Sequence record: SRR31156797_707 | Length of the DNA stretch: 64,000 nucleotides | Strand: one strand, 5' to 3' | Shown: positions 1 through 64,000 of the stretch, piece after piece | Layout of the letters: each line of letters begins with the position of its first letter | Position numbering within the stretch: the first letter of the stretch is position 1 | Made by a program: the position numbers and the translations under genes | Notes under the pieces: generated by a model | What the model saw: the letters and a program-made list of their open reading frames with translations, nothing else | What the model was told of the DNA's origin: nothing | Databases searched by the model: none

Positions 1-269
1 TCAACGGATTCTTGCACCATCTGATAGTGCCTGCTGTCAGCCTTATTAAAAACACCAAAACATACAGCCTCATCCATTGTTGCTGCTTTATCAACCTTAC
101 AGACATCGCATTTCTTCTCTCGACCGTAGATAACTTCCCAGCACTTTCTACCGGAAAAGTCCGCCGCACCACTGCTAAGGTGTTTATTCACATATAAAAG
201 TTCATAGCTATTCGGATCTATAATGTATACTAAAAATGGAAAAAGTTTACTTTTATGAGAATTTTGCAT
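1..269 (-). CDS. Partial (runs off left edge) PAS-domain sensory protein with C-x10-CxxC motif; not in ORF track
   Basis: Manual translation from ATG at 269: MQNSHKSKLFPFLVYIIDPNSYELLYVNKHLSSGAADFSGRKCWEVIYGREKKCDVCKVDK...; no stop before base 1; AGGGTG RBS-like upstream; aligns by eye with second PAS of the 8010-10487 kinase. Confidence 0.8.
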   Translation of the reverse strand, partial: MQNSHKSKLFPFLVYIIDPNSYELLYVNKHLSSGAADFSGRKCWEVIYGREKKCDVCKVDKAATMDEAVCFGVFNKADSRHYQMVQESV

Positions 270-346
270 ATTTCACCCTAAAATCATATAACGATGTTTG
301 TCAGTTGGAGAGATTATAGCATTAGCATAGTAAATATTCTTCATAA

Positions 347-365
347 ATTGTAAACATGTTACAAT
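347..365. promoter_or_regulatory. Perfect 7-5-7 palindrome in divergent intergenic region, candidate TF operator
   Basis: ATTGTAA-ACATG-TTACAAT. Confidence 0.35.
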
Positions 366-475
366 CACATAAGTTTCTAAACAGTATTATGATTTTCTGC
401 ACGGTTAGATACTTATTGCCATTATTTGTAAAATAAATATGATAATTGTATAAATTAATACCCAAGGATCAAATT

Positions 476-1570
476 ATGTGCAAAAAAGTCTTCGTAGCTG
501 CCACAGGGCAAAACTCCGGTAAAACAACTACCAGCCTATCACTTATGTACTGCGCACTTAAACGTTATAAACGTGTCGGATTTATAAAACCTGTTGGTCC
601 GAAGCTTACAAGGTATCAGGGCAAAGATATGGATATGGACGCAGCCCTCATGGCTGAGGTTTACGGATTGGACGAAGATTTAGATCATATGTCACCTGTT
701 ACGCTTTTCAAAGATACTACAAAAGAGGTTCTCGACGGCAAGATTACAGTAAAAAGCCTTGAGGATAAGATAATCAACGCTGTAAAAAAGCTAGAGGAGA
801 AGTGTGATTTCCTCATCATAGAAGGCGCAGGACACAGTGGTGTCGGCTCTGTCCTCGGCATGAGTAACGCAAGGGTCGCAAAGCTCGTTGATGCTCCTGT
901 ACTTATCATCGCAGGCGGCGGCATAGGTAACGTTATCGATGCTGTCCACATGAACCTTGCACTATATAAAAACGAAGGAGCACAGGTTAAACTTGTGCTT
1001 ATAAACAAGATTATTGCTGAAAAACGTGAGCAGACGATGAAGTATCTCAAGCTCGCTTTCAAAGATGAGGATTTCGAAGTGTTTGGCGGGCTTAACTATT
1101 CACCTATTCTCGCAAATCCAACACTCAACCATATATCACGCATCCTTGAGTTGCCTCTGCATGGTAACTCACACGATTTTAATAAGATTATCCATGCAAT
1201 ACAGCTAGGTGCGGCGTCATCACAGCGTGTTGTGGACCTGCTTAAAGAGAATACAGTTGTAGTGGTTACAAGCTCAAGAGACGAGCTTCTTGTGACACTC
1301 TCTTCTCTATACCATGATGTCCCGGAATACCGCCATAAAATTGCGGGGATAATAATCTCCGGTATCACGCCTATATCCAGTGTTACCCAGCAGATAATAG
1401 ACAACTGCGCCATCCCTTACATCAGAACCTCCCTAACAACAAGGCAGGCATACGTTAAACTTATGGAAGATGTAGCAAAGATATCAGCAGCGGATAAAGA
1501 GAAGATAACCCTCATTCAAAAGACTGTTGAAGAGACAAAAATATTCGATAAGATAGACCCGCTCTTTTAA
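476..1570 (+). CDS. Stand-alone phosphotransacetylase N-terminal-like protein (BioD-like P-loop plus DRTGG-type region, no PTA catalytic domain)
   Basis: ATGQNSGKTT P-loop, GFIKPVG, IIEGAGH motifs; start moved to ATG 476 behind AAGGA. Confidence 0.8.
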   Translation: MCKKVFVAATGQNSGKTTTSLSLMYCALKRYKRVGFIKPVGPKLTRYQGKDMDMDAALMAEVYGLDEDLDHMSPVTLFKDTTKEVLDGKITVKSLEDKIINAVKKLEEKCDFLIIEGAGHSGVGSVLGMSNARVAKLVDAPVLIIAGGGIGNVIDAVHMNLALYKNEGAQVKLVLINKIIAEKREQTMKYLKLAFKDEDFEVFGGLNYSPILANPTLNHISRILELPLHGNSHDFNKIIHAIQLGAASSQRVVDLLKENTVVVVTSSRDELLVTLSSLYHDVPEYRHKIAGIIISGITPISSVTQQIIDNCAIPYIRTSLTTRQAYVKLMEDVAKISAADKEKITLIQKTVEETKIFDKIDPLF

Positions 1571-1574
1571 TATT

Positions 1575-4031
1575 ATGATCAGGTCAAAACTAAGGACAAA
1601 AGTACTGCTCGCATTTGTAATCCTTGCGGTGCTTCCGCTCTCATTTATAGTTTATTACTCATCTTTGAAGATATCGAAGATGGAAAACTTTCTGAAAAGC
1701 AGTACCACCGAGGCGCTGGACAGTATGGCGACCTCCTCCCTTGAGCTTCGGGCTGAGATGGTTTCCTCACAGGTAACTCAATTTCTTGAAAGTGTCGAAG
1801 GGGACGTAAGAGAGCTTGCGCTTCTGCCTGTCAGTGAATTAGCTTATGAAAAATTCAACAGGGCAAACCGTAAAGAAGTTTGGTATCTCGACGGCGACAG
1901 AGAGAAACACGAAAAACTCAGCCTGTATTCAGAGATATCATTCATAGCAGCCGATGGACAGGAACAAGTCAAAATTCAAAACGACATCGCCTCTGATAAG
2001 CTCATTAATGTCTTAAATCCTGCAAACACTGAATACAAAGCAGATGATTTTTTCAACAAAGTTACATCTCTTGGAGATGGCTCTGTTTATGTCGGCAGGC
2101 TCATCGGCTGGCACTCAAACAAAAACTCAAAAACTGAACCCCTTATGGGTATAAAATACAGAGGCTACATCCGGTTCGCCATGCCGATATATAAAGATGG
2201 GGAACTCTTTGGTGTGGTAAGCCTCGCACTTAACCACAGGCACCTTATGGAATTCACCCAGCACATCACTCCGGCTGAAGAGAATTATGTGGTATTCCCT
2301 TCATACACAAGTGGAAACTACAGCTTTATGTTTGATGATGAGGGGTGGATTATCGCCCACCCAAAGCACTGGGATATAAGGGGTGTTGACAAAAATGGTG
2401 AGCTAGTCCCGCCGTATTCAGAATACTCTAAAGAGGAGTCAATAGCCTCTGGCGATATACCTTATAATCTTAATTTCGCTGGCTTCATCCATAAAAACTA
2501 CCCTCTCGCTGCGCAAGCTGTCCTATCCGGTTTGTCAGGGATTGTAGACGTTACAAACGTTGGCGGTGCAGAGAAGATAATGGCTTACGCACCTATCAGA
2601 TACGGAACAGGTGTATACTCTGAAAAAGGTATTTTCGGCGGGATAACCATAGGCTCTGAAGTGCAGAGATTCCACCAGCCGGCGTACAGTATATCAGAAG
2701 TTATCAAACACGAACTGAGGCGCTTTGTAAGCAGTGCGTGGCTCCTTGTATGCGTGTTATTCGTGATCGTACTTCTCGTTAGCTACAGGCTCTCTTACAG
2801 CATCACCGAACCTCTGCATAAGCTTTTCATAGTTACGAAAAACATGGCAAGGGGCGACCTTAGCAGCACGGTTGAGATAAGCTCTAATGATGAGGTAGGT
2901 CAGCTAGGGCATTCCTTTAACGTTATGGCTTATGAACTTGAAACACGCAGGGCAAAGCTAGTAAAATCCCTCGAAGAGCTACAGCAGTCACGGGAATCAC
3001 TCATAAAAGAGGAATCATTCAAAACGACTATCTTCGAAAACATAGAGACAGGTGTCATAACCCTTGATGAGAAAAATATAATCAGCTTCATCAACCTTCC
3101 GGCGAAAAATATCCTAGGTGTGTCAGATAATGTCCTTGGCAAAGAACTGTGTAAAGCGCTTAAAATTGAGTGGGCTGAGATAGTTGACAGCCTTGACAGA
3201 GCACTTAGAACTGACGATGAAACCAAATGGGACGGCTACGCTGAGATGGAGAGGAAAGGACGAAAAATAACCTTCAGGCTCGCGGTACTCCCCCTTCACT
3301 ACGAATCTCTTCACGGGCGCATCTTCACCATAGAAGACGTAACTGAGAGAGTTAATATGCGTGAGCAGGTTGGGCGCATGGACAGGCTAGCCTCTATGGG
3401 GCGCTTATCAGCCAGCCTGGCACACGAGATCAGAAATCCGCTCACAGGTATCAGCATGATGCTCGATGACCTACACGACAGGCTAATAGGCAACCACGAT
3501 GACCAGCACCTTATACAGAGGTCTATGCAGGAGATAGAGCGTCTGGAGTCACTAGTGAATGAACTTCTTAGTTTCGCTCGTGCACACAAACCACAGCTAA
3601 CACAAGGCGACATCGCAAGCGTGCTGGATGACACGATATTCCTCGTTAAAAAACAGTGTGAACGACAGCAGGTAAAGATTACTGCTGATATTTCAGATGG
3701 AATAAGCGACTTTGCTATGGATAAGCCCAGGCTCAAGCAGGCCTTTCTGAACATAGTGACAAACGCACTCGATGCTATGCCGAAGGGCGGAAGCATAACA
3801 GTATCAGCAACACAGTCTGACTCGACAGTAATTGTCAGATTCAGAGACACAGGCACTGGGATCGACAAGGATAAAATACCACTCATTTTCGAACCGTTTT
3901 ATACCAGCAAAAGAGAAGGCTCCGGATTAGGGCTTGCCATCACCCATAATATACTCTCAGACCACAATGCAGAGGTGAAAGTAACAAGCGATGAAAATGA
4001 AACGGAATTCTTAATTTCTTTCCCGATATAA
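1575..4031 (+). CDS. Membrane sensor histidine kinase (periplasmic Cache-like, HAMP, PAS, HisKA, HATPase)
   Basis: Two TM segments, HAMP (NDEVGQLGHSFN), AHEIRNPL H-box, FYTSKREGSGLGL. Confidence 0.92.
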   Translation: MIRSKLRTKVLLAFVILAVLPLSFIVYYSSLKISKMENFLKSSTTEALDSMATSSLELRAEMVSSQVTQFLESVEGDVRELALLPVSELAYEKFNRANRKEVWYLDGDREKHEKLSLYSEISFIAADGQEQVKIQNDIASDKLINVLNPANTEYKADDFFNKVTSLGDGSVYVGRLIGWHSNKNSKTEPLMGIKYRGYIRFAMPIYKDGELFGVVSLALNHRHLMEFTQHITPAEENYVVFPSYTSGNYSFMFDDEGWIIAHPKHWDIRGVDKNGELVPPYSEYSKEESIASGDIPYNLNFAGFIHKNYPLAAQAVLSGLSGIVDVTNVGGAEKIMAYAPIRYGTGVYSEKGIFGGITIGSEVQRFHQPAYSISEVIKHELRRFVSSAWLLVCVLFVIVLLVSYRLSYSITEPLHKLFIVTKNMARGDLSSTVEISSNDEVGQLGHSFNVMAYELETRRAKLVKSLEELQQSRESLIKEESFKTTIFENIETGVITLDEKNIISFINLPAKNILGVSDNVLGKELCKALKIEWAEIVDSLDRALRTDDETKWDGYAEMERKGRKITFRLAVLPLHYESLHGRIFTIEDVTERVNMREQVGRMDRLASMGRLSASLAHEIRNPLTGISMMLDDLHDRLIGNHDDQHLIQRSMQEIERLESLVNELLSFARAHKPQLTQGDIASVLDDTIFLVKKQCERQQVKITADISDGISDFAMDKPRLKQAFLNIVTNALDAMPKGGSITVSATQSDSTVIVRFRDTGTGIDKDKIPLIFEPFYTSKREGSGLGLAITHNILSDHNAEVKVTSDENETEFLISFPI

Positions 4032-4036
4032 TCATG

Positions 4037-4052
4037 TGGCGAATTTTCACCA
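4037..4052. promoter_or_regulatory. Candidate binding site of the sigma54 activator (autoregulatory copy)
   Basis: TGGCGAATTTTCACCA near-palindrome; related copies at 5506 and 5586. Confidence 0.55.
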
Positions 4053-4115
4053 CTTTCTGATTGCAAATATTCCGGTTTACACCTATCATCATAAAAAAAC
4101 AAACAAGAGTCACAC

Positions 4116-5486
4116 ATGGAAAGAATATTAGTCGTTGATGATGAAGAATTTATTAGAGATAACCTAGACAGGATACTAACCGGAAAAGGTTATAAGCTAT
4201 ATTCCGCTGAGAATGGCAAAGGCGCAATGGAGATGGTCTCCTCTGAAGAGATCGACCTTGTTCTGCTCGACCTGAACCTAGGCGCTGAGAGCGGTCTGGA
4301 CGTTCTTAAGATGCTTAAAGAGACTGACCCGCACCTTCTCGTTATTATCATCACAGGTTACGGCACGGTTGAAAGTGCTGTTGATGCACTGAAACTCGGT
4401 GCGTACGACTACATCAAAAAACCTTTCAAAGCTGACGCTATCCACCTTATAGTAAGACTTGCACTCGAAACACAAAACCTTCGCCGAGAGGTTCGTAACC
4501 TTAAACGGGGAAGCCATATATCAATAGACTCATCTCAGATTGTCGGCTCCAGTTCGGAAATTGTAAGCGTTTTCCATCAGATTAAAGAGGTCGCAAAGCA
4601 CGAACTTTCAACCGTACTTATTACCGGCGAAAGCGGTACAGGTAAGGAGCTTGTAGCGAGAGAAGTACATAACTACTCACCTAGAAAAGATAAGCCTTTC
4701 ATAGAAATTAATTGCGGATCACTGCCGTATAACCTTCTTGAATCAGAACTTTTCGGACATGAAAAGGGTGCATTCACCGACGCTAAAAACAGAAAAATCG
4801 GACTTTTCGAAGAGGCTGAGGGCGGCACACTATTCCTTGATGAGATAGGCGAAATGGACATAAACCTTCAGGTGAAACTCCTTCGTGTACTGGAAGATAG
4901 AAAGATAAGAAGGCTAGGAAGCACAAAAAATCTCGACATAGATGTCCGTGTTGTCGCAGCCACAAACAGAGACCTGAAAGCCGCTATAGACGATAAAGAG
5001 TTCCGTGAAGACCTCTTCTACAGATTAAACGTCTTCCCGATAAGCATACCACCGCTGAGGGAACGGAGAGATGACATACCTCCCCTGCTTCATTTTTTCC
5101 TCTCGTCGTTCAGCACAGAGTTTAAAAAGAAGATAAAAGACTTATCCAGAGAGGCTTTGGAAGTGCTTATGCAGTACGACTGGCCCGGCAATGTGCGGGA
5201 GCTTAAGAACATGGCAGAACGAATCTGTATCATGAATAACGTTGAAGTCATTGAGAAAGAGATGCTCCCAACTGAGATAACTGGTGAAATAAGCGAAAAC
5301 AGCAATGCGTTCTCTTTTGATATACCAGTGGACGGGATAAATCTTGACGATTTCATGGCAGATATTGAACGTGGTATGATTAGTAAAGCTCTTGATATAA
5401 CAGATAAAAATGTTGCTAAAACATCAAGATTACTCGACATGCCCAGAGGCACACTCAGATATAAAATCGAGAAATATAACCTGTAA
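4116..5486 (+). CDS. NtrC/AtoC-family sigma54-dependent response regulator
   Basis: REC domain, [32 protein letters not shown]-terminal HTH. Confidence 0.95.
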
Positions 5487-5505
5487 TTTACCGACATTTC
5501 ATATA

Positions 5506-5601
5506 TGGCGAAAATCCACCGAAAACCTAAATACAACACAATATACTTATATATAAATAAGTTACACCATACTAAACAATAATAACGGCGAATATTAGCC
5601 A
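5506..5601. promoter_or_regulatory. Two candidate upstream activator sequences for the sigma54 promoter
   Basis: TGGCGAAAATCCACCG (5506-5521) and CGGCGAATATTAGCCA (5586-5601). Confidence 0.55.
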
Positions 5602-5734
5602 TCATGAGACCATGCAATCATTCCAGTTTTTAAAACAAAATTATACTTTCTAATGAAATTACAAATCCATATTCGAAAAATATCAGATAGTTGCAAAATA
5701 AGACTAATAATCTCTCTATTGATTTTATCACTTT

Positions 5735-5750
5735 TGGCACACCTGTTGCT
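5735..5750 (+). promoter_or_regulatory. Sigma54 (-24/-12) promoter of the DASS transporter
   Basis: TGGCAC-ACCTG-TTGCT matches TGGCAC-N5-TTGCW; adjacent to a sigma54 activator gene. Confidence 0.88.
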
Positions 5751-5791
5751 TTTATTAGGGCGCTCATAAGTTTTATTAAGGAGACAGAATT

Positions 5792-7537
5792 ATGATCACT
5801 ACTATGTGGAATCGTCTATGGGAAATGCACTATGAGACTAAATCTCTCTTCACATTTACCCCTGCGGCTGCAATTAACTCAATCAAACGCAGCTATTTTG
5901 CACCAACTAGAGACATCGAAAAAGAAGTAGACCTCGCAGATGAGATCGACGAGGCTCCGTCTGAACACAACCAGAGACTTAAATCGTCACCTGACGGTGT
6001 TAATGAGGAAGACCCTAAGGAATATACAAAACGCCAGAAGATCGGTCTTGCTCTCGGTCCTATACTTTTTATAATTATGCTTATCGTTCCTGCTCCAGCC
6101 GGAATGGAGCCTAATGCACAGAAGATGGCAGCAATCGCCCTCCTCATGGCTACATGGTGGATGTGTGAATCAATTCCTATTCCAGCTACATCTCTCCTTC
6201 CTATCGCTCTTTATCCTTTACTTGGCATAATGAGCACTAAGAAGGCGACAGCACCGTACGCCAGCCACCTTATATATCTTTTCATGGGTGGATTCATCAT
6301 CGCACTCGCAATGCAGAGATGGAACCTCCACAGAAGAATCGCTATGAACATCGTTAAAGCTGTAGGTTTCTCGCCTAGCCGTCTTATATTCGGCTTTATG
6401 GCAGCGACAGCTATACTTTCAGCTTTCGTTTCAAACACAGCGACAACAGTAATGATGATGCCTATCGGACTCGCTATCGTTCACCACGTTGTGGATGAAG
6501 GTAAGAAAGAAGGGCTCGATAAAGAGATAGACTTCTCCCCTGAGAAATTTGCATTCGGTCTTAACCTTATGCTCGGTATAGCTTACGCCGCTTCTATCGG
6601 TGGTGTCGCTACACTCATCGGTACACCTCCTAACACTGTTCTCGCCGGCTATTTAACAAAAGCTTACGGATACGAGATCACTTTTGCCAAATGGCTTATG
6701 GTCGGTGTTCCACTTGTTCTGGTTTTTCTCCCGCTCTGCTGGCTCTGGCTTACAAAAGTCGCTAACCCTATGAAACTCAAAAGAGTTCCTGGTGGGCGCG
6801 AACTTATTGATCAGGAGCTTAAGGATATGGGCAAGATGAGCAAAGGTGAGCGCTGGACACTACTTGTGTTTACTCTCACAGCACTCGGCTGGATATTCCG
6901 CAAGAGCCTCGGTGTATACATCTTCGCAGATCCTAAGATGGTAACTGATGCGGCAATCGCTATGACAGGTGCTCTTGTGCTCTTCATGATTCCTATCAAC
7001 CTTAAAAAGAATGAATTCGTAATGAACTGGCACTGGGCAACCAAAATGCCTTGGGGTGTACTTATACTCTTCGGTGGTGGTCTCTCTATGGCGGCTGGTT
7101 TCAAGGTTACAAAGCTCGCAAGCTGGATAGGTCTTCAGGTTGGTCTTCTCGACAATGCACCAATATTTGTGCTTGTTGTTGCGGTTGCGACACTGATCAT
7201 CTTCCTCACTGAGCTTACATCTAATACAGCTACATCAGCTATGGTAATGCCTATCCTATCTGCTGTTGCTATAGGTCTTGGTCAGTCACCGCTTCTGCTT
7301 GTTATCCCTGCTGCTATCGCTGCTTCATGTGCTTTTATGCTGCCTGTTGCTACTCCGCCGAATGCTATTGTTTTCGGATCGGGATATGTGACCATACCGC
7401 AGATGGTCCGCAGTGGACTCGGGTTAAATGTTATAGGAGTTATAATAACTGTGGCAGTAACTTATCTTATAGTTATTCCACTTTTCGGAATTGAGATTGG
7501 CGTTCTTCCTGAATGGGTAAGCGTGGTTACTAAATAA
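5792..7537 (+). CDS. DASS/SLC13 family Na+-coupled anion (dicarboxylate/sulfate) transporter with N-terminal extension
   Basis: SNTAT motifs twice, GTPPN, MLPVATPPNA; AAGGAG RBS. Confidence 0.92.
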   Translation: MITTMWNRLWEMHYETKSLFTFTPAAAINSIKRSYFAPTRDIEKEVDLADEIDEAPSEHNQRLKSSPDGVNEEDPKEYTKRQKIGLALGPILFIIMLIVPAPAGMEPNAQKMAAIALLMATWWMCESIPIPATSLLPIALYPLLGIMSTKKATAPYASHLIYLFMGGFIIALAMQRWNLHRRIAMNIVKAVGFSPSRLIFGFMAATAILSAFVSNTATTVMMMPIGLAIVHHVVDEGKKEGLDKEIDFSPEKFAFGLNLMLGIAYAASIGGVATLIGTPPNTVLAGYLTKAYGYEITFAKWLMVGVPLVLVFLPLCWLWLTKVANPMKLKRVPGGRELIDQELKDMGKMSKGERWTLLVFTLTALGWIFRKSLGVYIFADPKMVTDAAIAMTGALVLFMIPINLKKNEFVMNWHWATKMPWGVLILFGGGLSMAAGFKVTKLASWIGLQVGLLDNAPIFVLVVAVATLIIFLTELTSNTATSAMVMPILSAVAIGLGQSPLLLVIPAAIAASCAFMLPVATPPNAIVFGSGYVTIPQMVRSGLGLNVIGVIITVAVTYLIVIPLFGIEIGVLPEWVSVVTK

Positions 7538-7559
7538 CCCGCCCCCTCTTACATATATC

Positions 7560-7595
7560 AAGCCCCGTGGCAATATCTGCTTCGGGGCTTTTTTT
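7560..7595 (+). terminator. Rho-independent terminator
   Basis: AAGCCCCG...CGGGGCTT followed by T run, between convergent genes. Confidence 0.85.
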
Positions 7596-7600
7596 GATTA

Positions 7601-8017
7601 TTAATACGATCTTTCGTTACTGAGACACCAGTAAAGACCAATCCTCTTAACTACTTCCTGAAAATCAGTGAATTCAACAGGCTTACATACATAACCGTTT
7701 GCGTTGTGCTTGTAACTTTCGTAAACATCTACATCTTCTTTAGACGAAGTGAGCATAACTATCGGTATATCCTTGAGCTTATCATCATCTTTAATAGTTT
7801 TCAGAACCTCTATACCGTTCATACGAGGCATTTTTATATCCAGCAGGATGAGTATAGGTTTAGAATTATCTTCGTTTCTAAGATAATCTACAGCCTCTTC
7901 ACCATCACAAACAACATCCACAGGGTTAGATATGCCGGCACTGGTTATAGAGTCACATATAAGCTCCCTATCAAACTTATCATCATCAACGACTAATATT
8001 CTCTTGAATTTAAGCAT
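7601..8017 (-). CDS. Single-domain response regulator (Rcp1-like)
   Basis: LVVDDD, LLDIKMP, LTSS, ANGYVCKP; GGAGG RBS before ATG run at 8023/8020/8017. Confidence 0.9.
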   Translation of the reverse strand: MLKFKRILVVDDDKFDRELICDSITSAGISNPVDVVCDGEEAVDYLRNEDNSKPILILLDIKMPRMNGIEVLKTIKDDDKLKDIPIVMLTSSKEDVDVYESYKHNANGYVCKPVEFTDFQEVVKRIGLYWCLSNERSY

Positions 8018-10487
8018 CATCATCCTCCGCTTTAGGTAAGTAAATCTTAAACAATGCCCCCTCATCCGGTGCACTTTTTGCCTCTATATATCCACCATGT
8101 CTTGTTATTATCCTTTTAACGGTCGCAAGACCTATACCTGTACCTGAATAGTCTTGATCAAGTGTTTCGAAAACTCCGAACACCCTGTCTACATACTTCA
8201 TATCAAAACCTAAACCGTTATCCTTAAATTCAATTATATCCTGACCTAGCTTTGAGTAAACATTAACCTCGACAACTGCTTTCTCTCTAACCTGAGTGAA
8301 CTTTATCGCATTTGATATAAGATTGGTGAAAACCACAGCAAACATACCCTTATCAACGTAAATATCATTCTTAATATCCAATCTGAAATCAATATCTCTT
8401 CCTACATAGTCAATAGCAAAATCATTTATAATCTGCTCTGCAACCTCTTTAAGGTTCACATGATCTTTTTGCAGAGCGACCTGATTAAGCCTTGAAAACT
8501 TGAGCAGGTCATCGATAAGCATATTCATCCGCTCAGATGAAGTTTTAATAGCATCGATACAGTGATCGGTCTTTTCGCTTTTAATATCTCCTAAATCCTT
8601 ATCAAGCATATTTATAAAACCGTTAATATGCCTTACCGGAGCACGTAGATCGTGAGATACAGTATATGCAAAACTCTCAAGCTCCTTATTAACCTCTTCC
8701 AGACTCTTTGTTCTCGACTTTACAAGACTATCAAGGTTAAGGTTCAGATCCTCAAACTCTTTATTACTCTCTTTCAGTTTATTTTCTATATCTTTAAGAT
8801 AGTTTATATTAATAGCAATTTCAAACCTGACTTTCTTGCCGTCAACCCACTCTATTATCTGATCGTTAACATAGAAATGAGTGTCTAGACTTTTGTTATA
8901 ATGTTCCCAGACATAAGGTCCTTCGTTGTTGAGAATTATTTCGTTTGTGCAAAAGCTGCAAGGCTCCTCAAGACCCTGAATTGTTTTATAGCACAGCTCA
9001 CCTATAGGGTTTGCGCCTATTAGATCGATAAATCTCTCATTAGCAAAGATGATCTCGTATGTTTCAGTGTCTGAAACGTAAAGAACCTCTGGAAAAGCAT
9101 TCAGAATAGTCGTGAGGGTCTTATTAGTCAGAGCCAGCTTCTCCTCATAATTCTTCAGCTCGGTGATATCCAGATGTGAGCCGAACATCCTTTTGATATT
9201 CCCATCCTCACCTGTAACAAATGAAGACCTGTTCATTATCCACTTATAGGAGCCGTCCTTAGCCCTCATTCTGAAAATTTTATTAAAGTTTCCTTTCGGA
9301 TTCTTCACGAAGCTATCAATTTCAGAAAGCATATACTCTTTGTCATCCGGGTGGAGCCTAATAATAAATTCATCAAAGTCGTTTTTGATCTCATCTTCTT
9401 CATACCCTAATATCTGCTTCCACATACTGGAAAAATAAACACAATCATGTTCGATATCCCAATCCCAAACACCAGTGTTCGAAGCATCTACAACCAGTTC
9501 ATACCTCTCCTTAGTTTCTGTGATCTCTTCTGTCTTATCCTTCACCATGTTTTCAAGATTTTGGTTGAGGTTGTCCAGCTTCTTTTTAGTTGATGTGAGC
9601 TCATCAACTTTCACCTGAAGGTTATTCGTATGCCTTTTAGCATCTCTAACTCTTATAAATATAAATGCAGTGAACATGAATATAGTTAGCACTACAAAAG
9701 AGATGACAAGTATATATAACCTCTGTTTATATAATTTATTATCATCATGATCAGAGAACCACTTAAGATATATACTCCTGAAGTCTTCTGTTTTACTAAA
9801 CTCATCAACAAGCGGAAAAATATAATCGGCAAGCCCCTGATTAGGGCGACTGATAGTAAAAGACCTTTTAACCTCTAATAAGTTATCAACGGCAATATTG
9901 ATCTTGTCATCAACATTCAGGTTTATAGCTTCCTTATCAAAAACAGACTCAGGAATGATGGCACAATCAACCTCACTTGATAGCAGCCCGAAAAGGAGTG
10001 ACTTAACATCCTTATAGACTACTACATCGTCTATACCTTCCCTCTTAGCCACCTTAACGCCGACATTACGCTCCATCACTCCGGCTTTTTTATCACGATA
10101 ATAATCGATATTATCTTCACCCTGATAGGTTGTGCGGATGAAAACAGAGATATGAAAGGTCTCATACGGGTTGCTGAAATGGTAAACCTTATCCCTCTCA
10201 GGAGTATATCCCTGATTAGGTATCACATCAAAAACATCATTTTGTGCATTCTTATGGATAGATGCCCAATCGTCAAAGATTACATATTCAAACCGTAAAC
10301 CTGTAAATTTCTGAAAGCCCTTCATATAATCGACAACAAAACCTTTCACCACCCCGTTCTCTTTATATGAATACGGAGGGAAATCCTTTAATAAAGCCAC
10401 ACGGAGCTTCATCGGTTCAGTGTCTGCATAGGCATTTGTTAAACAGAGAGATAACCAAATAATTATAAGTGAAAAAAAATGTTTCAT
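8010..10487 (-). CDS. Sensor histidine kinase: periplasmic solute-binding domain, TM, two PAS, HisKA/HATPase
   Basis: Signal peptide from MKHFF (start 10487), DFPPYS PBP motif, GVWDWD PAS, FAYTVSHDLRAP H-box, GTGIGL. Confidence 0.9.
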   Translation of the reverse strand: MKHFFSLIIIWLSLCLTNAYADTEPMKLRVALLKDFPPYSYKENGVVKGFVVDYMKGFQKFTGLRFEYVIFDDWASIHKNAQNDVFDVIPNQGYTPERDKVYHFSNPYETFHISVFIRTTYQGEDNIDYYRDKKAGVMERNVGVKVAKREGIDDVVVYKDVKSLLFGLLSSEVDCAIIPESVFDKEAINLNVDDKINIAVDNLLEVKRSFTISRPNQGLADYIFPLVDEFSKTEDFRSIYLKWFSDHDDNKLYKQRLYILVISFVVLTIFMFTAFIFIRVRDAKRHTNNLQVKVDELTSTKKKLDNLNQNLENMVKDKTEEITETKERYELVVDASNTGVWDWDIEHDCVYFSSMWKQILGYEEDEIKNDFDEFIIRLHPDDKEYMLSEIDSFVKNPKGNFNKIFRMRAKDGSYKWIMNRSSFVTGEDGNIKRMFGSHLDITELKNYEEKLALTNKTLTTILNAFPEVLYVSDTETYEIIFANERFIDLIGANPIGELCYKTIQGLEEPCSFCTNEIILNNEGPYVWEHYNKSLDTHFYVNDQIIEWVDGKKVRFEIAININYLKDIENKLKESNKEFEDLNLNLDSLVKSRTKSLEEVNKELESFAYTVSHDLRAPVRHINGFINMLDKDLGDIKSEKTDHCIDAIKTSSERMNMLIDDLLKFSRLNQVALQKDHVNLKEVAEQIINDFAIDYVGRDIDFRLDIKNDIYVDKGMFAVVFTNLISNAIKFTQVREKAVVEVNVYSKLGQDIIEFKDNGLGFDMKYVDRVFGVFETLDQDYSGTGIGLATVKRIITRHGGYIEAKSAPDEGALFKIYLPKAEDDDA

Positions 10488-10567
10488 TTGTGTGACACAC
10501 CTTTTTTTATGTAGTATATTTATATAATAACATACAAAAATGATTTGTACCAAAAGGGCTTATTTAC

Positions 10568-10981
10568 ATGACAAACGCAACATTGCTACTCATTGATGAC
10601 GATATGAACGATATCGACCTCTTCCATGAGGCTCTCAATGAGGCTAATATCGTAAACTCGGTTAAGTATTACGTTTCCCCTAAGGAAGCGTTAAGTGACA
10701 TCAGCAAAGAAGATTTTCAGGTTCCTCTGTTAATATTCCTCGATATTCACATGCCAGAAATGAATGGACTGGATGCTCTTATAGAGATAAGAACAAACGA
10801 TGCCTTCAAAAACACTCCGATAATAATGCTAAGCGGTTCTGATAATGAAAAGGATATCGCCACTGCTATGGAGAGAAAAGCTAATGCATTCATTAACAAA
10901 CCCATAACTGAAGATGATCTCTATAAGCTGATTAGCCAGTTGAAAATCGGTGTAGCACTAACTTCTGAAAAGAGCTGCTGA
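10568..10981 (+). CDS. Single-domain response regulator
   Basis: LIDDD, FLDIHMP, FINKP. Confidence 0.9.
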   Translation: MTNATLLLIDDDMNDIDLFHEALNEANIVNSVKYYVSPKEALSDISKEDFQVPLLIFLDIHMPEMNGLDALIEIRTNDAFKNTPIIMLSGSDNEKDIATAMERKANAFINKPITEDDLYKLISQLKIGVALTSEKSC

Positions 10982-12600
10982 TGGACAATATTGAAAAGCT
11001 AAAATTCGATACGCTGAAAGATAATTACGACTTTGTTGTTTTCTCAAGAGATCTGTCGAATACTTTTCAATTCCTTGACGGCAATACTGAAAAACTCCTC
11101 GGGGTGAGCAAGAAAGACCTAACCGACGGCAAAGTTAAGTGGCTGGATATTATCCATCCGGAAGATAAGAAAAGTATGATGCAGACACTCTTTGAAGACC
11201 TCAAGAGCAAAACAGATAAAAACACCATAGACTTCAGGGTCATCATGCCGGATAAGAGCATCAAATGGCGCAGAAGGATAGGTACTGTCTCAAAAGAAGA
11301 CGATAAATGGCTCATGAAGGGCTTAATTCTGGATATTGATCAGGAGAAGGTGAGCAAATCTGAATCCAGCATATACTCTTCTATGTTTACATCGACTACA
11401 GGTAATATCGAACACGGGCTTATAATTCTCAGTAAAAACTACGATATAGTCTACTCAAACAATTATGCCATGTCACTCTTCGGTTACAACAGTGAGGACT
11501 ATCTCGCCAAAAACTTTAACGAACTTATCTCTATTTCAAGCGGAGCTAAGATAAGCGACTTAATTGAAGAAACCATCACAAAGGGCTTCATACTTAAATA
11601 TAACCTGCTGACCGACACAAAAGCTTACGCTGTAACAGCAAATGGCAAGACACCTATCGAACTGAAAATATCAACAGGTGAAGACAGTTTTTACTATCTG
11701 TTCTTCTCAGATGCTACAGAGCTTTTTAACTATGCAGAACAACTAAGCAGTAAATCACGTGAGCTGGAAGAGCTCAACCAGAAGCTAAACGATCGTGTAT
11801 CAGAAGAGATCAAGAAGAATATGATGCACGAAAAGATGATCTCAGAGCAGAGAAAAATAGCTGATATGGGTCGCCTCGTCTCATCTATTGCACACAGGTG
11901 GAGACAGCCCCTCAATAGCCTCGGACTTAATATACAGTATATAAAAGAGCTCCATGACTTTGAAGAGCTCACTCAAAAAGAACTTTACTCCACTCACGAC
12001 TACTGTATGGAGCTGATTAATGACATGTCATCAACTATTGACGGTTTTGCAGACCTCTTTAAAGATGATACTGAAAAAACAAAAGTTAACCTTGTTAATA
12101 AGATAATCGACATAACTTCTCTTTATTCTCCATCATTAGAAGCATCGGGCATAATGCTCACCATAGAGGCAGAGATTGAAGAGAGTAAATACAAAGATAT
12201 ATTATTAGTCGCTAAAGACAAATATAAAGTGGGTAAATTCAACATAAATTGTGTCGAAAACGAGATTTTTCAATCACTGCTTAATATTTTGAGCAACTCA
12301 ATAGACTTCATTAATAAAAGAAAAATGTCCTATAACTATCCGGGGCATATCAATATACTCCTGCGATACACGGAAAATGAAATAACTATAGAAATTAGTG
12401 ACAATGGTACAGGGCTTGATGAGAGTATTATAAACAACGTTTTTGAGCCTTACTTCACGACAAAAGAGGAAGGCGAAGGGATAGGTATGGGACTATACCT
12501 TACAAAACTTTTTATTGAAAAAGGACTTGGCGGAAGTATCTCATGCGACAACCTTGAAAACGGATGTAAATTTACAGTTACCCTCCCTATAGATTCATAG
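10981..12600 (+). CDS. Cytoplasmic PAS-PAS histidine kinase
   Basis: IHPED PAS, AHRWRQPLN H-box, DNGTG, PYFTTK, GIGMGL. Confidence 0.9.
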   Translation: MDNIEKLKFDTLKDNYDFVVFSRDLSNTFQFLDGNTEKLLGVSKKDLTDGKVKWLDIIHPEDKKSMMQTLFEDLKSKTDKNTIDFRVIMPDKSIKWRRRIGTVSKEDDKWLMKGLILDIDQEKVSKSESSIYSSMFTSTTGNIEHGLIILSKNYDIVYSNNYAMSLFGYNSEDYLAKNFNELISISSGAKISDLIEETITKGFILKYNLLTDTKAYAVTANGKTPIELKISTGEDSFYYLFFSDATELFNYAEQLSSKSRELEELNQKLNDRVSEEIKKNMMHEKMISEQRKIADMGRLVSSIAHRWRQPLNSLGLNIQYIKELHDFEELTQKELYSTHDYCMELINDMSSTIDGFADLFKDDTEKTKVNLVNKIIDITSLYSPSLEASGIMLTIEAEIEESKYKDILLVAKDKYKVGKFNINCVENEIFQSLLNILSNSIDFINKRKMSYNYPGHINILLRYTENEITIEISDNGTGLDESIINNVFEPYFTTKEEGEGIGMGLYLTKLFIEKGLGGSISCDNLENGCKFTVTLPIDS

Positions 12601-12662
12601 TTGCGACAGAACATAATCTATATGTTACAATAAATTATATACAAACAAAGCAAGAGGATATT

Positions 12663-15089
12663 ATGAAAGATTACAGAATACTCCTCGTCGAAGACGACAT
12701 TAAAGCTGCTGAAATTATTATTAAAAACTTGGTGCTTAAGCAGTTTGACAACATCAAACATGCAGCAGACTCTATTGAAGCTGAAGAGATTTTTCGTGCT
12801 AACGAATTTGATATAATCCTTATGGATATACAGCTTCCGGGCGGTAGAAACGGCATCCAGCTAGCTCAGGACTTCAAAGAGCTCAACGATACTCCGGTCA
12901 TATTCATTACAGCGAATAACGTTACGTCTGAATACGAGCATATTATCAAAAGCAACCCTTACGGCTTCATATCTAAACCTATAAAAGTAAATGATCTTGT
13001 CATCTCTATGGATATCTGCATTGAGAGGCACAGGGTGTATAAACAGGTCAAAGCCAATGAAGATAAGTTAAAGCTGGCAACTCAGGTTCTTGAGCTTCTT
13101 AATCAGGCGAATGACTCTGACGACGTAATAACCGATATTCTCTTTATCATAAAGGAATACCTTGAGCTTAAAACAGTGGGGATAAGCCTTAATGACTCCA
13201 CTCAGCACGTAATAGACAGCTCACAATCCATTAGAAGTTATGACAATATGTACTCTGTGATGAGAAGTATTATTACAGATAATCAAAACACAGATTTTAC
13301 AGAAACAAGAGGCGGCAGCGTATACGCTGATAACATAAAAAAGTTACTGCTGTACAAAGATAAACAGGAGTGTGAAAATTTTGTAAACATACTTTTTGTC
13401 CCTCTCAGGTGTGATAAAGACGAAATAGGAATACTGTTTGCCGTTTCAGATAGTGACAAAAGATTCGAAGACGAAATGATCCGCTTCCTTGAGAGGATAA
13501 GCAACAGTATCGGACTTAGTATCAACAGAAAGATCAGCGCCAAAAAGATAAGAAACGACATAAAACAGATCAAAGACCTTGAAGATACTATTAATAACAG
13601 CCCTACAGTGGCCTTTCAGCTTAATAAGGCTAAAGGTTACGAGGTTGAAAAATTGTCTGACAGTATCTCTAAGTTCGAGTTAGAAAGAGAGAATGTGGTT
13701 GGTAATAAATTCTCAGACATCATCGACCCAAACAGTATGATTCTCTTTGAAGAGATGCTGCTCAACAGTGGCTCTTTGGAAAAACAACACATAACACTCA
13801 AGATAGTCAGCCATAATAAAACCTTCTGGGCCGATTGCTACTTCTGGCAGGATGAGACTAATGAAGACTTTATCAAAGGTGTTTTCCACGATGTTTCCAA
13901 GAGGTTCAGAGCTGAAGAGAGCCTTAAAAGCAGTCAGGAATTCCTCCGCTCTATTCTCACACACCTTAATGCAGCCATAATCATTATAGATAATGAGAAA
14001 AGAGTGATCGTAGATGCTAACGAACATGCAGCAAAGTTAATAGGTATGACTAAAGACGAGCTTACGGGGCAAAGCTGTAAAAGTTCTATATGCAAAAACA
14101 GGCTTATAACAGATACTATCTGTAAATCACAAAAAAATATCATCAACATGGAAACAAAGCTGACAACAGCTCAGGATGAAGAAAAGATCGTCAAAAAATC
14201 TGTTATAGAAACTATTTACAAAGGCAAGCCTCACCACGTAATTATTTTCTTTGATGTTACTGAGGAGAAACAGCAGGAGCAGCAGCTTGTCAACATGCGC
14301 AGGCTCGAATCTATCGGACAGCTCGCCGCTGGTGTTGCCCATGAAATCAATACTCCAACTCAGTATATAGGTGACAATATATTCTTCCTCTCTGAAGTTA
14401 TGGAAAAGATTACAGAATTCACAAATATGATGCTGAATAAGTGCGAGAGAAAGTGTGATAGTTCAAAAGAAATCAGAGAGAAATATAACGAAATTGATAT
14501 GGATTTTTTACTTAGCGAAATACCAAATGCGATAAATCAGTCGAAAGAAGGAGTCCAGCGAGTCGCAGAGATCGTCTCAGCGATGAAGAAGTTCTCTCAC
14601 CCAGGCTCTAAGGAGAAATCACTTATAGATCTCCACGAAGCTATTGAAAATACTCTGATTGTGACCCGAAGCCAGTGGAAATATTTCGCAGACATAAGTA
14701 AAGACTATGACGAAAATATTGTCACAGTCCCCTGTTATTCGGCTGATCTTAATCAGGCTTTTCTTAATCTTATTGTCAATTCAGCACAGGCTATTGATGA
14801 AAGACTAAAAAATGAAAAAGATATGCAGGGGCTTATAACTGTCAAAACATACACCGAGGAAGGCAACGTAGTAATTGAGATATCTGACAACGGCTCAGGT
14901 ATCCCGGATAGCGCAAAAGATAAGGTTTTTGACCCTTTCTTTACCACTAAAGATATAGGGAAAGGAACAGGTCAGGGCTTATCAATTGTACATTCCATCA
15001 TACACGATAAACATCAGGGTGAAATAAGCTTCACCAGCACTGTTGGTGAAGGGACAACTTTCAAAATTTTATTACCAATGGAAAACTAA
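12663..15089 (+). CDS. Hybrid sensor: N-terminal REC, GAF-like, PAS, histidine kinase
   Basis: LLVEDD...MDIQL, AHEINTPTQY H-box, GKGTGQGL. Confidence 0.9.
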   Translation: MKDYRILLVEDDIKAAEIIIKNLVLKQFDNIKHAADSIEAEEIFRANEFDIILMDIQLPGGRNGIQLAQDFKELNDTPVIFITANNVTSEYEHIIKSNPYGFISKPIKVNDLVISMDICIERHRVYKQVKANEDKLKLATQVLELLNQANDSDDVITDILFIIKEYLELKTVGISLNDSTQHVIDSSQSIRSYDNMYSVMRSIITDNQNTDFTETRGGSVYADNIKKLLLYKDKQECENFVNILFVPLRCDKDEIGILFAVSDSDKRFEDEMIRFLERISNSIGLSINRKISAKKIRNDIKQIKDLEDTINNSPTVAFQLNKAKGYEVEKLSDSISKFELERENVVGNKFSDIIDPNSMILFEEMLLNSGSLEKQHITLKIVSHNKTFWADCYFWQDETNEDFIKGVFHDVSKRFRAEESLKSSQEFLRSILTHLNAAIIIIDNEKRVIVDANEHAAKLIGMTKDELTGQSCKSSICKNRLITDTICKSQKNIINMETKLTTAQDEEKIVKKSVIETIYKGKPHHVIIFFDVTEEKQQEQQLVNMRRLESIGQLAAGVAHEINTPTQYIGDNIFFLSEVMEKITEFTNMMLNKCERKCDSSKEIREKYNEIDMDFLLSEIPNAINQSKEGVQRVAEIVSAMKKFSHPGSKEKSLIDLHEAIENTLIVTRSQWKYFADISKDYDENIVTVPCYSADLNQAFLNLIVNSAQAIDERLKNEKDMQGLITVKTYTEEGNVVIEISDNGSGIPDSAKDKVFDPFFTTKDIGKGTGQGLSIVHSIIHDKHQGEISFTSTVGEGTTFKILLPMEN

Positions 15090-16294
15090 TGAAGAAAATA
15101 CTATTTGTCGATGACGAACTTAATATATTGCAAAGCCTGAAACGCTCTTATTACAAAAATAGGGGCGAATGGGAGATGACATTTAAAACTTCTGCTGAGG
15201 ATGCCCTTGAGTATCTCAAAGATAATCAGGCAGACATAGTCGTCTCTGATATGAAGATGCCGAAAATGAATGGTATACAATTCTTTAAAGTGCTCCAGAA
15301 AGAGCATCCTGTAACCATACGAATAGCTCTCTCCGGTCATGCAGAACAAACCTTACTTCTTGAATCTATAGGACTTTTCCACCAATATTACACCAAACCG
15401 TGCGACCTTGCGGTGCTGGAGCAAGGGATATGGGACGCATTTGAGCTTTATAAAATTTTAAAAAATCCTGAAACAAGAAAGATGATCAACGGCTCTAAAA
15501 ACCTGCCGGTCATCCCTGTTATATACAGAGAACTTCAAAGAAAGCTGAGCGATCCTGAGGCATCAATTTCAGATATAAGTGAGATTATCGAGAAAGACAT
15601 ATCGCTCACAGCTAATATACTGAGCTTAATAAACACCCCTTTTTTCGGGCTTCGTTCTTCTATAAATGATCTGTCTCAGGCGATAAGTCTGCTGGGAGTT
15701 GAGCTGATAAAGAGTATGATCCTGACAATAAATATCTTTCAGAAATCCTGCTCAAACATTCAGGACTTCTCTCTAATTAAACTTATGAATCACTCTATGA
15801 GAGTGGCAAACTTCTGTCAGGTAATAGCAAAGCATGAGGGGATTAAATCTAAATCCCTTGATCTTTACTTCATCACAGGTGTTCTGCACGATATAGGAAA
15901 GGTGATCTTCTATAATAATTATGAATCTGAGTATAAAAATGTCATCTCTACAATTAATGAAAAACTCAATACTTTGAAAAAAGCTGAAGAGTCACATTTC
16001 GAAATAACTCACGCACATATCGGCGCTTATCTCCTCGGTTTATGGGGATTTGATAAAGAGATTGTAAACGCATTAGTAAACCACCACGGTCTGCTCCCTG
16101 ACAGTAAGAATATCAGCCTACTTGTTCAGGTTTTATATTCTGCTAACCTTATTGACCATAGACTTGTTATAATTAAAGAAAATCACTTTATAAGAGAACC
16201 TGACGACGACATATTAAAAGAACTTCTCATCGAAGAAAAATATCATGAATGGGAAGAAGTTATAAAAGAATACCTAGAGCAGCACAATGATTAA
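15089..16294 (+). CDS. Response regulator with HDOD domain
   Basis: REC followed by LPVIP...INTPFFG...AISLLG...HDIGK...LWG. Confidence 0.9.
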   Translation: MKKILFVDDELNILQSLKRSYYKNRGEWEMTFKTSAEDALEYLKDNQADIVVSDMKMPKMNGIQFFKVLQKEHPVTIRIALSGHAEQTLLLESIGLFHQYYTKPCDLAVLEQGIWDAFELYKILKNPETRKMINGSKNLPVIPVIYRELQRKLSDPEASISDISEIIEKDISLTANILSLINTPFFGLRSSINDLSQAISLLGVELIKSMILTINIFQKSCSNIQDFSLIKLMNHSMRVANFCQVIAKHEGIKSKSLDLYFITGVLHDIGKVIFYNNYESEYKNVISTINEKLNTLKKAEESHFEITHAHIGAYLLGLWGFDKEIVNALVNHHGLLPDSKNISLLVQVLYSANLIDHRLVIIKENHFIREPDDDILKELLIEEKYHEWEEVIKEYLEQHND

Positions 16295-17408
16295 CAGAAA
16301 AATATTACTCGTAGACGATGAGGAGAGGCTCCTCTCATCTATAAAGAGAAACCTACATAATTTTGTTGACCTGCATCTTTTAAGTGACCCTACTGAGGTT
16401 GTCAGCTATATACGTGCCAACGGACCTTTTGCTGTCATTATTTCTGACTATCAGATGCCGAAAGTCAACGGAATTGAACTTCTTCAGATGGTTCAGAAGA
16501 TTTCACCTACTACCGTCAGAGTTATGCTGACAGGACAGGCTGACCTTGATGTTTCCATTGGGTCGATAAATAAAGGGAAGATTTTCAGGTTCCTCACTAA
16601 GCCTTGTGGTATAGACGACTTAAAAGCATCTATAGTAGACGCTATCAGGCAGTATGAGCTTGTCATAGCAGAAAAAGAACTTTTACAGGAAACCTTAAGG
16701 GGCGGAATAAAAGTTATTACAGATATATTATCTATTTTAAATCCTATGTCGTTTGGAAAGAGTAACCTTGTACGGGAGCACGTCAAGGACTTGAATAAAG
16801 AGATGGTTATAGATCACTTCTGGCAGCTAGATTTGGCAGCTTCTATCTATCTGATAGGTTTCATACTTATGCCTGACCAGATAATAACGAAAAAGTCGCA
16901 GTCAGAGCCACTAAGTCCAGACGAAGAAGCTATGCTGAACAGCTACACAACACTCTCATCACAGGTGATATCTAACATCCCGAGATTGGATAAGATCGGC
17001 AGAATAATTGAAAATGTCAACTACTACGAGCTCTCCAAAGAAATCGGACAGCATTCAAGAATACTAAGGATTGTCAATGACTTCGTAGACCTTACGAACA
17101 AGCTCAACCCTATAGATGCTGTCGCTCATATGGCAAGCATGCCAAATATTTACGACAAAGATATATTAAAGAAATTCGAAGCAGTCGCTTCCTCTAAAGC
17201 AAAGTATGTAAACCAAAAACTCTATATAAATGATTTGAAAACCGGAATGGTTCTGAATGAAGACGTAATGACTATAGACGGACTTCTGCTTATTAAAAAG
17301 AATCACGTTTTAAACGAATCAAGTCTTTTAAGGCTAAACAATTACGGCTCAACATGTGGTGTGAAAGAGCCTATCAGAGTTATGGTCAGAAACACCAAGC
17401 AGGGTTAA
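16287..17408 (+). CDS. Response regulator with degenerate HD-GYP-like output domain
   Basis: REC (FRFLTKP); HD-GYP-like fold but HDIG replaced by YLIG and no GYP motif. Confidence 0.75.
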   Translation: MINRKILLVDDEERLLSSIKRNLHNFVDLHLLSDPTEVVSYIRANGPFAVIISDYQMPKVNGIELLQMVQKISPTTVRVMLTGQADLDVSIGSINKGKIFRFLTKPCGIDDLKASIVDAIRQYELVIAEKELLQETLRGGIKVITDILSILNPMSFGKSNLVREHVKDLNKEMVIDHFWQLDLAASIYLIGFILMPDQIITKKSQSEPLSPDEEAMLNSYTTLSSQVISNIPRLDKIGRIIENVNYYELSKEIGQHSRILRIVNDFVDLTNKLNPIDAVAHMASMPNIYDKDILKKFEAVASSKAKYVNQKLYINDLKTGMVLNEDVMTIDGLLLIKKNHVLNESSLLRLNNYGSTCGVKEPIRVMVRNTKQG

Positions 17409-17410
17409 TT

Positions 17411-19038
17411 ATGACGCTTGATAAACTGTGTGAAAAACTAAAAGAGAATGAAAGCTGGCTGATTGAGCGTGTCATTCACTACGCAAAAAAACATGACTAT
17501 ACAAAATACACCTCTACCCTTTTGGAGGCGTGGCGTGCCTCTATTGATGGTTTAACCGAGTCTTTCACTAAATATGTCGAGATAGGAAGGATGCACGATA
17601 TAGACTCAAACTTTGACAATGAGGCGAATCCTTCCACTGAATTTGGAAAACAGGAAGCTATCAGGCACAGAGACAGAGGTATAAGCATATCCTTATTCAT
17701 GGGGCTGTATAAGTATTATAAAAAGGCGTACATCGACCTAATCAATGAAGAATTATCAGACGAGTTTAAAGAGTACATCTGTGATATAGAAAAATTCTTT
17801 GACAAGTTTGAGATAGCTTTTGTAGCAGAGTGGATAGCTAAGGGTGATATAGACTACAGAGAATCGCTGCTTGAGAAAAACTCCGCTCTCACCATTGAAA
17901 AAAACAAATACCTTATAATATTCGAAAGTCTGGACGAACCGATTTTCATACTTAATGACGAATGGGAAATTAAAGATATCAACTTAAAGGCTGCGCAGCT
18001 TTGCTACGAATCAGCCGTACCAGGACAGCACTACTACTCATCTAAGAAGTTCAAGCTACCTGCTGAAATACACAAAATAATTGAAAAAGCTAAAGACAAT
18101 AAGAAATTCAGACAAAGTATCACCCTGAAACACGACGGCGCTACATTAAACTTTGAGGTTCTTATTCAGGAACTGCTTGACTATAGCGGAGACTTCACAG
18201 GTTATTGCATCATAATGAATGATGTAAGCTTAAAACAACAGAAAAAAAACTAAAATATAAACAACAGCAATTAATTAACCTTAACAGTGAGCTGAACGAA
18301 AGAGTAAAGACTGAAACGAATAACCGTATGCAGAACGAAAGACTTCTCTTTGAGCAGAAGAAATTTTCTGATATGGGGAATATGATAGATGCCATTGCCC
18401 ACCAGTGGAAACAGCCACTGAATAACCTCTACCTTCACAGCCAGTACCTCTTTGATAACCTTAGAAAAGGGAGACTGGACGATGAGATACTCGCCCTTGA
18501 AAAAGACATTAGCTCTCTCATAGAATTCATGAATAAAACTATATCTGATTTCAGAGATTTTCTGAGAAAGGACACTCAGGAGAACTACTTTTATCTATCC
18601 GATACAGTGGATGAAACCATACAGCTCCTTAAATCTCAGCTCATGAACCACACCATAGCCATAGAGGTGAATAAGCCTGAAAAAGATATATGCATACTCG
18701 GTCATCAGAGCGAGCTAAAGCAGGTTATCATGAATCTCATTGTAAACGCCAAAGAGTCATTTGAGGCGAAAGGTATCACCTCTGGACGCAAGATAACTAT
18801 AACTATCAGTGATTCAGACAGAATATCGACAGTAGAATTTAAAGACAACGCAGGCGGGATACCTGACAACATACTGGAAAAGATTTACCACCCCTACTTC
18901 ACAACAAAAGCAGAAGGCTCAGGGATTGGGCTTTATATAAGCAAAATGATTATCAACGATCTTTTCAAAGGTGACATCAAGCACCAAAATGAAAACGAAG
19001 GCACTGTGGCACTAATCACTATCCCAAAAACTATTTAG
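17411..19038 (+). pseudogene. Histidine kinase split by a frameshift: helical sensor plus PAS (17411-18253) and HisKA/HATPase (frame open 18223-19038)
   Basis: The -1 frame upstream of ATG 18328 reads LKTTEKKLKYKQQQLINLNSELNERVKTETNNRM, matching the coiled-coil linker of the intact paralog at 10981; A8 run at 18242-18249. Confidence 0.75.
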
Positions 19039-19438
19039 AAGCAGTGATAAGCTTAGCCATCGCTATGTCTACCTTAAAAACATGATTAAGTATCCACTCC
19101 TTAGCTTCACTGACCATCTTCTTGTTAATTTCCTTATTTTCTGAAGTGAGCTGAGTTGCCTTTTGCATAGTTTCAACTTTCAGCCTAAAGTTCTCATGCT
19201 CTTTCATATGAGCTTCAAGCCCCGTATAACCAGCCTCACGCATAATGGCTTCCTCTTCTTCGAAGTGAATATTCGTATATGATACAAGAAAATTAATAAG
19301 ATTTTCAACCTCGTCATTAGCCTGATCAGAATCAATAGATGAGATTATATTATCAAAAGTAATGATGAGAGTCAGATGTTGCCGATCGATCTTTTCTACG
19401 CCAGTAATCAAATTTTCAGGAAGAGTGAGGTTAAACAT
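19031..19438 (-). CDS. Single-domain bacteriohemerythrin
   Basis: IDRQH, HFEEEE, HMKEH, HVFKVD di-iron ligand set. Confidence 0.92.
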   Translation of the reverse strand: MFNLTLPENLITGVEKIDRQHLTLIITFDNIISSIDSDQANDEVENLINFLVSYTNIHFEEEEAIMREAGYTGLEAHMKEHENFRLKVETMQKATQLTSENKEINKKMVSEAKEWILNHVFKVDIAMAKLITASK

Positions 19439-19495
19439 CAGAGACTCCTCTATATATTTGTGTTATAGTAATATTATAATACAATTACGGGTAAA

Positions 19496-20473
19496 ATGAT
19501 GACTAATCTCAGTAAAATATTATTTGTTGACGATGAGAAAAACATTTTAGATGCATACAGGCGTAACCTTCCGACCAATATCAACGCCGACTACTGTACG
19601 GAACCGTTAGAAGCTATTAAGATGGTTCAGGAGAACGGATACGAAGTAGTGGTCAGTGACATCAGCATGCCTAAAATGAGCGGTATAAAATTCATTGAGA
19701 AAGTTAAAGAGATAAATAACGAAATAGTCACTGTAATAGTAACTGGTTACGCCAGTATAGACAACGCTGTGGAATCTATCAATAAAGGTCACGTTTTCAG
19801 ATTCCTGACAAAACCTGTTGACCATAAGCTCCTGCTGAAAGCTGTAGAGGATTCACTTGATCAGTATCAGAATATTATTGCTAAAAAGAAACTATACAGC
19901 ACAGAGCAGATCAAAAATGAGATGGAAGCGATGATCAATTCATTCGCTAAAATAATAGAGATAAGAGACCCTTACACATCAGGTCATCAGAAGAGCGTCG
20001 CCGACCTAAGCCTGAAAGTTGCTAACACTCTGGGCTGGAATGAGGATAAAAAACAAGGTTTGTACCTCTCTGCGATAATACACGACATAGGAAAGATATA
20101 CGTTCCTGCGGAATTCCTCAACAAACCGGGCAAGCTCACAATGACTGAATTTTCAATAATCAAACAACACCCGACCATAGGATATGAAATACTTAACACA
20201 GTTAATTTTAAGTGGCCTATAGCGGATATAATAAGCCAGCACCACGAAAAGATAGACGGCTCAGGTTACCCTAACGGGCTTACAGAGGATAAGATACTGG
20301 AAGAGGCGCAGGTTATCGCCGTATGCGATGTATATGACGCAATGATCAGCCACAGACCTTACAGAGCGGCTTTGCCACAGAGCGAAGTTATTAAGTATCT
20401 GGAATCTATCAAAGGTAAATGCTATAAAGAAAACCACGTAAATGCGCTGTTTTCAATAATTGACATACAGTAA
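19496..20473 (+). CDS. Response regulator with intact HD-GYP phosphodiesterase domain
   Basis: RDPYTSGH, HDIGK, HHEKIDGSGYP, DVYDAMISHRPYR. Confidence 0.93.
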   Translation: MMTNLSKILFVDDEKNILDAYRRNLPTNINADYCTEPLEAIKMVQENGYEVVVSDISMPKMSGIKFIEKVKEINNEIVTVIVTGYASIDNAVESINKGHVFRFLTKPVDHKLLLKAVEDSLDQYQNIIAKKKLYSTEQIKNEMEAMINSFAKIIEIRDPYTSGHQKSVADLSLKVANTLGWNEDKKQGLYLSAIIHDIGKIYVPAEFLNKPGKLTMTEFSIIKQHPTIGYEILNTVNFKWPIADIISQHHEKIDGSGYPNGLTEDKILEEAQVIAVCDVYDAMISHRPYRAALPQSEVIKYLESIKGKCYKENHVNALFSIIDIQ

Positions 20474-21622
20474 CTACCTAGCCTGAATCTTCTTTCTAAA
20501 CTCAAGTGGTGTCATGCCTGTCTTCTCTTTAAAATAAGGTATCATCTGCTCGGCGTATTTCCAGCCGGAAGAGAGCGCTACTTCTGCTACAGAAAGTGAT
20601 GTTTTAACGAGTAAATCTTTAGCCCGCTCAAGATGAACACGCCTTATCTCATCCGCAGGCGAACGACCGATATAATTCATAAAACGACGCTCAAGAGTAC
20701 GCCTTGAGACCGAGACCTGACTAACAACATCAGAAACATCTATACTGTTCTCAGCATTACTTCTTATATAAGTGAGAGCCGCCTTAACATCAGCGTCATC
20801 AATAGCGATAAAATCTGTTGAATCTCTGGTGATAACCCCTATAGGGTCTAGCCAGTTATCTTTTATCTCAGGTTCCTCCCCTTTCATAAGCTTATCAAGA
20901 GCGATAGCGGCTTCAAACCCCTGCTGTATAGTAGGTATTGCCACACCGCTAATAGAAGGTTTTATCATCTCACCGATAAGGTCGTCAAAATCCCAACCTA
21001 TGATAGATACATCCTCAGCGACTTTCAGCCCTGCATACTCACAGGCGTCAGCTATATGCCGCCCCTCGACAGTTCCCCATGCGATAACGCCTATCGGCTT
21101 AGGGAGCTGTTTCAGCCACTCAGCGGTATTCTTAAGCCTCTCGTGCCATGTCCGGCTAGTCCATGTTCCCGATTCCGGGTTAAGGTAACAGCTATACCCG
21201 AATGACATAAGGATCTTAGAACATATCTCATATCTCTTCTCAGAATAATAGGTGTAACCGCTATAGGCAAAATTCCTTATCCCCTGCTCAAGAAGGTGCT
21301 CAACCGCCAGAGCAACAACCTTGGTGTCATCAGGTGCAACTCTGTGATAGTCTATCCCTGGGAGAACCTGTCCTGATATATTAACAACAGGAACGTTTGC
21401 CTCAGATATACGCTGGTAAACATCAGGTCTGTTTATCCTTGCGATAATGCCGTCCCCCTTCCACCCCTCAGGCAGAAAGAAAACTTCATTCTCGCCGTGC
21501 GGCTCAAGATAAAGAATCCAGTCCTGATTCAGCTTACAAAAATTTCCGATTCCCTGACAAAGTCTCCTACCCCATGTGGTTGAAGTTTCAATCAAAATTG
21601 CTATTTTATGCTTTTTCGTCAC
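20474..21622 (-). CDS. XylR-type transcriptional regulator (LacI-like ligand domain plus AraC HTH)
   Basis: IAILIETSTTWGR N-terminus, SRRTLERRF and C-terminal GMTPLEFR AraC motifs; GTG start. Confidence 0.88.
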   Translation of the reverse strand: MTKKHKIAILIETSTTWGRRLCQGIGNFCKLNQDWILYLEPHGENEVFFLPEGWKGDGIIARINRPDVYQRISEANVPVVNISGQVLPGIDYHRVAPDDTKVVALAVEHLLEQGIRNFAYSGYTYYSEKRYEICSKILMSFGYSCYLNPESGTWTSRTWHERLKNTAEWLKQLPKPIGVIAWGTVEGRHIADACEYAGLKVAEDVSIIGWDFDDLIGEMIKPSISGVAIPTIQQGFEAAIALDKLMKGEEPEIKDNWLDPIGVITRDSTDFIAIDDADVKAALTYIRSNAENSIDVSDVVSQVSVSRRTLERRFMNYIGRSPADEIRRVHLERAKDLLVKTSLSVAEVALSSGWKYAEQMIPYFKEKTGMTPLEFRKKIQAR

Positions 21623-21727
21623 AAGTAGTTACCCCGTGTGTTTCATCAGTATATATTATCACTTATCGTAATATCTAACAATATCTTTAAGCATAAATTC
21701 ATATATTTTCTTTTATTACTATACACT

Positions 21728-21766
21728 TAAACTCAATATTGTCAAATATTTGTCATACGCTTGCAA
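21728..21766 (+). promoter_or_regulatory. Pho-box-like 11-bp direct repeats upstream of phnW
   Basis: TAAACT/TTGTCA/TTGTCA/TTGCAA at 21728, 21739, 21750, 21761. Confidence 0.6.
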
Positions 21767-21901
21767 TAGGTTTTTAAAATCATTCCTCACCCTATTGACT
21801 ACTCATTTCAAAGTGGTATATTCCACTTGGTTGCGCAAATATATATTTTAATTATTTATTTGAGTCAACAAAATTTAAGAAAAATGTCTGGAAAATATAA
21901 A

Positions 21902-23026
21902 ATGCAAAAAATAACGAATTCTAAAGACAAATTACTATTCACACCGGGACCGCTCACCACCAGCATGGCTGTAAAGCAGGCAATGCTCAGAGACCTCGGC
22001 TCAAGAGATAACGAGTTTATTAATCTGGTTAAAGAAATGAGACAAATGCTTCTTGAAGTAGCGGAGGCAGATGTCGATTATACAGCTATACCACTTCAGG
22101 GGAGCGGAAGTTACGCTCTTGAGGCTGTTGTTACATCATGCATAAAAGAAGGTAAAAAACTGCTCGCAGTCATCAACGGTTCATACGGCAAAAGGCTCTC
22201 ACAGATGGCTAAAAGAGCAAAAATAGATGTAATTGAGCTCAATTTTCCTGAAAACGAACTCCCTGACACTGAAATAATAAGAGAGGCTCTCAGGCGTACC
22301 CCAGAGATATCCATGGTCAGCATGTGCAGCTGCGAAACGACATCCGGCATATATAATCCTGTAAAAGAGGTCGGCGAAATAGCAAAAGAGCATAACGTAG
22401 ATTTCTTCCTCGATGCTATGAGCAACTTCGGCGCTTTCAGGCTTCCGGTAAAAGAGATGAACATCACATATCTTGTAAGCTCTGCAAACAAGTGTATAGA
22501 GGGTGTTCCAGGCTTTTCATTTGTTATAGCAAACAGAGAGGCACTGCTAAAAACAGAAGGCTGGGCAAGGAGCATCTCGTTCGACCTTGTCGCTCAGTAT
22601 AAAGGGCTTGAAAAGAACGGTCAGTTCAGATTCACACCACCAACTCACACAATACTTGCTTTCCATACAGCACTTAAAGAGCTTCAGCTCGAAGGCGGCG
22701 TCGAAGGGAGAGCATCAAGATACAAAGAAAATTACCAAGCACTTATGAAAGGTATGCGGGAGATCGGTTTTAAAGAATACCTCCCGGTATCGCTTCAGGG
22801 TTACATCATATCATCTTTCCTCTATCCGGATGCTGAAAACTGGGATTTCGAAAAATTCTACACTCTTCTTAACGACAAAGGTCTTGTTATCTACCCGGGT
22901 AAAGTTGGAGATGCTGACTGTTTCCGCATAGGTAACATCGGCAGACTTTTTCCATATGATGTCCAAAACCTTATATCAGCCATACAGCTGACCTTGAAAG
23001 AAATGAACGTAAATATAGGTGAATAA
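21902..23026 (+). CDS. phnW: 2-aminoethylphosphonate--pyruvate transaminase
   Basis: LLFTPGPLTTS, DAMS, SSANKCIEGVPG, QFRFTPPTH, IYPGK; start uncertain (21884 or 21902). Confidence 0.93.
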   Translation: MQKITNSKDKLLFTPGPLTTSMAVKQAMLRDLGSRDNEFINLVKEMRQMLLEVAEADVDYTAIPLQGSGSYALEAVVTSCIKEGKKLLAVINGSYGKRLSQMAKRAKIDVIELNFPENELPDTEIIREALRRTPEISMVSMCSCETTSGIYNPVKEVGEIAKEHNVDFFLDAMSNFGAFRLPVKEMNITYLVSSANKCIEGVPGFSFVIANREALLKTEGWARSISFDLVAQYKGLEKNGQFRFTPPTHTILAFHTALKELQLEGGVEGRASRYKENYQALMKGMREIGFKEYLPVSLQGYIISSFLYPDAENWDFEKFYTLLNDKGLVIYPGKVGDADCFRIGNIGRLFPYDVQNLISAIQLTLKEMNVNIGE

Positions 23027-23028
23027 CA

Positions 23029-23805
23029 ATGACTACAGATATAAAATTAGCAATTTTTGACCTCGCAGGGACAGTGGTTGACTACGGATCATGTGCGCCG
23101 GCAGGAGCATTTACCGAGCTTTTCAAAAAGCACGGAGTAGATGTAACACTTCAGCAGGCGAGAGAGCCTATGGGGATGCACAAGCGTGACCACATCAAAA
23201 CCATGCTCGAAATGCCTGAAATATCAAAGCAGTGGGTCAAGGTAAACGGGCATCAGTACACACCGGAAGAGCTTGAAGCACTATTTAATGAATTCATCCC
23301 TCTTCAGCTGGAATGCCTTCCTGATTTCTGTCAGATCATAGAAGGAGCAGCTGAATCCGCAGATAAACTCAGAGAGATGGGCGTTAAGCTCGCCGCCACA
23401 ACCGGCTACAACAGAGAGATGATGAACATCGTCCTAGAATCACTTAAAAGTCAGGGACTTGAGTTTGATGTAACAAGCTGTGCTGCTGAGGTTCCTGCCG
23501 GCAGACCAGCTCCGTGGATGATCTACAGGTGTATGGAACAAGCGGAAGTTTACCCTGTATCAACAGTAATTAACTTCGGCGACACTATCGCAGACGTTGC
23601 CTCAGCTAAAAACGCAGGTGTTTTCAGCATAGGCGTAGTAAGAAGCGGAAATATGCTCGGAATGACAAAAGCAGAACTTGAGAACTCAAGCGAACCTGAA
23701 CTAGAGAGACTAATTAAGGCGGGCAATGAGACGCTGCTTAAGGGCGGAGCAGACATGGTTTTACCGGATGTAAGCTATGCGATTGAGGCACTTTCAAAAA
23801 GGTGA
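23029..23805 (+). CDS. phnX: Phosphonoacetaldehyde hydrolase
   Basis: FDLAGTVVDYGS, PMGMHKRDH (Schiff-base Lys), GRPAPWM, GDT; follows phnW. Confidence 0.93.
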   Translation: MTTDIKLAIFDLAGTVVDYGSCAPAGAFTELFKKHGVDVTLQQAREPMGMHKRDHIKTMLEMPEISKQWVKVNGHQYTPEELEALFNEFIPLQLECLPDFCQIIEGAAESADKLREMGVKLAATTGYNREMMNIVLESLKSQGLEFDVTSCAAEVPAGRPAPWMIYRCMEQAEVYPVSTVINFGDTIADVASAKNAGVFSIGVVRSGNMLGMTKAELENSSEPELERLIKAGNETLLKGGADMVLPDVSYAIEALSKR

Positions 23806-23824
23806 ACCAATACCTTAAAAATCT

Positions 23825-23852
23825 TAAACATTTCCTTGTCAGTAAATAAACA
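23825..23852 (+). promoter_or_regulatory. Pho-box-like 11-bp direct repeats upstream of phnC
   Basis: TAAACA/TTGTCA/TAAACA at 23825, 23836, 23847. Confidence 0.6.
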
Positions 23853-23897
23853 GAAAAGGTTTAGGGTGTAAACGGTTTAAAATTATTGGAGATTATT

Positions 23898-24704
23898 ATG
23901 ATACATCTGAAAAATGCAAATATAGGGTACGGAAGCAAAGTTGTTCTGCATGATTTCAGCCTTAAGATAGAAGAAGGTGAATTCATCGGTATTATTGGTG
24001 CTTCCGGAGCGGGAAAGAGTACTCTTCTCGGAACTCTTATCGCAAATGTTAAAATTTTTGACGGACGTGTTACATCCCTTAATTACGATGTGGCAAACAT
24101 AAAAAAGAGAGACATGCAGAAGCTGAGAACCCGTGTAGGGTTTATATTTCAGGGTTTTAACCTTGTGAACCGTATGCGTGTCTTAGACAATGTCGCAAGC
24201 GGAATGCTCCCACGTATATCACTGCCGAGAGCTCTCATGAAGCTCTACGATTCGGACCACCATAGACAGACATACGAGATGCTCAAAATTGTCGGTCTCG
24301 AAGGGAAGGCTCTCGAGAGATGCGACCAGCTTTCGGGCGGTCAGCGCCAGAGGGTAGCTATCGCAAGGGCACTCGCACAGAAGCCTGATCTCATCCTTGC
24401 TGACGAACCTGTTGCAGCACTCGACCCTATAAGTGCTGAAAATGTTATGCAAACTCTAAAAAAAGTTAACGACACCATGAACGTAACAGTAGTTGCAAAT
24501 CTCCATCAGCTTGAGGTTGCACGTGAATACTGCAAGAGAGTAATAGGCATCAACGACGGGCGTATTGTTTTTGACGGCACACCAGAAGAGCTAACTCAGT
24601 CAGCGATAGACGATATCTACTGCTGCACAGACGAAGATGTGGTTAATGTGAACCGAGATATTATGGAAGAAGAAGCCAGACTGGCTATTCAGATAGGTAA
24701 TTAA
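23898..24704 (+). CDS. phnC: Phosphonate ABC transporter ATPase
   Basis: GASGAGKST, FQGFNLV, LSGGQRQRV, ADEPVAALDP, NLHQ; GGAG RBS. Confidence 0.92.
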   Translation: MIHLKNANIGYGSKVVLHDFSLKIEEGEFIGIIGASGAGKSTLLGTLIANVKIFDGRVTSLNYDVANIKKRDMQKLRTRVGFIFQGFNLVNRMRVLDNVASGMLPRISLPRALMKLYDSDHHRQTYEMLKIVGLEGKALERCDQLSGGQRQRVAIARALAQKPDLILADEPVAALDPISAENVMQTLKKVNDTMNVTVVANLHQLEVAREYCKRVIGINDGRIVFDGTPEELTQSAIDDIYCCTDEDVVNVNRDIMEEEARLAIQIGN

Positions 24705-24731
24705 GAAAAAATTATTTTAAGGAGTTTCCCA

Positions 24732-25589
24732 ATGAAGAAGATTCTTATCGCTATGATGATCGTTGTCCTTTCTGTTTCATCAGCATTCGCTCAGCAGAAA
24801 TGGCCAAGCAAAATCACTTACAGTGCAGTTCCAACATCTGCTCAGCACAACATGAAAGACATGCTCGAGCCGCTTCAGAAGCACCTCGAAAAAGAACTCG
24901 GCATTGAAGTTGAGATGAAAGCTTCCAACGACTACAACGCTGCTATTACTGGTATGCAGTACAACCATATTGATTGTGTTTACTTCGGGCCTAAGTCCTA
25001 TGTAGAGGCTTCAAAACGTGCAAACGCTGAAGCTCTTGTACTTGAGAAAGCTCTCGACGGTACTCTCGGTTACTACGGTTGGATCATCACAAAAAAAGGC
25101 TCTGGTCTTAAGTCACTTGAAGATATCAAAGGTAAGAAGTGGGCTTTCACAGATCCTAACTCTACATCAGGTACGCTTGTTCCTTCTGTAATGTTCGCTA
25201 AGGCAAACATCGACCCTAAGAAATATTTCGATAGAGTTATCTACTCCGGTAGCCACGCAGCTTCTATCATGTCTGTAAACAACGGTAAAGTAGATGCAGC
25301 TTCTACAAACGACCTCGACTTCCTCAGAGGCGTTGCTAAAAAGCAGTGGAAGAAAGAAGACTTCAACATCCTCTGGGTATCTGACCTCATTCCTGCTGCT
25401 CCTACTGCATGCAGAAGCGGGCTTCCATCATCGCTCAGAATGGCTATCAAGGGCGCTCTTGTTTCTTTCGACAGCAAAGAAGGTCTTGATAGACTTAAGA
25501 TCTCCGGCTACATCCCAGTTAAAGACAGCTTCTACGACAGTGTACGTGAACTTGTTGCACTTAAGAAAAAGCTTAAAAACAAAAAGTAA
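24732..25589 (+). CDS. phnD: Phosphonate ABC transporter periplasmic binding protein
   Basis: Signal peptide, GPKSY, DPNSTSG, SGSHAAS. Confidence 0.9.
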   Translation: MKKILIAMMIVVLSVSSAFAQQKWPSKITYSAVPTSAQHNMKDMLEPLQKHLEKELGIEVEMKASNDYNAAITGMQYNHIDCVYFGPKSYVEASKRANAEALVLEKALDGTLGYYGWIITKKGSGLKSLEDIKGKKWAFTDPNSTSGTLVPSVMFAKANIDPKKYFDRVIYSGSHAASIMSVNNGKVDAASTNDLDFLRGVAKKQWKKEDFNILWVSDLIPAAPTACRSGLPSSLRMAIKGALVSFDSKEGLDRLKISGYIPVKDSFYDSVRELVALKKKLKNKK

Positions 25590-25601
25590 GAACCAACATA
25601 A

Positions 25602-25622
25602 AGGGGCGTATCATGCGCCCCT
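25602..25622 (+). other. Stem-loop between phnD and phnE (mRNA stabiliser or partial terminator)
   Basis: AGGGGCGTA-TCA-TGCGCCCCT. Confidence 0.6.
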
Positions 25623-25655
25623 AATCTTTCACAAATAACTACATAGGTATTAAAA

Positions 25656-26513
25656 ATGGAACTGGCAGTAATAAAAGCAAAATCTAACCCTTTCACGTTA
25701 AAGAACGTTGCTATTGTTGTATTCTGTATATTTATCTCAGGCTGGAGCTGGAACTCTACAGAAATGAGTATCACCGAGCTTATCAAAGGTGCGGCTAATA
25801 TGGTTGACTATCTTGTGGGAAATCCTGAAATTCCTGGAAGCAGCTACTTCGACCTAAATACAAACCCTGAAGATATTAGTGAGTATGTTATCTCAATCAT
25901 TGAAACTATACAGATGGCAATTATAGCACTGATCATATCAATAATTGTTGCTGTTCCTCTGTCAGTATTTGCATCCAGAAATATTCTTCTGGTATTTCTC
26001 CCTGGCGACAGTCCGCTAAAGAATTTCACCAGAAAAGCACTCTATTACCTCGCTATGACCCTTGCTAACGTGGCGAGATCAATCAACGAAATAGTGTGGG
26101 CGCTGATATTCGTATCTGCTGTTGGTCTCGGACCTATGGCGGGTATTATAGCACTTGGTATCCACACAGGCGGCGTTCTCACAAAGCTGCTCGCCGAAGG
26201 TAACGAAGCTATCGACCCGGGTCCTGTTCAGGCTCTAAGTGCAACTGGAGCTGGCTTTATTAAGGTTCTCAGGTTTGCAATCGTTCCGCAGGTGCTCCCA
26301 CATTTTGTTTCTATGGTGCTTTACAGATTTGAATCAGACGTACGCTCCGCTTCTATCCTCGGTTTTGTTGGTGCGGGCGGTATAGGTTTCTATCTGTTTG
26401 ATGCTCTCAGAGGTTTCGAAAACGGAACTGTAGCCACAATCCTGATAATGGTTGTTATTACTGTATGGATAATAGACAAATTCAGTGCATTCATTAGAGA
26501 AAGGGTGATTTAA
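25656..26513 (+). CDS. phnE: Phosphonate ABC transporter permease
   Basis: AVGLGPMAG, EAIDPGP, YRFESDVRSASILGFVGAGGIG. Confidence 0.92.
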   Translation: MELAVIKAKSNPFTLKNVAIVVFCIFISGWSWNSTEMSITELIKGAANMVDYLVGNPEIPGSSYFDLNTNPEDISEYVISIIETIQMAIIALIISIIVAVPLSVFASRNILLVFLPGDSPLKNFTRKALYYLAMTLANVARSINEIVWALIFVSAVGLGPMAGIIALGIHTGGVLTKLLAEGNEAIDPGPVQALSATGAGFIKVLRFAIVPQVLPHFVSMVLYRFESDVRSASILGFVGAGGIGFYLFDALRGFENGTVATILIMVVITVWIIDKFSAFIRERVI

Positions 26514-26948
26514 ATGGAAAGAGAGCAACTTAGCTACCTGCTTCAAAATGCAGATAGCGACGAGCTGATGGAACTTGTTGAAAAAATCATTGAATCAGCA
26601 AACGTCAGCATCCTTGCGAATCCGGCACAGCAGACATTACTTGTGCCTGTATTCGATCCGGTTACTAAAAAGAAATTTTACGGCGGAGAAATCCTTGTGA
26701 CACAGGCACTAGTAGGCATTGACGATCATAAGGGCTGGGGGATGGTTATGGATAATAACCCTGACCTGTCGCTAGCTGTAGCTATCTGCGACGCCGCATT
26801 CAGCGCCGAAATCATGAAAGAAGAGATTGTTTCAATCGCAGAAAAAGCACTCATCGAAGTTAACAAACAGATCAAAGAAGAGGCTGAGCAGACAGCATCA
26901 ACCAAAGTCAGCTTCGACATGATGAGTGATATGTCAGGAAATATGTAA
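26514..26948 (+). CDS. phnG: C-P lyase subunit PhnG
   Basis: FYGGEILVT, LAVAICDA, C-terminal TKVSF; operon position. Confidence 0.82.
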   Translation: MEREQLSYLLQNADSDELMELVEKIIESANVSILANPAQQTLLVPVFDPVTKKKFYGGEILVTQALVGIDDHKGWGMVMDNNPDLSLAVAICDAAFSAEIMKEEIVSIAEKALIEVNKQIKEEAEQTASTKVSFDMMSDMSGNM

Positions 26949-27509
26949 ATGATATCACTAGACAGAAAGAATCTTAAACAGGAAAACAGCGAGAAACTTA
27001 ACAGAGAAAACTTTCGTGTACTTATGGAGTGTATGAGCAGACCGGGCAAAGCTGACACTATCGAGCCGCTATCCGGATCAACAGTTAATGCAGTTGCAAG
27101 CGCCCTGCTCTATCAGGAAGTTACCTGGTGCAACATGACAGACAGAGACCTGTCAGACATAGCTTTCACCACAGGCTCAAAAGAAGCGCCGCTCGCTGAT
27201 GCGGACTATATATTCGCTGGAACGCCTTCGGTCGATGTGCTGACCCTTGCTGGGCGGGGAACGTACGAATCACCAGAGCTCGGCGGTACGATATTCTTCA
27301 GGTGCATCACACTTGATGTAAATGAATTCATACTCAGAGGTCCGGGCATAGACAGAGAAATCAGAGTTTCACTACCGATCAACGCTGAATTTGCTGAAAC
27401 TTTTAAAGTGGTTAACAGCAAGTTTCCAACTGGTGTGGACATCTTCTTTATCGATGACCAGCATAGGATAACAGCCCTTGCAAGAACTACAAAACTGGAG
27501 CTTGTATAA
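26949..27509 (+). CDS. phnH: C-P lyase subunit PhnH
   Basis: FRVLMECMSRPG, GTYESPE, LRGPGI, FPTGVD. Confidence 0.88.
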   Translation: MISLDRKNLKQENSEKLNRENFRVLMECMSRPGKADTIEPLSGSTVNAVASALLYQEVTWCNMTDRDLSDIAFTTGSKEAPLADADYIFAGTPSVDVLTLAGRGTYESPELGGTIFFRCITLDVNEFILRGPGIDREIRVSLPINAEFAETFKVVNSKFPTGVDIFFIDDQHRITALARTTKLELV

Positions 27510-28591
27510 TGGGATATGTAGCAGTCAAAGGTGGCGAAACCGCCATAATCAACTCTAAAAACTTCTATTTCAACAAACTAAAAAAAGCTGAAGAACTGTC
27601 AGATGAAACAGTAAACGAAGGTCTCACCTACTTAGTAGATAAAATCATGAGCGAAGGCTCTCTATATAGCGAATCTCTCGCAGCTAAGGCTGTTAAAAAG
27701 AGCGGCGGCGAACCACTTAACGCCGCATTTTACCTCCGTGCTCACCGCTCCACATGCAAAAGAGCGGGCGAATGCGAAGATATCAGGCACGAAAATATTA
27801 GAATCATAAGAAAAATCTCCTCAGCTTTTAAAGACATCCCCGGAGGGCAGATATTAGGTCCTTCAAGTGACTACATCTTAAGACTTTTCACCACTGACAA
27901 AGATGTAAACAGTGAAGCTGTAGCAGAGATATCAGACAGTAATTTCGAAATGTATCAGCCTAGCGCTGTTGATATGATCAGAGACTGGGGCGTTGTCAAA
28001 GAGGTCACTTCAGACGAGGACGAACCTTTTGACGTTACCCGTGTGAACCCTCAGCCTCCGTATAAACGAAGTGCAGGACTACAGATCATGTCCAGAGGCG
28101 AAACAGGTGCAATGCTAGCCTTCGCCTACACTTCTATGAGGGGCTACGGCGACGTACACCCCACTGTCGGCGACCTCCGTATAGGCTATGCAGATGTGGA
28201 ATTCACCCACCCGGTCACAGGCAAAAAGGTAAAAATTGGCGAGATGAGAACTACATCCTGCGAGATGGTCTCTGTAACCACTGGCAAGGATAAAACAGGT
28301 AAAGACACGCTTATGTATTCAGTCGGCTACGGATTCTGCTTCGGCTTTAACGAAACAAAAGCTATCAGCATGGGAATCCTTGACAGCTCAATGTCATCAG
28401 CCTCTTACTCAACTGGCGGTGCTGATATCTCTTCTAACCCTGAGCTAGTTCTTAACCATATCGACGGGATAGAGTCCTACGGATTCTGTAACCATTATAA
28501 GCTACCTCACTATGTAACATTTCAGGCAGACCTAAAGCTTGTAAAAGCTGGTCACGAGAGAGAATGTGAGGAGACTGTAAATGAAAAATAA
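27509..28591 (+). CDS. phnI: C-P lyase subunit PhnI
   Basis: YVAVKGGE, ISSAFKDIPGGQILG, HYKLPHYVTFQ. Confidence 0.93.
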   Translation: MGYVAVKGGETAIINSKNFYFNKLKKAEELSDETVNEGLTYLVDKIMSEGSLYSESLAAKAVKKSGGEPLNAAFYLRAHRSTCKRAGECEDIRHENIRIIRKISSAFKDIPGGQILGPSSDYILRLFTTDKDVNSEAVAEISDSNFEMYQPSAVDMIRDWGVVKEVTSDEDEPFDVTRVNPQPPYKRSAGLQIMSRGETGAMLAFAYTSMRGYGDVHPTVGDLRIGYADVEFTHPVTGKKVKIGEMRTTSCEMVSVTTGKDKTGKDTLMYSVGYGFCFGFNETKAISMGILDSSMSSASYSTGGADISSNPELVLNHIDGIESYGFCNHYKLPHYVTFQADLKLVKAGHERECEETVNEK

Positions 28592-29429
28592 TGAAAATAT
28601 TGACGTAACCTTTGCTTTCCTTGATGAAGACGCAAAGAAAGAGATCAGACGCTCCATACTGAAAGCTGTAGCAATACCCGGCTATATTGTACCCTTCGCA
28701 TCAAGAGAGATGCCCGTAGCGAGAGGCTGGGGAACAGGTGGGATGCAGATAACCCTATCCATTATAAATGAAAAAGATAACCTAAAAGTTATAGATCAGG
28801 GGTGCGACGGCTCTGTAAACGCTGTACTTCTCAGGAACTTTATCACATCCGTTTCAGATGTAGAGACGACTATGGAGACATCAGAGGCGAGCATCATCCA
28901 GACGAGGCACAGGATACCGGAAGATGAGACAGGCGAAACTCAGACAATAGTTTTTCAGGTACCGATGCCGGATGTTCTTGTGAATGTCGAACCGGATACT
29001 TATCAGCAGAAGCTTTTGCACGCACATAATGACTATTCCAAGCTCTGGGTACTTCTTTACGAAGATATCTCTATGCTCGGTGACAGCCGGTTCAGCCACA
29101 GATATCCTGTAACGGTGAACGATCATTATGTGATGGATCCTTCCCCTATCCCGAGATACGACATACCAAAACTTAACAATAACAAATCACTCCTGCTCTT
29201 CGGTGCGGGGCGTGAAAAGAAGATATATGCTATCCCTCCATATACAGAAGTTGTTCCGCTTCAATTTGATGATGTGGAATTCAGCTATGAAAAATTCGAA
29301 GGTCAGAAATGTTCCAGATGCGGAAGCGAAGGCGTCTACTTCGACCTCATTGAGCAGGAAGGAAATGAGCACTACTACTGTAGCGACACATCCTTCTGCG
29401 ATAAACAGCTCGCAACCGGAGGGGAGTAA
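28581..29429 (+). CDS. phnJ: C-P lyase radical SAM subunit PhnJ
   Basis: KAVAIPGY, GWGTGG, QTRHRIPE, GAGREKK, C-x2-C-x19-C-x5-C. Confidence 0.95.
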   Translation: MKNNENIDVTFAFLDEDAKKEIRRSILKAVAIPGYIVPFASREMPVARGWGTGGMQITLSIINEKDNLKVIDQGCDGSVNAVLLRNFITSVSDVETTMETSEASIIQTRHRIPEDETGETQTIVFQVPMPDVLVNVEPDTYQQKLLHAHNDYSKLWVLLYEDISMLGDSRFSHRYPVTVNDHYVMDPSPIPRYDIPKLNNNKSLLLFGAGREKKIYAIPPYTEVVPLQFDDVEFSYEKFEGQKCSRCGSEGVYFDLIEQEGNEHYYCSDTSFCDKQLATGGE

Positions 29430-30265
29430 TGCTGCTTAAAGTTGATAACCTTACAAAGATTTACGGCGATTCGTGCGATATGTGCGAACTGCACACAGGA
29501 GCAACAGCAGGCACTAACATCTGCCCTGAATGCGGAAGTGTCACAGCCGTCAAAGACGTCTCTTTCTCCATGAACGAGGGGCAGGTGCTCGGCATAGTGG
29601 GCGAGAGCGGAAGCGGTAAATCCACCCTTGTGCAGATGATATTTCAGGATCAGGTTCCTACATCCGGCGGTGTTTTCCTTGATGGGTTTGTGGATGCACT
29701 CGGTATTGAGAAAAGTATATTCGACTCAAACCTGCTCGAAAGAAATCTGCTTAGAAACATCGATATGTCAATGATTTACCAAAACCCGAGAGCCGGACTT
29801 AACTTCTCCTTCTCCGCTGGCGGAAATATAGCCGAGAGAGTTATCATGACCGGCATAAGAAACTACAAAGATATCAAAGGGCGTGTTCAGGGGAGACTTG
29901 CGCAGACAGAGCTTCCTGTGAGCAGGCAAAACTCCAGACCGGATGAATTCTCCGGCGGACAGCAGCAGAGGATACAGATTTCCAAAGCTCTCTCTAATTC
30001 GCCAAAAATTCTGCTTCTGGATGAGCCGACAACTGGGCTTGACCTATCTGTTCAGGCGAAGATCATCGACCTTATTAAATATCTCCAGAAAGAGCACGGC
30101 TTTGCAATGATAGTCGTCTCCCACGACCTCGGAGTGATAAGGCACCTCACAGATATCACAATGGTGATGAAGAGCGGTGAAATGGTTGAGTACGGGCTGA
30201 CTGACCAGATACTCGAAGATCCTCAGCACGCATACACTCAGGTGCTCGTCTCAAGTATCCTTTAA
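29429..30265 (+). CDS. phnK: C-P lyase ABC-ATPase PhnK with N-terminal four-Cys insertion
   Basis: GESGSGKST, AGGNIAER, DEPTTGLDLSVQA; CDMC...CPEC insert. Confidence 0.92.
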   Translation: MLLKVDNLTKIYGDSCDMCELHTGATAGTNICPECGSVTAVKDVSFSMNEGQVLGIVGESGSGKSTLVQMIFQDQVPTSGGVFLDGFVDALGIEKSIFDSNLLERNLLRNIDMSMIYQNPRAGLNFSFSAGGNIAERVIMTGIRNYKDIKGRVQGRLAQTELPVSRQNSRPDEFSGGQQQRIQISKALSNSPKILLLDEPTTGLDLSVQAKIIDLIKYLQKEHGFAMIVVSHDLGVIRHLTDITMVMKSGEMVEYGLTDQILEDPQHAYTQVLVSSIL

Positions 30266-30279
30266 TTACAAGGTGGCAA

Positions 30280-30984
30280 ATGAAACTGAAAGTTACTGAT
30301 CTTAATAAAAGATTTACAATACACACACAAGGTTCCAGAGAGATCGACGGTTTTAACACTGTTAATTTTGAACTGGACAAGGGTGAGTTCCTCGCACTTA
30401 TGGGACCTTCCGGTGCTGGGAAATCATCACTCTTAAAATGTATCTACAGAACATACCTGCTAACAAGCGGGAGTATCCTTTTAAACACTGACGACGGCGA
30501 ATTCGATCTTGCCACACTGACAGAAGGTACAATAATCGGTCTTCGCAAGCGTGAGATAGGCTATGTCAGCCAATTCCTGAAAGTCTTACCCCGTATTTCA
30601 GCTATGGATGTTGTCGCAACACCTATCATAGAGCTTGGAGAATACGAGGCGAAAGCACGTGAGAAAGCGAAAGAGATTATGAATTATCTCGACCTCAGAG
30701 AAGAGCTGTTCGACATATCACCACTCACATTCTCCGGCGGAGAACAGCAGAGGGTAAACATCGCAAGGGCTATAGCCGCACCGAAACAGCTATTACTGCT
30801 AGATGAACCGACTGCGTCACTCGATTCTGAGAGGACAAAAAAAGTTATAAGCCTGCTCAACAAACTTAAAGACGACGGGATAACAATGATAGGTATATTC
30901 CACGATGAGAGGATAGCCGAAACTGTTTCCGATAAAATGATAAGAATGGAGAGGGTCAATAATGAAGCTGATATTACGCTCTGA
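30280..30984 (+). CDS. phnL: C-P lyase ABC-ATPase PhnL
   Basis: FTIHTQG, YVSQFL, TFSGGEQQRVN, GIFHD. Confidence 0.93.
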   Translation: MKLKVTDLNKRFTIHTQGSREIDGFNTVNFELDKGEFLALMGPSGAGKSSLLKCIYRTYLLTSGSILLNTDDGEFDLATLTEGTIIGLRKREIGYVSQFLKVLPRISAMDVVATPIIELGEYEAKAREKAKEIMNYLDLREELFDISPLTFSGGEQQRVNIARAIAAPKQLLLLDEPTASLDSERTKKVISLLNKLKDDGITMIGIFHDERIAETVSDKMIRMERVNNEADITL

Positions 30985-32119
30985 CAGAGTTCTCACTTCT
31001 GTCGGTATCGCACCTGCTGAGGTCATTATAGAAGACGGAATTATAACTGGTGTATCGAGCCACACAGGTGGTTCAGCCCTTGAAATGGGCAGCATGCTCA
31101 TCGTGCCGGGGTTTGTTGATGTTCACTCTGATGCCATCGAAAAAGAGCTGGAGCCAAGACCGGGTGCGTTTTTCCCTGTTGATCAGTCTATCGCTGAGAT
31201 GGACAGAAAGCTCGCTATGGCTGGTGTCACCACTATGTTTCACGCTATCGCTTTTGAAACGAGAAAAGCATCTGAGCTTAGAAAAACTGAATTCTCTGAC
31301 AAGATGATCAGAACAATGAAAAAGATGAACAGTGAGCACCTCAGAGTCGATAATAGGATACACGCAAGATTTGAGGTATCATCACTGGAGTCAGTTCCAA
31401 CAATTGAAGCACTCTTACAGGACGGGCTGGTGGATCTCTTCTCTGTGATGGACCACGCTCCCGGTCAGGGGCAATTTAAATGCGAAAGTAAATGGGATGA
31501 GTTTTACGGAAAGTCGTACAAAATGACAACTGAAGAGCTTAATAATCTAAAAGAGAGGAAGCTTAATAAGGATGAGCAAACTATCCTCAGACTTATAAAC
31601 CTCGCCATCGAGAAAAACGTAAACATTGCCTCACACGACGACTGCTCCACCGATAAAGTCAGAAATATGACTGACCTAGGAATTACTATATCTGAATTTC
31701 CTCTCAGCCTCGAAGTCGCTCAATATGCGAAAGAGAACGGTTTATATACCGGAATGGGCGCACCAAATATCGTTCGTGGCGGGAGTCAGAGCGGTAACAT
31801 AGCGGCAAAGGAGCTTGTTATCAATAACGTCTGTGATTACCTATGCTCAGACTATCACCCTATGTCTCTCCTGAACGCTATTTACGTTATGAGAGACACG
31901 CTGAATCTGCCGCTTGAGGAAGGGTTTAAGATGGTTACATCAAACCCTGCGATAATGTCAGGTCTCACAGATAGAGGCGAAATATCAGTAGGCAAAAGAG
32001 CTGACATAGCGGTTATCGACGACAGCTATCTCCCCACTGCACTTATGACAATATCTGAAGGGAAAATTATACACAACATGACAGGAACTTACTGCAATGA
32101 ATTACATAAAATCTCATAA
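30962..32119 (+). CDS. phnM: Alpha-D-ribose 1-methylphosphonate 5-triphosphate diphosphatase
   Basis: PGFVDVHSD, MDHAPGQGQF, ASHDD, GAPNIVRGGS, SDYHP. Confidence 0.93.
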   Translation: MKLILRSDRVLTSVGIAPAEVIIEDGIITGVSSHTGGSALEMGSMLIVPGFVDVHSDAIEKELEPRPGAFFPVDQSIAEMDRKLAMAGVTTMFHAIAFETRKASELRKTEFSDKMIRTMKKMNSEHLRVDNRIHARFEVSSLESVPTIEALLQDGLVDLFSVMDHAPGQGQFKCESKWDEFYGKSYKMTTEELNNLKERKLNKDEQTILRLINLAIEKNVNIASHDDCSTDKVRNMTDLGITISEFPLSLEVAQYAKENGLYTGMGAPNIVRGGSQSGNIAAKELVINNVCDYLCSDYHPMSLLNAIYVMRDTLNLPLEEGFKMVTSNPAIMSGLTDRGEISVGKRADIAVIDDSYLPTALMTISEGKIIHNMTGTYCNELHKIS

Positions 32120-32735
32120 TGCACCCTCACCTCTTAAAATGGGCGTTGAACCTGCGTTAGACGAGACCGCCGTGCTCTCTGACTGTTACGTCGGGGTATA
32201 TACAGAGGTCGGTGCTTACACGCAGATTTTCGAATCAACCATAGGGGACTACACCTACATTATGCAGAACTGTCAGGTTCAATACACCGACATAGGCAAA
32301 TTCTGCTCTATCGCCTCATACGTGCGGATTCATCCTGTAAACCACCCTACCTGGCGACCGACTACACATCACATGACATATCGGAAAAAAGCTTACGACT
32401 TCGGCGACACAGATGACGAGGACTTTTTCGACTGGAGAAGAGACAGCAAGGTCAGCATAGGACACGATGTCTGGTTAGGGCATAATGTCACAATTAAAGC
32501 TGGCGTAAAAATAGGGGATGGAGCATGTATCGGCAGTAACTCTATGGTAACAAAGGACATACCTCCTTATGCCATAGCAGTAGGTAATACTGCAAAGGTT
32601 ATAAGATACAGATTCCCAGATGAACAGATAGATGCACTTGAGCGTATTAAATGGTGGGACTGGACACACGATGAGCTGAAAGAACGACTCGATCACCTTA
32701 CTGATATGGACAGACTGCTGGCAGATTTCGGATAG
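32097..32735 (+). CDS. Hexapeptide-repeat acetyltransferase associated with phosphonate clusters
   Basis: IGKFCSIA, NHPTWR, IGHDVWLG, KWWDW. Confidence 0.85.
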   Translation: MNYIKSHNAPSPLKMGVEPALDETAVLSDCYVGVYTEVGAYTQIFESTIGDYTYIMQNCQVQYTDIGKFCSIASYVRIHPVNHPTWRPTTHHMTYRKKAYDFGDTDDEDFFDWRRDSKVSIGHDVWLGHNVTIKAGVKIGDGACIGSNSMVTKDIPPYAIAVGNTAKVIRYRFPDEQIDALERIKWWDWTHDELKERLDHLTDMDRLLADFG

Positions 32736-32739
32736 ATAT

Positions 32740-34104
32740 ATGGAAAAAACAAACTTAGGACTTATCTCAGAGGGGGACAGCAACAGAAGCCCCGAGAGAG
32801 CAAAATGGCAGAAGAGAAATATCTCTGACGAAACAGCCGGACTTCTTGAAGAAGACAGCAAATACTTCCTGCACCAGACACTCTCCACACCGTGCCTTTC
32901 AGCACTATCAAAAGCAGAAGGCGCATACGTCACAGATACTGATGGGAAAAGTTATTTAGATTTTCACGGAAATAACGTACATCAGGCAGGGTTCTCTCAC
33001 CCTGAGATAATAAAAGCGATCACCGACCAACTGAACGATCTATCATTCTGCACCAGACGTTTCACTAATAAAAAAGCTGTGGAGCTTGCGAAGAAACTCG
33101 TAAGCATTTCACCTGAGAGCCTAACCAGAGTGCTGTTTGCGCCAGGCGGTACAAGCGCAATAGGGATAGCGCTTAAGCTAGCCAGAGTCCACACAGGGAG
33201 ACACAAGACTATATCTATGTGGGACAGTTTTCACGGTGCATCCCTTGACGCTGTTTCCCTCGGCGGTGAGGCGACCTTCAGAAAAGGTGTAGGTCCATTG
33301 ATGAGCGGAACTGAGCACGCACCACCAGCAGGCTCATACAACTGCTTTTACAATTGCAGTGACGACCACAGCGGGCTGAAATGTGCAGAATATATAGAAT
33401 ACATCCTTGAGAAAGAGCAGGACGTCTGTGCTGTTGTTGCTGAAACAGTAAGAAGCACACCCTACTTCCCTCCGGAGGGCTACTGGAAAAGGGTTAAGCG
33501 GGCTTGTGAGGAACACGGAGCCATGCTCATCTTAGACGAGATACCTACATGCCTCGGGCGTACAGGGAGTATGTTTGCATGTGAGCAATATAATATTGAG
33601 CCGGATATACTTGTCATAGGCAAGGGGCTGGGGGGCGGAATTTTCCCTTTGGCGGCAGTGCTTGCAAATGAAAAGTTTAACAAATCAGCTAAAGACCACG
33701 CATTCGGTCACTACACACACGAAAAGAGCCCGGTCGCATCAGCAGCGGCACTCGCACTGATAAATGTTATAGAGAAAGAGTCTCTGGTTCAGAATGCTAA
33801 AGATATGGGTGAGTACGCACTCGAAAGATTAAATAGTTTGAAAGATAAATTCGAATTCATCGGAGATGTACGAGGCAAAGGACTCATAATTGGTGTTGAG
33901 CTGGTGAAGGACAGATTGACCAAGGCTCCGGAGAGCGGAAAAGCTGAAATGATCATGTATAAAGCTCTCGACAAAGGTCTCAGCTTCAAGGTGACCATGG
34001 GGAATATTCTAACTCTCACACCACCCCTCAATATAAGTAAAAACGAAATGGATAAGGCAATGATTATACTCGAAGAGTGTTTTGACGAGGTTTCTGGTGA
34101 GTAA
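32740..34104 (+). CDS. pbfA: Class III PLP enzyme, probable (R)-1-hydroxy-2-aminoethylphosphonate ammonia-lyase
   Basis: SEGDSN, FLHQTLSTPCL, DFHGNNVHQ, GHYTHEKSP motifs recalled as typical of PbfA; phosphonate context with phnX. Confidence 0.8.
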   Translation: MEKTNLGLISEGDSNRSPERAKWQKRNISDETAGLLEEDSKYFLHQTLSTPCLSALSKAEGAYVTDTDGKSYLDFHGNNVHQAGFSHPEIIKAITDQLNDLSFCTRRFTNKKAVELAKKLVSISPESLTRVLFAPGGTSAIGIALKLARVHTGRHKTISMWDSFHGASLDAVSLGGEATFRKGVGPLMSGTEHAPPAGSYNCFYNCSDDHSGLKCAEYIEYILEKEQDVCAVVAETVRSTPYFPPEGYWKRVKRACEEHGAMLILDEIPTCLGRTGSMFACEQYNIEPDILVIGKGLGGGIFPLAAVLANEKFNKSAKDHAFGHYTHEKSPVASAAALALINVIEKESLVQNAKDMGEYALERLNSLKDKFEFIGDVRGKGLIIGVELVKDRLTKAPESGKAEMIMYKALDKGLSFKVTMGNILTLTPPLNISKNEMDKAMIILEECFDEVSGE

Positions 34105-34639
34105 ACAGATTGTTCTAGTAGCAGGTCCGAGCGGTGCAGGGAAAGACACACTGCTAAACTTTTCCAGAAAAATATTCAAAGGCAACAACCAGATAAACTT
34201 CTTAAAAAGATGCATAACAAGAGAACCAGACGGGAACGAGGATAACACCTTTTTAACTGAAGACCAGTTTTCAGAATATGTCAAAGACAACCTATTTCTC
34301 ATCCACTGGGAGGCACACGGCAACAGATACGGAATACTCGATAGAGACCTCATAGATGGAGTAAATATCATCTCTGTTTCGAGAACTGTAATAAAGGATA
34401 TCTGCCAGAACGTAGACAATGTAGCTATCGTAGAAGTAACGGCGGACAAAGATGTTTTACGCCAAAGACTTATTTCCAGAGGGCGGGAGACAAATGAGCA
34501 GGTAGACAGAAGGCTTGATAGAGATGTCCCCATAGACATAGAATCCAAAAAAGTTATAGACAACAGCTACGATATCTCTTTGGCTGTAAACCGGTTTGTA
34601 AACTTCATCAACGAGCTATACAGAAGCCCTGTAGTCTGA
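34097..34639 (+). CDS. phnN: Ribose 1,5-bisphosphate phosphokinase
   Basis: GPSGAGKDT, RCITR, WEAHGNRYG, LISRGRE; GTG start behind GAGG. Confidence 0.9.
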   Translation: MSKQIVLVAGPSGAGKDTLLNFSRKIFKGNNQINFLKRCITREPDGNEDNTFLTEDQFSEYVKDNLFLIHWEAHGNRYGILDRDLIDGVNIISVSRTVIKDICQNVDNVAIVEVTADKDVLRQRLISRGRETNEQVDRRLDRDVPIDIESKKVIDNSYDISLAVNRFVNFINELYRSPVV

Positions 34640-35043
34640 GACCACAGTCGTGTGGATAATTTGTGTAAACATATTTATTTTATTAGGCGAAAACATCAGA
34701 AATGTGGAGAAAAGGACAACAACATCCTTAGAAGCTAAGAAGAATACAGTTTTCTGCAAATGGTTTCGATGTGGAAATAAACATATATAAATAAATACCA
34801 ATAACTTATAAACATCAACTGATAATGTTTATTCCTTATTCAAATAAGCATAACACAACGTGTAACCGGACACGTTTTTAGGATAAAATAACAGATAACA
34901 CATATACAGTAGTATCAAATCAATCTTTCTTCCTATAGGGCTTAACAAATGACAAGAATTTTATAAAAAAAATACAGTTTTTACATCATATAAACATCTA
35001 ATAATAAAGATGTTTCTTTTCAGTTGTCAGGTTTTATTAAACT

Positions 35044-35071
35044 CTGACATCGATTTGACAAATTTTTTACA
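35044..35071 (+). promoter_or_regulatory. Pho-box-like 11-bp direct repeats upstream of pstS
   Basis: CTGACA/TTGACA/TTTACA at 35044, 35055, 35066. Confidence 0.7.
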
Positions 35072-35131
35072 AATTTAGAGTAAACCTTTTCTAGCGGACA
35101 AGAAATTAAAACCTTTTTGGAGGATATGTTA

Positions 35132-36142
35132 ATGAAAAAGTTTCTCACACTCGCTCTTGTAGCTGCGTTTATGACAATGTCAACTATCGCTGCTGAGGCA
35201 AGAGACCAAATCAGAATCGTAGGTTCCAGTACTGTTTACCCATTCGCTTCTTACGTAGCTGAGGAGTTCGGTGCTACAACAGGTAACCCAACACCAATTA
35301 TCGAATCCACTGGTTCAGGTGGTGGTCACAAGCTTTTCGGAGCTGGTAACGACATGAACACACCAGACATCACAAACTCTTCTAGAAGAATGAAGAAGAA
35401 AGAATTCGATAAGAACGAAGCTAAAGGCATCAAAGCTTTCGAAGTAACAATCGGCTTCGATGGTATCGTAGTTGCTTTTAACAAGTCTAACCCAGACCTT
35501 AACCTTACAAGAAAAGAGCTTACAATGGCTATCGCTGAAAAAGTTCCTGTAAACGGTAAGCTTGCTGCTAACCCATACAAAATGTGGAACGAAATCAACC
35601 CAGCACTCCCTGCTAAGCCTATCCTTGTTTACGGTCCTCCTACATCTTCCGGTACAAGAGACGCACTTGAGTCACTCGTACTTGAGTCTGTAACTAAGAA
35701 GATCAAAGCTTACGGCGGCAAGTACAAGAAAATCCGTCAGGACGGCGTTTACGTACCAGCTGGTGAGAACGATAACCTTATCGTTCAGAAGCTTACAAAA
35801 GACAAAAACGCTTTCGGTATCTTCGGTTACTCTTTCCTTGAAGAAAACTCTGACAGAATCAAGGCTGCTACAATTGACGGCATAGTTCCTGAGCCTGCAA
35901 TGATTTCTTCTGCTAAGTACCCAGTTGCTAGATCACTTTTCTTCTACGTTAAGCTTGACCACCTTTCTAAAGTTAAAGGTATGACAGAGTACGTTGAAAT
36001 GTTCCTCTCTGAGAACATGATCGGTGACGAAGGTCTTCTTACTACTATCGGTCTCATCCCTCTTCCAAAAGAAAGAAGAGCTGCTATGAGAGCTGCATGG
36101 GCTAAAAGAGCTCCAATGACAGCTGCTGCTTTTAAAAAGTAA
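35132..36142 (+). CDS. pstS: Phosphate ABC transporter binding protein
   Basis: Signal peptide, GSSTVYPF, STGSGGG, GPPTSSGTRD; GGAGGA RBS. Confidence 0.94.
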   Translation: MKKFLTLALVAAFMTMSTIAAEARDQIRIVGSSTVYPFASYVAEEFGATTGNPTPIIESTGSGGGHKLFGAGNDMNTPDITNSSRRMKKKEFDKNEAKGIKAFEVTIGFDGIVVAFNKSNPDLNLTRKELTMAIAEKVPVNGKLAANPYKMWNEINPALPAKPILVYGPPTSSGTRDALESLVLESVTKKIKAYGGKYKKIRQDGVYVPAGENDNLIVQKLTKDKNAFGIFGYSFLEENSDRIKAATIDGIVPEPAMISSAKYPVARSLFFYVKLDHLSKVKGMTEYVEMFLSENMIGDEGLLTTIGLIPLPKERRAAMRAAWAKRAPMTAAAFKK

Positions 36143-36165
36143 GCAACTTGAACTAGACAAACAAT

Positions 36166-36200
36166 ACCGACCTGTATATAACATGCGGGTCGGTTTTTTT
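36166..36200 (+). terminator. Terminator-like hairpin between pstS and pstC
   Basis: ACCGACCTGTAT...ATGCGGGTCGGT followed by T run. Confidence 0.75.
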
Positions 36201-36222
36201 CGTAATATTTTTGGAGTGCTCA

Positions 36223-37464
36223 ATGTCTAAAATTATTTTATATTTCGTGATTGGTGTTTTACCTCTCTGCTACATGGCTTTTTACCTCGGTAGAAAGAAA
36301 GCAAGATCAGGCGAAACACAGTCAGGTCAAAGGTATCACTCCAGACCGGGACACTACGGCTGGTATGCAGTAGTATGGATGGCTCTTCCATCTCTGGCGG
36401 TCTCACTTTTCTTTAGCATTCTTGGTTCAACCAAGGTTTTTTCTGTCCCTTTTACTATGCACTTAGTAGCAGTATTGCTGCTCGCATCTGGCGGTCTATG
36501 GTTTGCGCTTAAAAACATCGAATCAGGGCTAAGAGCCAGAAACTTTATTGAGAATACAATCAAGCTTTTCCTTATATTGGCATCGCTTGTTTCTATAATA
36601 ACAACTATCGGTATCGTTATTTCGATACTCTTTGAATCTATGAAGTTCTTCTCACACGTGAGCTTCTGGGATTTCATTACAGGAACCAAATGGAGCCCTG
36701 ACACAGCCTTCCTTGAAGGAGCTGGGCGCAGTGGTGAAGAAGTTGCTAAACCGGAATTCGGTTCTGTACCTATCTTTGCAGGTACCTTTATGGTTACTTT
36801 CATCGCTCTTTCTGTTGCTGTACCTGTTGGACTCCTTTCCGCTGTTTACATGACAGAGTATGCAACACCAAGAGTCAGAGGGATGGCTAAACCTATCCTT
36901 GAAATACTTGCTGGTATCCCAACTGTTGTGTACGGTTTCTTCGCAGCTATCACAGTCAGCCCGCTTGTTGTTAACATCGCTGAATCATTTGGTGTACAGG
37001 CTGATTACACTAACGCACTTACTCCTGGACTTGTAATGGGTATTATGATCATCCCATTTGTTTCGTCACTTTCTGACGATGTAATAAATGCTATCCCGCA
37101 AAACCTACGTGAAGGTTCGCTTGCACTCGGTATGACACGCTCTGAGACGATGAAGCATGTCATGCTCCCTGCGGCTCTTCCCGGTGTCATCTCTGCTGTT
37201 CTCCTTGCACTTTCAAGGGCTATCGGTGAGACAATGATTGTGGTTATGGCGGCTGGTCTCAGACCAAACCTTACATGGAACCCGCTTGAGGGTATGACAA
37301 CTGTTACCGTTCGAATAGTAGACGCCCTCACAGGCGACCAGTCTTTCGACAGTTTGGAAACACTTTCAGCTTTCGGTCTCGGTTTTGTTCTCCTGCTGGT
37401 TACTCTGTTTCTCAACATTGTTTCAAGCGTTATCATCAGAAAGTTCCGTAAACAGTACGATTAA
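36223..37464 (+). CDS. pstC: Phosphate ABC transporter permease
   Basis: EILAGIPTVVYG, SRAIGETM. Confidence 0.93.
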   Translation: MSKIILYFVIGVLPLCYMAFYLGRKKARSGETQSGQRYHSRPGHYGWYAVVWMALPSLAVSLFFSILGSTKVFSVPFTMHLVAVLLLASGGLWFALKNIESGLRARNFIENTIKLFLILASLVSIITTIGIVISILFESMKFFSHVSFWDFITGTKWSPDTAFLEGAGRSGEEVAKPEFGSVPIFAGTFMVTFIALSVAVPVGLLSAVYMTEYATPRVRGMAKPILEILAGIPTVVYGFFAAITVSPLVVNIAESFGVQADYTNALTPGLVMGIMIIPFVSSLSDDVINAIPQNLREGSLALGMTRSETMKHVMLPAALPGVISAVLLALSRAIGETMIVVMAAGLRPNLTWNPLEGMTTVTVRIVDALTGDQSFDSLETLSAFGLGFVLLLVTLFLNIVSSVIIRKFRKQYD

Positions 37465-37473
37465 TGGTGCAAT

Positions 37474-38640
37474 ATGAATAATAATGAAGCAAGAAGACTC
37501 GGAATCATAAAAAGAAGATACAGACAGGAAAAGTTATTCAGAACTCTCGCAGTTGGTGCTATCATCCTTGCGACTACGTTCCTTGTATTTTTCCTAACTA
37601 ACATAACAAAAACTGGCTACCCTGCCCTTCAGCAGACATTCATCCAGACAGATGTTGTTTATGACAGTACAACTATAAAACTGACTCATAAGGCCGTTCC
37701 CCGTGAGCTTTCCAGACTGATAAGTAGAGGTTTCCTCAGACTGATACCAGTAGAAGTAAGACACAACCCGGAGCTTTTAGGGACAACAGTTAACAGATGG
37801 GTTGTTGCCACTGCTGAGGTTGATCAGTATATGAAAGGACATCCTAATAAACTTAAAGCTAAGCAGATCGCTATTGTTGAGAGGCTTAAAACTGAAGGTC
37901 TTATAGATCTCAAGTTTAACAAAGCATTTTTCACAAAAGGCGATTCTAAGCTTGCTGAGATATCAGGTATCATGTCCGCCGCTATAGGTTCCATATACGT
38001 TCTGCTGCTCACTATGCTCTTCTCTGTTCCTGTGGGTGTTATGACAGCGGTCTACCTTGAAGAGTTTGCTGCTGATAACTGGCTTACAAGAATTATCGAA
38101 GTAAATATTAATAACCTCGCCGCTATCCCGTCGATCATATTTGGTCTTTTGGGTCTGGCGATTTTCATTAACTTTTTCGGAGTGCCAAGGTCATCAGCGC
38201 TTGCCGGTGGTCTTACACTTGCACTTATGACACTTCCTGTTATCATCATCTCAACCAGAGCGGCTCTACGTTCTGTACCTGATTCCATCCGTCAGGGTGC
38301 TCAGGGTGTTGGTGCTTCTGCATGGCAGGTTGTATGGCATCATGTGCTTCCGCTCTCCATGCCTGGTATACTCACCGGTTCGATTATCGGTCTTGCTCAG
38401 GCTATGGGTGAAACAGCACCGCTTCTTATTGTAGGTATGCTCGCATACATACCGGAAGCTCCATCAGGTATAACCGAGGCAGCAACTGTTCTGCCTGCGC
38501 AGATATATACATGGTCCGGTGAGTCCATTCGTGCTTATACTGAAAGGACTGCACTTGGTATTATGGTTCTTCTCTCTGTACTGCTTATGCTCAATGCCTG
38601 TGCAGTATGGATCAGAAATAAGTTTGAAAGAAAATGGTAA
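37474..38640 (+). CDS. pstA: Phosphate ABC transporter permease
   Basis: NLAAIPSIIFG, AMGETAPL. Confidence 0.93.
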   Translation: MNNNEARRLGIIKRRYRQEKLFRTLAVGAIILATTFLVFFLTNITKTGYPALQQTFIQTDVVYDSTTIKLTHKAVPRELSRLISRGFLRLIPVEVRHNPELLGTTVNRWVVATAEVDQYMKGHPNKLKAKQIAIVERLKTEGLIDLKFNKAFFTKGDSKLAEISGIMSAAIGSIYVLLLTMLFSVPVGVMTAVYLEEFAADNWLTRIIEVNINNLAAIPSIIFGLLGLAIFINFFGVPRSSALAGGLTLALMTLPVIIISTRAALRSVPDSIRQGAQGVGASAWQVVWHHVLPLSMPGILTGSIIGLAQAMGETAPLLIVGMLAYIPEAPSGITEAATVLPAQIYTWSGESIRAYTERTALGIMVLLSVLLMLNACAVWIRNKFERKW

Positions 38641-38677
38641 ATAACAACATATTCAGCTTCTACGGAGTGATTAGATA

Positions 38678-39442
38678 ATGGATACTACATTAAAAATGAA
38701 ATCAGAGTCCCTCAACTTTTACTATGGGGATTTCCATGCACTTAAAGATATCAACCTCGTTTTCCCTGAAAGACATGTAACAGCGCTTATCGGTCCTTCA
38801 GGTTGTGGTAAATCAACTTACCTCAGATGTTTTAACAGAATGAACGACCTTATCAAAGACATCCGTGTTGAAGGCGGTATCTACCTTGATACCCAAGAGA
38901 TCCACGACCCAAAGCTCGATGTTGTTGAACTAAGAAGAAGAGTAGGAATGGTTTTCCAGAAACCGAACCCATTCCCAAAAACAATATATGAAAACATCGC
39001 TTATGCACCTCGCATCCACGGCCTTGTATCAAAAGGGAGCGAGATGGACGACCTCGTTGAGGACTCACTCCAGAAAGCTGGGCTCTGGGCAGAGGTCAAA
39101 GACAGACTGAAATCTCAGGCTACCGCACTTTCAGGTGGTCAGCAGCAGAGGCTCTGTATAGCACGTGCTCTTGCGATGGAGCCGGAAGTTCTCCTTATGG
39201 ACGAGCCTGCATCAGCCCTCGACCCTATCGCCACACAGAAGATAGAGGAGCTCATCTATGAGCTTAAAGAGAGGCTGACAGTTATCATCGTTACCCACAA
39301 CATGCAGCAGGCCGCAAGGGTCTCTGACTTCACAGCTTTCTTCTATATGGGAGAGCTTATTGAGGTGGGCGACACAAGCACAATATTTACAAATCCTACT
39401 GTTAAAAAGACAGAAGACTACATTACCGGACGTTTCGGTTAA
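38678..39442 (+). CDS. pstB: Phosphate ABC transporter ATPase
   Basis: [26 protein letters not shown]. Confidence 0.96.
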
Positions 39443-39454
39443 GGGATATACAAG

Positions 39455-39481
39455 GGCGGCTATAATGGCCGCCTTTTTTTT
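39455..39481 (+). terminator. Rho-independent terminator after pstB
   Basis: GGCGGCTAT-A-ATGGCCGCC followed by T run. Confidence 0.85.
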
Positions 39482-39608
39482 GCTCACTTTCATGCTCATC
39501 TTACTTTTTTCATACATTAAAATTTAAATTTACTAACATAATATCTGTAACCTTCTTGTATACAAACAGAATCAATATTATTCCCAAATAAGGTTTACGT
39601 GGTGTGCT

Positions 39609-41594
39609 ATGAATTTTGCAAATATGAAAATTAAGACTAAAGCCCTGAGTCTATTTATCTCCTTTATCGCTATCAGTCTCATTATAACTACTCTCTTTGT
39701 TATAAAGATCGCTGATCATCACTTCTCTAAACAGGTCGAAGCCCAGCTTATATCGCAGGCTGAAACACTGACTAACAAGCTTAACAGCTTTGGCATTTTA
39801 TCCAAAAAACTCGACGATTTCATTTCAAAGGATGTGAAAAGACTTCTGGACAATGAAATAAAAGCTATCGAAGATACTGCTAACAGAGTTTCCACAGCCT
39901 ACACTATCTCTGGTGAGGGCGATATGGCGATTCAGTTCAGGATAATGGATATCGTCGATAAGAAAACTGTCGGTAAATCCGGTTTCGCTTTCGCTCTCGA
40001 CGAAGACGGCTTCATGGTTGTGAACCCTAATAAAAAATTCTCAAAAGAATCCAAAAGCTTAATAGATAAAATAGCCAAAGAGAAAACCATATCTCTTGAA
40101 ATCCCTTTTAGAAGAAAAGGTTACGCTGTTGTTTCATGTAAACCTAACGAAAGATATAAGATGATAATATGTACTGCAATACCTAAATCTGAAACCTCAG
40201 CAGGCTCAGATTTCATCGATAAATACGCAAATGAAAACTTCGAAACATTTGTATCTAACAGTAAGATTGCTGAAACAGGCTACTATTATCTGCTAGATAC
40301 TAAAGGAGTTATTTTACTACATCCTGATAAAGAGCTTATTGGCAAAAATCTCTCAGAGTATCAGTTCATTCAGGACATAATCGAAGAGAGAAAAGGATCA
40401 ATCAAATATAGCTGGAACGGTGTTAAAAAGCTGGCAGGTTTCGCCTATGTTGAGCCTCTTGATGCGATACTAGTGGGCGGAGCTGACGTAAACGAATTTT
40501 TAGGCTCTATGAGAACCGACATGATTATGCGACCTATAATCATCGGTATCATAATCATAATCATAGCGACTGCCCTTATGAACATGCTTTTCAATAGAAC
40601 AATCGTCAAACCTATCAAGCAGATGGGAGAATTTATCGAAAAGATATCCAGCGGCGACTTAACCAATGAGTTCAAGATCAAATTCAAAGACGAGATAGGA
40701 ACTATCGGCGGTTACCTCAACTATATGACAGGTCATATCAATGACACCCTCGTAAACGTTAAATCATCTGCTGAAATAGTTAAGGAACACTCTGTAAGTA
40801 TAAAAGATTCAGGAGCGCAGCTCTCTGATGCTATCAAAGCACAATCAGAGAGAACAGCGAATGTTGAGCAGTCTATTCAGGAGATACTCACATCTTTCGA
40901 TGTTATCTCAGGCAATATGCAGGAAGTTAATGGAGAGATAACAGCTATCAGGTCTAAAGCTCAGGAAGGAAATCAGGTGCTTAGCAATACAGTTAATGGT
41001 ATCAGAAACTTATCTGACACAGTAATTAACACATCAGACACGATAGACAGCCTCGGTGAATCATCAAAACAGATTATCGAGATAGTCAAAGTTATCTCTG
41101 ACATCGCTGACCAGACAAACCTTCTGGCACTTAACGCTGCCATTGAGGCGGCGAGAGCTGGTGAGCACGGGCGTGGTTTCGCTGTGGTTGCTGATGAGGT
41201 GAGAAAGCTCGCAGAGAGGACAGTTGATGCCACAGCGGAAATTAATGAGATGACTTCAGGCATAAGCAGAGACGTTAACCAATCTGTAAAAGATATGCAG
41301 GCGGGCGCAGAGCTTGCCAAAGAGGGTGAAAGCCTGGCAACAGAGCTTCAGGAAAGCCTTGAGAGCATTATAGAAGGAGTTGTGGAAGCTTCTGTAAAGA
41401 TAGAATCAGTCTCCGTAGCTGTCACCCAGCAGAACGAATCCAGCCAGAGGATATCTGAAGATTCTGCTCAGATCGCCGGTTTTTCTAAACATAACGCCGA
41501 GATTGCCGCAGGAAACAGAGAGGAAGCGGAAAAGCTTGACTCCCTCGCATCAGCTCTAAGACTTGCGGTAGAGAAATTCAGCTTGAAGAGTTAA
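39609..41594 (+). CDS. Methyl-accepting chemotaxis protein with Cache-type periplasmic region
   Basis: Two [40 protein letters not shown]. Confidence 0.95.
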
Positions 41595-41642
41595 TAAGTT
41601 TGCGATAAAGTTAACTGCTACACTGGTAAGAAAGGTGGCACT

Positions 41643-42545
41643 TTGAAAAACTTAAAACTGCAGGAATACCTTGCAGATATATCGCTCATACTTATCTCCC
41701 TCATATGGGGCAGCAGCTTTATCATCATAAAGCAGGCTATAGAAACCTTTGAACCTATCACGTTCATATTTTTGCGCTTTCTTGTGGCATCGCTCTTTAT
41801 GATAGTGATCACCATACCTTTTCGTAAGCATTACAATAAACAATCTATAAAAGACGGAGCAGTAATAGGCTTAGTGCTTTTCCTTGTGTTCCTATTCCAG
41901 ACAATAGCCCTTAAGCTATCCACAGCCACAGAGGTTGGCTTTCTCACAGGCTTATACGTCCTCTTTGTACCTGTTCTGTCTACTTTCTTCCTCAAAAAGA
42001 GACCGCACTTCTTCTCATGGATAGGCGTTGCCCTTTCTGCTGTGGGGATGGTAATGATAACCTTTCAGGGCGAACTGCACCTGTCAACTGGGCAGCTTTT
42101 CGGTATCATTAACGCTTTTTTCATAGGTATACACATACTTGTAATAGATGTCCTCTCCAGAAAGCATAATGTTATCATACTGACAGCTATGCAGATTTTC
42201 GTCACCTGTATCTTATCCGGGCTTTACTCATACTTTTTCGAAAGCAGCCCCTACTCTATGGCGCTCGAGCCAAATATAGCCTACCCTATTATCTTTACAG
42301 GGGTGGTGGCGACCGTCCTATGCTTCTTCCTTCAGACCGCTATGCAGAAATATACAACACCGACCAAAGCAGCGATAATGTTTACTCTTGAGCCTATATC
42401 CTCTGCGTTTTTCGGATTTTACATCGGGCATGAGATAATGACAGGCAACCAGTATCTCGGTGCGGCGCTTATCATTTTCGCTATTGTAGTAGCAGAGGCG
42501 GGAACAGCCATAAGGCATTCACTCAAGCAGTTCGTTTCAAACTAA
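41643..42545 (+). CDS. DMT/EamA family transporter
   Basis: LIWGSSF, about 10 TM, FTLEP; TTG start. Confidence 0.88.
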   Translation: MKNLKLQEYLADISLILISLIWGSSFIIIKQAIETFEPITFIFLRFLVASLFMIVITIPFRKHYNKQSIKDGAVIGLVLFLVFLFQTIALKLSTATEVGFLTGLYVLFVPVLSTFFLKKRPHFFSWIGVALSAVGMVMITFQGELHLSTGQLFGIINAFFIGIHILVIDVLSRKHNVIILTAMQIFVTCILSGLYSYFFESSPYSMALEPNIAYPIIFTGVVATVLCFFLQTAMQKYTTPTKAAIMFTLEPISSAFFGFYIGHEIMTGNQYLGAALIIFAIVVAEAGTAIRHSLKQFVSN

Positions 42546-42560
42546 ATACTAACACCCAGC

Positions 42561-42627
42561 CGTTATGTACATGTAAACATAACGCTTGACTTGACAGAAA
42601 TTGCGCTATATACTTCACTAAATAACG
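42561..42627 (+). promoter_or_regulatory. Two ModE-type operators bracketing the modA sigma70 promoter
   Basis: CGTTATGTA-N6-AACATAACG (42561-42584), CGCTATATA-N6-TAAATAACG (42604-42627); TTGACT(42586)-17-TATACT(42609). Confidence 0.8.
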
Positions 42628-42640
42628 AAAGGAAGTTTAT

Positions 42641-43375
42641 ATGAAAGCAATAATACTGACTTTATGTCTAGCCCTCGCAAGCTCAGCCTGTGCAGAGAGA
42701 TTAATGATATTCGCAGCGGCATCAACAACTAATGCCGTTAATGAAATAATAACTGAATTCAAAAAAGATACCGGAGTAAAGGTATCAGCGTCATACGCAT
42801 CGTCAGGCACACTAGCGAAGCAGATAGAAAAAAATGCACCTGCCAACATATTCCTCTCTGCCAACCCTAAATGGCTTAAATGGCTGGATGATAAAGGTAA
42901 ACTAGAAGATGGAACCAGCATTGACCTCCTTAAAAACAGACTGGCTATCATCTCAGCTAAAGATGTTAGGATCAAAGATATACCTACAAAAGAACTTCTC
43001 ACAAATGCACACCGTATAGCTGTGGCAGATCCGGCACACTCTCCTGCTGGTATGTATGCTAAATCAGCGATAGAGGCGCTCGGCATCTGGGATGTAGTAA
43101 GTAAAAAGCTGGCAAGAATGCAGACAGTCAGGGTAGCCCTAGCCATGGTAGAGCGAAGTGCCACCCCTATTGGCATTGTATATTCCAGTGACGCATCGTC
43201 ATCAAAAAATGTAAAAACTGTCAGACTTATAGACGAATCACTACACAAGCCAATCAAATACCCAATGGCTGTTATCAAAGGTAAAGCTACTGTCGAAGCG
43301 AAAGATTTCTATAACTATCTACAAGGCGATAAAGCATCAGCGATATTCAGAAAATACGGATTTCAGGTAAAATAA
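42641..43375 (+). CDS. modA: Molybdate ABC transporter binding protein
   Basis: FAAAS, ASSGTLAKQI, PAGMYA, IVYSSDA. Confidence 0.93.
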   Translation: MKAIILTLCLALASSACAERLMIFAAASTTNAVNEIITEFKKDTGVKVSASYASSGTLAKQIEKNAPANIFLSANPKWLKWLDDKGKLEDGTSIDLLKNRLAIISAKDVRIKDIPTKELLTNAHRIAVADPAHSPAGMYAKSAIEALGIWDVVSKKLARMQTVRVALAMVERSATPIGIVYSSDASSSKNVKTVRLIDESLHKPIKYPMAVIKGKATVEAKDFYNYLQGDKASAIFRKYGFQVK

Positions 43376-44071
43376 ATGCTCACACCTTACGAGTATGAAG
43401 CACTATTTCTAAGCCTCAAAATATCTCTATGGGCTGTTGCATCTGGACTCATACCGGGTGTGGCAGTGGCATATCTTCTCGCTCGTAAAAACTTCCCGGG
43501 AAAGCTCCTTCTGGACGGATTGATACACGTACCACTGGTCATCCCACCTGTTGTTACTGGTTATGTTCTTTTAATACTCTTTAACGACAATGGTATAGGC
43601 GGTAAATTCTTAAACGATCTGCTAGGGATAAGTATCTCTTTCTCATGGAAAGGTGCTGTTTTAGCATCAGTTGTAATGTCATTTCCACTTCTGGTTAGGA
43701 GCGTAAGGCTCTCTATAGAAGCTGTAGACAGAGGTCTGGAGGAAGCGTCAAGAACACTCGGTGCTGGTCGATTTAAAGTATTTTTCACCATAACCCTCCC
43801 CCTCGCTATACCCGGCGTTATAACAGGAACCGTTTTAGCTTTTGCAAGATGCCTCGGCGAGTTCGGTGCGACGATAACCTTTGTATCAAACATCCCCGGT
43901 GAAACGAACACCTTGCCTATAGCACTCTACACTCTTACTCAAACACCAGACACAGAAAGCGCCGCTATGCGCCTATGCCTCATCTCTATTGCTCTGGCAC
44001 TCTTTGCCATAGCAGGGTCAGAATATCTCAGCAGAAAGGCAAATACACGCCTTAGAGGTGAACATGCTTGA
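43376..44071 (+). CDS. modB: Molybdate ABC transporter permease
   Basis: PLVIPPVVTG, FARCLGEFGAT, NIPGET. Confidence 0.94.
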   Translation: MLTPYEYEALFLSLKISLWAVASGLIPGVAVAYLLARKNFPGKLLLDGLIHVPLVIPPVVTGYVLLILFNDNGIGGKFLNDLLGISISFSWKGAVLASVVMSFPLLVRSVRLSIEAVDRGLEEASRTLGAGRFKVFFTITLPLAIPGVITGTVLAFARCLGEFGATITFVSNIPGETNTLPIALYTLTQTPDTESAAMRLCLISIALALFAIAGSEYLSRKANTRLRGEHA

Positions 44072-45146
44072 GTTCAGAGCGATAAAAGAGCATCAGAATT
44101 TTAAACTTGATGTAAATCTGCGTTTCGATAGCGGTATGATCACTGTTTTATTCGGCAAATCCGGCTCAGGTAAAACTAGCATAATTAACATGGTAGCCGG
44201 CTTGCAGACACCTGATGTCGGCAGGATAGCTGTCGGTGATAACCTTCTGTTTGACAGCTATAAGAATTTAAACACGCCAACCCCGAAGAGGAACGCAGGC
44301 TATATCTTTCAAGACGGCAGGCTGTTCCCGCATATGTCTGTTGAGTCCAACCTTAAATACGGCATAAAGAAAAATGAGTTTTCACCTGACAGATTCAAAA
44401 AAATTACCGAGCTTTTAGGTATCGAAGACCTTCTGGACAGGCGACCGCATAAGCTCTCCGGCGGTGAGAAACAGAGGGTTGCCATAGGGCGGGCTCTACT
44501 GTCATCACCGGATTTCATGCTTATGGACGAACCACTCTCAGCTCTGGACAGCACCAGAAAGAAAGAACTTATTCCGTTCATCGGGCGCATGGTAGAAGAG
44601 TTCAACATGCCTGTTGTTTATGTCACTCACAGTCTTGAAGAGTTACTAGAGCTTGGCGATAATGTAGTGCTTATGCAAAACGGCAGGTGCATAGATTCTG
44701 GTAGTGTCGAGGAGATTGTATCTAAACCTGAAAATATGTCCGCCCTAGGTCTTACCGGACGTGTATCCATACTTAAAGCTGAGGCAATAGGCAGTCACGA
44801 CTCATCGGGCATCATAAAGCTCGAAGGTAAAAAACTGCTCATACCGACATCGAAATATCCAGCAGGAACCAAGCTCCGCATCACCCTCCGCTCGGAAGAT
44901 GTAACAATAAGCATCAGAAAACCTGAAGGACTCAGCGCCAGAAATATCATAAAAGGGCGAGTTGAAAAAATAGTCGAAACAGACGACGGTGCCGTAAGCC
45001 TCAAGATTGATATCGGTGTAAATGTATATGCCACAATAACTAACGAAGCCCTTACCGAGCTGGAAATCATGACTGGATCTGAAGTTTATATCATTCTGAA
45101 GACAGTCGCCCTATCAAGAAGAAGTACAGCTACACTCCGCCAATAA
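44064..45146 (+). CDS. modC: Molybdate ABC transporter ATPase with TOBE domain
   Basis: FGKSGSGKT, FQDGRLFPH, SARN TOBE motif. Confidence 0.93.
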   Translation: MLEFRAIKEHQNFKLDVNLRFDSGMITVLFGKSGSGKTSIINMVAGLQTPDVGRIAVGDNLLFDSYKNLNTPTPKRNAGYIFQDGRLFPHMSVESNLKYGIKKNEFSPDRFKKITELLGIEDLLDRRPHKLSGGEKQRVAIGRALLSSPDFMLMDEPLSALDSTRKKELIPFIGRMVEEFNMPVVYVTHSLEELLELGDNVVLMQNGRCIDSGSVEEIVSKPENMSALGLTGRVSILKAEAIGSHDSSGIIKLEGKKLLIPTSKYPAGTKLRITLRSEDVTISIRKPEGLSARNIIKGRVEKIVETDDGAVSLKIDIGVNVYATITNEALTELEIMTGSEVYIILKTVALSRRSTATLRQ

Positions 45147-45212
45147 ACCATTAATACAATCTGACACAACATTAGCAAACCTGTGGTAATATAAGTTTTA
45201 CGAGGTGAGTTT

Positions 45213-45536
45213 ATGAACGAATACATTTTGGCATTTAAAAGATATTTCGACTTTAAAGGACGCTCGACACGAAGCGAATTCTGGTATTTCACAGCTTTCA
45301 ACCTTCTGCTGGTGCTTGCGATGTTAGGGCTTGATGTTATTCTTTTTGGTAATGCCGGAGTATTTTACACCATCGCAATACTAGCTACCATCATACCGAG
45401 CATAGCCGTATCCATTCGCAGACTGCACGATATAGGTAGAACCGGATGGTGGCTCCTTTTAAATCTCATACCGATACTTAGCTTGGTACTGATATTTTTC
45501 TATGTACAACCAACTAACCCTAACAACAAATATTAA
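45213..45536 (+). CDS. DUF805 family membrane protein
   Basis: FKGRSTRSEFW, RRLHDIGRTGWW. Confidence 0.9.
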   Translation: MNEYILAFKRYFDFKGRSTRSEFWYFTAFNLLLVLAMLGLDVILFGNAGVFYTIAILATIIPSIAVSIRRLHDIGRTGWWLLLNLIPILSLVLIFFYVQPTNPNNKY

Positions 45537-46285
45537 TTTAATAAATTTATAAGCTTTATGAACTCTTTATCGGTTAGCTTTACAGGCGGCATAGTTGACA
45601 GCCTATCTGTTTCACGTGGGTTTTTCAGCCATCTTTTCAAAGTGTCAGTCGTCCACTTTTCACCCTTTTTAAGCTTAATAGGTTGATAGTGTTTACTGAA
45701 CAAACCTGACAGATTCGGAGCAGTATCACCGCCTCCCATAGGACCGTTTAGCAATGTAAGTATCCTATGACATCCACCGCAATATTTATCAAATACGTTA
45801 TCACCAGAAGGCTTTACAAAAACAGTGTAAGGCTCACGCCTGCTTGCATCACTTTCAGATGTAGATAATAAATACCTCACAACGTTGGATAAGTCATTTT
45901 CTCTAAATCTGAAATCAGGCATGAAGTCTGTAGGCTTACTTATGGATTCTGAAAGTTGTTCAGCAGTTTTCTCAGCCGCTTTTGAACTAAGATTAGGTGC
46001 AAGACCGTTGCCACTGTCAGAAACAATGTGACACCTTCTGCATGAGGATGCATCGATAAGTTTTTCGCCTCTTTTAACACCTGCACTATTGGTCAAATAG
46101 TCGGAATACTCAGCACTGATCAAACCGTCATGCGCAATGTTAAGCCTGCTTGATTTATCGTTGCCACGGTGGCAGGTTATGCACTTGCCTGTGTCTTCAT
46201 AGTGAACCGTGTGGCAGGTTAAACACTTCTGCGCATAGGCTGACGAGGCGACAAAAAATATTATAAGTATAAGCCGAATGACCAA
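45533..46285 (-). CDS. Exported tetraheme cytochrome c
   Basis: Signal peptide; CLTCH, CITCH, CRRCH, CGGCH. Confidence 0.88.
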   Translation of the reverse strand: MVIRLILIIFFVASSAYAQKCLTCHTVHYEDTGKCITCHRGNDKSSRLNIAHDGLISAEYSDYLTNSAGVKRGEKLIDASSCRRCHIVSDSGNGLAPNLSSKAAEKTAEQLSESISKPTDFMPDFRFRENDLSNVVRYLLSTSESDASRREPYTVFVKPSGDNVFDKYCGGCHRILTLLNGPMGGGDTAPNLSGLFSKHYQPIKLKKGEKWTTDTLKRWLKNPRETDRLSTMPPVKLTDKEFIKLINLLN

Positions 46286-47271
46286 TCCGCACCTCTAAAA
46301 AACATAGCTATAATAGTAAGAACGACCACAGCTAATGTCAGCAATAATATCAACAACCATATAGGTTTATCATCACCACTAAAGTATTTAAACTGAGCTT
46401 CCCGCTTTGATATTGTCGGCAGGAAAAACATAAGAACATACAATAATACAACAAGGTTGAAATACCACGCACGCCAGCTCACCACTTCCTGAATCCAAAG
46501 GAGAAACCACGCACTTTTGACAGGGTTAGGTGGATTCGCCAGATCAGCAGGTATTGAAAGCGGAGCACCGAATGAAATCGATAACACACATGAAAACATG
46601 AACACTGATATCAATATAATTTTAATTCTTTTGTATAATTCACTTACATCTATTTTTTCTCCAACAGAAAGGAGTCCATCACGCCTTACAGAAAACATAT
46701 GAATAGACATTAGAAGCATCAGAGTAAAAGGAATTACCACTGTATGAAGAGCGAAATATCTGGATAAAGTCAGCCTGTTCCCTACTCCGTCAGGCGCTAA
46801 AATCCCCTCTATAACAGAACCAAAAGAGAGGGCACGAACAAGCTCTAGCCCTGTCTTTGCCGCCCAAAGGCTAAGCTGATCCATAGGAAGAAGATATCCG
46901 GCGTAAGCTTCGAAAACTATCAGCCCAAAAACCACAAGCCCTAGCCTGTAACTATATGTGCGAAACTTATATGAACCACCCAGCAACATGCGGAGCAGGT
47001 GTAAAGCTGAAGTAATCAGAAAAATATGTGAACACATGCGGTGAAATGCACGTATGAATTTTCCTCCAAAAACTTCTTCCTCTAGGTAAAGGACAGAATC
47101 ATATGCAAGATCAGGTGAAGGTGTATAGTAGAAAAGAAGCAGTAAACCACTAATAGTAAGGGATATAAACAAAACTACAAGCACAGCACCTAAGTAGAAT
47201 GTAGGCGAAAAGCTGACAGCAGATGAACTTACTTTTCTTGGGAAGAGGTGTTTAAAAAACTGCTCAAACAT
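46261..47271 (-). CDS. Cytochrome b of a Rieske/cyt b complex with fused subunit-IV-like C-terminus
   Basis: RAFH...ALH and ALH...SIH heme-ligand pairs, GYLLP; PNPVKSAWF at the PEWY position. Confidence 0.88.
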   Translation of the reverse strand: MFEQFFKHLFPRKVSSSAVSFSPTFYLGAVLVVLFISLTISGLLLLFYYTPSPDLAYDSVLYLEEEVFGGKFIRAFHRMCSHIFLITSALHLLRMLLGGSYKFRTYSYRLGLVVFGLIVFEAYAGYLLPMDQLSLWAAKTGLELVRALSFGSVIEGILAPDGVGNRLTLSRYFALHTVVIPFTLMLLMSIHMFSVRRDGLLSVGEKIDVSELYKRIKIILISVFMFSCVLSISFGAPLSIPADLANPPNPVKSAWFLLWIQEVVSWRAWYFNLVVLLYVLMFFLPTISKREAQFKYFSGDDKPIWLLILLLTLAVVVLTIIAMFFRGADWSFGLYL

Positions 47272-47680
47272 TCACTTTCTCCTCATAAACCTCTATGACA
47301 CCGTTGTCTACGCTAACTCTATACCTGTCGAGGGCTCTTTCAGCCGGCCCTGTGACAAGTGCACCATTAAGCTCGAATTTACTTCCGTGACAAGGACATG
47401 TGAAACCGCTATCTTTTATTTTTACGGTACACCCCAGATGCGTGCAGGCAAGTGACAAAGCCACAGGCTCACCAGATTCACGTATGAGTGCAACATTTTC
47501 ATCTGGGAAGATCAACGCCCCACCCTCAGGTATGTCATTGATGTTTCTTCTGATTATCGCACCTGTTTTACCAACTGGAAGTACAAGGTATCTGTATAAC
47601 AAGTATCCGGCAGGAATAGCCGCCAGAAACTTCAGAAAGCCTCTACGTGTTATTTCAGTTTTTCTATTATCTTCTGCCAT
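47264..47680 (-). CDS. Rieske 2Fe-2S protein
   Basis: Tat motif TRRGFLK, CTHLGC and CPCHGS. Confidence 0.94.
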   Translation of the reverse strand: MAEDNRKTEITRRGFLKFLAAIPAGYLLYRYLVLPVGKTGAIIRRNINDIPEGGALIFPDENVALIRESGEPVALSLACTHLGCTVKIKDSGFTCPCHGSKFELNGALVTGPAERALDRYRVSVDNGVIEVYEEKVNV

Positions 47681-48864
47681 CTATCTACCTGTTGTTTCTT
47701 ATATTTATCACTTTTATTCTGTATTGTCTTAATCTCATCACTACTTAAAAAACGTCCGTTGTAAACAGACTGCCCACTAGAGTTCCAAAAGGAATCAAGT
47801 TTTCCCCCTTCTCTTCCAAGATCATAAACATCATCTTGTTTTCTAAGGTTCATCAACCTCTTATCACTTTCGTGGCAAGACTCACAACCTCGAACCTCAC
47901 GCCTTATCGAGTGCGGCGAATAAGCACCCCACTCTTTTGCGACAAGCTCATTCTCAGCCTTAACCTCTCCATCCTCGAACAGTGTATATAGTGTTATAAA
48001 TGGTCTAATCGGGCTAATTTTACCTTTATCATCAACACCTAATATCGGTGCATCATACTCGTGCAATATCGCTGATCTAACATAGCTTTCACCAACAGGA
48101 TCAAGCATTTTCGCATACCCCTTATACTGCTTACGACTACCGTCAAAACGCATGTAATATGTGCCGTATTCTCCGTAACTCCAGCCAGCATGACAAGAAA
48201 CACACTTAACATTTTCGTGGTTATTATGCTCAAGGATACTCTTATCTATTTTATGGCAATCAACACACGACTTTGAAGCACTCACACCTTTCGCAAGGCT
48301 CTCCATACTGTGGCAATCACCGCAAGCCATACCAGCTTCGAAGTGAACATCAGGAAGCATCTTAAGGTAGTGTTTACCATCTATCTTCTTGCCACGTTGA
48401 TACTTTTTAGCCTGTGGTCTAGGCGCATATCCGGTGTAGTCCACACCTGTGGCGTGGTCGTTATGGCATTTCAGGCATGTCTCTGTAACTGGACGCTTTA
48501 TATCATGGCTTCCGTGACAATCCGAGCAGGAGCTCACGTGACAACCGGCACAATTCTTGTCAAAGAATTTCCTGTCATACTGATCAAACGCTCTATGGGC
48601 AAAGGCTCGCTCATCTGCACGAGTGTGCATCTTAGACATGCTCATGCTTTCATACGATTCATGACATTTAACGCAACCTACTGCTCCGGTAGCAAAATCT
48701 CCAGCCTTGGTGTAGTGTTTCTCAGTTTTTATGTGGCAGTCCGTACAGACCGCTCCGTAATGCTCTTTCACTTCCTGCCTATGACAGTCAGCGCACTCCT
48801 CAGCGTAAGAGAGGGCGGTGCACATCATCAGAAAGCACAGCATCATAATCGATTTTTTTACCAT
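47650..48864 (-). CDS. Exported decaheme cytochrome c
   Basis: 10 CxxCH motifs counted; signal-peptide-like N-terminus; start uncertain among ATGs 48864-48828. Confidence 0.88.
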   Translation of the reverse strand: MVKKSIMMLCFLMMCTALSYAEECADCHRQEVKEHYGAVCTDCHIKTEKHYTKAGDFATGAVGCVKCHESYESMSMSKMHTRADERAFAHRAFDQYDRKFFDKNCAGCHVSSCSDCHGSHDIKRPVTETCLKCHNDHATGVDYTGYAPRPQAKKYQRGKKIDGKHYLKMLPDVHFEAGMACGDCHSMESLAKGVSASKSCVDCHKIDKSILEHNNHENVKCVSCHAGWSYGEYGTYYMRFDGSRKQYKGYAKMLDPVGESYVRSAILHEYDAPILGVDDKGKISPIRPFITLYTLFEDGEVKAENELVAKEWGAYSPHSIRREVRGCESCHESDKRLMNLRKQDDVYDLGREGGKLDSFWNSSGQSVYNGRFLSSDEIKTIQNKSDKYKKQQVDRWQKIIEKLK

Positions 48865-50617
48865 AAATCCGTTCTTCACCCTTATCATGACAGGCGATGC
48901 AGAGGTTCGCTCGGAACATCCCCTTAACTTCATCTATGTTTAGCGCCCTGCTACCCTCTCGGACAACGGTGCTCATATCTTCTTTTCTATTGGCTTTTAT
49001 CTCTGACATAGCGTCCAGAGGCTTGTCGCACGTCTCGCACACTACCGCACTGGTAACGCTTAAACTATCTTTAATACCCACGAGCCCCTGCCCTAACCCT
49101 GCAAAATATGGATTAGCGTGGCACTCAGCACAACCCACAGCCTTCTTCGCTGTATTGTGTGAGTAGAACGGTGCAAACTTAAGCTTCTTCTCGCCTTTGT
49201 AGAGTGGAACCCTATTCTTATCAATAGCTTTGCCGTTATACTCAACGTTAATAAATGTCTGGCATCCCGGTGTCACAGGGGATATTTTACCCCGTTCATT
49301 TATCGCAAGCGGAAACGGAAAAAGTGTTCTCAAATCTTCCTTTTCACTAAAAAAACCTCTCGTCTCTTTCCCCTTAAGCGGATCAAACTGCTTTTTGCCC
49401 ATATCAACTGTGGTGTGGCAACCGTAGCACTGAGGTACAGCTTTCGAGTGACAGCTGTAGCACTCAAGCTTGTCGTGACCGTACACTTTATGTTCCGGTG
49501 TATTATCAATCACCTTAGCTACCAATCTTTTGCCATCTTTTTTAGTATATAAGGCTACCTCACCTGCTTCCATGAACACATTAGAATACATACGTCCTTT
49601 CTTGGTGAGAATCATCTTATCGCCAAATGAGGCCTTCTTCACATAGCTTCTCGACTCTCTGAGTGGTGCGTCACTCTCTGAGGTAATCTCTTTATATATA
49701 GGTAACTTACCGCTATCACCGTGACAGTCAGAACATGATATCTCTATCTGCTCATATAAGTTCTCATACACATAACCGTCACCCATAACATCTCTTGAGG
49801 TGTGGCAATCTACGCAATCCATTCCAGCTTTTGAGTGGATATCTGCGTGTATAGCCGTGAGGTTCCTCTTACCGCTTGAAAGCTTTTTAGGTTTACCATA
49901 CTCAGTCGGCACAAGCCCGGTCTCAAGGTCGGCATAGCCATTATATGTCAATGATATACGTCCGCTTCTGTTGTGGCATGTGTAGCACTGGTCGCCGTCG
50001 GGAACTTTCAGCATCTCGTGGCTAGAGGCGTAAGGTTTCTTACCAGCCATAGCCTTGTCATAACCCTTATACTTCAGGTCTTTATCATACTTAAAGTGAC
50101 ATGTGGCGCACCCTGTGGAGTGAGCCGTGTCGTACCCGCCCATCTTGCTGAATGAGACGTGGCAAACACCGCACAGCTTACGGTAGAGATCAGCCGGAAG
50201 CTCTTCCAGATCAACAATATCTGCGAGCCTTAACTCCTTGCCGTCTTTATCAAAAACCGTTGCACCTTTGACAGATGCGAGAACCTTTTCGTGGCTCCCC
50301 CATGCGTAAAAGGTGTTTTTGATCATTCCGGTATTCGTATACATTATGTTTGAGGTCATACGTTTATGCTGAAATTCGTGGCACTTTATGCAGGTTTTAT
50401 CCCACACGGAAGGGTCAGACGGGTTCTTACCACCGAGCATATCTTTGTGAGAAATATCTTTATTATCAGATGTGTTGTCACCGCCATGGCATTCAACACA
50501 GGCGAAATCGTGTGATTCACTAGGAGCTTTGATACCTTCATGGCAGGTGACACAGGTAGATGCGAACAGTAGAAATGGAATAAAAATCAGTGCCAGCACT
50601 GCGTATGTCTTTGTCAT
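48800..50617 (-). CDS. Exported dodecaheme cytochrome c
   Basis: 12 CxxCH motifs counted plus one CETCD; N-terminal signal/anchor. Confidence 0.9.
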   Translation of the reverse strand: MTKTYAVLALIFIPFLLFASTCVTCHEGIKAPSESHDFACVECHGGDNTSDNKDISHKDMLGGKNPSDPSVWDKTCIKCHEFQHKRMTSNIMYTNTGMIKNTFYAWGSHEKVLASVKGATVFDKDGKELRLADIVDLEELPADLYRKLCGVCHVSFSKMGGYDTAHSTGCATCHFKYDKDLKYKGYDKAMAGKKPYASSHEMLKVPDGDQCYTCHNRSGRISLTYNGYADLETGLVPTEYGKPKKLSSGKRNLTAIHADIHSKAGMDCVDCHTSRDVMGDGYVYENLYEQIEISCSDCHGDSGKLPIYKEITSESDAPLRESRSYVKKASFGDKMILTKKGRMYSNVFMEAGEVALYTKKDGKRLVAKVIDNTPEHKVYGHDKLECYSCHSKAVPQCYGCHTTVDMGKKQFDPLKGKETRGFFSEKEDLRTLFPFPLAINERGKISPVTPGCQTFINVEYNGKAIDKNRVPLYKGEKKLKFAPFYSHNTAKKAVGCAECHANPYFAGLGQGLVGIKDSLSVTSAVVCETCDKPLDAMSEIKANRKEDMSTVVREGSRALNIDEVKGMFRANLCIACHDKGEERIYGKKIDYDAVLSDDVHRPLLR

Positions 50618-50637
50618 ACGTGATTATATATTAAATC

Positions 50638-50657
50638 GGGGCGGAATCAACCGCCCC
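50638..50657 (-). other. GC-rich intercistronic stem-loop
   Basis: GGGGCGG-N6-CCGCCCC between TPR gene and dodecaheme gene. Confidence 0.65.
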
Positions 50658-50680
50658 ATAATGTTAAAAGCAAAAATTAC

Positions 50681-51052
50681 TTAACAACCTTCGAAGGAAG
50701 GTGCGCCACCATCATCGCCAAAAAGGTCGTCTTCCTCTTCAGCAGGAGCGTTACTAGGAGCGGACGGCTCTGCTGAAAAATTAAAACCTGACATATCGAC
50801 CTCGCTATCACCAGAGGTGACCCTAACCAGGAGGTCATACTTACCCCATGCAGCGTTGCTCCACGGGTCGTATTTTACGGCTCTTTGGTAGTAATTCTTT
50901 GCAACTTCAAAGTTTTTCTCACTCATCGCCTTGTCACCAAGCGCTATCATCTGCCTGCACTGCTCTTTGCTTATATTAACAGCGTGCGCCGCAGGGACAG
51001 ATATCACAGCCATCATCGCAACAAGTACAATTGATACTATATATTTCTTCAT
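50681..51052 (-). CDS. Small exported TPR-like protein with Pro/acidic tail ending in FEGC
   Basis: Signal peptide (AHA), TPR-like helix pair (AKNYYQRAVKYDP), low-complexity tail, terminal Cys before TAA. Confidence 0.8.
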   Translation of the reverse strand: MKKYIVSIVLVAMMAVISVPAAHAVNISKEQCRQMIALGDKAMSEKNFEVAKNYYQRAVKYDPWSNAAWGKYDLLVRVTSGDSEVDMSGFNFSAEPSAPSNAPAEEEDDLFGDDGGAPSFEGC

Positions 51053-51057
51053 TTTTA

Positions 51058-51945
51058 TTACCTCACGATATATTGAGCAAATTTGTCAGTATAAACACCT
51101 GCATGTATGATCAGGTAACGAAGGAAGTAACCGCCAACAAGCACCATAGCCTCTAGGGTTACAACTGTTTTAACGGAAAGATGCATCTTCCCTGCTTCTT
51201 CCATTCCGAAAAGTATCACCGGAATTATTAGCCCGATCAACATAAGGAAAAACCAGAACATAAAAGAGTATGGACCAGCCAGAAGTGATACCGCAGCATA
51301 TTTCATCTCCGGCACACCCTGAAGAGCTATGAGCATCATCCCGATAAGGAGAAGGATCTCAAGGACTACAAGGTAAAGGTGACTAGTCTCGATTGGCTTT
51401 ATGTCGTCTTTGCTCTTTAGCACTGTGTGCTTAACTATCACCGCACCGGAAATACCTGTGGATGAAGCGGAAATTATGAAAAGTATAGGGAGTGCTGTCT
51501 GGTGCCAGAAAGGTATAGCCTTAAGAACACCGAGGAGAACAGCTGTGTATCCAGCGGTGAGGATACCTGTTATCACAAGTGACCAGCAGAGTGCTTTATG
51601 CATCTTAGCTTTCATATAGCCGAAGTTAACAGCAGCGTATAGAGTCGCCAGCATCACAAATAGAGTAAGGATTCCTGTACCCCATGATATAGCTGATGTC
51701 GGATTTACGAAGAGGAAAATGAGGAGCCAAGGCTTCCACATCCCCTGCCCGAGGTCGATATACAGAAAAAATATACCGAGACTTACCAGAGGCATTCCGA
51801 TTAAACTCGCAGCTTTTATAAAGGAGATATATCTCTCCCTGTCGTACATATCAGCAACCGCAGCCACAACAACCGCACCAGCACCGACACCGGCGAGGAA
51901 AAGGTAAACCGCGATATACCATTCAAAGGCTTCTTGATGTATCAT
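51058..51945 (-). CDS. NrfD/PsrC-type quinol-interacting membrane anchor
   Basis: WYIAVYLFLAG, IDLG, TSAISWG, LRYLIIHAG; about 8 TM. Confidence 0.9.
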   Translation of the reverse strand: MIHQEAFEWYIAVYLFLAGVGAGAVVVAAVADMYDRERYISFIKAASLIGMPLVSLGIFFLYIDLGQGMWKPWLLIFLFVNPTSAISWGTGILTLFVMLATLYAAVNFGYMKAKMHKALCWSLVITGILTAGYTAVLLGVLKAIPFWHQTALPILFIISASSTGISGAVIVKHTVLKSKDDIKPIETSHLYLVVLEILLLIGMMLIALQGVPEMKYAAVSLLAGPYSFMFWFFLMLIGLIIPVILFGMEEAGKMHLSVKTVVTLEAMVLVGGYFLRYLIIHAGVYTDKFAQYIVR

Positions 51946-51954
51946 CTCTTCCCC

Positions 51955-52518
51955 CTACGCTTGTATATAGTAAATATTTGGCTCTGTGCCGAGGTCTTCG
52001 CGAAGTTTCCAGACTTTAAGCCTGTTATTCTTAGCCTCTTTCAGAACCATAGAGATTTCGCTTGATGGGTCGTTTATGTCACCGAAGACACGAACACTAC
52101 CCGGGCATGTTGTAGCACATGCAGGCTCAAGCCCTTCCGCCAGCCTAGGCAGGCAGAATGTACATTTTTCAGCTACACCGACCTCATGATTAAAGAATCT
52201 CGCATCATAAGGACATGACGGGATACAGTATTTACATCCTACACATCTTGAGCGGTTGACGAAAACAATACCGTCATCCCTCTTATGGCTAGCTTTTGTA
52301 GGGCATACTGTCACACAAGGTGCATCGTCACAGTGGTTACACTGGCTAGGGAGAAAATCCATACGAAGCTTACCGTGAAGCTCCTCTTTCATCCCCTGAT
52401 CGATATGTGTGCGAAAGTCGTCAGCAGGAACCTGCCACTCAGCCTTGCATGCTACCATACAGGCTTTGCAGTCCACACATCTGTCTATGATATATGCCAT
52501 TGCATACTTTTTATTCAT
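51955..52518 (-). CDS. Four-cluster 4Fe-4S subunit (PsrB/NrfC-like)
   Basis: CVDCKACMVAC, CNHCDDAPCVTVCP, CVGCKYCIPSCP, KCTFC...CATTCP. Confidence 0.93.
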   Translation of the reverse strand: MNKKYAMAYIIDRCVDCKACMVACKAEWQVPADDFRTHIDQGMKEELHGKLRMDFLPSQCNHCDDAPCVTVCPTKASHKRDDGIVFVNRSRCVGCKYCIPSCPYDARFFNHEVGVAEKCTFCLPRLAEGLEPACATTCPGSVRVFGDINDPSSEISMVLKEAKNNRLKVWKLREDLGTEPNIYYIQA

Positions 52519-52535
52519 TATCTCTTACTCCCCGC

Positions 52536-54725
52536 TCACGCTTTTATGACTTTGACAAAGCCGTTCTGAAGCCCGACTCCACCGCTGATAGGGTCTGTGT
52601 CGTTTGAACAGAAGTCACTTGTTCTGGCGCCTTTGCCCCTCATTACAGTCATTAACGGGCTTTCGTGTCCGAATCCCTGTGGGGTAAAAATGGCCTCTGG
52701 ATGGATGTAATCCACAACCTTAACCACAAGCTCACCGCTGGTCTTCTTCCCGTTAGTCACGCGAACCTTATCACCATCTTCGATACCGAGAGCTTCCGCA
52801 CGGCTGGTATTAATCCAGACAGGAACCTCGTAATCGTGAAGTGCAAGCAGCCATCTGTTGTTCTGAGTTCTTGCGTGAGTATGGTAACTGGTGCGACCAA
52901 AGAGAAATCTGAACTGGTCATCATCTGGTTTCGGAGACTCCGTATATGTAGGCAGTGCATCGAAACCTAGGTCACGAAGCTTTGAGCTTGCAAGCTCTAC
53001 CTTGCCGGAAGGAGTATAAAAACGTGGTCTCTTACCGGTTGCCCTCGGCGTAGGTTCTCCAACTGCTTTCACAAAACAGCCGTTAGCTTTCATGTATTCA
53101 TCATCTGTTCCAGCCGCCTGGAAAAGGAGATAGTTAAAATCCTCTATTGAGGAAAATTCATTCTCATAGCCCATAGCTTTAGATATTCTCTCAGCCATCT
53201 CCCAGCCGCCGATAGTGTCATGAACAGGCTCTATGGCAGGCTCACGATACTGAACATAGCCGGATTTACGGCTTGTAACTATAGCCGGATCATACCTTTC
53301 CAGATAAGTTGATTCAGGGAGAATTACGTCTGAGTAGTAAGCTGTATCTGTCATATAAATATCACAGGTAACGATGAGGTCACTCTTCTCAACAGCTCTG
53401 TAGACTATATCTGCATCCGCCTGATGATGGAAAAGATTTGTTCCATAAACAAACAGCGCCTTCATAGCGTGTGGTTCCTGATTAGCTATCGCCTCTATCT
53501 GCTTATTAGCGAGACCGAGATTTTTCGGAGCCAGAGGGAAAAGTGTTCCCGCTCCGTCTGCTCTGTCGTGAGTTGCGTGGTGATCAAACTCAACCATATG
53601 TGGTTTCTTAACCTTCAGCTTAACAGGGGAATATATACCGCCTGGCATATCCCAGTTTCCGAAAAGTGCATTAAGAACAGCTATGGCTCTGACGAACTGT
53701 ACGTCGTTGCCGTATCTTGAAAGCCTGCGCCCCGGGTGGATATAACAATGAGGTGCGGCCTTTGCGAGAGACTTACAGGCTCTTACGATTGCTGCTTCGT
53801 CGAGGCCTGTCTCTTCACTCGTCCAATTTAAGGAGTATTCGGTTACATGCTCTTTTAGCTCGTCAAAGCCTTCCGTATAGCTGTTTACAAATTCCGCATC
53901 GAAAAGGTTGTTTTCTATGACATAGTTTATCATTCCCAAAAGGAGTGCTGTGTCTGTGCCAGGGCGAATCATCATAAACTGGCTCGCTTTCGCCGCAGTT
54001 TTAGAGAAACGCACGTCTACATAGATGACCTCTGCGCCCTTCGAAAGTCCGTTGGTAAACTCCTGAAGCTCACCAACATGAAGCGCTTCGGCAATGTTAC
54101 GCCCGAGCATCATCATACATTTTGAATTATCAGAATCGACAGGCTCTTTACCGCCGACAGGCTTACCATATGTTGTCGCCCATGCGATCTCTCTGCTTCC
54201 TGTGCATTGCGAAAATGCAGGTATAGCTATGTTTGGAGTGCCGATAATCTCCATAAGGTTCATAAATGAGTGCTCACCTGAGCCGTGAGCAAAGAGCGAG
54301 AAGGATTCCGGACCGTGCTGATCTCTGATAGCTATGGACTTTTCAGCTATATACTGTATAACCTCGTCCCATGTTGCTTTTCGAAATTTACCTTCGCCTC
54401 TCTTCCCTGTTCTGATCATAGGATACTTGACCCTGTCAGGATCATAGACCTGATAAACGCCTGAGTTACCCTTAGCGCAAAGCTTGCCGAAGTTACTCGG
54501 GCAGTGAGGCTGACCTTCGAGTTTAATCACCTTACCGTTTACTGATTTTGCTGTGAGCCCGCATTTCCAGAAACACATCTCACACCAGTTCTGAGTATAA
54601 CTTTCGCCTCTCGGCTTGCTCTTCTCTTCGTTAGCTGTGACTTTCAGTGCCGGAAGTCCGAGGATAGCAGCACCAGCCGCAGCAGTCTGAAGAAAGCGCC
54701 TACGGGATAATTTTGTCTTTATCAT
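52536..54725 (-). CDS. Tat-exported Mo-bisPGD oxidoreductase, PsrA/PhsA/SrrA-like catalytic subunit
   Basis: SRRRFLQ Tat motif, CEMCFWKC...LCAKG FS0 cluster, putative Mo-ligand Cys in FSQC, RTQNN; start 54725 behind GAGGGA. Confidence 0.88.
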   Translation of the reverse strand: MIKTKLSRRRFLQTAAAGAAILGLPALKVTANEEKSKPRGESYTQNWCEMCFWKCGLTAKSVNGKVIKLEGQPHCPSNFGKLCAKGNSGVYQVYDPDRVKYPMIRTGKRGEGKFRKATWDEVIQYIAEKSIAIRDQHGPESFSLFAHGSGEHSFMNLMEIIGTPNIAIPAFSQCTGSREIAWATTYGKPVGGKEPVDSDNSKCMMMLGRNIAEALHVGELQEFTNGLSKGAEVIYVDVRFSKTAAKASQFMMIRPGTDTALLLGMINYVIENNLFDAEFVNSYTEGFDELKEHVTEYSLNWTSEETGLDEAAIVRACKSLAKAAPHCYIHPGRRLSRYGNDVQFVRAIAVLNALFGNWDMPGGIYSPVKLKVKKPHMVEFDHHATHDRADGAGTLFPLAPKNLGLANKQIEAIANQEPHAMKALFVYGTNLFHHQADADIVYRAVEKSDLIVTCDIYMTDTAYYSDVILPESTYLERYDPAIVTSRKSGYVQYREPAIEPVHDTIGGWEMAERISKAMGYENEFSSIEDFNYLLFQAAGTDDEYMKANGCFVKAVGEPTPRATGKRPRFYTPSGKVELASSKLRDLGFDALPTYTESPKPDDDQFRFLFGRTSYHTHARTQNNRWLLALHDYEVPVWINTSRAEALGIEDGDKVRVTNGKKTSGELVVKVVDYIHPEAIFTPQGFGHESPLMTVMRGKGARTSDFCSNDTDPISGGVGLQNGFVKVIKA

Positions 54726-54823
54726 TATTCCCTCGTAATACATTAAATTAATTCAAGGACGTAATCAGCAAGACCGAAAACGCCCTTATGACTTTAACCA
54801 ATCTAAGCAATAATTTTTGCATT

Positions 54824-54853
54824 TGTCAACAGTCTAGTGAGTTTTTTATCACT
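54824..54853 (-). promoter_or_regulatory. TTGACA -35 plus AGTGA-N8-TCACT palindrome upstream of the oxidoreductase operon
   Basis: Palindrome 54836-54853; minus-strand TTGACA 54829-54824, 6 bp gap. Confidence 0.65.
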
Positions 54854-54956
54854 TATAAATTATCCACTATATACATATATTCAGATTTTAGTATTTGTTT
54901 ATTTTATGACAATTTAATGGTTTACAAATGATTGTGTCATACGCTATATAAGCAAT

Positions 54957-55313
54957 ATGGCGTTAAGAGACTGTAACGAAGAAGAAATAAACAATCTGCT
55001 TGAATTTTTTAAAGCAATGGCTAACCCTATGCGCTTTACAATCGCACGTCTCATATGCATGGAACCGAGATATAGCCACGAGATAGAAGATATTTTCGAT
55101 TGTGAAAGATCTAATATCACCAAACACTTAAACGTTTTAAGAAAAGCAAACGTAATAAAATCTTATAAGGAAGGACGTAAAACTCTTTACGTTATGCAAG
55201 GGGAGTATGTTAAATCACTCCTTAAGTGCATAGATCAGGAAAACTACCAAGAGATATTAAAAGCAGAAGATAAAAATAAACTACATTACAAGGTAGATAT
55301 AGACATTTCATAG
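54957..55313 (+). CDS. ArsR/SmtB family transcriptional regulator with four Cys
   Basis: FKAMANPMR, SNITKHLNVLR, KEGRKTLY. Confidence 0.88.
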   Translation: MALRDCNEEEINNLLEFFKAMANPMRFTIARLICMEPRYSHEIEDIFDCERSNITKHLNVLRKANVIKSYKEGRKTLYVMQGEYVKSLLKCIDQENYQEILKAEDKNKLHYKVDIDIS

Positions 55314-55458
55314 AAACCTGTTTTAAGCATATGCCCTTTATAATTGCTCAGCTAAACTTTCTTTTTAACAAAGCATCAACTTTAATACATTCATCTTATC
55401 GCATATTAATGTTTTAATAGTGTTTTCATATTTCAAAACATAAATCTCACTGTTAACC

Positions 55459-55511
55459 AGTGAACTATTTATCACTTTTATATTGACACCTTGATATCTT
55501 TAAAATATTAT
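55459..55511 (+). promoter_or_regulatory. AGTGA-N8-TCACT palindrome plus sigma70 promoter of the rhodanese gene
   Basis: Palindrome 55459-55476; TTGACA(55483)-17-TATTAT(55506). Confidence 0.7.
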
Positions 55512-55542
55512 CGCAATAGAACTACAAACGGAGGTCGTAAGA

Positions 55543-56037
55543 ATGAAAAGACTTACTGCATTTATTTTTGCTATCGTATTTACAATGAGCTTATCAGCTT
55601 TCGCTGCTGCACCAACAGAGCCTGCATCACTTGCTAAAAAGCGTGACGCACTCCTCGCTGCTGCGGTTAAAGACGTAAAACAAATCACTGTTAAGGATCT
55701 GCTCGGCATGATGAAGAATAAAGAGAAGTTCGTACTTCTCGACATCAGAGAAGCTGCTGAGACAGGCTTTACTATCCCTTACAAAAACCTTAAGAAAATC
55801 CCTAGAGGTCTTGTAGAGTGGCTCGTTGGCAAGCAGATTAAACTTGACGAAAAAGTTGTTGTATACTGCAAGTCCGGTGCTCGTGGTGCTTTCACAACTA
55901 AGCGCCTTAACGAACTTGGTTACGCAAATGCTGTTAACCTTGAAGGCGGAATCGTTGCATGGCTCGAGGGCGGCTACCCTATGAAGACTTACATCGGTAA
56001 CATCAAACCTACTGGTTACAAATTTAAGAAAAAGTAA
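55543..56037 (+). CDS. Exported single-domain rhodanese, Sud-like sulfur transferase
   Basis: Signal peptide, LLDIRE, IPRGLVE, active-site YCKSGAR, LEGGIVAW. Confidence 0.88.
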   Translation: MKRLTAFIFAIVFTMSLSAFAAAPTEPASLAKKRDALLAAAVKDVKQITVKDLLGMMKNKEKFVLLDIREAAETGFTIPYKNLKKIPRGLVEWLVGKQIKLDEKVVVYCKSGARGAFTTKRLNELGYANAVNLEGGIVAWLEGGYPMKTYIGNIKPTGYKFKKK

Positions 56038-56061
56038 TTTACATACTGAACGTATAACAGA

Positions 56062-56093
56062 TAAGGGCACTCATAACGGGTGCCCTTTTTTTT
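56062..56093 (+). terminator. Rho-independent terminator
   Basis: AAGGGCAC...GTGCCCTT followed by T run. Confidence 0.85.
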
Positions 56094-56109
56094 GCGTAAA
56101 TATAAACGG

Positions 56110-56856
56110 CTAGTCTCTGCCCCTCAGCTTAGAGAGAAGGTTAAGTATCTCTATATAAAGCCAGATAAGTGTCACGAGAAGTCCAAAAGCTGAGTACCAC
56201 TCCATATATTTCGGAGCACCTGCCGCCGCACCCTGCTCTATGAAATCAAAATCAAGAACAAGATTCAGCGCCGCAATCACTACAACAAACAGGCTAAAAC
56301 CTATACCTATCAGTCCTGATTCGTGGATGTAGGGGATGTTCATCCCGAAAAAACCCAAAACAAAGCTTATAAGGTAAATAACAAATATACCGCCTGTGGC
56401 AGCAGCGACGCCAAGCTTGAAATTCTCAGTGGCTCTTATCATACGTGATTTATAAGCGATCAACAGTGAAAAGAAAACTCCCATCGTGAGACCTACTGCC
56501 TGCATAACAATACCCGGAAACTTCATCTCCATCAGAAGCGACAGCGCCCCCAGGAGCACACCTTCCACAAGTGCATAAATAGGTGCAGTTAAAGGGGATG
56601 CCTTCTTAAAAAATATCGTAATAAGGGCAATAACAAGCCCGCCTATCGCAAGCGGAATCAACATCCCTATTATCTGCCTGAAACTCTCCTCAGAGCTCAT
56701 TGCTTCATGCCAGGCATACCCAGCACCGCATACAAGAAGAATCAAAAGCACCAGCGCTTTATTCGCCGCCCCCTGAATGGTCATAACAGTTGCTGATGTG
56801 CCCCTTACTTTCGTAAATGTACTGGCACTCAGCGCAGGATTACTACTCTTTAGCAT
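56110..56856 (-). CDS. Bax inhibitor-1-like/YccA family membrane protein
   Basis: SSNPAL, LVLDFDFIE, EWYSAFGLLVTLIWLYIEIL. Confidence 0.88.
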   Translation of the reverse strand: MLKSSNPALSASTFTKVRGTSATVMTIQGAANKALVLLILLVCGAGYAWHEAMSSEESFRQIIGMLIPLAIGGLVIALITIFFKKASPLTAPIYALVEGVLLGALSLLMEMKFPGIVMQAVGLTMGVFFSLLIAYKSRMIRATENFKLGVAAATGGIFVIYLISFVLGFFGMNIPYIHESGLIGIGFSLFVVVIAALNLVLDFDFIEQGAAAGAPKYMEWYSAFGLLVTLIWLYIEILNLLSKLRGRD

Positions 56857-57018
56857 CGTTCACCTCTAGATAGATTATTAGCCAACATAGCATGTTCATA
56901 ATAACATATTTGTTAATACTGTTAAAATTAATTATAAAATCTAAATATTCAACATTTTATATGTTGACATAGTTAAATAACAGCACATCTTTATTTAAAA
57001 GACCAAGGAGGTCTCATT

Positions 57019-57399
57019 ATGAAAAAGCTGCTCATACCTTTTTATATATTTTTATTTGTAGTAGCCGCAGGATTTCAGGCTCAGGCTATGTCATATAAAG
57101 ATATAACCCCGCAAGAAGCGAAAAAGCTTATGGCCATGCATAGTGATCTTGTAATCATTGATGTTTCACCATATTTTGACCGAGGACACATCCCCGGTGC
57201 GATAAATATCAAAGTGAGCGATCTGGAAGACAAGATTCCTACGCTGGATAAATACAAACCATACCTTATCTACTGCCACGCTGACGGACCTGCCATCAGA
57301 GGCTCTAAAATGCTTGTAGATGCAGGATTTAAGATGGTTTACAGACTTATAGGTAACTATGGAGGCTGGGTTGCCGCAGGCTATGACACTGAGATGTAA
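57019..57399 (+). CDS. Exported single-domain rhodanese-like protein
   Basis: Signal peptide, IIDVS, GHIPGA, YCHADGP active loop; AAGGAGG RBS. Confidence 0.85.
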   Translation: MKKLLIPFYIFLFVVAAGFQAQAMSYKDITPQEAKKLMAMHSDLVIIDVSPYFDRGHIPGAINIKVSDLEDKIPTLDKYKPYLIYCHADGPAIRGSKMLVDAGFKMVYRLIGNYGGWVAAGYDTEM

Positions 57400-57425
57400 T
57401 ATAGATGACTTGTTCTAAATGCAAA

Positions 57426-57454
57426 AAAGGTCAGTATTAAAAGTGCTGGCCTTT
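57426..57454. terminator. Probable bidirectional terminator between convergent genes
   Basis: AAAGGTCAGTA...TGCTGGCCTTT hairpin with A run upstream. Confidence 0.6.
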
Positions 57455-57471
57455 CTTGTGCTAACTCCCTC

Positions 57472-58293
57472 TCAGTAAGGCTGCTTCTCCAGCATATCTG
57501 AAAAGACAGCACACACACCCATGTCGAACATACGGTTCATTTCACTCAAACTATTGACAGTGTATGAGTTTACAACAACATCAGCACGTCGTAGCTCAGC
57601 GACCAGATTTTTATCAAGCATACCGGATTCAGCATGGTAGGCACCGGCATTAAGTGATGAAACATACTCTATCGTGTTTTCCGGATGTCTCTGCTCAACT
57701 AATACTGCCGTAGTAATCTCTGGAGCTAACATCTTGCACTGATTAAGGTAATTATGGTTAAACGAAGATATTAGCACCCTCTCATGGTACTCAATATCAC
57801 GTATGATCTCCACCACTTTCCCTGTGGCTTTACTATCGAATACAGTACCTGACATATCCTTAATTTCAACATTGACAGGCATCTCGACTTTCTTAAAAAA
57901 ACTTAGTGCTTCTTTTAATGTCGGCACTCTTTCAGCGGGCAGCTCATGCAGTTCCTCTAAAGAGACCAGACCTGATCTAATTGTTCCGAATGGATCTTCC
58001 TCAGCAAACCAAGAGCTGAAATCAAGGGTTTTCAACTCATCTAAAGTGTAGTCTGTCACTTCATAAGATGAGCAAAACGAATCATTCCTCTCTGCATCTG
58101 ATGTTCTCGTCAGTGTGGAATCGTGTATGATAACAGCTTCACCGTCTTTGCTGAACCCTACATCCAGCTCTACAAAATCATTACGTCCAACAGCTTTATC
58201 GAACGCCGCCATAGTATTTTCAGCTCTTAGCGAACTAACGCCACGGTGAGCCGCCACAAGATTTTTCTTATCAAAACAATTATCAAAAAACAT
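57472..58293 (-). CDS. Cytoplasmic glycerophosphodiester phosphodiesterase (UgpQ/GlpQ family)
   Basis: AAHRG, ENT, ELDV, HDSTLTRT, NVEIK, ISSF; no signal peptide. Confidence 0.9.
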   Translation of the reverse strand: MFFDNCFDKKNLVAAHRGVSSLRAENTMAAFDKAVGRNDFVELDVGFSKDGEAVIIHDSTLTRTSDAERNDSFCSSYEVTDYTLDELKTLDFSSWFAEEDPFGTIRSGLVSLEELHELPAERVPTLKEALSFFKKVEMPVNVEIKDMSGTVFDSKATGKVVEIIRDIEYHERVLISSFNHNYLNQCKMLAPEITTAVLVEQRHPENTIEYVSSLNAGAYHAESGMLDKNLVAELRRADVVVNSYTVNSLSEMNRMFDMGVCAVFSDMLEKQPY

Positions 58294-59148
58294 CTATTCA
58301 GCCTTTTTAGTAAAAACTAAATTAACAACTGCAAATAAAGATGTACATAGAATTAGTAAAAATGAGATAGCATTAATGATTGGAGAACTACCGTCTCTAA
58401 CCTGTAAATAAAGGTTGATAGGCAGGGTTGTATCCGAGCCGATGAGAAAAAGTGTGGTGTTAAAATTCTCGAAACTCATCAGAAAAGCGACAGCACCTGA
58501 ACCTATCAGCGCAGGGCGTAAAAACGGCAGAGTAATCAGGCGGATAACGTCAAAACGGCTGGCGCCGAGGTTAAGAGCCGCCTCTTCCAGTGATTTATCA
58601 AATTTCCTCAGCCTTGCGGAGACCACAAGAAGTACAAAAGTGGTAATGAATGAGAACTGCCCTACCACCACCAGCCAAAAACTAGGTCTGAGGACTTCAA
58701 TATCTATACCAAATCTGGTTTCGATGAAAAGACCTATGCTATTAGTCATCAGCAGAAGCGAGATACCAAGGATCACCCCGGGGATAACCAGAGGTGTCAG
58801 AGCGAGGAAGTATAAAGACTGCTTAAACCGGAACTGCTCCTGTTCGAATAGAAATGCCCCCATTGTGCCCGTTATTAATGAGAAGATAGAGACAAAAAAA
58901 GCAGTCTGCAAACTAATCCAGATACTTCTCAGCATTTCAGAATCGTGAAACAGCCCAATCCTTGGTGTCTTATCAGAAAAGAACCAATCTAAAGAGAATC
59001 CGTTCCAAGGGAGAGCTGGAAAGTCGGAATTATTGAAAGCGAGAACACATGTAACCGCAAGTGGCGCAAAGAGAAACAGATAGAATATGAAAACGTAAAA
59101 TAAGAAGCTAAAATTGTAGCCCTTTGATCTTGGTAGTGTCCTTATCAT
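58294..59148 (-). CDS. PotC-family ABC permease
   Basis: LEEAALNLGA, SFENF, TLP motifs. Confidence 0.85.
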   Translation of the reverse strand: MIRTLPRSKGYNFSFLFYVFIFYLFLFAPLAVTCVLAFNNSDFPALPWNGFSLDWFFSDKTPRIGLFHDSEMLRSIWISLQTAFFVSIFSLITGTMGAFLFEQEQFRFKQSLYFLALTPLVIPGVILGISLLLMTNSIGLFIETRFGIDIEVLRPSFWLVVVGQFSFITTFVLLVVSARLRKFDKSLEEAALNLGASRFDVIRLITLPFLRPALIGSGAVAFLMSFENFNTTLFLIGSDTTLPINLYLQVRDGSSPIINAISFLLILCTSLFAVVNLVFTKKAE

Positions 59149-60002
59149 GTCAAAGCCTTCGCCAAGCTCTGCTTAGTCAGCTTCAGGCATAACCACACTA
59201 TCAGAGAAGATAGTAGAAGGAGAAGAAAGCCGAACGCCGCACCAAGATTCCAGTTAAAGCTGGCGATAAACTGGTTATAAATCTGCTCAGTAAACCAGAG
59301 CGAATTTTTACCGCCCATAAGGTTTGGTGTCAGATAGTTGCCTAGCGTAAGCATAAAAACAACTATAGACCCTGAGACAATACCTGATGCTGTGTAAGGT
59401 ATCACTATCTTAAAAAAGATAACTGGTTTTGATGCACCGAGATCGTGAGCCGCCTCAATATAGCTGTCGTCCATCCCATCCAGAGACGAGATAAGCGGTA
59501 CAGCCATAAACAACATCGAAGTATATACCAGCCCCATAATCATACTGACATCATTATAAAGCATCTCTATAGGCTGATTAAGCAGCCCAAGGCGCATCAG
59601 GAAAAAGTTTATCACACCACTCTCACGCAATAAAATCATCCAGCCGTAAACCCTCACAAGCTCACTAACCCAAAACGGGATCAACAGCAGGATCATCATA
59701 AAGCCCTTGTACTTCACTGAGGCAATTTTTGTAATGTAAAAAGCGATCGGAAACGTCACAGCAAAAGTTAGAAATGTCACAAGTATAGAATATAAAGCCA
59801 CACGGACAAACGTCAGCCAGTACACCTGTTCTTTGAAAAACTCAGCATAGTTAGCAAGCGACCAGACCATATCACCCATGTCATTTTCTGTTTTCAGAGA
59901 CATAAGGAAAAGCTCAATATTAGGAAGAACTATGAGAAGAAAAAGCCATAGGAATATAGGCGTAAAAAATATTATAAAACCGAGCTTAATCCCCTTACGC
60001 AT
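59145..60002 (-). CDS. PotB-family ABC permease
   Basis: IPFWVSELVRVYGW, EAAHDLGA, FNWNLGAA. Confidence 0.87.
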   Translation of the reverse strand: MRKGIKLGFIIFFTPIFLWLFLLIVLPNIELFLMSLKTENDMGDMVWSLANYAEFFKEQVYWLTFVRVALYSILVTFLTFAVTFPIAFYITKIASVKYKGFMMILLLIPFWVSELVRVYGWMILLRESGVINFFLMRLGLLNQPIEMLYNDVSMIMGLVYTSMLFMAVPLISSLDGMDDSYIEAAHDLGASKPVIFFKIVIPYTASGIVSGSIVVFMLTLGNYLTPNLMGGKNSLWFTEQIYNQFIASFNWNLGAAFGFLLLLLSSLIVWLCLKLTKQSLAKALT

Positions 60003-61056
60003 AGCACTTGCAATCCTTTACATCAACGCCCGCCTGTAGCATATCGCCAGGTTTAATATGAGCAAAATGTCTATTCTGAGGCAGTGCCACCATTAGCTCG
60101 TGATTGGTTCCATTTATAGCAGCCAGAACTTTAGTATTAGAGCCGTCAAAGAGGACAGTCTTAATATTCAGCTCGAAGAAATTCATATTATAGATAGATT
60201 TATCCGCCATAAGCACAACCGCTTCCGGTCTGATAAAAAGAGTTCCGCCGCCATTTATATTCGAATCCTGACAGTTAATTTTAAGCTTTACACCATCAGA
60301 CGTAACAGCCTCATCACCTGTGAGCTGAACATCAAACCTGTTGGCTTCGCCTACAAATCCTGCGACAAAGCTTGTCTTAGGGTTAGAATATAGGTTCTGA
60401 GGTGTGTCTATCTGTTCAAACTTACCTTTATTCATAACCGCAACAGTATCACTCATCACAAGGGCTTCCGACTGATCGTGGGTTATATATATAAAAGTTG
60501 TACCAACTTCATGCTGGAGCTTTTTAAGTTCGATCTTCATCTGTTCACGAAGTTTGAGGTCGAGGGCCCCGAGCGGCTCATCAAGAAGCAAAATCGAAGG
60601 GTCTAGCACAAGTGACCTCGCTATCGCCACCCTCTGCCTCTGTCCTCCTGAAAGCTGTGAAACATCTTTCGACTCAAAACCGCCAAGCTGTACCTTTTCC
60701 AGAATTGAAGAAACCTTATATTTGATCTCTTTCTTGGAAATATTCTGACGTTTCAGACCAAAAGCGACATTCTCACCTACATTCATCATAGGAAAAAGAG
60801 CCAGATTTTGAAAAACAAGATTTACCGGTCTTTTATTAGGCGGAATACCTACTACGTCATTTCCACGTATTTTAATTGATCCGGCAGTAGGCTCTAAAAA
60901 GCCTGCAATCATGCGAAGAAGCGTCGTTTTCCCACAACCGGACGGACCTAAAATTGAGAAGAAGCTGCCCTCGGCAACTGAAAAATCAACATTATCAACT
61001 GCCCTGAAATCGCCGAAACGCTTATTAATTTTAGCTATTTCTAAACTGTCATACAT
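59995..61056 (-). CDS. PotA-family ABC ATPase
   Basis: GPSGCGKTT, DEPLGALDLKLRE, THDQSEAL; start moved to ATG 61056. Confidence 0.9.
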   Translation of the reverse strand: MYDSLEIAKINKRFGDFRAVDNVDFSVAEGSFFSILGPSGCGKTTLLRMIAGFLEPTAGSIKIRGNDVVGIPPNKRPVNLVFQNLALFPMMNVGENVAFGLKRQNISKKEIKYKVSSILEKVQLGGFESKDVSQLSGGQRQRVAIARSLVLDPSILLLDEPLGALDLKLREQMKIELKKLQHEVGTTFIYITHDQSEALVMSDTVAVMNKGKFEQIDTPQNLYSNPKTSFVAGFVGEANRFDVQLTGDEAVTSDGVKLKINCQDSNINGGGTLFIRPEAVVLMADKSIYNMNFFELNIKTVLFDGSNTKVLAAINGTNHELMVALPQNRHFAHIKPGDMLQAGVDVKDCKCYA

Positions 61057-61082
61057 TATAATCAGGCCTTTAATATTAATAA

Positions 61083-61110
61083 AGGGCGGACAACTTCCAT
61101 CGCCCACCCT
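61083..61110 (-). other. Stem-loop with GGAA tetraloop after the binding-protein gene
   Basis: Minus strand AGGGTGGGCGAT-GGAA-GTTGTCCGCCCT. Confidence 0.6.
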
Positions 61111-61123
61111 AAGATGAAATAAT

Positions 61124-62191
61124 CTATTTAGCGGCTTTTACTTTATCAAGTATTTTACCTTCTACTTTTTCTAATGCTGCTGGTACTGGTGGGTACCATT
61201 TGATGTTGTCGATATCTGCTTTTGAGAAAGAGCGTGCGAAGTTATCTCTCTTCTCTTTATCAAGATATTTAGCTGCGTTAGCAGAAGCAGTACCGTATCC
61301 ACTGTCGTTAGTGAAATATGCTGCGTTTTCAGGAGCGAGCATGAAGTTTATCCACTTGTAAGCGCCGGAAACGTTTTTAGCTTTTGAAGGGATAGCAAAT
61401 GTGTCAATCCACCCGAGAGCACCACTTGCAGGAGCAACGAAGTCTATATCTGAATTCTCTTTATGGAGCTTCCAGCCGCCTCCGTCCCATCCCATAGCAA
61501 CAACTACTTCACCGCTTCTAAGCATACCGAGAAGTGCATCGCCGTTTGCCCAGTAGTTTTTAACGAGAGGTTTCGCTTTTACAAGGTCTTTCTCAACAAG
61601 CCCCATAAGCTCCATGTACTCTTTTGTGTTGCCGTATTTTGCAAAAGGGTTATCGCCTCTTGCAAATGCGAGTGCGATGAGCGTAGGTCTTTTAAGTCTG
61701 TAAGATACTTTACCAGCGTATGCAGGGTTAAGCAGGTCGCTGTAATCCTTTGCATAAGGAGCCATTTTTTTATTTACGATAAGTCCTGATGTTCCGTAGC
61801 AAAATGGTACAGCATAGGATTTACCTTTAACTTTTGTGTTATTTTTAACAGCATCAAGCATCGAACCGATAATTGCACTGGATTTGATTTTAGAATAGTC
61901 CAGCGCTTTGTATAGGTTGTATTTAGCCTGTACAGAGCTGATTCTGTCCTGTGATGGCTGAGCAAGGTCAAAACCCGCTCCTCTTGTTGCTCTCAGCTTA
62001 GTGATCATCTCTTCGTTGTTGGAATATGTAAGTTCAACTTTTATTCCTGTCTGCTTTTCAAACTTCTCAACAAGTGCCTTAGGTGCATAGCCTTCCCATG
62101 TCAGAATCTTAAGCGTGCCCTGTGCAAAAAGATTAGCTGAGGTAACAGAAAGCATAAATACAGATAAAACTAATAGCTTAACAATTTTCAT
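61124..62191 (-). CDS. PotD-family periplasmic binding protein
   Basis: Signal peptide, LTWEGY, FEKQTGIKV, GWIDTFAIP, AYKWINFM. Confidence 0.88.
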   Translation of the reverse strand: MKIVKLLVLSVFMLSVTSANLFAQGTLKILTWEGYAPKALVEKFEKQTGIKVELTYSNNEEMITKLRATRGAGFDLAQPSQDRISSVQAKYNLYKALDYSKIKSSAIIGSMLDAVKNNTKVKGKSYAVPFCYGTSGLIVNKKMAPYAKDYSDLLNPAYAGKVSYRLKRPTLIALAFARGDNPFAKYGNTKEYMELMGLVEKDLVKAKPLVKNYWANGDALLGMLRSGEVVVAMGWDGGGWKLHKENSDIDFVAPASGALGWIDTFAIPSKAKNVSGAYKWINFMLAPENAAYFTNDSGYGTASANAAKYLDKEKRDNFARSFSKADIDNIKWYPPVPAALEKVEGKILDKVKAAK

Positions 62192-62497
62192 CCCTTACTC
62201 CTTTGTCATAATAATGTTATTAAGATTTAACCAGAACTTTCCGTTTCACATCTGGCTAGCAGACCTGCAAATGATTGCAAATATTATGAAACTGATGCCT
62301 GCAACTGTGGAAATAAACCTAAATCTTAATAGCTTCGAATTCTAATGATACAATTAAAATGAAAAGGAATTTATATATACCTGTAAAATTTATGTAGTAA
62401 GAATTTTATTAACATAAAAAGACTGACGAAAAGAATACTCTATCATAATTAAAAAAAAGACCAGCCCGCAAGTGACTGATCTTATAATAGAAAGAAA

Positions 62498-62569
62498 TAG
62501 AAACGGGCGGTTTCGAACCGCCGACCCCTTCCACGTCAAGGAAGTGCTCTCCCGCTGAGCTACGCTTCT
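62498..62569 (-). tRNA. tRNA-Val(GAC), CCA not encoded
   Basis: AGAAGCG/CGTTTCT acceptor, GCTC/GAGC D-stem, CTTCC-TTGACGT-GGAAG anticodon arm, GGCGG-TTCGAAA-CCGCC T-arm, discriminator A. Confidence 0.95.
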
Positions 62570-62582
62570 ATAAAGTAAAGAG

Positions 62583-62611
62583 ATAATAGCGACCAAATGG
62601 ATGTTAATCAA
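62583..62611 (-). promoter_or_regulatory. Sigma70 promoter of tRNA-Val
   Basis: Minus strand TTGATT-17-TATTAT just upstream of tRNA. Confidence 0.6.
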
Positions 62612-62657
62612 GAATTATTTTGCATACATTTTACATCTAATATGGTAAATTTATTGT

Positions 62658-63065
62658 ATGAGTGGTTTTGTTTCTTTCAAAAAAATACAACTTAAAGTCC
62701 TCATTGTCGAAGATGATCATATAACCAGAACGTCTCTGGCACAGCTTTTAGACAGCCACTTTCAGGAAACTTACTACGCTGATGATGGTCAGACTGGACT
62801 TGAAAAATATGCGCAACATAAGCCTGACGTAATTTTCACAGATATTATGATGCCAAATATGAACGGTGTTGAGATGCTCCACAGAATCAAAGAGCAGAGC
62901 GGCAGAATGCCTACATGTATCATATTTTCTGCACTCGATGAAACAGATGATGAAAACAGTCTGGCGGGATTAAAAATATATCATACTATGAAAAAACCGT
63001 TTAATTTCAATGAACTGGAATCACTCGTTGCAGAAATCTCAAAATACCACAACCTAAGCCAATGA
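62658..63065 (+). CDS. Single-domain response regulator
   Basis: LIVEDD, FTDIMMP, KKPF. Confidence 0.88.
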   Translation: MSGFVSFKKIQLKVLIVEDDHITRTSLAQLLDSHFQETYYADDGQTGLEKYAQHKPDVIFTDIMMPNMNGVEMLHRIKEQSGRMPTCIIFSALDETDDENSLAGLKIYHTMKKPFNFNELESLVAEISKYHNLSQ

Positions 63066-63679
63066 TAAAAAACTCCGCATTTATAAACAATACAGACAGA
63101 TACGACCACTGGTTTGACAAAAACTCTATCGCATACGCCTCCGAGCTAAGGGCTTTCGAAAAGCTTAATATTTCAGGAAAATCTATTGAGATAGGTGTTG
63201 GCACTGGTAAGTTCGCAAAACCTCTCGGAATCACAATGGGAGTTGAGCCTACAGTGGAGATGCACAAGCGGGCAACAGGGGTAGACATCATCGAAGGAGT
63301 GGCAGAAAACCTCCCTCTTCTTTCAGAGGCTTTTGACTGGGTTATGATGGTTACAACTATATGCTTTGTAAATGATCATAAAAAAGCTATGTCTGAGATG
63401 CACAGAATTCTTAGAAAAGGCGGTAAGTGCGCAATCGGACTAGTGGATAAAGATACGGAACTTGGCGCAATATATCTGGCGAAAAAAGATAAAAGCGAAT
63501 TCTATAAAGAAGCTACATTTTTCAGCTCAGCGGAAGTCATAAGCTGTATGACCAGTGCGGGCTTTCAAAACATAGGCGCATATCAAACGCTGACATCCAT
63601 GAGCATAACCCACCCTGAAGAACCTCAGGACGGGCACGGAACAGGTGGATTTGTTGTAATTTACGGGGAAAAACTCTAG
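63062..63679 (+). CDS. Class I SAM-dependent methyltransferase
   Basis: EIGVGTG motif I, GVEP, AENLP, TICFV. Confidence 0.9.
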   Translation: MIKNSAFINNTDRYDHWFDKNSIAYASELRAFEKLNISGKSIEIGVGTGKFAKPLGITMGVEPTVEMHKRATGVDIIEGVAENLPLLSEAFDWVMMVTTICFVNDHKKAMSEMHRILRKGGKCAIGLVDKDTELGAIYLAKKDKSEFYKEATFFSSAEVISCMTSAGFQNIGAYQTLTSMSITHPEEPQDGHGTGGFVVIYGEKL

Positions 63680-64000
63680 CCCCAGCTAAGTTTACCACCG
63701 TTAAAACCAACAACAGCCAGCACAGGAATATTAGCAAATATCATAAAGTTATAAAAAATACTCATCCCACCACTACCATAGGCTACATCAGGGACATTAT
63801 ACCTGATGATAAGCTCAACGATCCCCATAAAGAGCAGGACAAAAGAGAAAACTATCTTATACATAAATATTTTATTAACTGTCAGCTCATAGTTAACCCA
63901 CCAGCTGACCATACCGGAAGCTATGGTAGGAAACATAAAAACCACTGCAACAACAAGCGCATACACAGATGCCAGCTCGAAAGAGCTCTTCTTAGTGTAA
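63676..64000 (-). CDS. C-terminal part of a membrane protein (DUF2231-like), starts outside window
   Basis: Hydrophobic helices, SGMVSWWVNY, GFNGGKL terminus; frame open to window edge. Confidence 0.6.
   Translation of the reverse strand, partial: YTKKSSFELASVYALVVAVVFMFPTIASGMVSWWVNYELTVNKIFMYKIVFSFVLLFMGIVELIIRYNVPDVAYGSGGMSIFYNFMIFANIPVLAVVGFNGGKLSWG

Follow-up and report, generated by a model that had tools for sequence, protein, structure and literature searches.

A Psr-type molybdoenzyme gene set adjoining an ExtMNO(PQ)S (Cbc6) module in a Denitrovibrio-like member of Deferribacterota

The window, that is, the whole 64-kb stretch of DNA analyzed here, carries nine co-oriented ORFs on its minus strand between positions 45533 and 54743, all of them recovered in an ORF check. 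In the direction of reading, these encode a Mo-bisPGD catalytic subunit of the Psr/Phs type with an RRRF Tat motif (52536..54743; PF00384, PF01568, and PF04879), a PsrB-like electron-transfer subunit with four [4Fe-4S] clusters (51955..52518), a putatively quinone-interacting NrfD/PsrC-type membrane anchor without heme or CxxCH (51058..51945), and a small exported protein with a TPR-like helical hairpin (weak TPR_2 match), an acidic low-complexity tail, and a Gly-Cys end (50681..51052). They are followed by the 12-heme c-type cytochrome ExtM (48800..50617), the 10-heme c-type cytochrome ExtN (47650..48864; longest ORF from 48933), a Rieske [2Fe-2S] protein at the ExtO position with a Tat-like RRGF motif (47264..47680), a fusion of a cytochrome b6-like part with a subunit-IV-like part (ExtP+ExtQ; 46261..47271), and the 4-heme cytochrome ExtS with two class-I cytochrome c domains (45533..46285; PF13442). 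The motif count gives 26 CxxCH in total, 12 in ExtM, 10 in ExtN, and 4 in ExtS, with zero in the other six genes. The junctions, from the ExtS end to the Mo end, measure -25, -8, -31, -134, +63, +5, +9, and +17 nt.

Divergent from this set, on the plus strand, lies a gene for an ArsR/SmtB-family regulator (54957..55313; NF033788, 59 bits against a cut-off of 55), found at the same position in the related loci L004, L005, and L006 with 55-81% identity. Two single-domain rhodaneses, each with a signal-peptide-like N-terminus and one Cys, are encoded further along the plus strand (55543..56037, PF00581 E 2e-11; 57019..57399, PF00581 E 2.9e-14); the first adjoins the ArsR gene also in L004 and L006, and a BaxI-like gene on the minus strand (56110-56856) lies between the two. 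On the other side is a plus-strand modABC molybdate ABC transporter (42641..45146; ModA 263 bits, cut-off 253; ModB 339.5, 262; ModC 365.7, 285), which may supply cofactor for the Mo enzyme. The inventory of an earlier note on this DNA is thus confirmed, both the nine genes with 26 CxxCH, in coordinates, families, and heme counts, and the flanks of a divergent ArsR, two exported rhodaneses, and modABC, by coordinates and profile matches. Porin, ExtH, and ExtJ homologs were looked for by profile across the 64-kb window and none was found, nor were selenium-specific genes seen there.

Judged by profile and solved-structure matches, the Mo subunit groups with the Psr/Phs enzymes, as had been proposed. 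Among NCBIfam models, PhsA leads with 458 bits, some 200 above any other family (the next reaches 255), yet this is below the PhsA equivalog cut-off of 694. Among solved structures, Thermus thermophilus PsrA reaches 510 bits, with the next match at 183; the alignment with 2vpw (E 8.5e-152) spans residues 13-735 and pairs Cys180 with chain residue 173. The subunit retains an intact N-terminal FeS motif and Mo-ligand Cys. Given that the relatives are 729-730 aa long, translation probably starts at Met7 (54725). The closest relative shares 82% identity, and the nearest one with a name, from a Denitrovibrio sp. MAG, 81%; the host of the cluster is a Denitrovibrio-like member of Deferribacterota. 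The FeS subunit (PF13247 E 4.7e-29) contains 16 Cys and has TtrB and DsrO as its best NCBIfam models, both below cut-off, and the NrfD anchor (PF03916 E 1.4e-35) gave no sequence match to any solved chain in a PDB search.

The cytochrome/Rieske/cytochrome b half is, by its sequence features, a genuine ExtMNO(PQ)S (Cbc6) module, because ExtM (NF040943, 809.4 bits against a cut-off of 800), ExtN (NF040967, 419 against 200), and ExtS (NF040971, 274 against 100) all pass the NCBIfam cut-offs and the gene order is identical to that of the Geobacter cbc6/ext cluster, to which it had earlier been likened. The -134 overlap with ExtM probably arose only because the longest ORF was taken: the ExtN family match does not set in until residue 30, translation from 48864 would yield a signal-peptide-like N-terminus, and 48864 is the likely true start. 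The Rieske protein (PF00355 E 8.6e-13; TIGR01409 17.8 bits, cut-off 16.7) has the boxes CTHLGC and CPCHGSKF. The cytochrome b listed earlier is present, not as a simple cytochrome b but as an ExtP-ExtQ fusion: the single 336-aa protein (PF00033 E 2.1e-27) matches ExtP over residues 1-201 (164 bits) and ExtQ over residues 212-332 (101 bits), both below cut-off. It retains the H-x13-H and H-x14-H heme-ligand pairs, and at the Qo-motif position it has (S/A)AWF, without the acidic residue of canonical quinol-oxidizing complexes.

The sole real intergenic gap in the cluster, 50618-50680, separates the two halves. It holds a GC-rich, terminator-like or attenuator hairpin on the minus strand (50637..50658; 8 pairs, 7 of them G-C), overlapped by a promoter-like TTGATT-16-TATAAT, and the same hairpin, followed by a T-run, occurs in L004 and L006. 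Because of these two elements, the single operon assumed by the earlier note is not established, and the Mo and ext halves may form separate transcripts. The conserved hairpin and promoter-like site would suit a pair of independent neighbors, in which PsrABC, self-sufficient in Thermus and Wolinella, works alone through NrfD, the ext module acts separately as a quinol:cytochrome c oxidoreductase for other pathways, and adjacency arises from shared regulation or island structure only.

The distribution of the pairing, which bears on this reading, was surveyed in 80 metagenome loci with the Mo subunit, of which 37 extend 3 kb or more downstream from the Mo gene and are informative. A Rieske and/or ExtM-like gene is present in 32 of the 80 and in 25 of the 37 informative loci; by Mo identity, the pairing holds in 5/5 at 45% or more, 13/17 at 40-44%, and 7/15 below 40%. 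PsrABC stands without the ext module in the other 12 informative loci, and L001 has an ext module without Psr, so neither half needs the other, which again suits independent neighbors. Against them, the halves adjoin one another time and again, in three distinct gene orders and across separate Mo clades, and some junctions are tight, the small protein overlapping ExtM in L043 and the Rieske gene following after a 9-nt gap in L007 and a 25-nt gap in L020; moreover, the ext module keeps a polysulfide-reductase neighbor across the change from Psr to MccSep described below. Independent neighbors are therefore considered very unlikely. The co-occurrence in other genomes that the earlier note proposed to look for is thus real, and the arrangement is no one-off; the pairing is widespread, yet no description of a PsrABC plus ExtMNO(PQ)S unit was found in the literature searched, in line with the remark that no characterized complex of such make-up was known.

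In L007, ExtH-, ExtI-, and ExtJ-family genes lie immediately 5' of the Mo gene (ExtI 538 bits, cut-off 150; ExtH 176.7 and ExtJ 47, just below their cut-offs of 200 and 52.5). Members of these families were also scored in L053 (ExtH 337.6, above; ExtJ 47.6, below), L039 (ExtH 183.7, below; ExtJ 57.9, above), and L083 (ExtJ 55.9, above). With extH-extI-extJ upstream, the Mo gene occupies the position of extKL in Geobacter, that is, PsrABC replaces ExtKL by position, and the contrast once drawn with Geobacter, where the partner is ExtKL with a porin and not a molybdoenzyme, no longer stands. Among nine Desulfobacterota genomes with ExtM above cut-off, considered over the fetched stretch only, six have a 5-heme ORF ending at TGA (ExtKL-like) with no Psr gene in that stretch, and two have Psr-like genes without a 5-heme ORF; such an ORF is absent from all Psr-linked loci considered, namely 22 and the window. 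In the ExtM tree, a single clade of 14 rows with 99% support contains a mixture of Psr-linked and ExtKL-linked modules, and the catalytic partner has therefore been swapped repeatedly. ExtKL (MccSep) itself was shown in a 2026 paper to be a polysulfide reductase essential for S0 respiration, which overtakes the selenite/tellurite label given earlier to the ext cluster (PMC13510729).

The small protein has homologs at the same position in relatives, with the Gly-Cys end in 20 of 21 aligned, and shows no ExtJ match in a profile search. Exported proteins ending in Gly-Cys number 60 among 4056 ORFs of at least 50 aa in related loci and are concentrated there; ExtH and ExtJ of Geobacter-type loci end likewise, as do ORFs in L055. 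It is proposed that the small Gly-Cys protein is a sulfane-sulfur carrier.

With moderate confidence, we read the cluster as a molybdenum-enzyme version of the ext sulfur-respiration cluster in Denitrovibrio-like Deferribacterota. Sulfane sulfur, as polysulfide from S0 and sulfide, would be taken up in the periplasm by the two exported rhodaneses, would also be held by the Gly-Cys end of the small protein on its flexible tail, and would pass to the Tat-exported Mo-bisPGD subunit, whose Cys-ligated Mo would cleave the S-S bond and free sulfide. Menaquinol would supply the enzyme with electrons by way of the NrfD anchor and then the four-cluster FeS subunit, as in Thermus PsrABC, and the ExtMNO(PQ)S Rieske/cytochrome b6-type complex with its 4-, 10-, and 12-heme cytochromes would link the same quinone pool to a periplasmic heme network, as a dedicated reductase partner in the role it would have beside the heme/selenocysteine enzyme MccSep in Geobacter. 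We infer the polysulfide or sulfane-sulfur substrate, the Gly-Cys carrier role, and the physical coupling of the two halves. Within this reading, the Rieske module may, at somewhat less than even odds, feed electrons or energy into the reductase, perhaps in a non-canonical or bifurcating way; with lower probability, it would instead carry electrons away from quinol to other acceptors. In S0 disproportionation, a Psr operon that includes an exported triple-rhodanese lipoprotein is reported to be up-regulated (PMC12142623). Denitrovibrio acetiphilus is entered as negative in a published table despite its psr clusters, so this lineage may use another substrate.

The energetics bring two further readings into play. 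The Rieske box CPCHGSKF appears to carry the S..F signature, which Kao and Hunte assign to a mid-to-high potential; moreover, electron transfer from menaquinol to polysulfide is uphill to begin with under standard conditions. A forward Q-cycle that delivers to free polysulfide, as in textbook complexes, is therefore thermodynamically implausible. The thermodynamic problem is removed if the Psr-like enzyme runs in reverse as a sulfide/polysulfide dehydrogenase that reduces menaquinone via NrfD, and a Rieske/cytochrome b Q-cycle then carries electrons from quinol through the 26 hemes to high-potential acceptors, for example, nitrate, nitrite, Fe(III), or O2. The donor:quinone and quinol:cytochrome steps would then belong to one pathway, explaining the paired quinone modules, and the Rieske signature would agree. 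Against this, the Qo-motif position lacks the acidic residue, and clade-B Mo subunits include one from Hippea, whose members are obligate S0 reducers not known to use high-potential acceptors. Desulfurivibrio alkaliphilus on sulfide and nitrate is reported to express highly an operon of rhodanese, molybdopterin oxidoreductase, and Psr subunit (PMC5516251), and the idea of extra Psr copies as sulfide dehydrogenases in some Epsilonproteobacteria is cited in a study in which Denitrovibrio relatives are nitrate reducers, reportedly without S0 reduction, but D. autotrophicus is unable to oxidize sulfide (PMC6896113). In Geobacter, the same module adjoins MccSep, demonstrated to work reductively in S0 respiration (PMC13510729), and we consider the oxidative chain unlikely.

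A Q-cycle would be feasible only with acceptors of higher potential, for example, selenite/tellurite, tetrathionate, or thiosulfate, in which case the Rieske/cytochrome b route would be electrogenic and NrfD mainly an anchor. Seleniivibrio, which respires selenate and arsenate, carries two paralogs of the Mo subunit and an ExtM. The selenite reductase SrrA falls within the PsrA/PhsA/SrrA lineage (PMC7331816), MccSep supports selenite-dependent methyl viologen oxidation (PMC13510729), ExtI loss has been implicated in selenite/tellurite reduction (PMC5877670), and a Psr homolog is reported to take part in Shewanella tetrathionate respiration (PMC12949373). However, hydrothermal loci of Campylobacterota-like and Hippea-like type often carry the pairing, and there sulfur is the evident substrate; the window shows no selenium-specific genes, and MccSep genetics indicate S0. 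Such acceptors are considered distinctly unlikely.

Several known systems resemble parts of this cluster. Alternative complex III and QrcABCD combine a Mo-enzyme-like subunit, not known to bind the cofactor in their case, with an FeS subunit, NrfD, and a multiheme cytochrome c, but no Rieske/cytochrome b part; in the window, the FeS motif and Mo-ligand Cys are intact, and the QrcB model reaches no more than 149 bits, its cut-off being 440. SrrABCDEF of Bacillus selenitireducens includes rhodanese-domain accessory genes. It is likened here by its place in the PsrA/PhsA/SrrA lineage (PMC7331816), but it is Gram-positive and devoid of a Rieske/cytochrome b complex and multiheme cytochromes. PsrABC of T. 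thermophilus (2VPW-2VPZ) and Wolinella succinogenes, together with PhsABC, share the A, B, and C subunit types, Tat export, the N-terminal FeS motif, and the Cys Mo ligand, but also lack the Rieske/cytochrome b complex and multiheme cytochromes; in the window, the A subunit lies below the PhsA equivalog cut-off and NrfD is without a match to solved chains. The exported rhodaneses nearby are reminiscent of the Sud sulfur transferase of W. succinogenes. In Geobacter sulfurreducens, extHIJKLMNOPQS (GSU2940-2930) comprises ExtKL, that is, MccSep, and Cbc6 (ExtMNOPQS), to which no role has been assigned in the literature. Whereas its enzyme is a soluble 5-heme selenoprotein, the window encodes a molybdoenzyme of three subunits, one of them an NrfD quinone subunit of its own; ExtP is joined to ExtQ in one protein, the Cys-tailed protein is of a TPR-like family and not ExtJ, and neither the ExtI porin nor the ExtH lipoprotein was found in the window. 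Nevertheless, both clusters have the 12-heme, 10-heme, Rieske, cytochrome b, membrane protein, and 4-heme genes in the same order, with periplasmic rhodanese(s), a small exported Gly-Cys-ended protein, and an adjoining catalytic gene of polysulfide-reductase type.

By its sequence, the downstream half of the gene cluster (45533-50617, minus strand) is a genuine ExtMNO(PQ)S module of the Cbc6 type, and the likeness to the Geobacter cbc6/ext cluster that the earlier note had pointed out is correct, since its cytochromes c pass the cut-offs of the curated NCBIfam models for ExtM (809.4 bits against 800), ExtN (419 against 200), and ExtS (274 against 100), with 12, 10, and 4 heme motifs, respectively. 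Also part of it are the cytochrome b, a single 336-aa protein with an ExtP-like and an ExtQ-like half, whose scores are below the cut-offs (164 against 290 and 101 against 150) although these are still the best families for each half, and the Rieske protein (PF00355) encoded between ExtN and cytochrome b, which carries the boxes CTHLGC and CPCHGSKF, the gene order being M-N-O-P-Q-S. It should be noted that NF040968, the NCBIfam model labelled iron-sulfur subunit ExtO, gives no match at all on the window Rieske protein (47264-47680) and scores 419.5 bits, nearly equal to the ExtN model, on the 10-heme cytochrome (47650-48933); the same oddity is seen in a related metagenome locus (L041:14392-17621). 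This model seems to have been built on ExtN sequences or to be mislabelled, and it is unusable as ExtO evidence here because it matches the 10-heme protein instead.

The ExtM homologues carry names from the same taxa as the relatives of the molybdenum (Mo) subunit discussed below. Outside its heme motifs, ExtM (48800-50617) has two cysteines, C452 and C527, that are invariant in the window protein and 90 homologues, and the same 91 proteins share eight invariant or near-invariant histidines and four conserved methionines, of which three are invariant and the fourth is present in 90% of rows. The two cysteines may be joined in a disulfide or may provide a His/Cys heme ligand of the kind known from sulfur-converting cytochromes. 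Many ExtM homologues from Desulfobacterales and 'Deltaproteobacteria' MAGs (database matches P0140-P0232) are ~960-1020 aa long and are apparently ExtM-ExtN fusions.

The upstream half encodes a polysulfide/thiosulfate reductase (Psr/Phs)-type enzyme. Its large subunit (52536..54743, minus strand) comprises the three domains of Mo-bisPGD enzymes and carries an RRRF motif, the latter belonging to a Tat signal that scores 19 bits on PF10518, under the cut-off of 22.7, and its N-terminal [4Fe-4S] motif is recognized by PF04879 (E 9.4e-13). Among the NCBIfam models, PhsA scores best with 458 bits, compared with 255 for Fdh-alpha, 247 for DmsA, 133 for ArrA, and 55 for TtrA; this is below the PhsA equivalog cut-off of 694, yet ~200 bits above every other lineage, so that the protein, as far as profile scores tell, is a relative of PhsA and not a PhsA equivalog. 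The best solved relative in the PDB is Thermus thermophilus PsrA (510 bits, full length), the next scoring 183 and ArrA 127. In the alignment with the 2vpw chain, Cys180 is matched to residue 173, which we take to be the Mo ligand; together with the flanking QC-GSR residues, Cys180 is invariant across 26 relatives. The closest Mo subunit in the search is 82% identical and that of a Denitrovibrio sp. MAG 81%, followed at 53-63% by those of D. acetiphilus, Seleniivibrio, Limisalsivibrio, Deferribacter, and Flexistipes. The FeS subunit is of the four-cluster type (PF13247, 16 Cys), and the anchor is an NrfD protein (PF03916) lacking CxxCH, for which a sequence search of the PDB returned no match.

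The arrangement of these genes was described accurately in the earlier note: all nine minus-strand ORFs are present where it had placed them, and the 26 CxxCH motifs it counted are confined to the three cytochromes (12 + 10 + 4), with zero in the remaining six genes. The flanking genes it had named are likewise borne out: modABC, the divergently oriented ArsR gene, and the two rhodaneses, each of which proves to have a single domain and a signal-like N-terminus. Neighboring genes in the cluster overlap or lie 5-17 nt apart; the only larger gap, 63 nt, separates the 12-heme gene from the small protein gene. The 134-nt overlap of the 10-heme gene is probably a start-codon artefact, because the family match begins only at residue 30, and translation from Met24 (48864) would yield an N-terminus resembling a signal peptide. 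The 63-nt gap contains an 8-pair hairpin and a promoter-like site, and the same hairpin, followed by a T-run, occurs in the two related loci L004 and L006; thus, the ext half may be subject to attenuation or have its own transcription start. At the same junction in other relatives, the genes overlap or are 9-25 nt apart.

The ArsR-family regulator (54957-55313) has four cysteines at positions 6, 34, 49, and 91, of which C34 and C91 lie at about the positions of the cysteines in persulfide-sensing relatives such as SqrR and BigR; its score on the BigR model, however, is just 30 bits (cut-off 155). Elsewhere in the window, a large phosphorus-scavenging block (21827-39442) holds PhnW, PhnX, phnCDE, the C-P lyase genes phnG/H/K/L/M/N, a PbfA-like ammonia-lyase, and pstSCAB, and a densely packed region of sensor kinases and response regulators (1575-20473) includes a bacteriohemerythrin and three proteins in which both the receiver part and the HD-GYP-like part of a 'NosR family' c-di-GMP phosphodiesterase model are present.

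The pairing of Psr with ext genes recurs. A metagenome scan queried with an alignment of 26 clade members, using patterns derived from clade A, confirmed 147 relatives, the best 80 loci of which were analyzed by tblastn with the window proteins. A Rieske and/or ExtM-like gene was found in 32 of these 80 and both genes in 23, counts in which the rows are not independent, many clade-B loci coming from one sample series. Of the best 80 loci, 37 extend 3 kb or more past the Mo gene on its downstream side, and one or both of these genes occur in 25 of them, comprising all five loci with a Mo identity of at least 45%, 13 of the 17 with 40-44%, and seven of the 15 with less than 40%. The other 12 (L012, L014, L016, L017, L052, L058, L061, L062, L066, L070, L076, and L079) gave no Rieske or ExtM-like gene. 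Three layouts are seen: Mo-FeS-NrfD-small protein-ExtM-ExtN-Rieske-cytochrome b-ExtS, as in the window (layout A); NrfD-Mo-FeS-small protein-Rieske-cytochrome b-12-heme-10-heme (layout B), where the cytochrome b is shorter and has no ExtQ-like match; and Mo-FeS-NrfD-ExtM-ExtN-Rieske-cytochrome b-ExtS (layout C). In a quick tree of the 80 Mo subunits, whose rows are relatives from the searches only, clade A, whose 13 rows carry Deferribacterota names, and clade B, with 31 rows under Sulfurospirillum, 'Epsilon', and Hippea names, each have 99-100% support, and the ext-linked C loci fall within one 12-row subclade. In named Deferribacterota genomes, Mo and ExtM matches co-occur at the level of the same genome or of contigs equal in length (285015, 40942, 22660, and 14765 bp); a search of genome contigs with the ExtM protein gave one locus, L001, an ext module without Psr. 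In L004 and L006 (~79% Mo identity), several cluster genes are broken into pieces by frame breaks, for which assembly quality is a more likely cause than decay since both records are broken, at different places.

The full Geobacter ext cluster differs from that of the window in having the rhodanese lipoprotein ExtH, the porin ExtI, ExtJ, and the 5-heme selenoprotein ExtKL beside ExtM. The ExtH, ExtI, and ExtJ models match none of the 60 window proteins, and a 5-heme ORF ending at TGA was not found in the window. In L007, whose Mo subunit stands beside that of Flexistipes, genes of the ExtH, ExtI, and ExtJ families lie immediately upstream of the Mo gene (ExtI 538 bits, cut-off 150; ExtH 176.7 against 200 and ExtJ 47 against 52.5, slightly under), the Mo gene standing exactly at the place that extKL occupies in G. 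sulfurreducens (PMC5877670). L039 and L053 also have ExtH- and ExtJ-model matches adjoining the Mo gene, and L083 has an ExtJ match there, several of these scores being just under cut-off; ExtI was scanned for, and found above cut-off, only in L007. No ExtKL 5-heme ORF was found in L007 or L053. ExtKL, renamed MccSep, is shown in PMC13510729 (Sci Adv, August 2026) to be a periplasmic 5-heme selenoprotein that acts as a polysulfide reductase and is required for S0 respiration; the paper's main text makes no mention of ExtM-S or gene clusters, and its supplements may hold gene-neighborhood data. The label 'selenite/tellurite operon' is older than the MccSep work and, as a reading to be taken at face value, was rejected for that reason.

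Both partners are found in Desulfobacterota. An ExtM-like match at E <=1e-30 is present in 57 of the 301 genomes sampled, and nine pass the ExtM cut-off. Six of these nine loci have extH, extI, an ExtJ-like ORF, and a 5-heme ORF ending at TGA upstream of extM, and two (L115 and L119) have Psr-like genes 8-10 kb upstream instead of the 5-heme ORF; in L116, no 5-heme ORF ending at TGA was found. A check of 22 Psr-linked loci found no such ORF. In the ExtM tree, modules linked to Psr and modules linked to MccSep are interspersed within one 14-row clade with 99% support, and the window groups with L007 (96%), clade B being far off. This intermixing indicates that the catalytic partner has been exchanged repeatedly, which argues that Psr and MccSep are functionally equivalent partners of the ext module.

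A further shared feature is a C-terminal Gly-Cys. The small protein encoded after NrfD combines a signal peptide with a conserved TPR-like hairpin and a variable tail, and its terminal Gly-Cys is kept in 20 of 21 positional homologues. Among the 4056 ORFs of at least 50 aa in the window, L001, and L004-L083, 60 end in this way; some of the 60 are spurious, but by eye, most are exported proteins adjoining Mo genes. The same end is seen on ExtH and ExtJ from loci of the Geobacter type and on ORFs at the corresponding upstream positions in L055. By analogy with SoxY and Sud, Gly-Cys-ending proteins could serve as sulfane-sulfur carriers with a swinging arm. Clade-C loci encode another small exported protein after NrfD, lysine-rich and likewise with a Gly-Cys end (L048:13954-14169, L054:6969-7184, L060:5203-5475, L065:13804-14004, L115:5515-5730, and L119:8175-8381), and a third small-protein family of ~107 aa ending in KKTAGC is encoded upstream of the Mo gene.

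For the Psr half, family knowledge supports a route in which electrons would pass from menaquinol through NrfD and the FeS subunit to the Mo subunit, with S-S cleavage at molybdenum. The Rieske module is harder to place. Polysulfide is a low-potential acceptor, and a textbook Q-cycle feeding it is therefore not feasible. The window Rieske protein carries the S..F signature, which Kao and Hunte assign to the mid-to-high potential class (PMC4122944). At the Qo-motif position, where canonical complexes have PEWY, the ExtQ-like part (46261-46660) has (S/A)AWF, with no acidic residue, followed by a conserved QE, as in 14 of 14 ExtQ-type relatives. The role of Cbc6 is called unknown in a 2026 review (PMC13591261), and Cbc6 is implicated in cytochrome c-to-quinol transfer (PMC10553843). 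Given Q-cycle infeasibility, the Rieske potential class, the (S/A)AWF site, and these reports, non-canonical electron input or coupling ranks first among the readings, ahead of an oxidative chain running from sulfide through quinone to the hemes; a chalcogen substrate of higher potential ranks third, and Psr and ext as independent neighbors fourth. Weighing against non-canonical input or coupling in this lineage, Denitrovibrio is reported not to reduce S0 despite its psr clusters (PMC6896113).

A bolder reading is on balance doubtful: ExtMNOPQS would be the dedicated energy-coupling partner of periplasmic polysulfide reductases of two unrelated designs, the Mo-bisPGD enzyme PsrABC here and the heme/selenocysteine enzyme MccSep in Geobacter, and would work together with a relay of exported Gly-Cys-ending sulfur carriers and serve a low-potential acceptor. 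The low-potential Qo electron might, for instance, be sent outwards, or the complex might work in a non-Q-cycle mode at the acid-less (S/A)AWF site. If this were true, sulfur respiration would have its own 'complex III', unlike any textbook bc complex.

Full-text literature searches found no paper describing Psr joined to ExtMNOPQS. Deferribacter genome papers, in their accessible parts, list psrABC clusters without neighbors, and the Sulfurimonas designation 'psrA1B1CDE', cited in PMC10045233, may denote extra psr-linked genes. From this literature result and the loci found here, the window is one member of a widespread, undescribed variant made of known modules. How energy is conserved from elemental sulfur or polysulfide reduction is a poorly understood topic, and the occurrence of the same module beside a Mo Psr enzyme or MccSep joins two hitherto separate literatures. 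It provides the concrete hypothesis that Cbc6 belongs to sulfur respiration, accessible in the cultured and partly tractable Geobacter, Sulfurospirillum, Deferribacter, and Denitrovibrio, raises the bioenergetic puzzle of why a Rieske complex should be paired with an acceptor of low potential, and suggests that Gly-Cys-ending proteins may form a new class of sulfur carriers in the periplasm.

Among known systems, Alternative complex III and Qrc were also considered, a reading ruled out because the cofactor-site motifs of the window Mo subunit are intact; on the QrcB model, this subunit scores only 149 bits (cut-off 440). Whereas those complexes combine a cofactor-less Mo-like subunit with a pentaheme or hexaheme subunit and have no Rieske protein, in the window a Rieske/cytochrome b complex is present.
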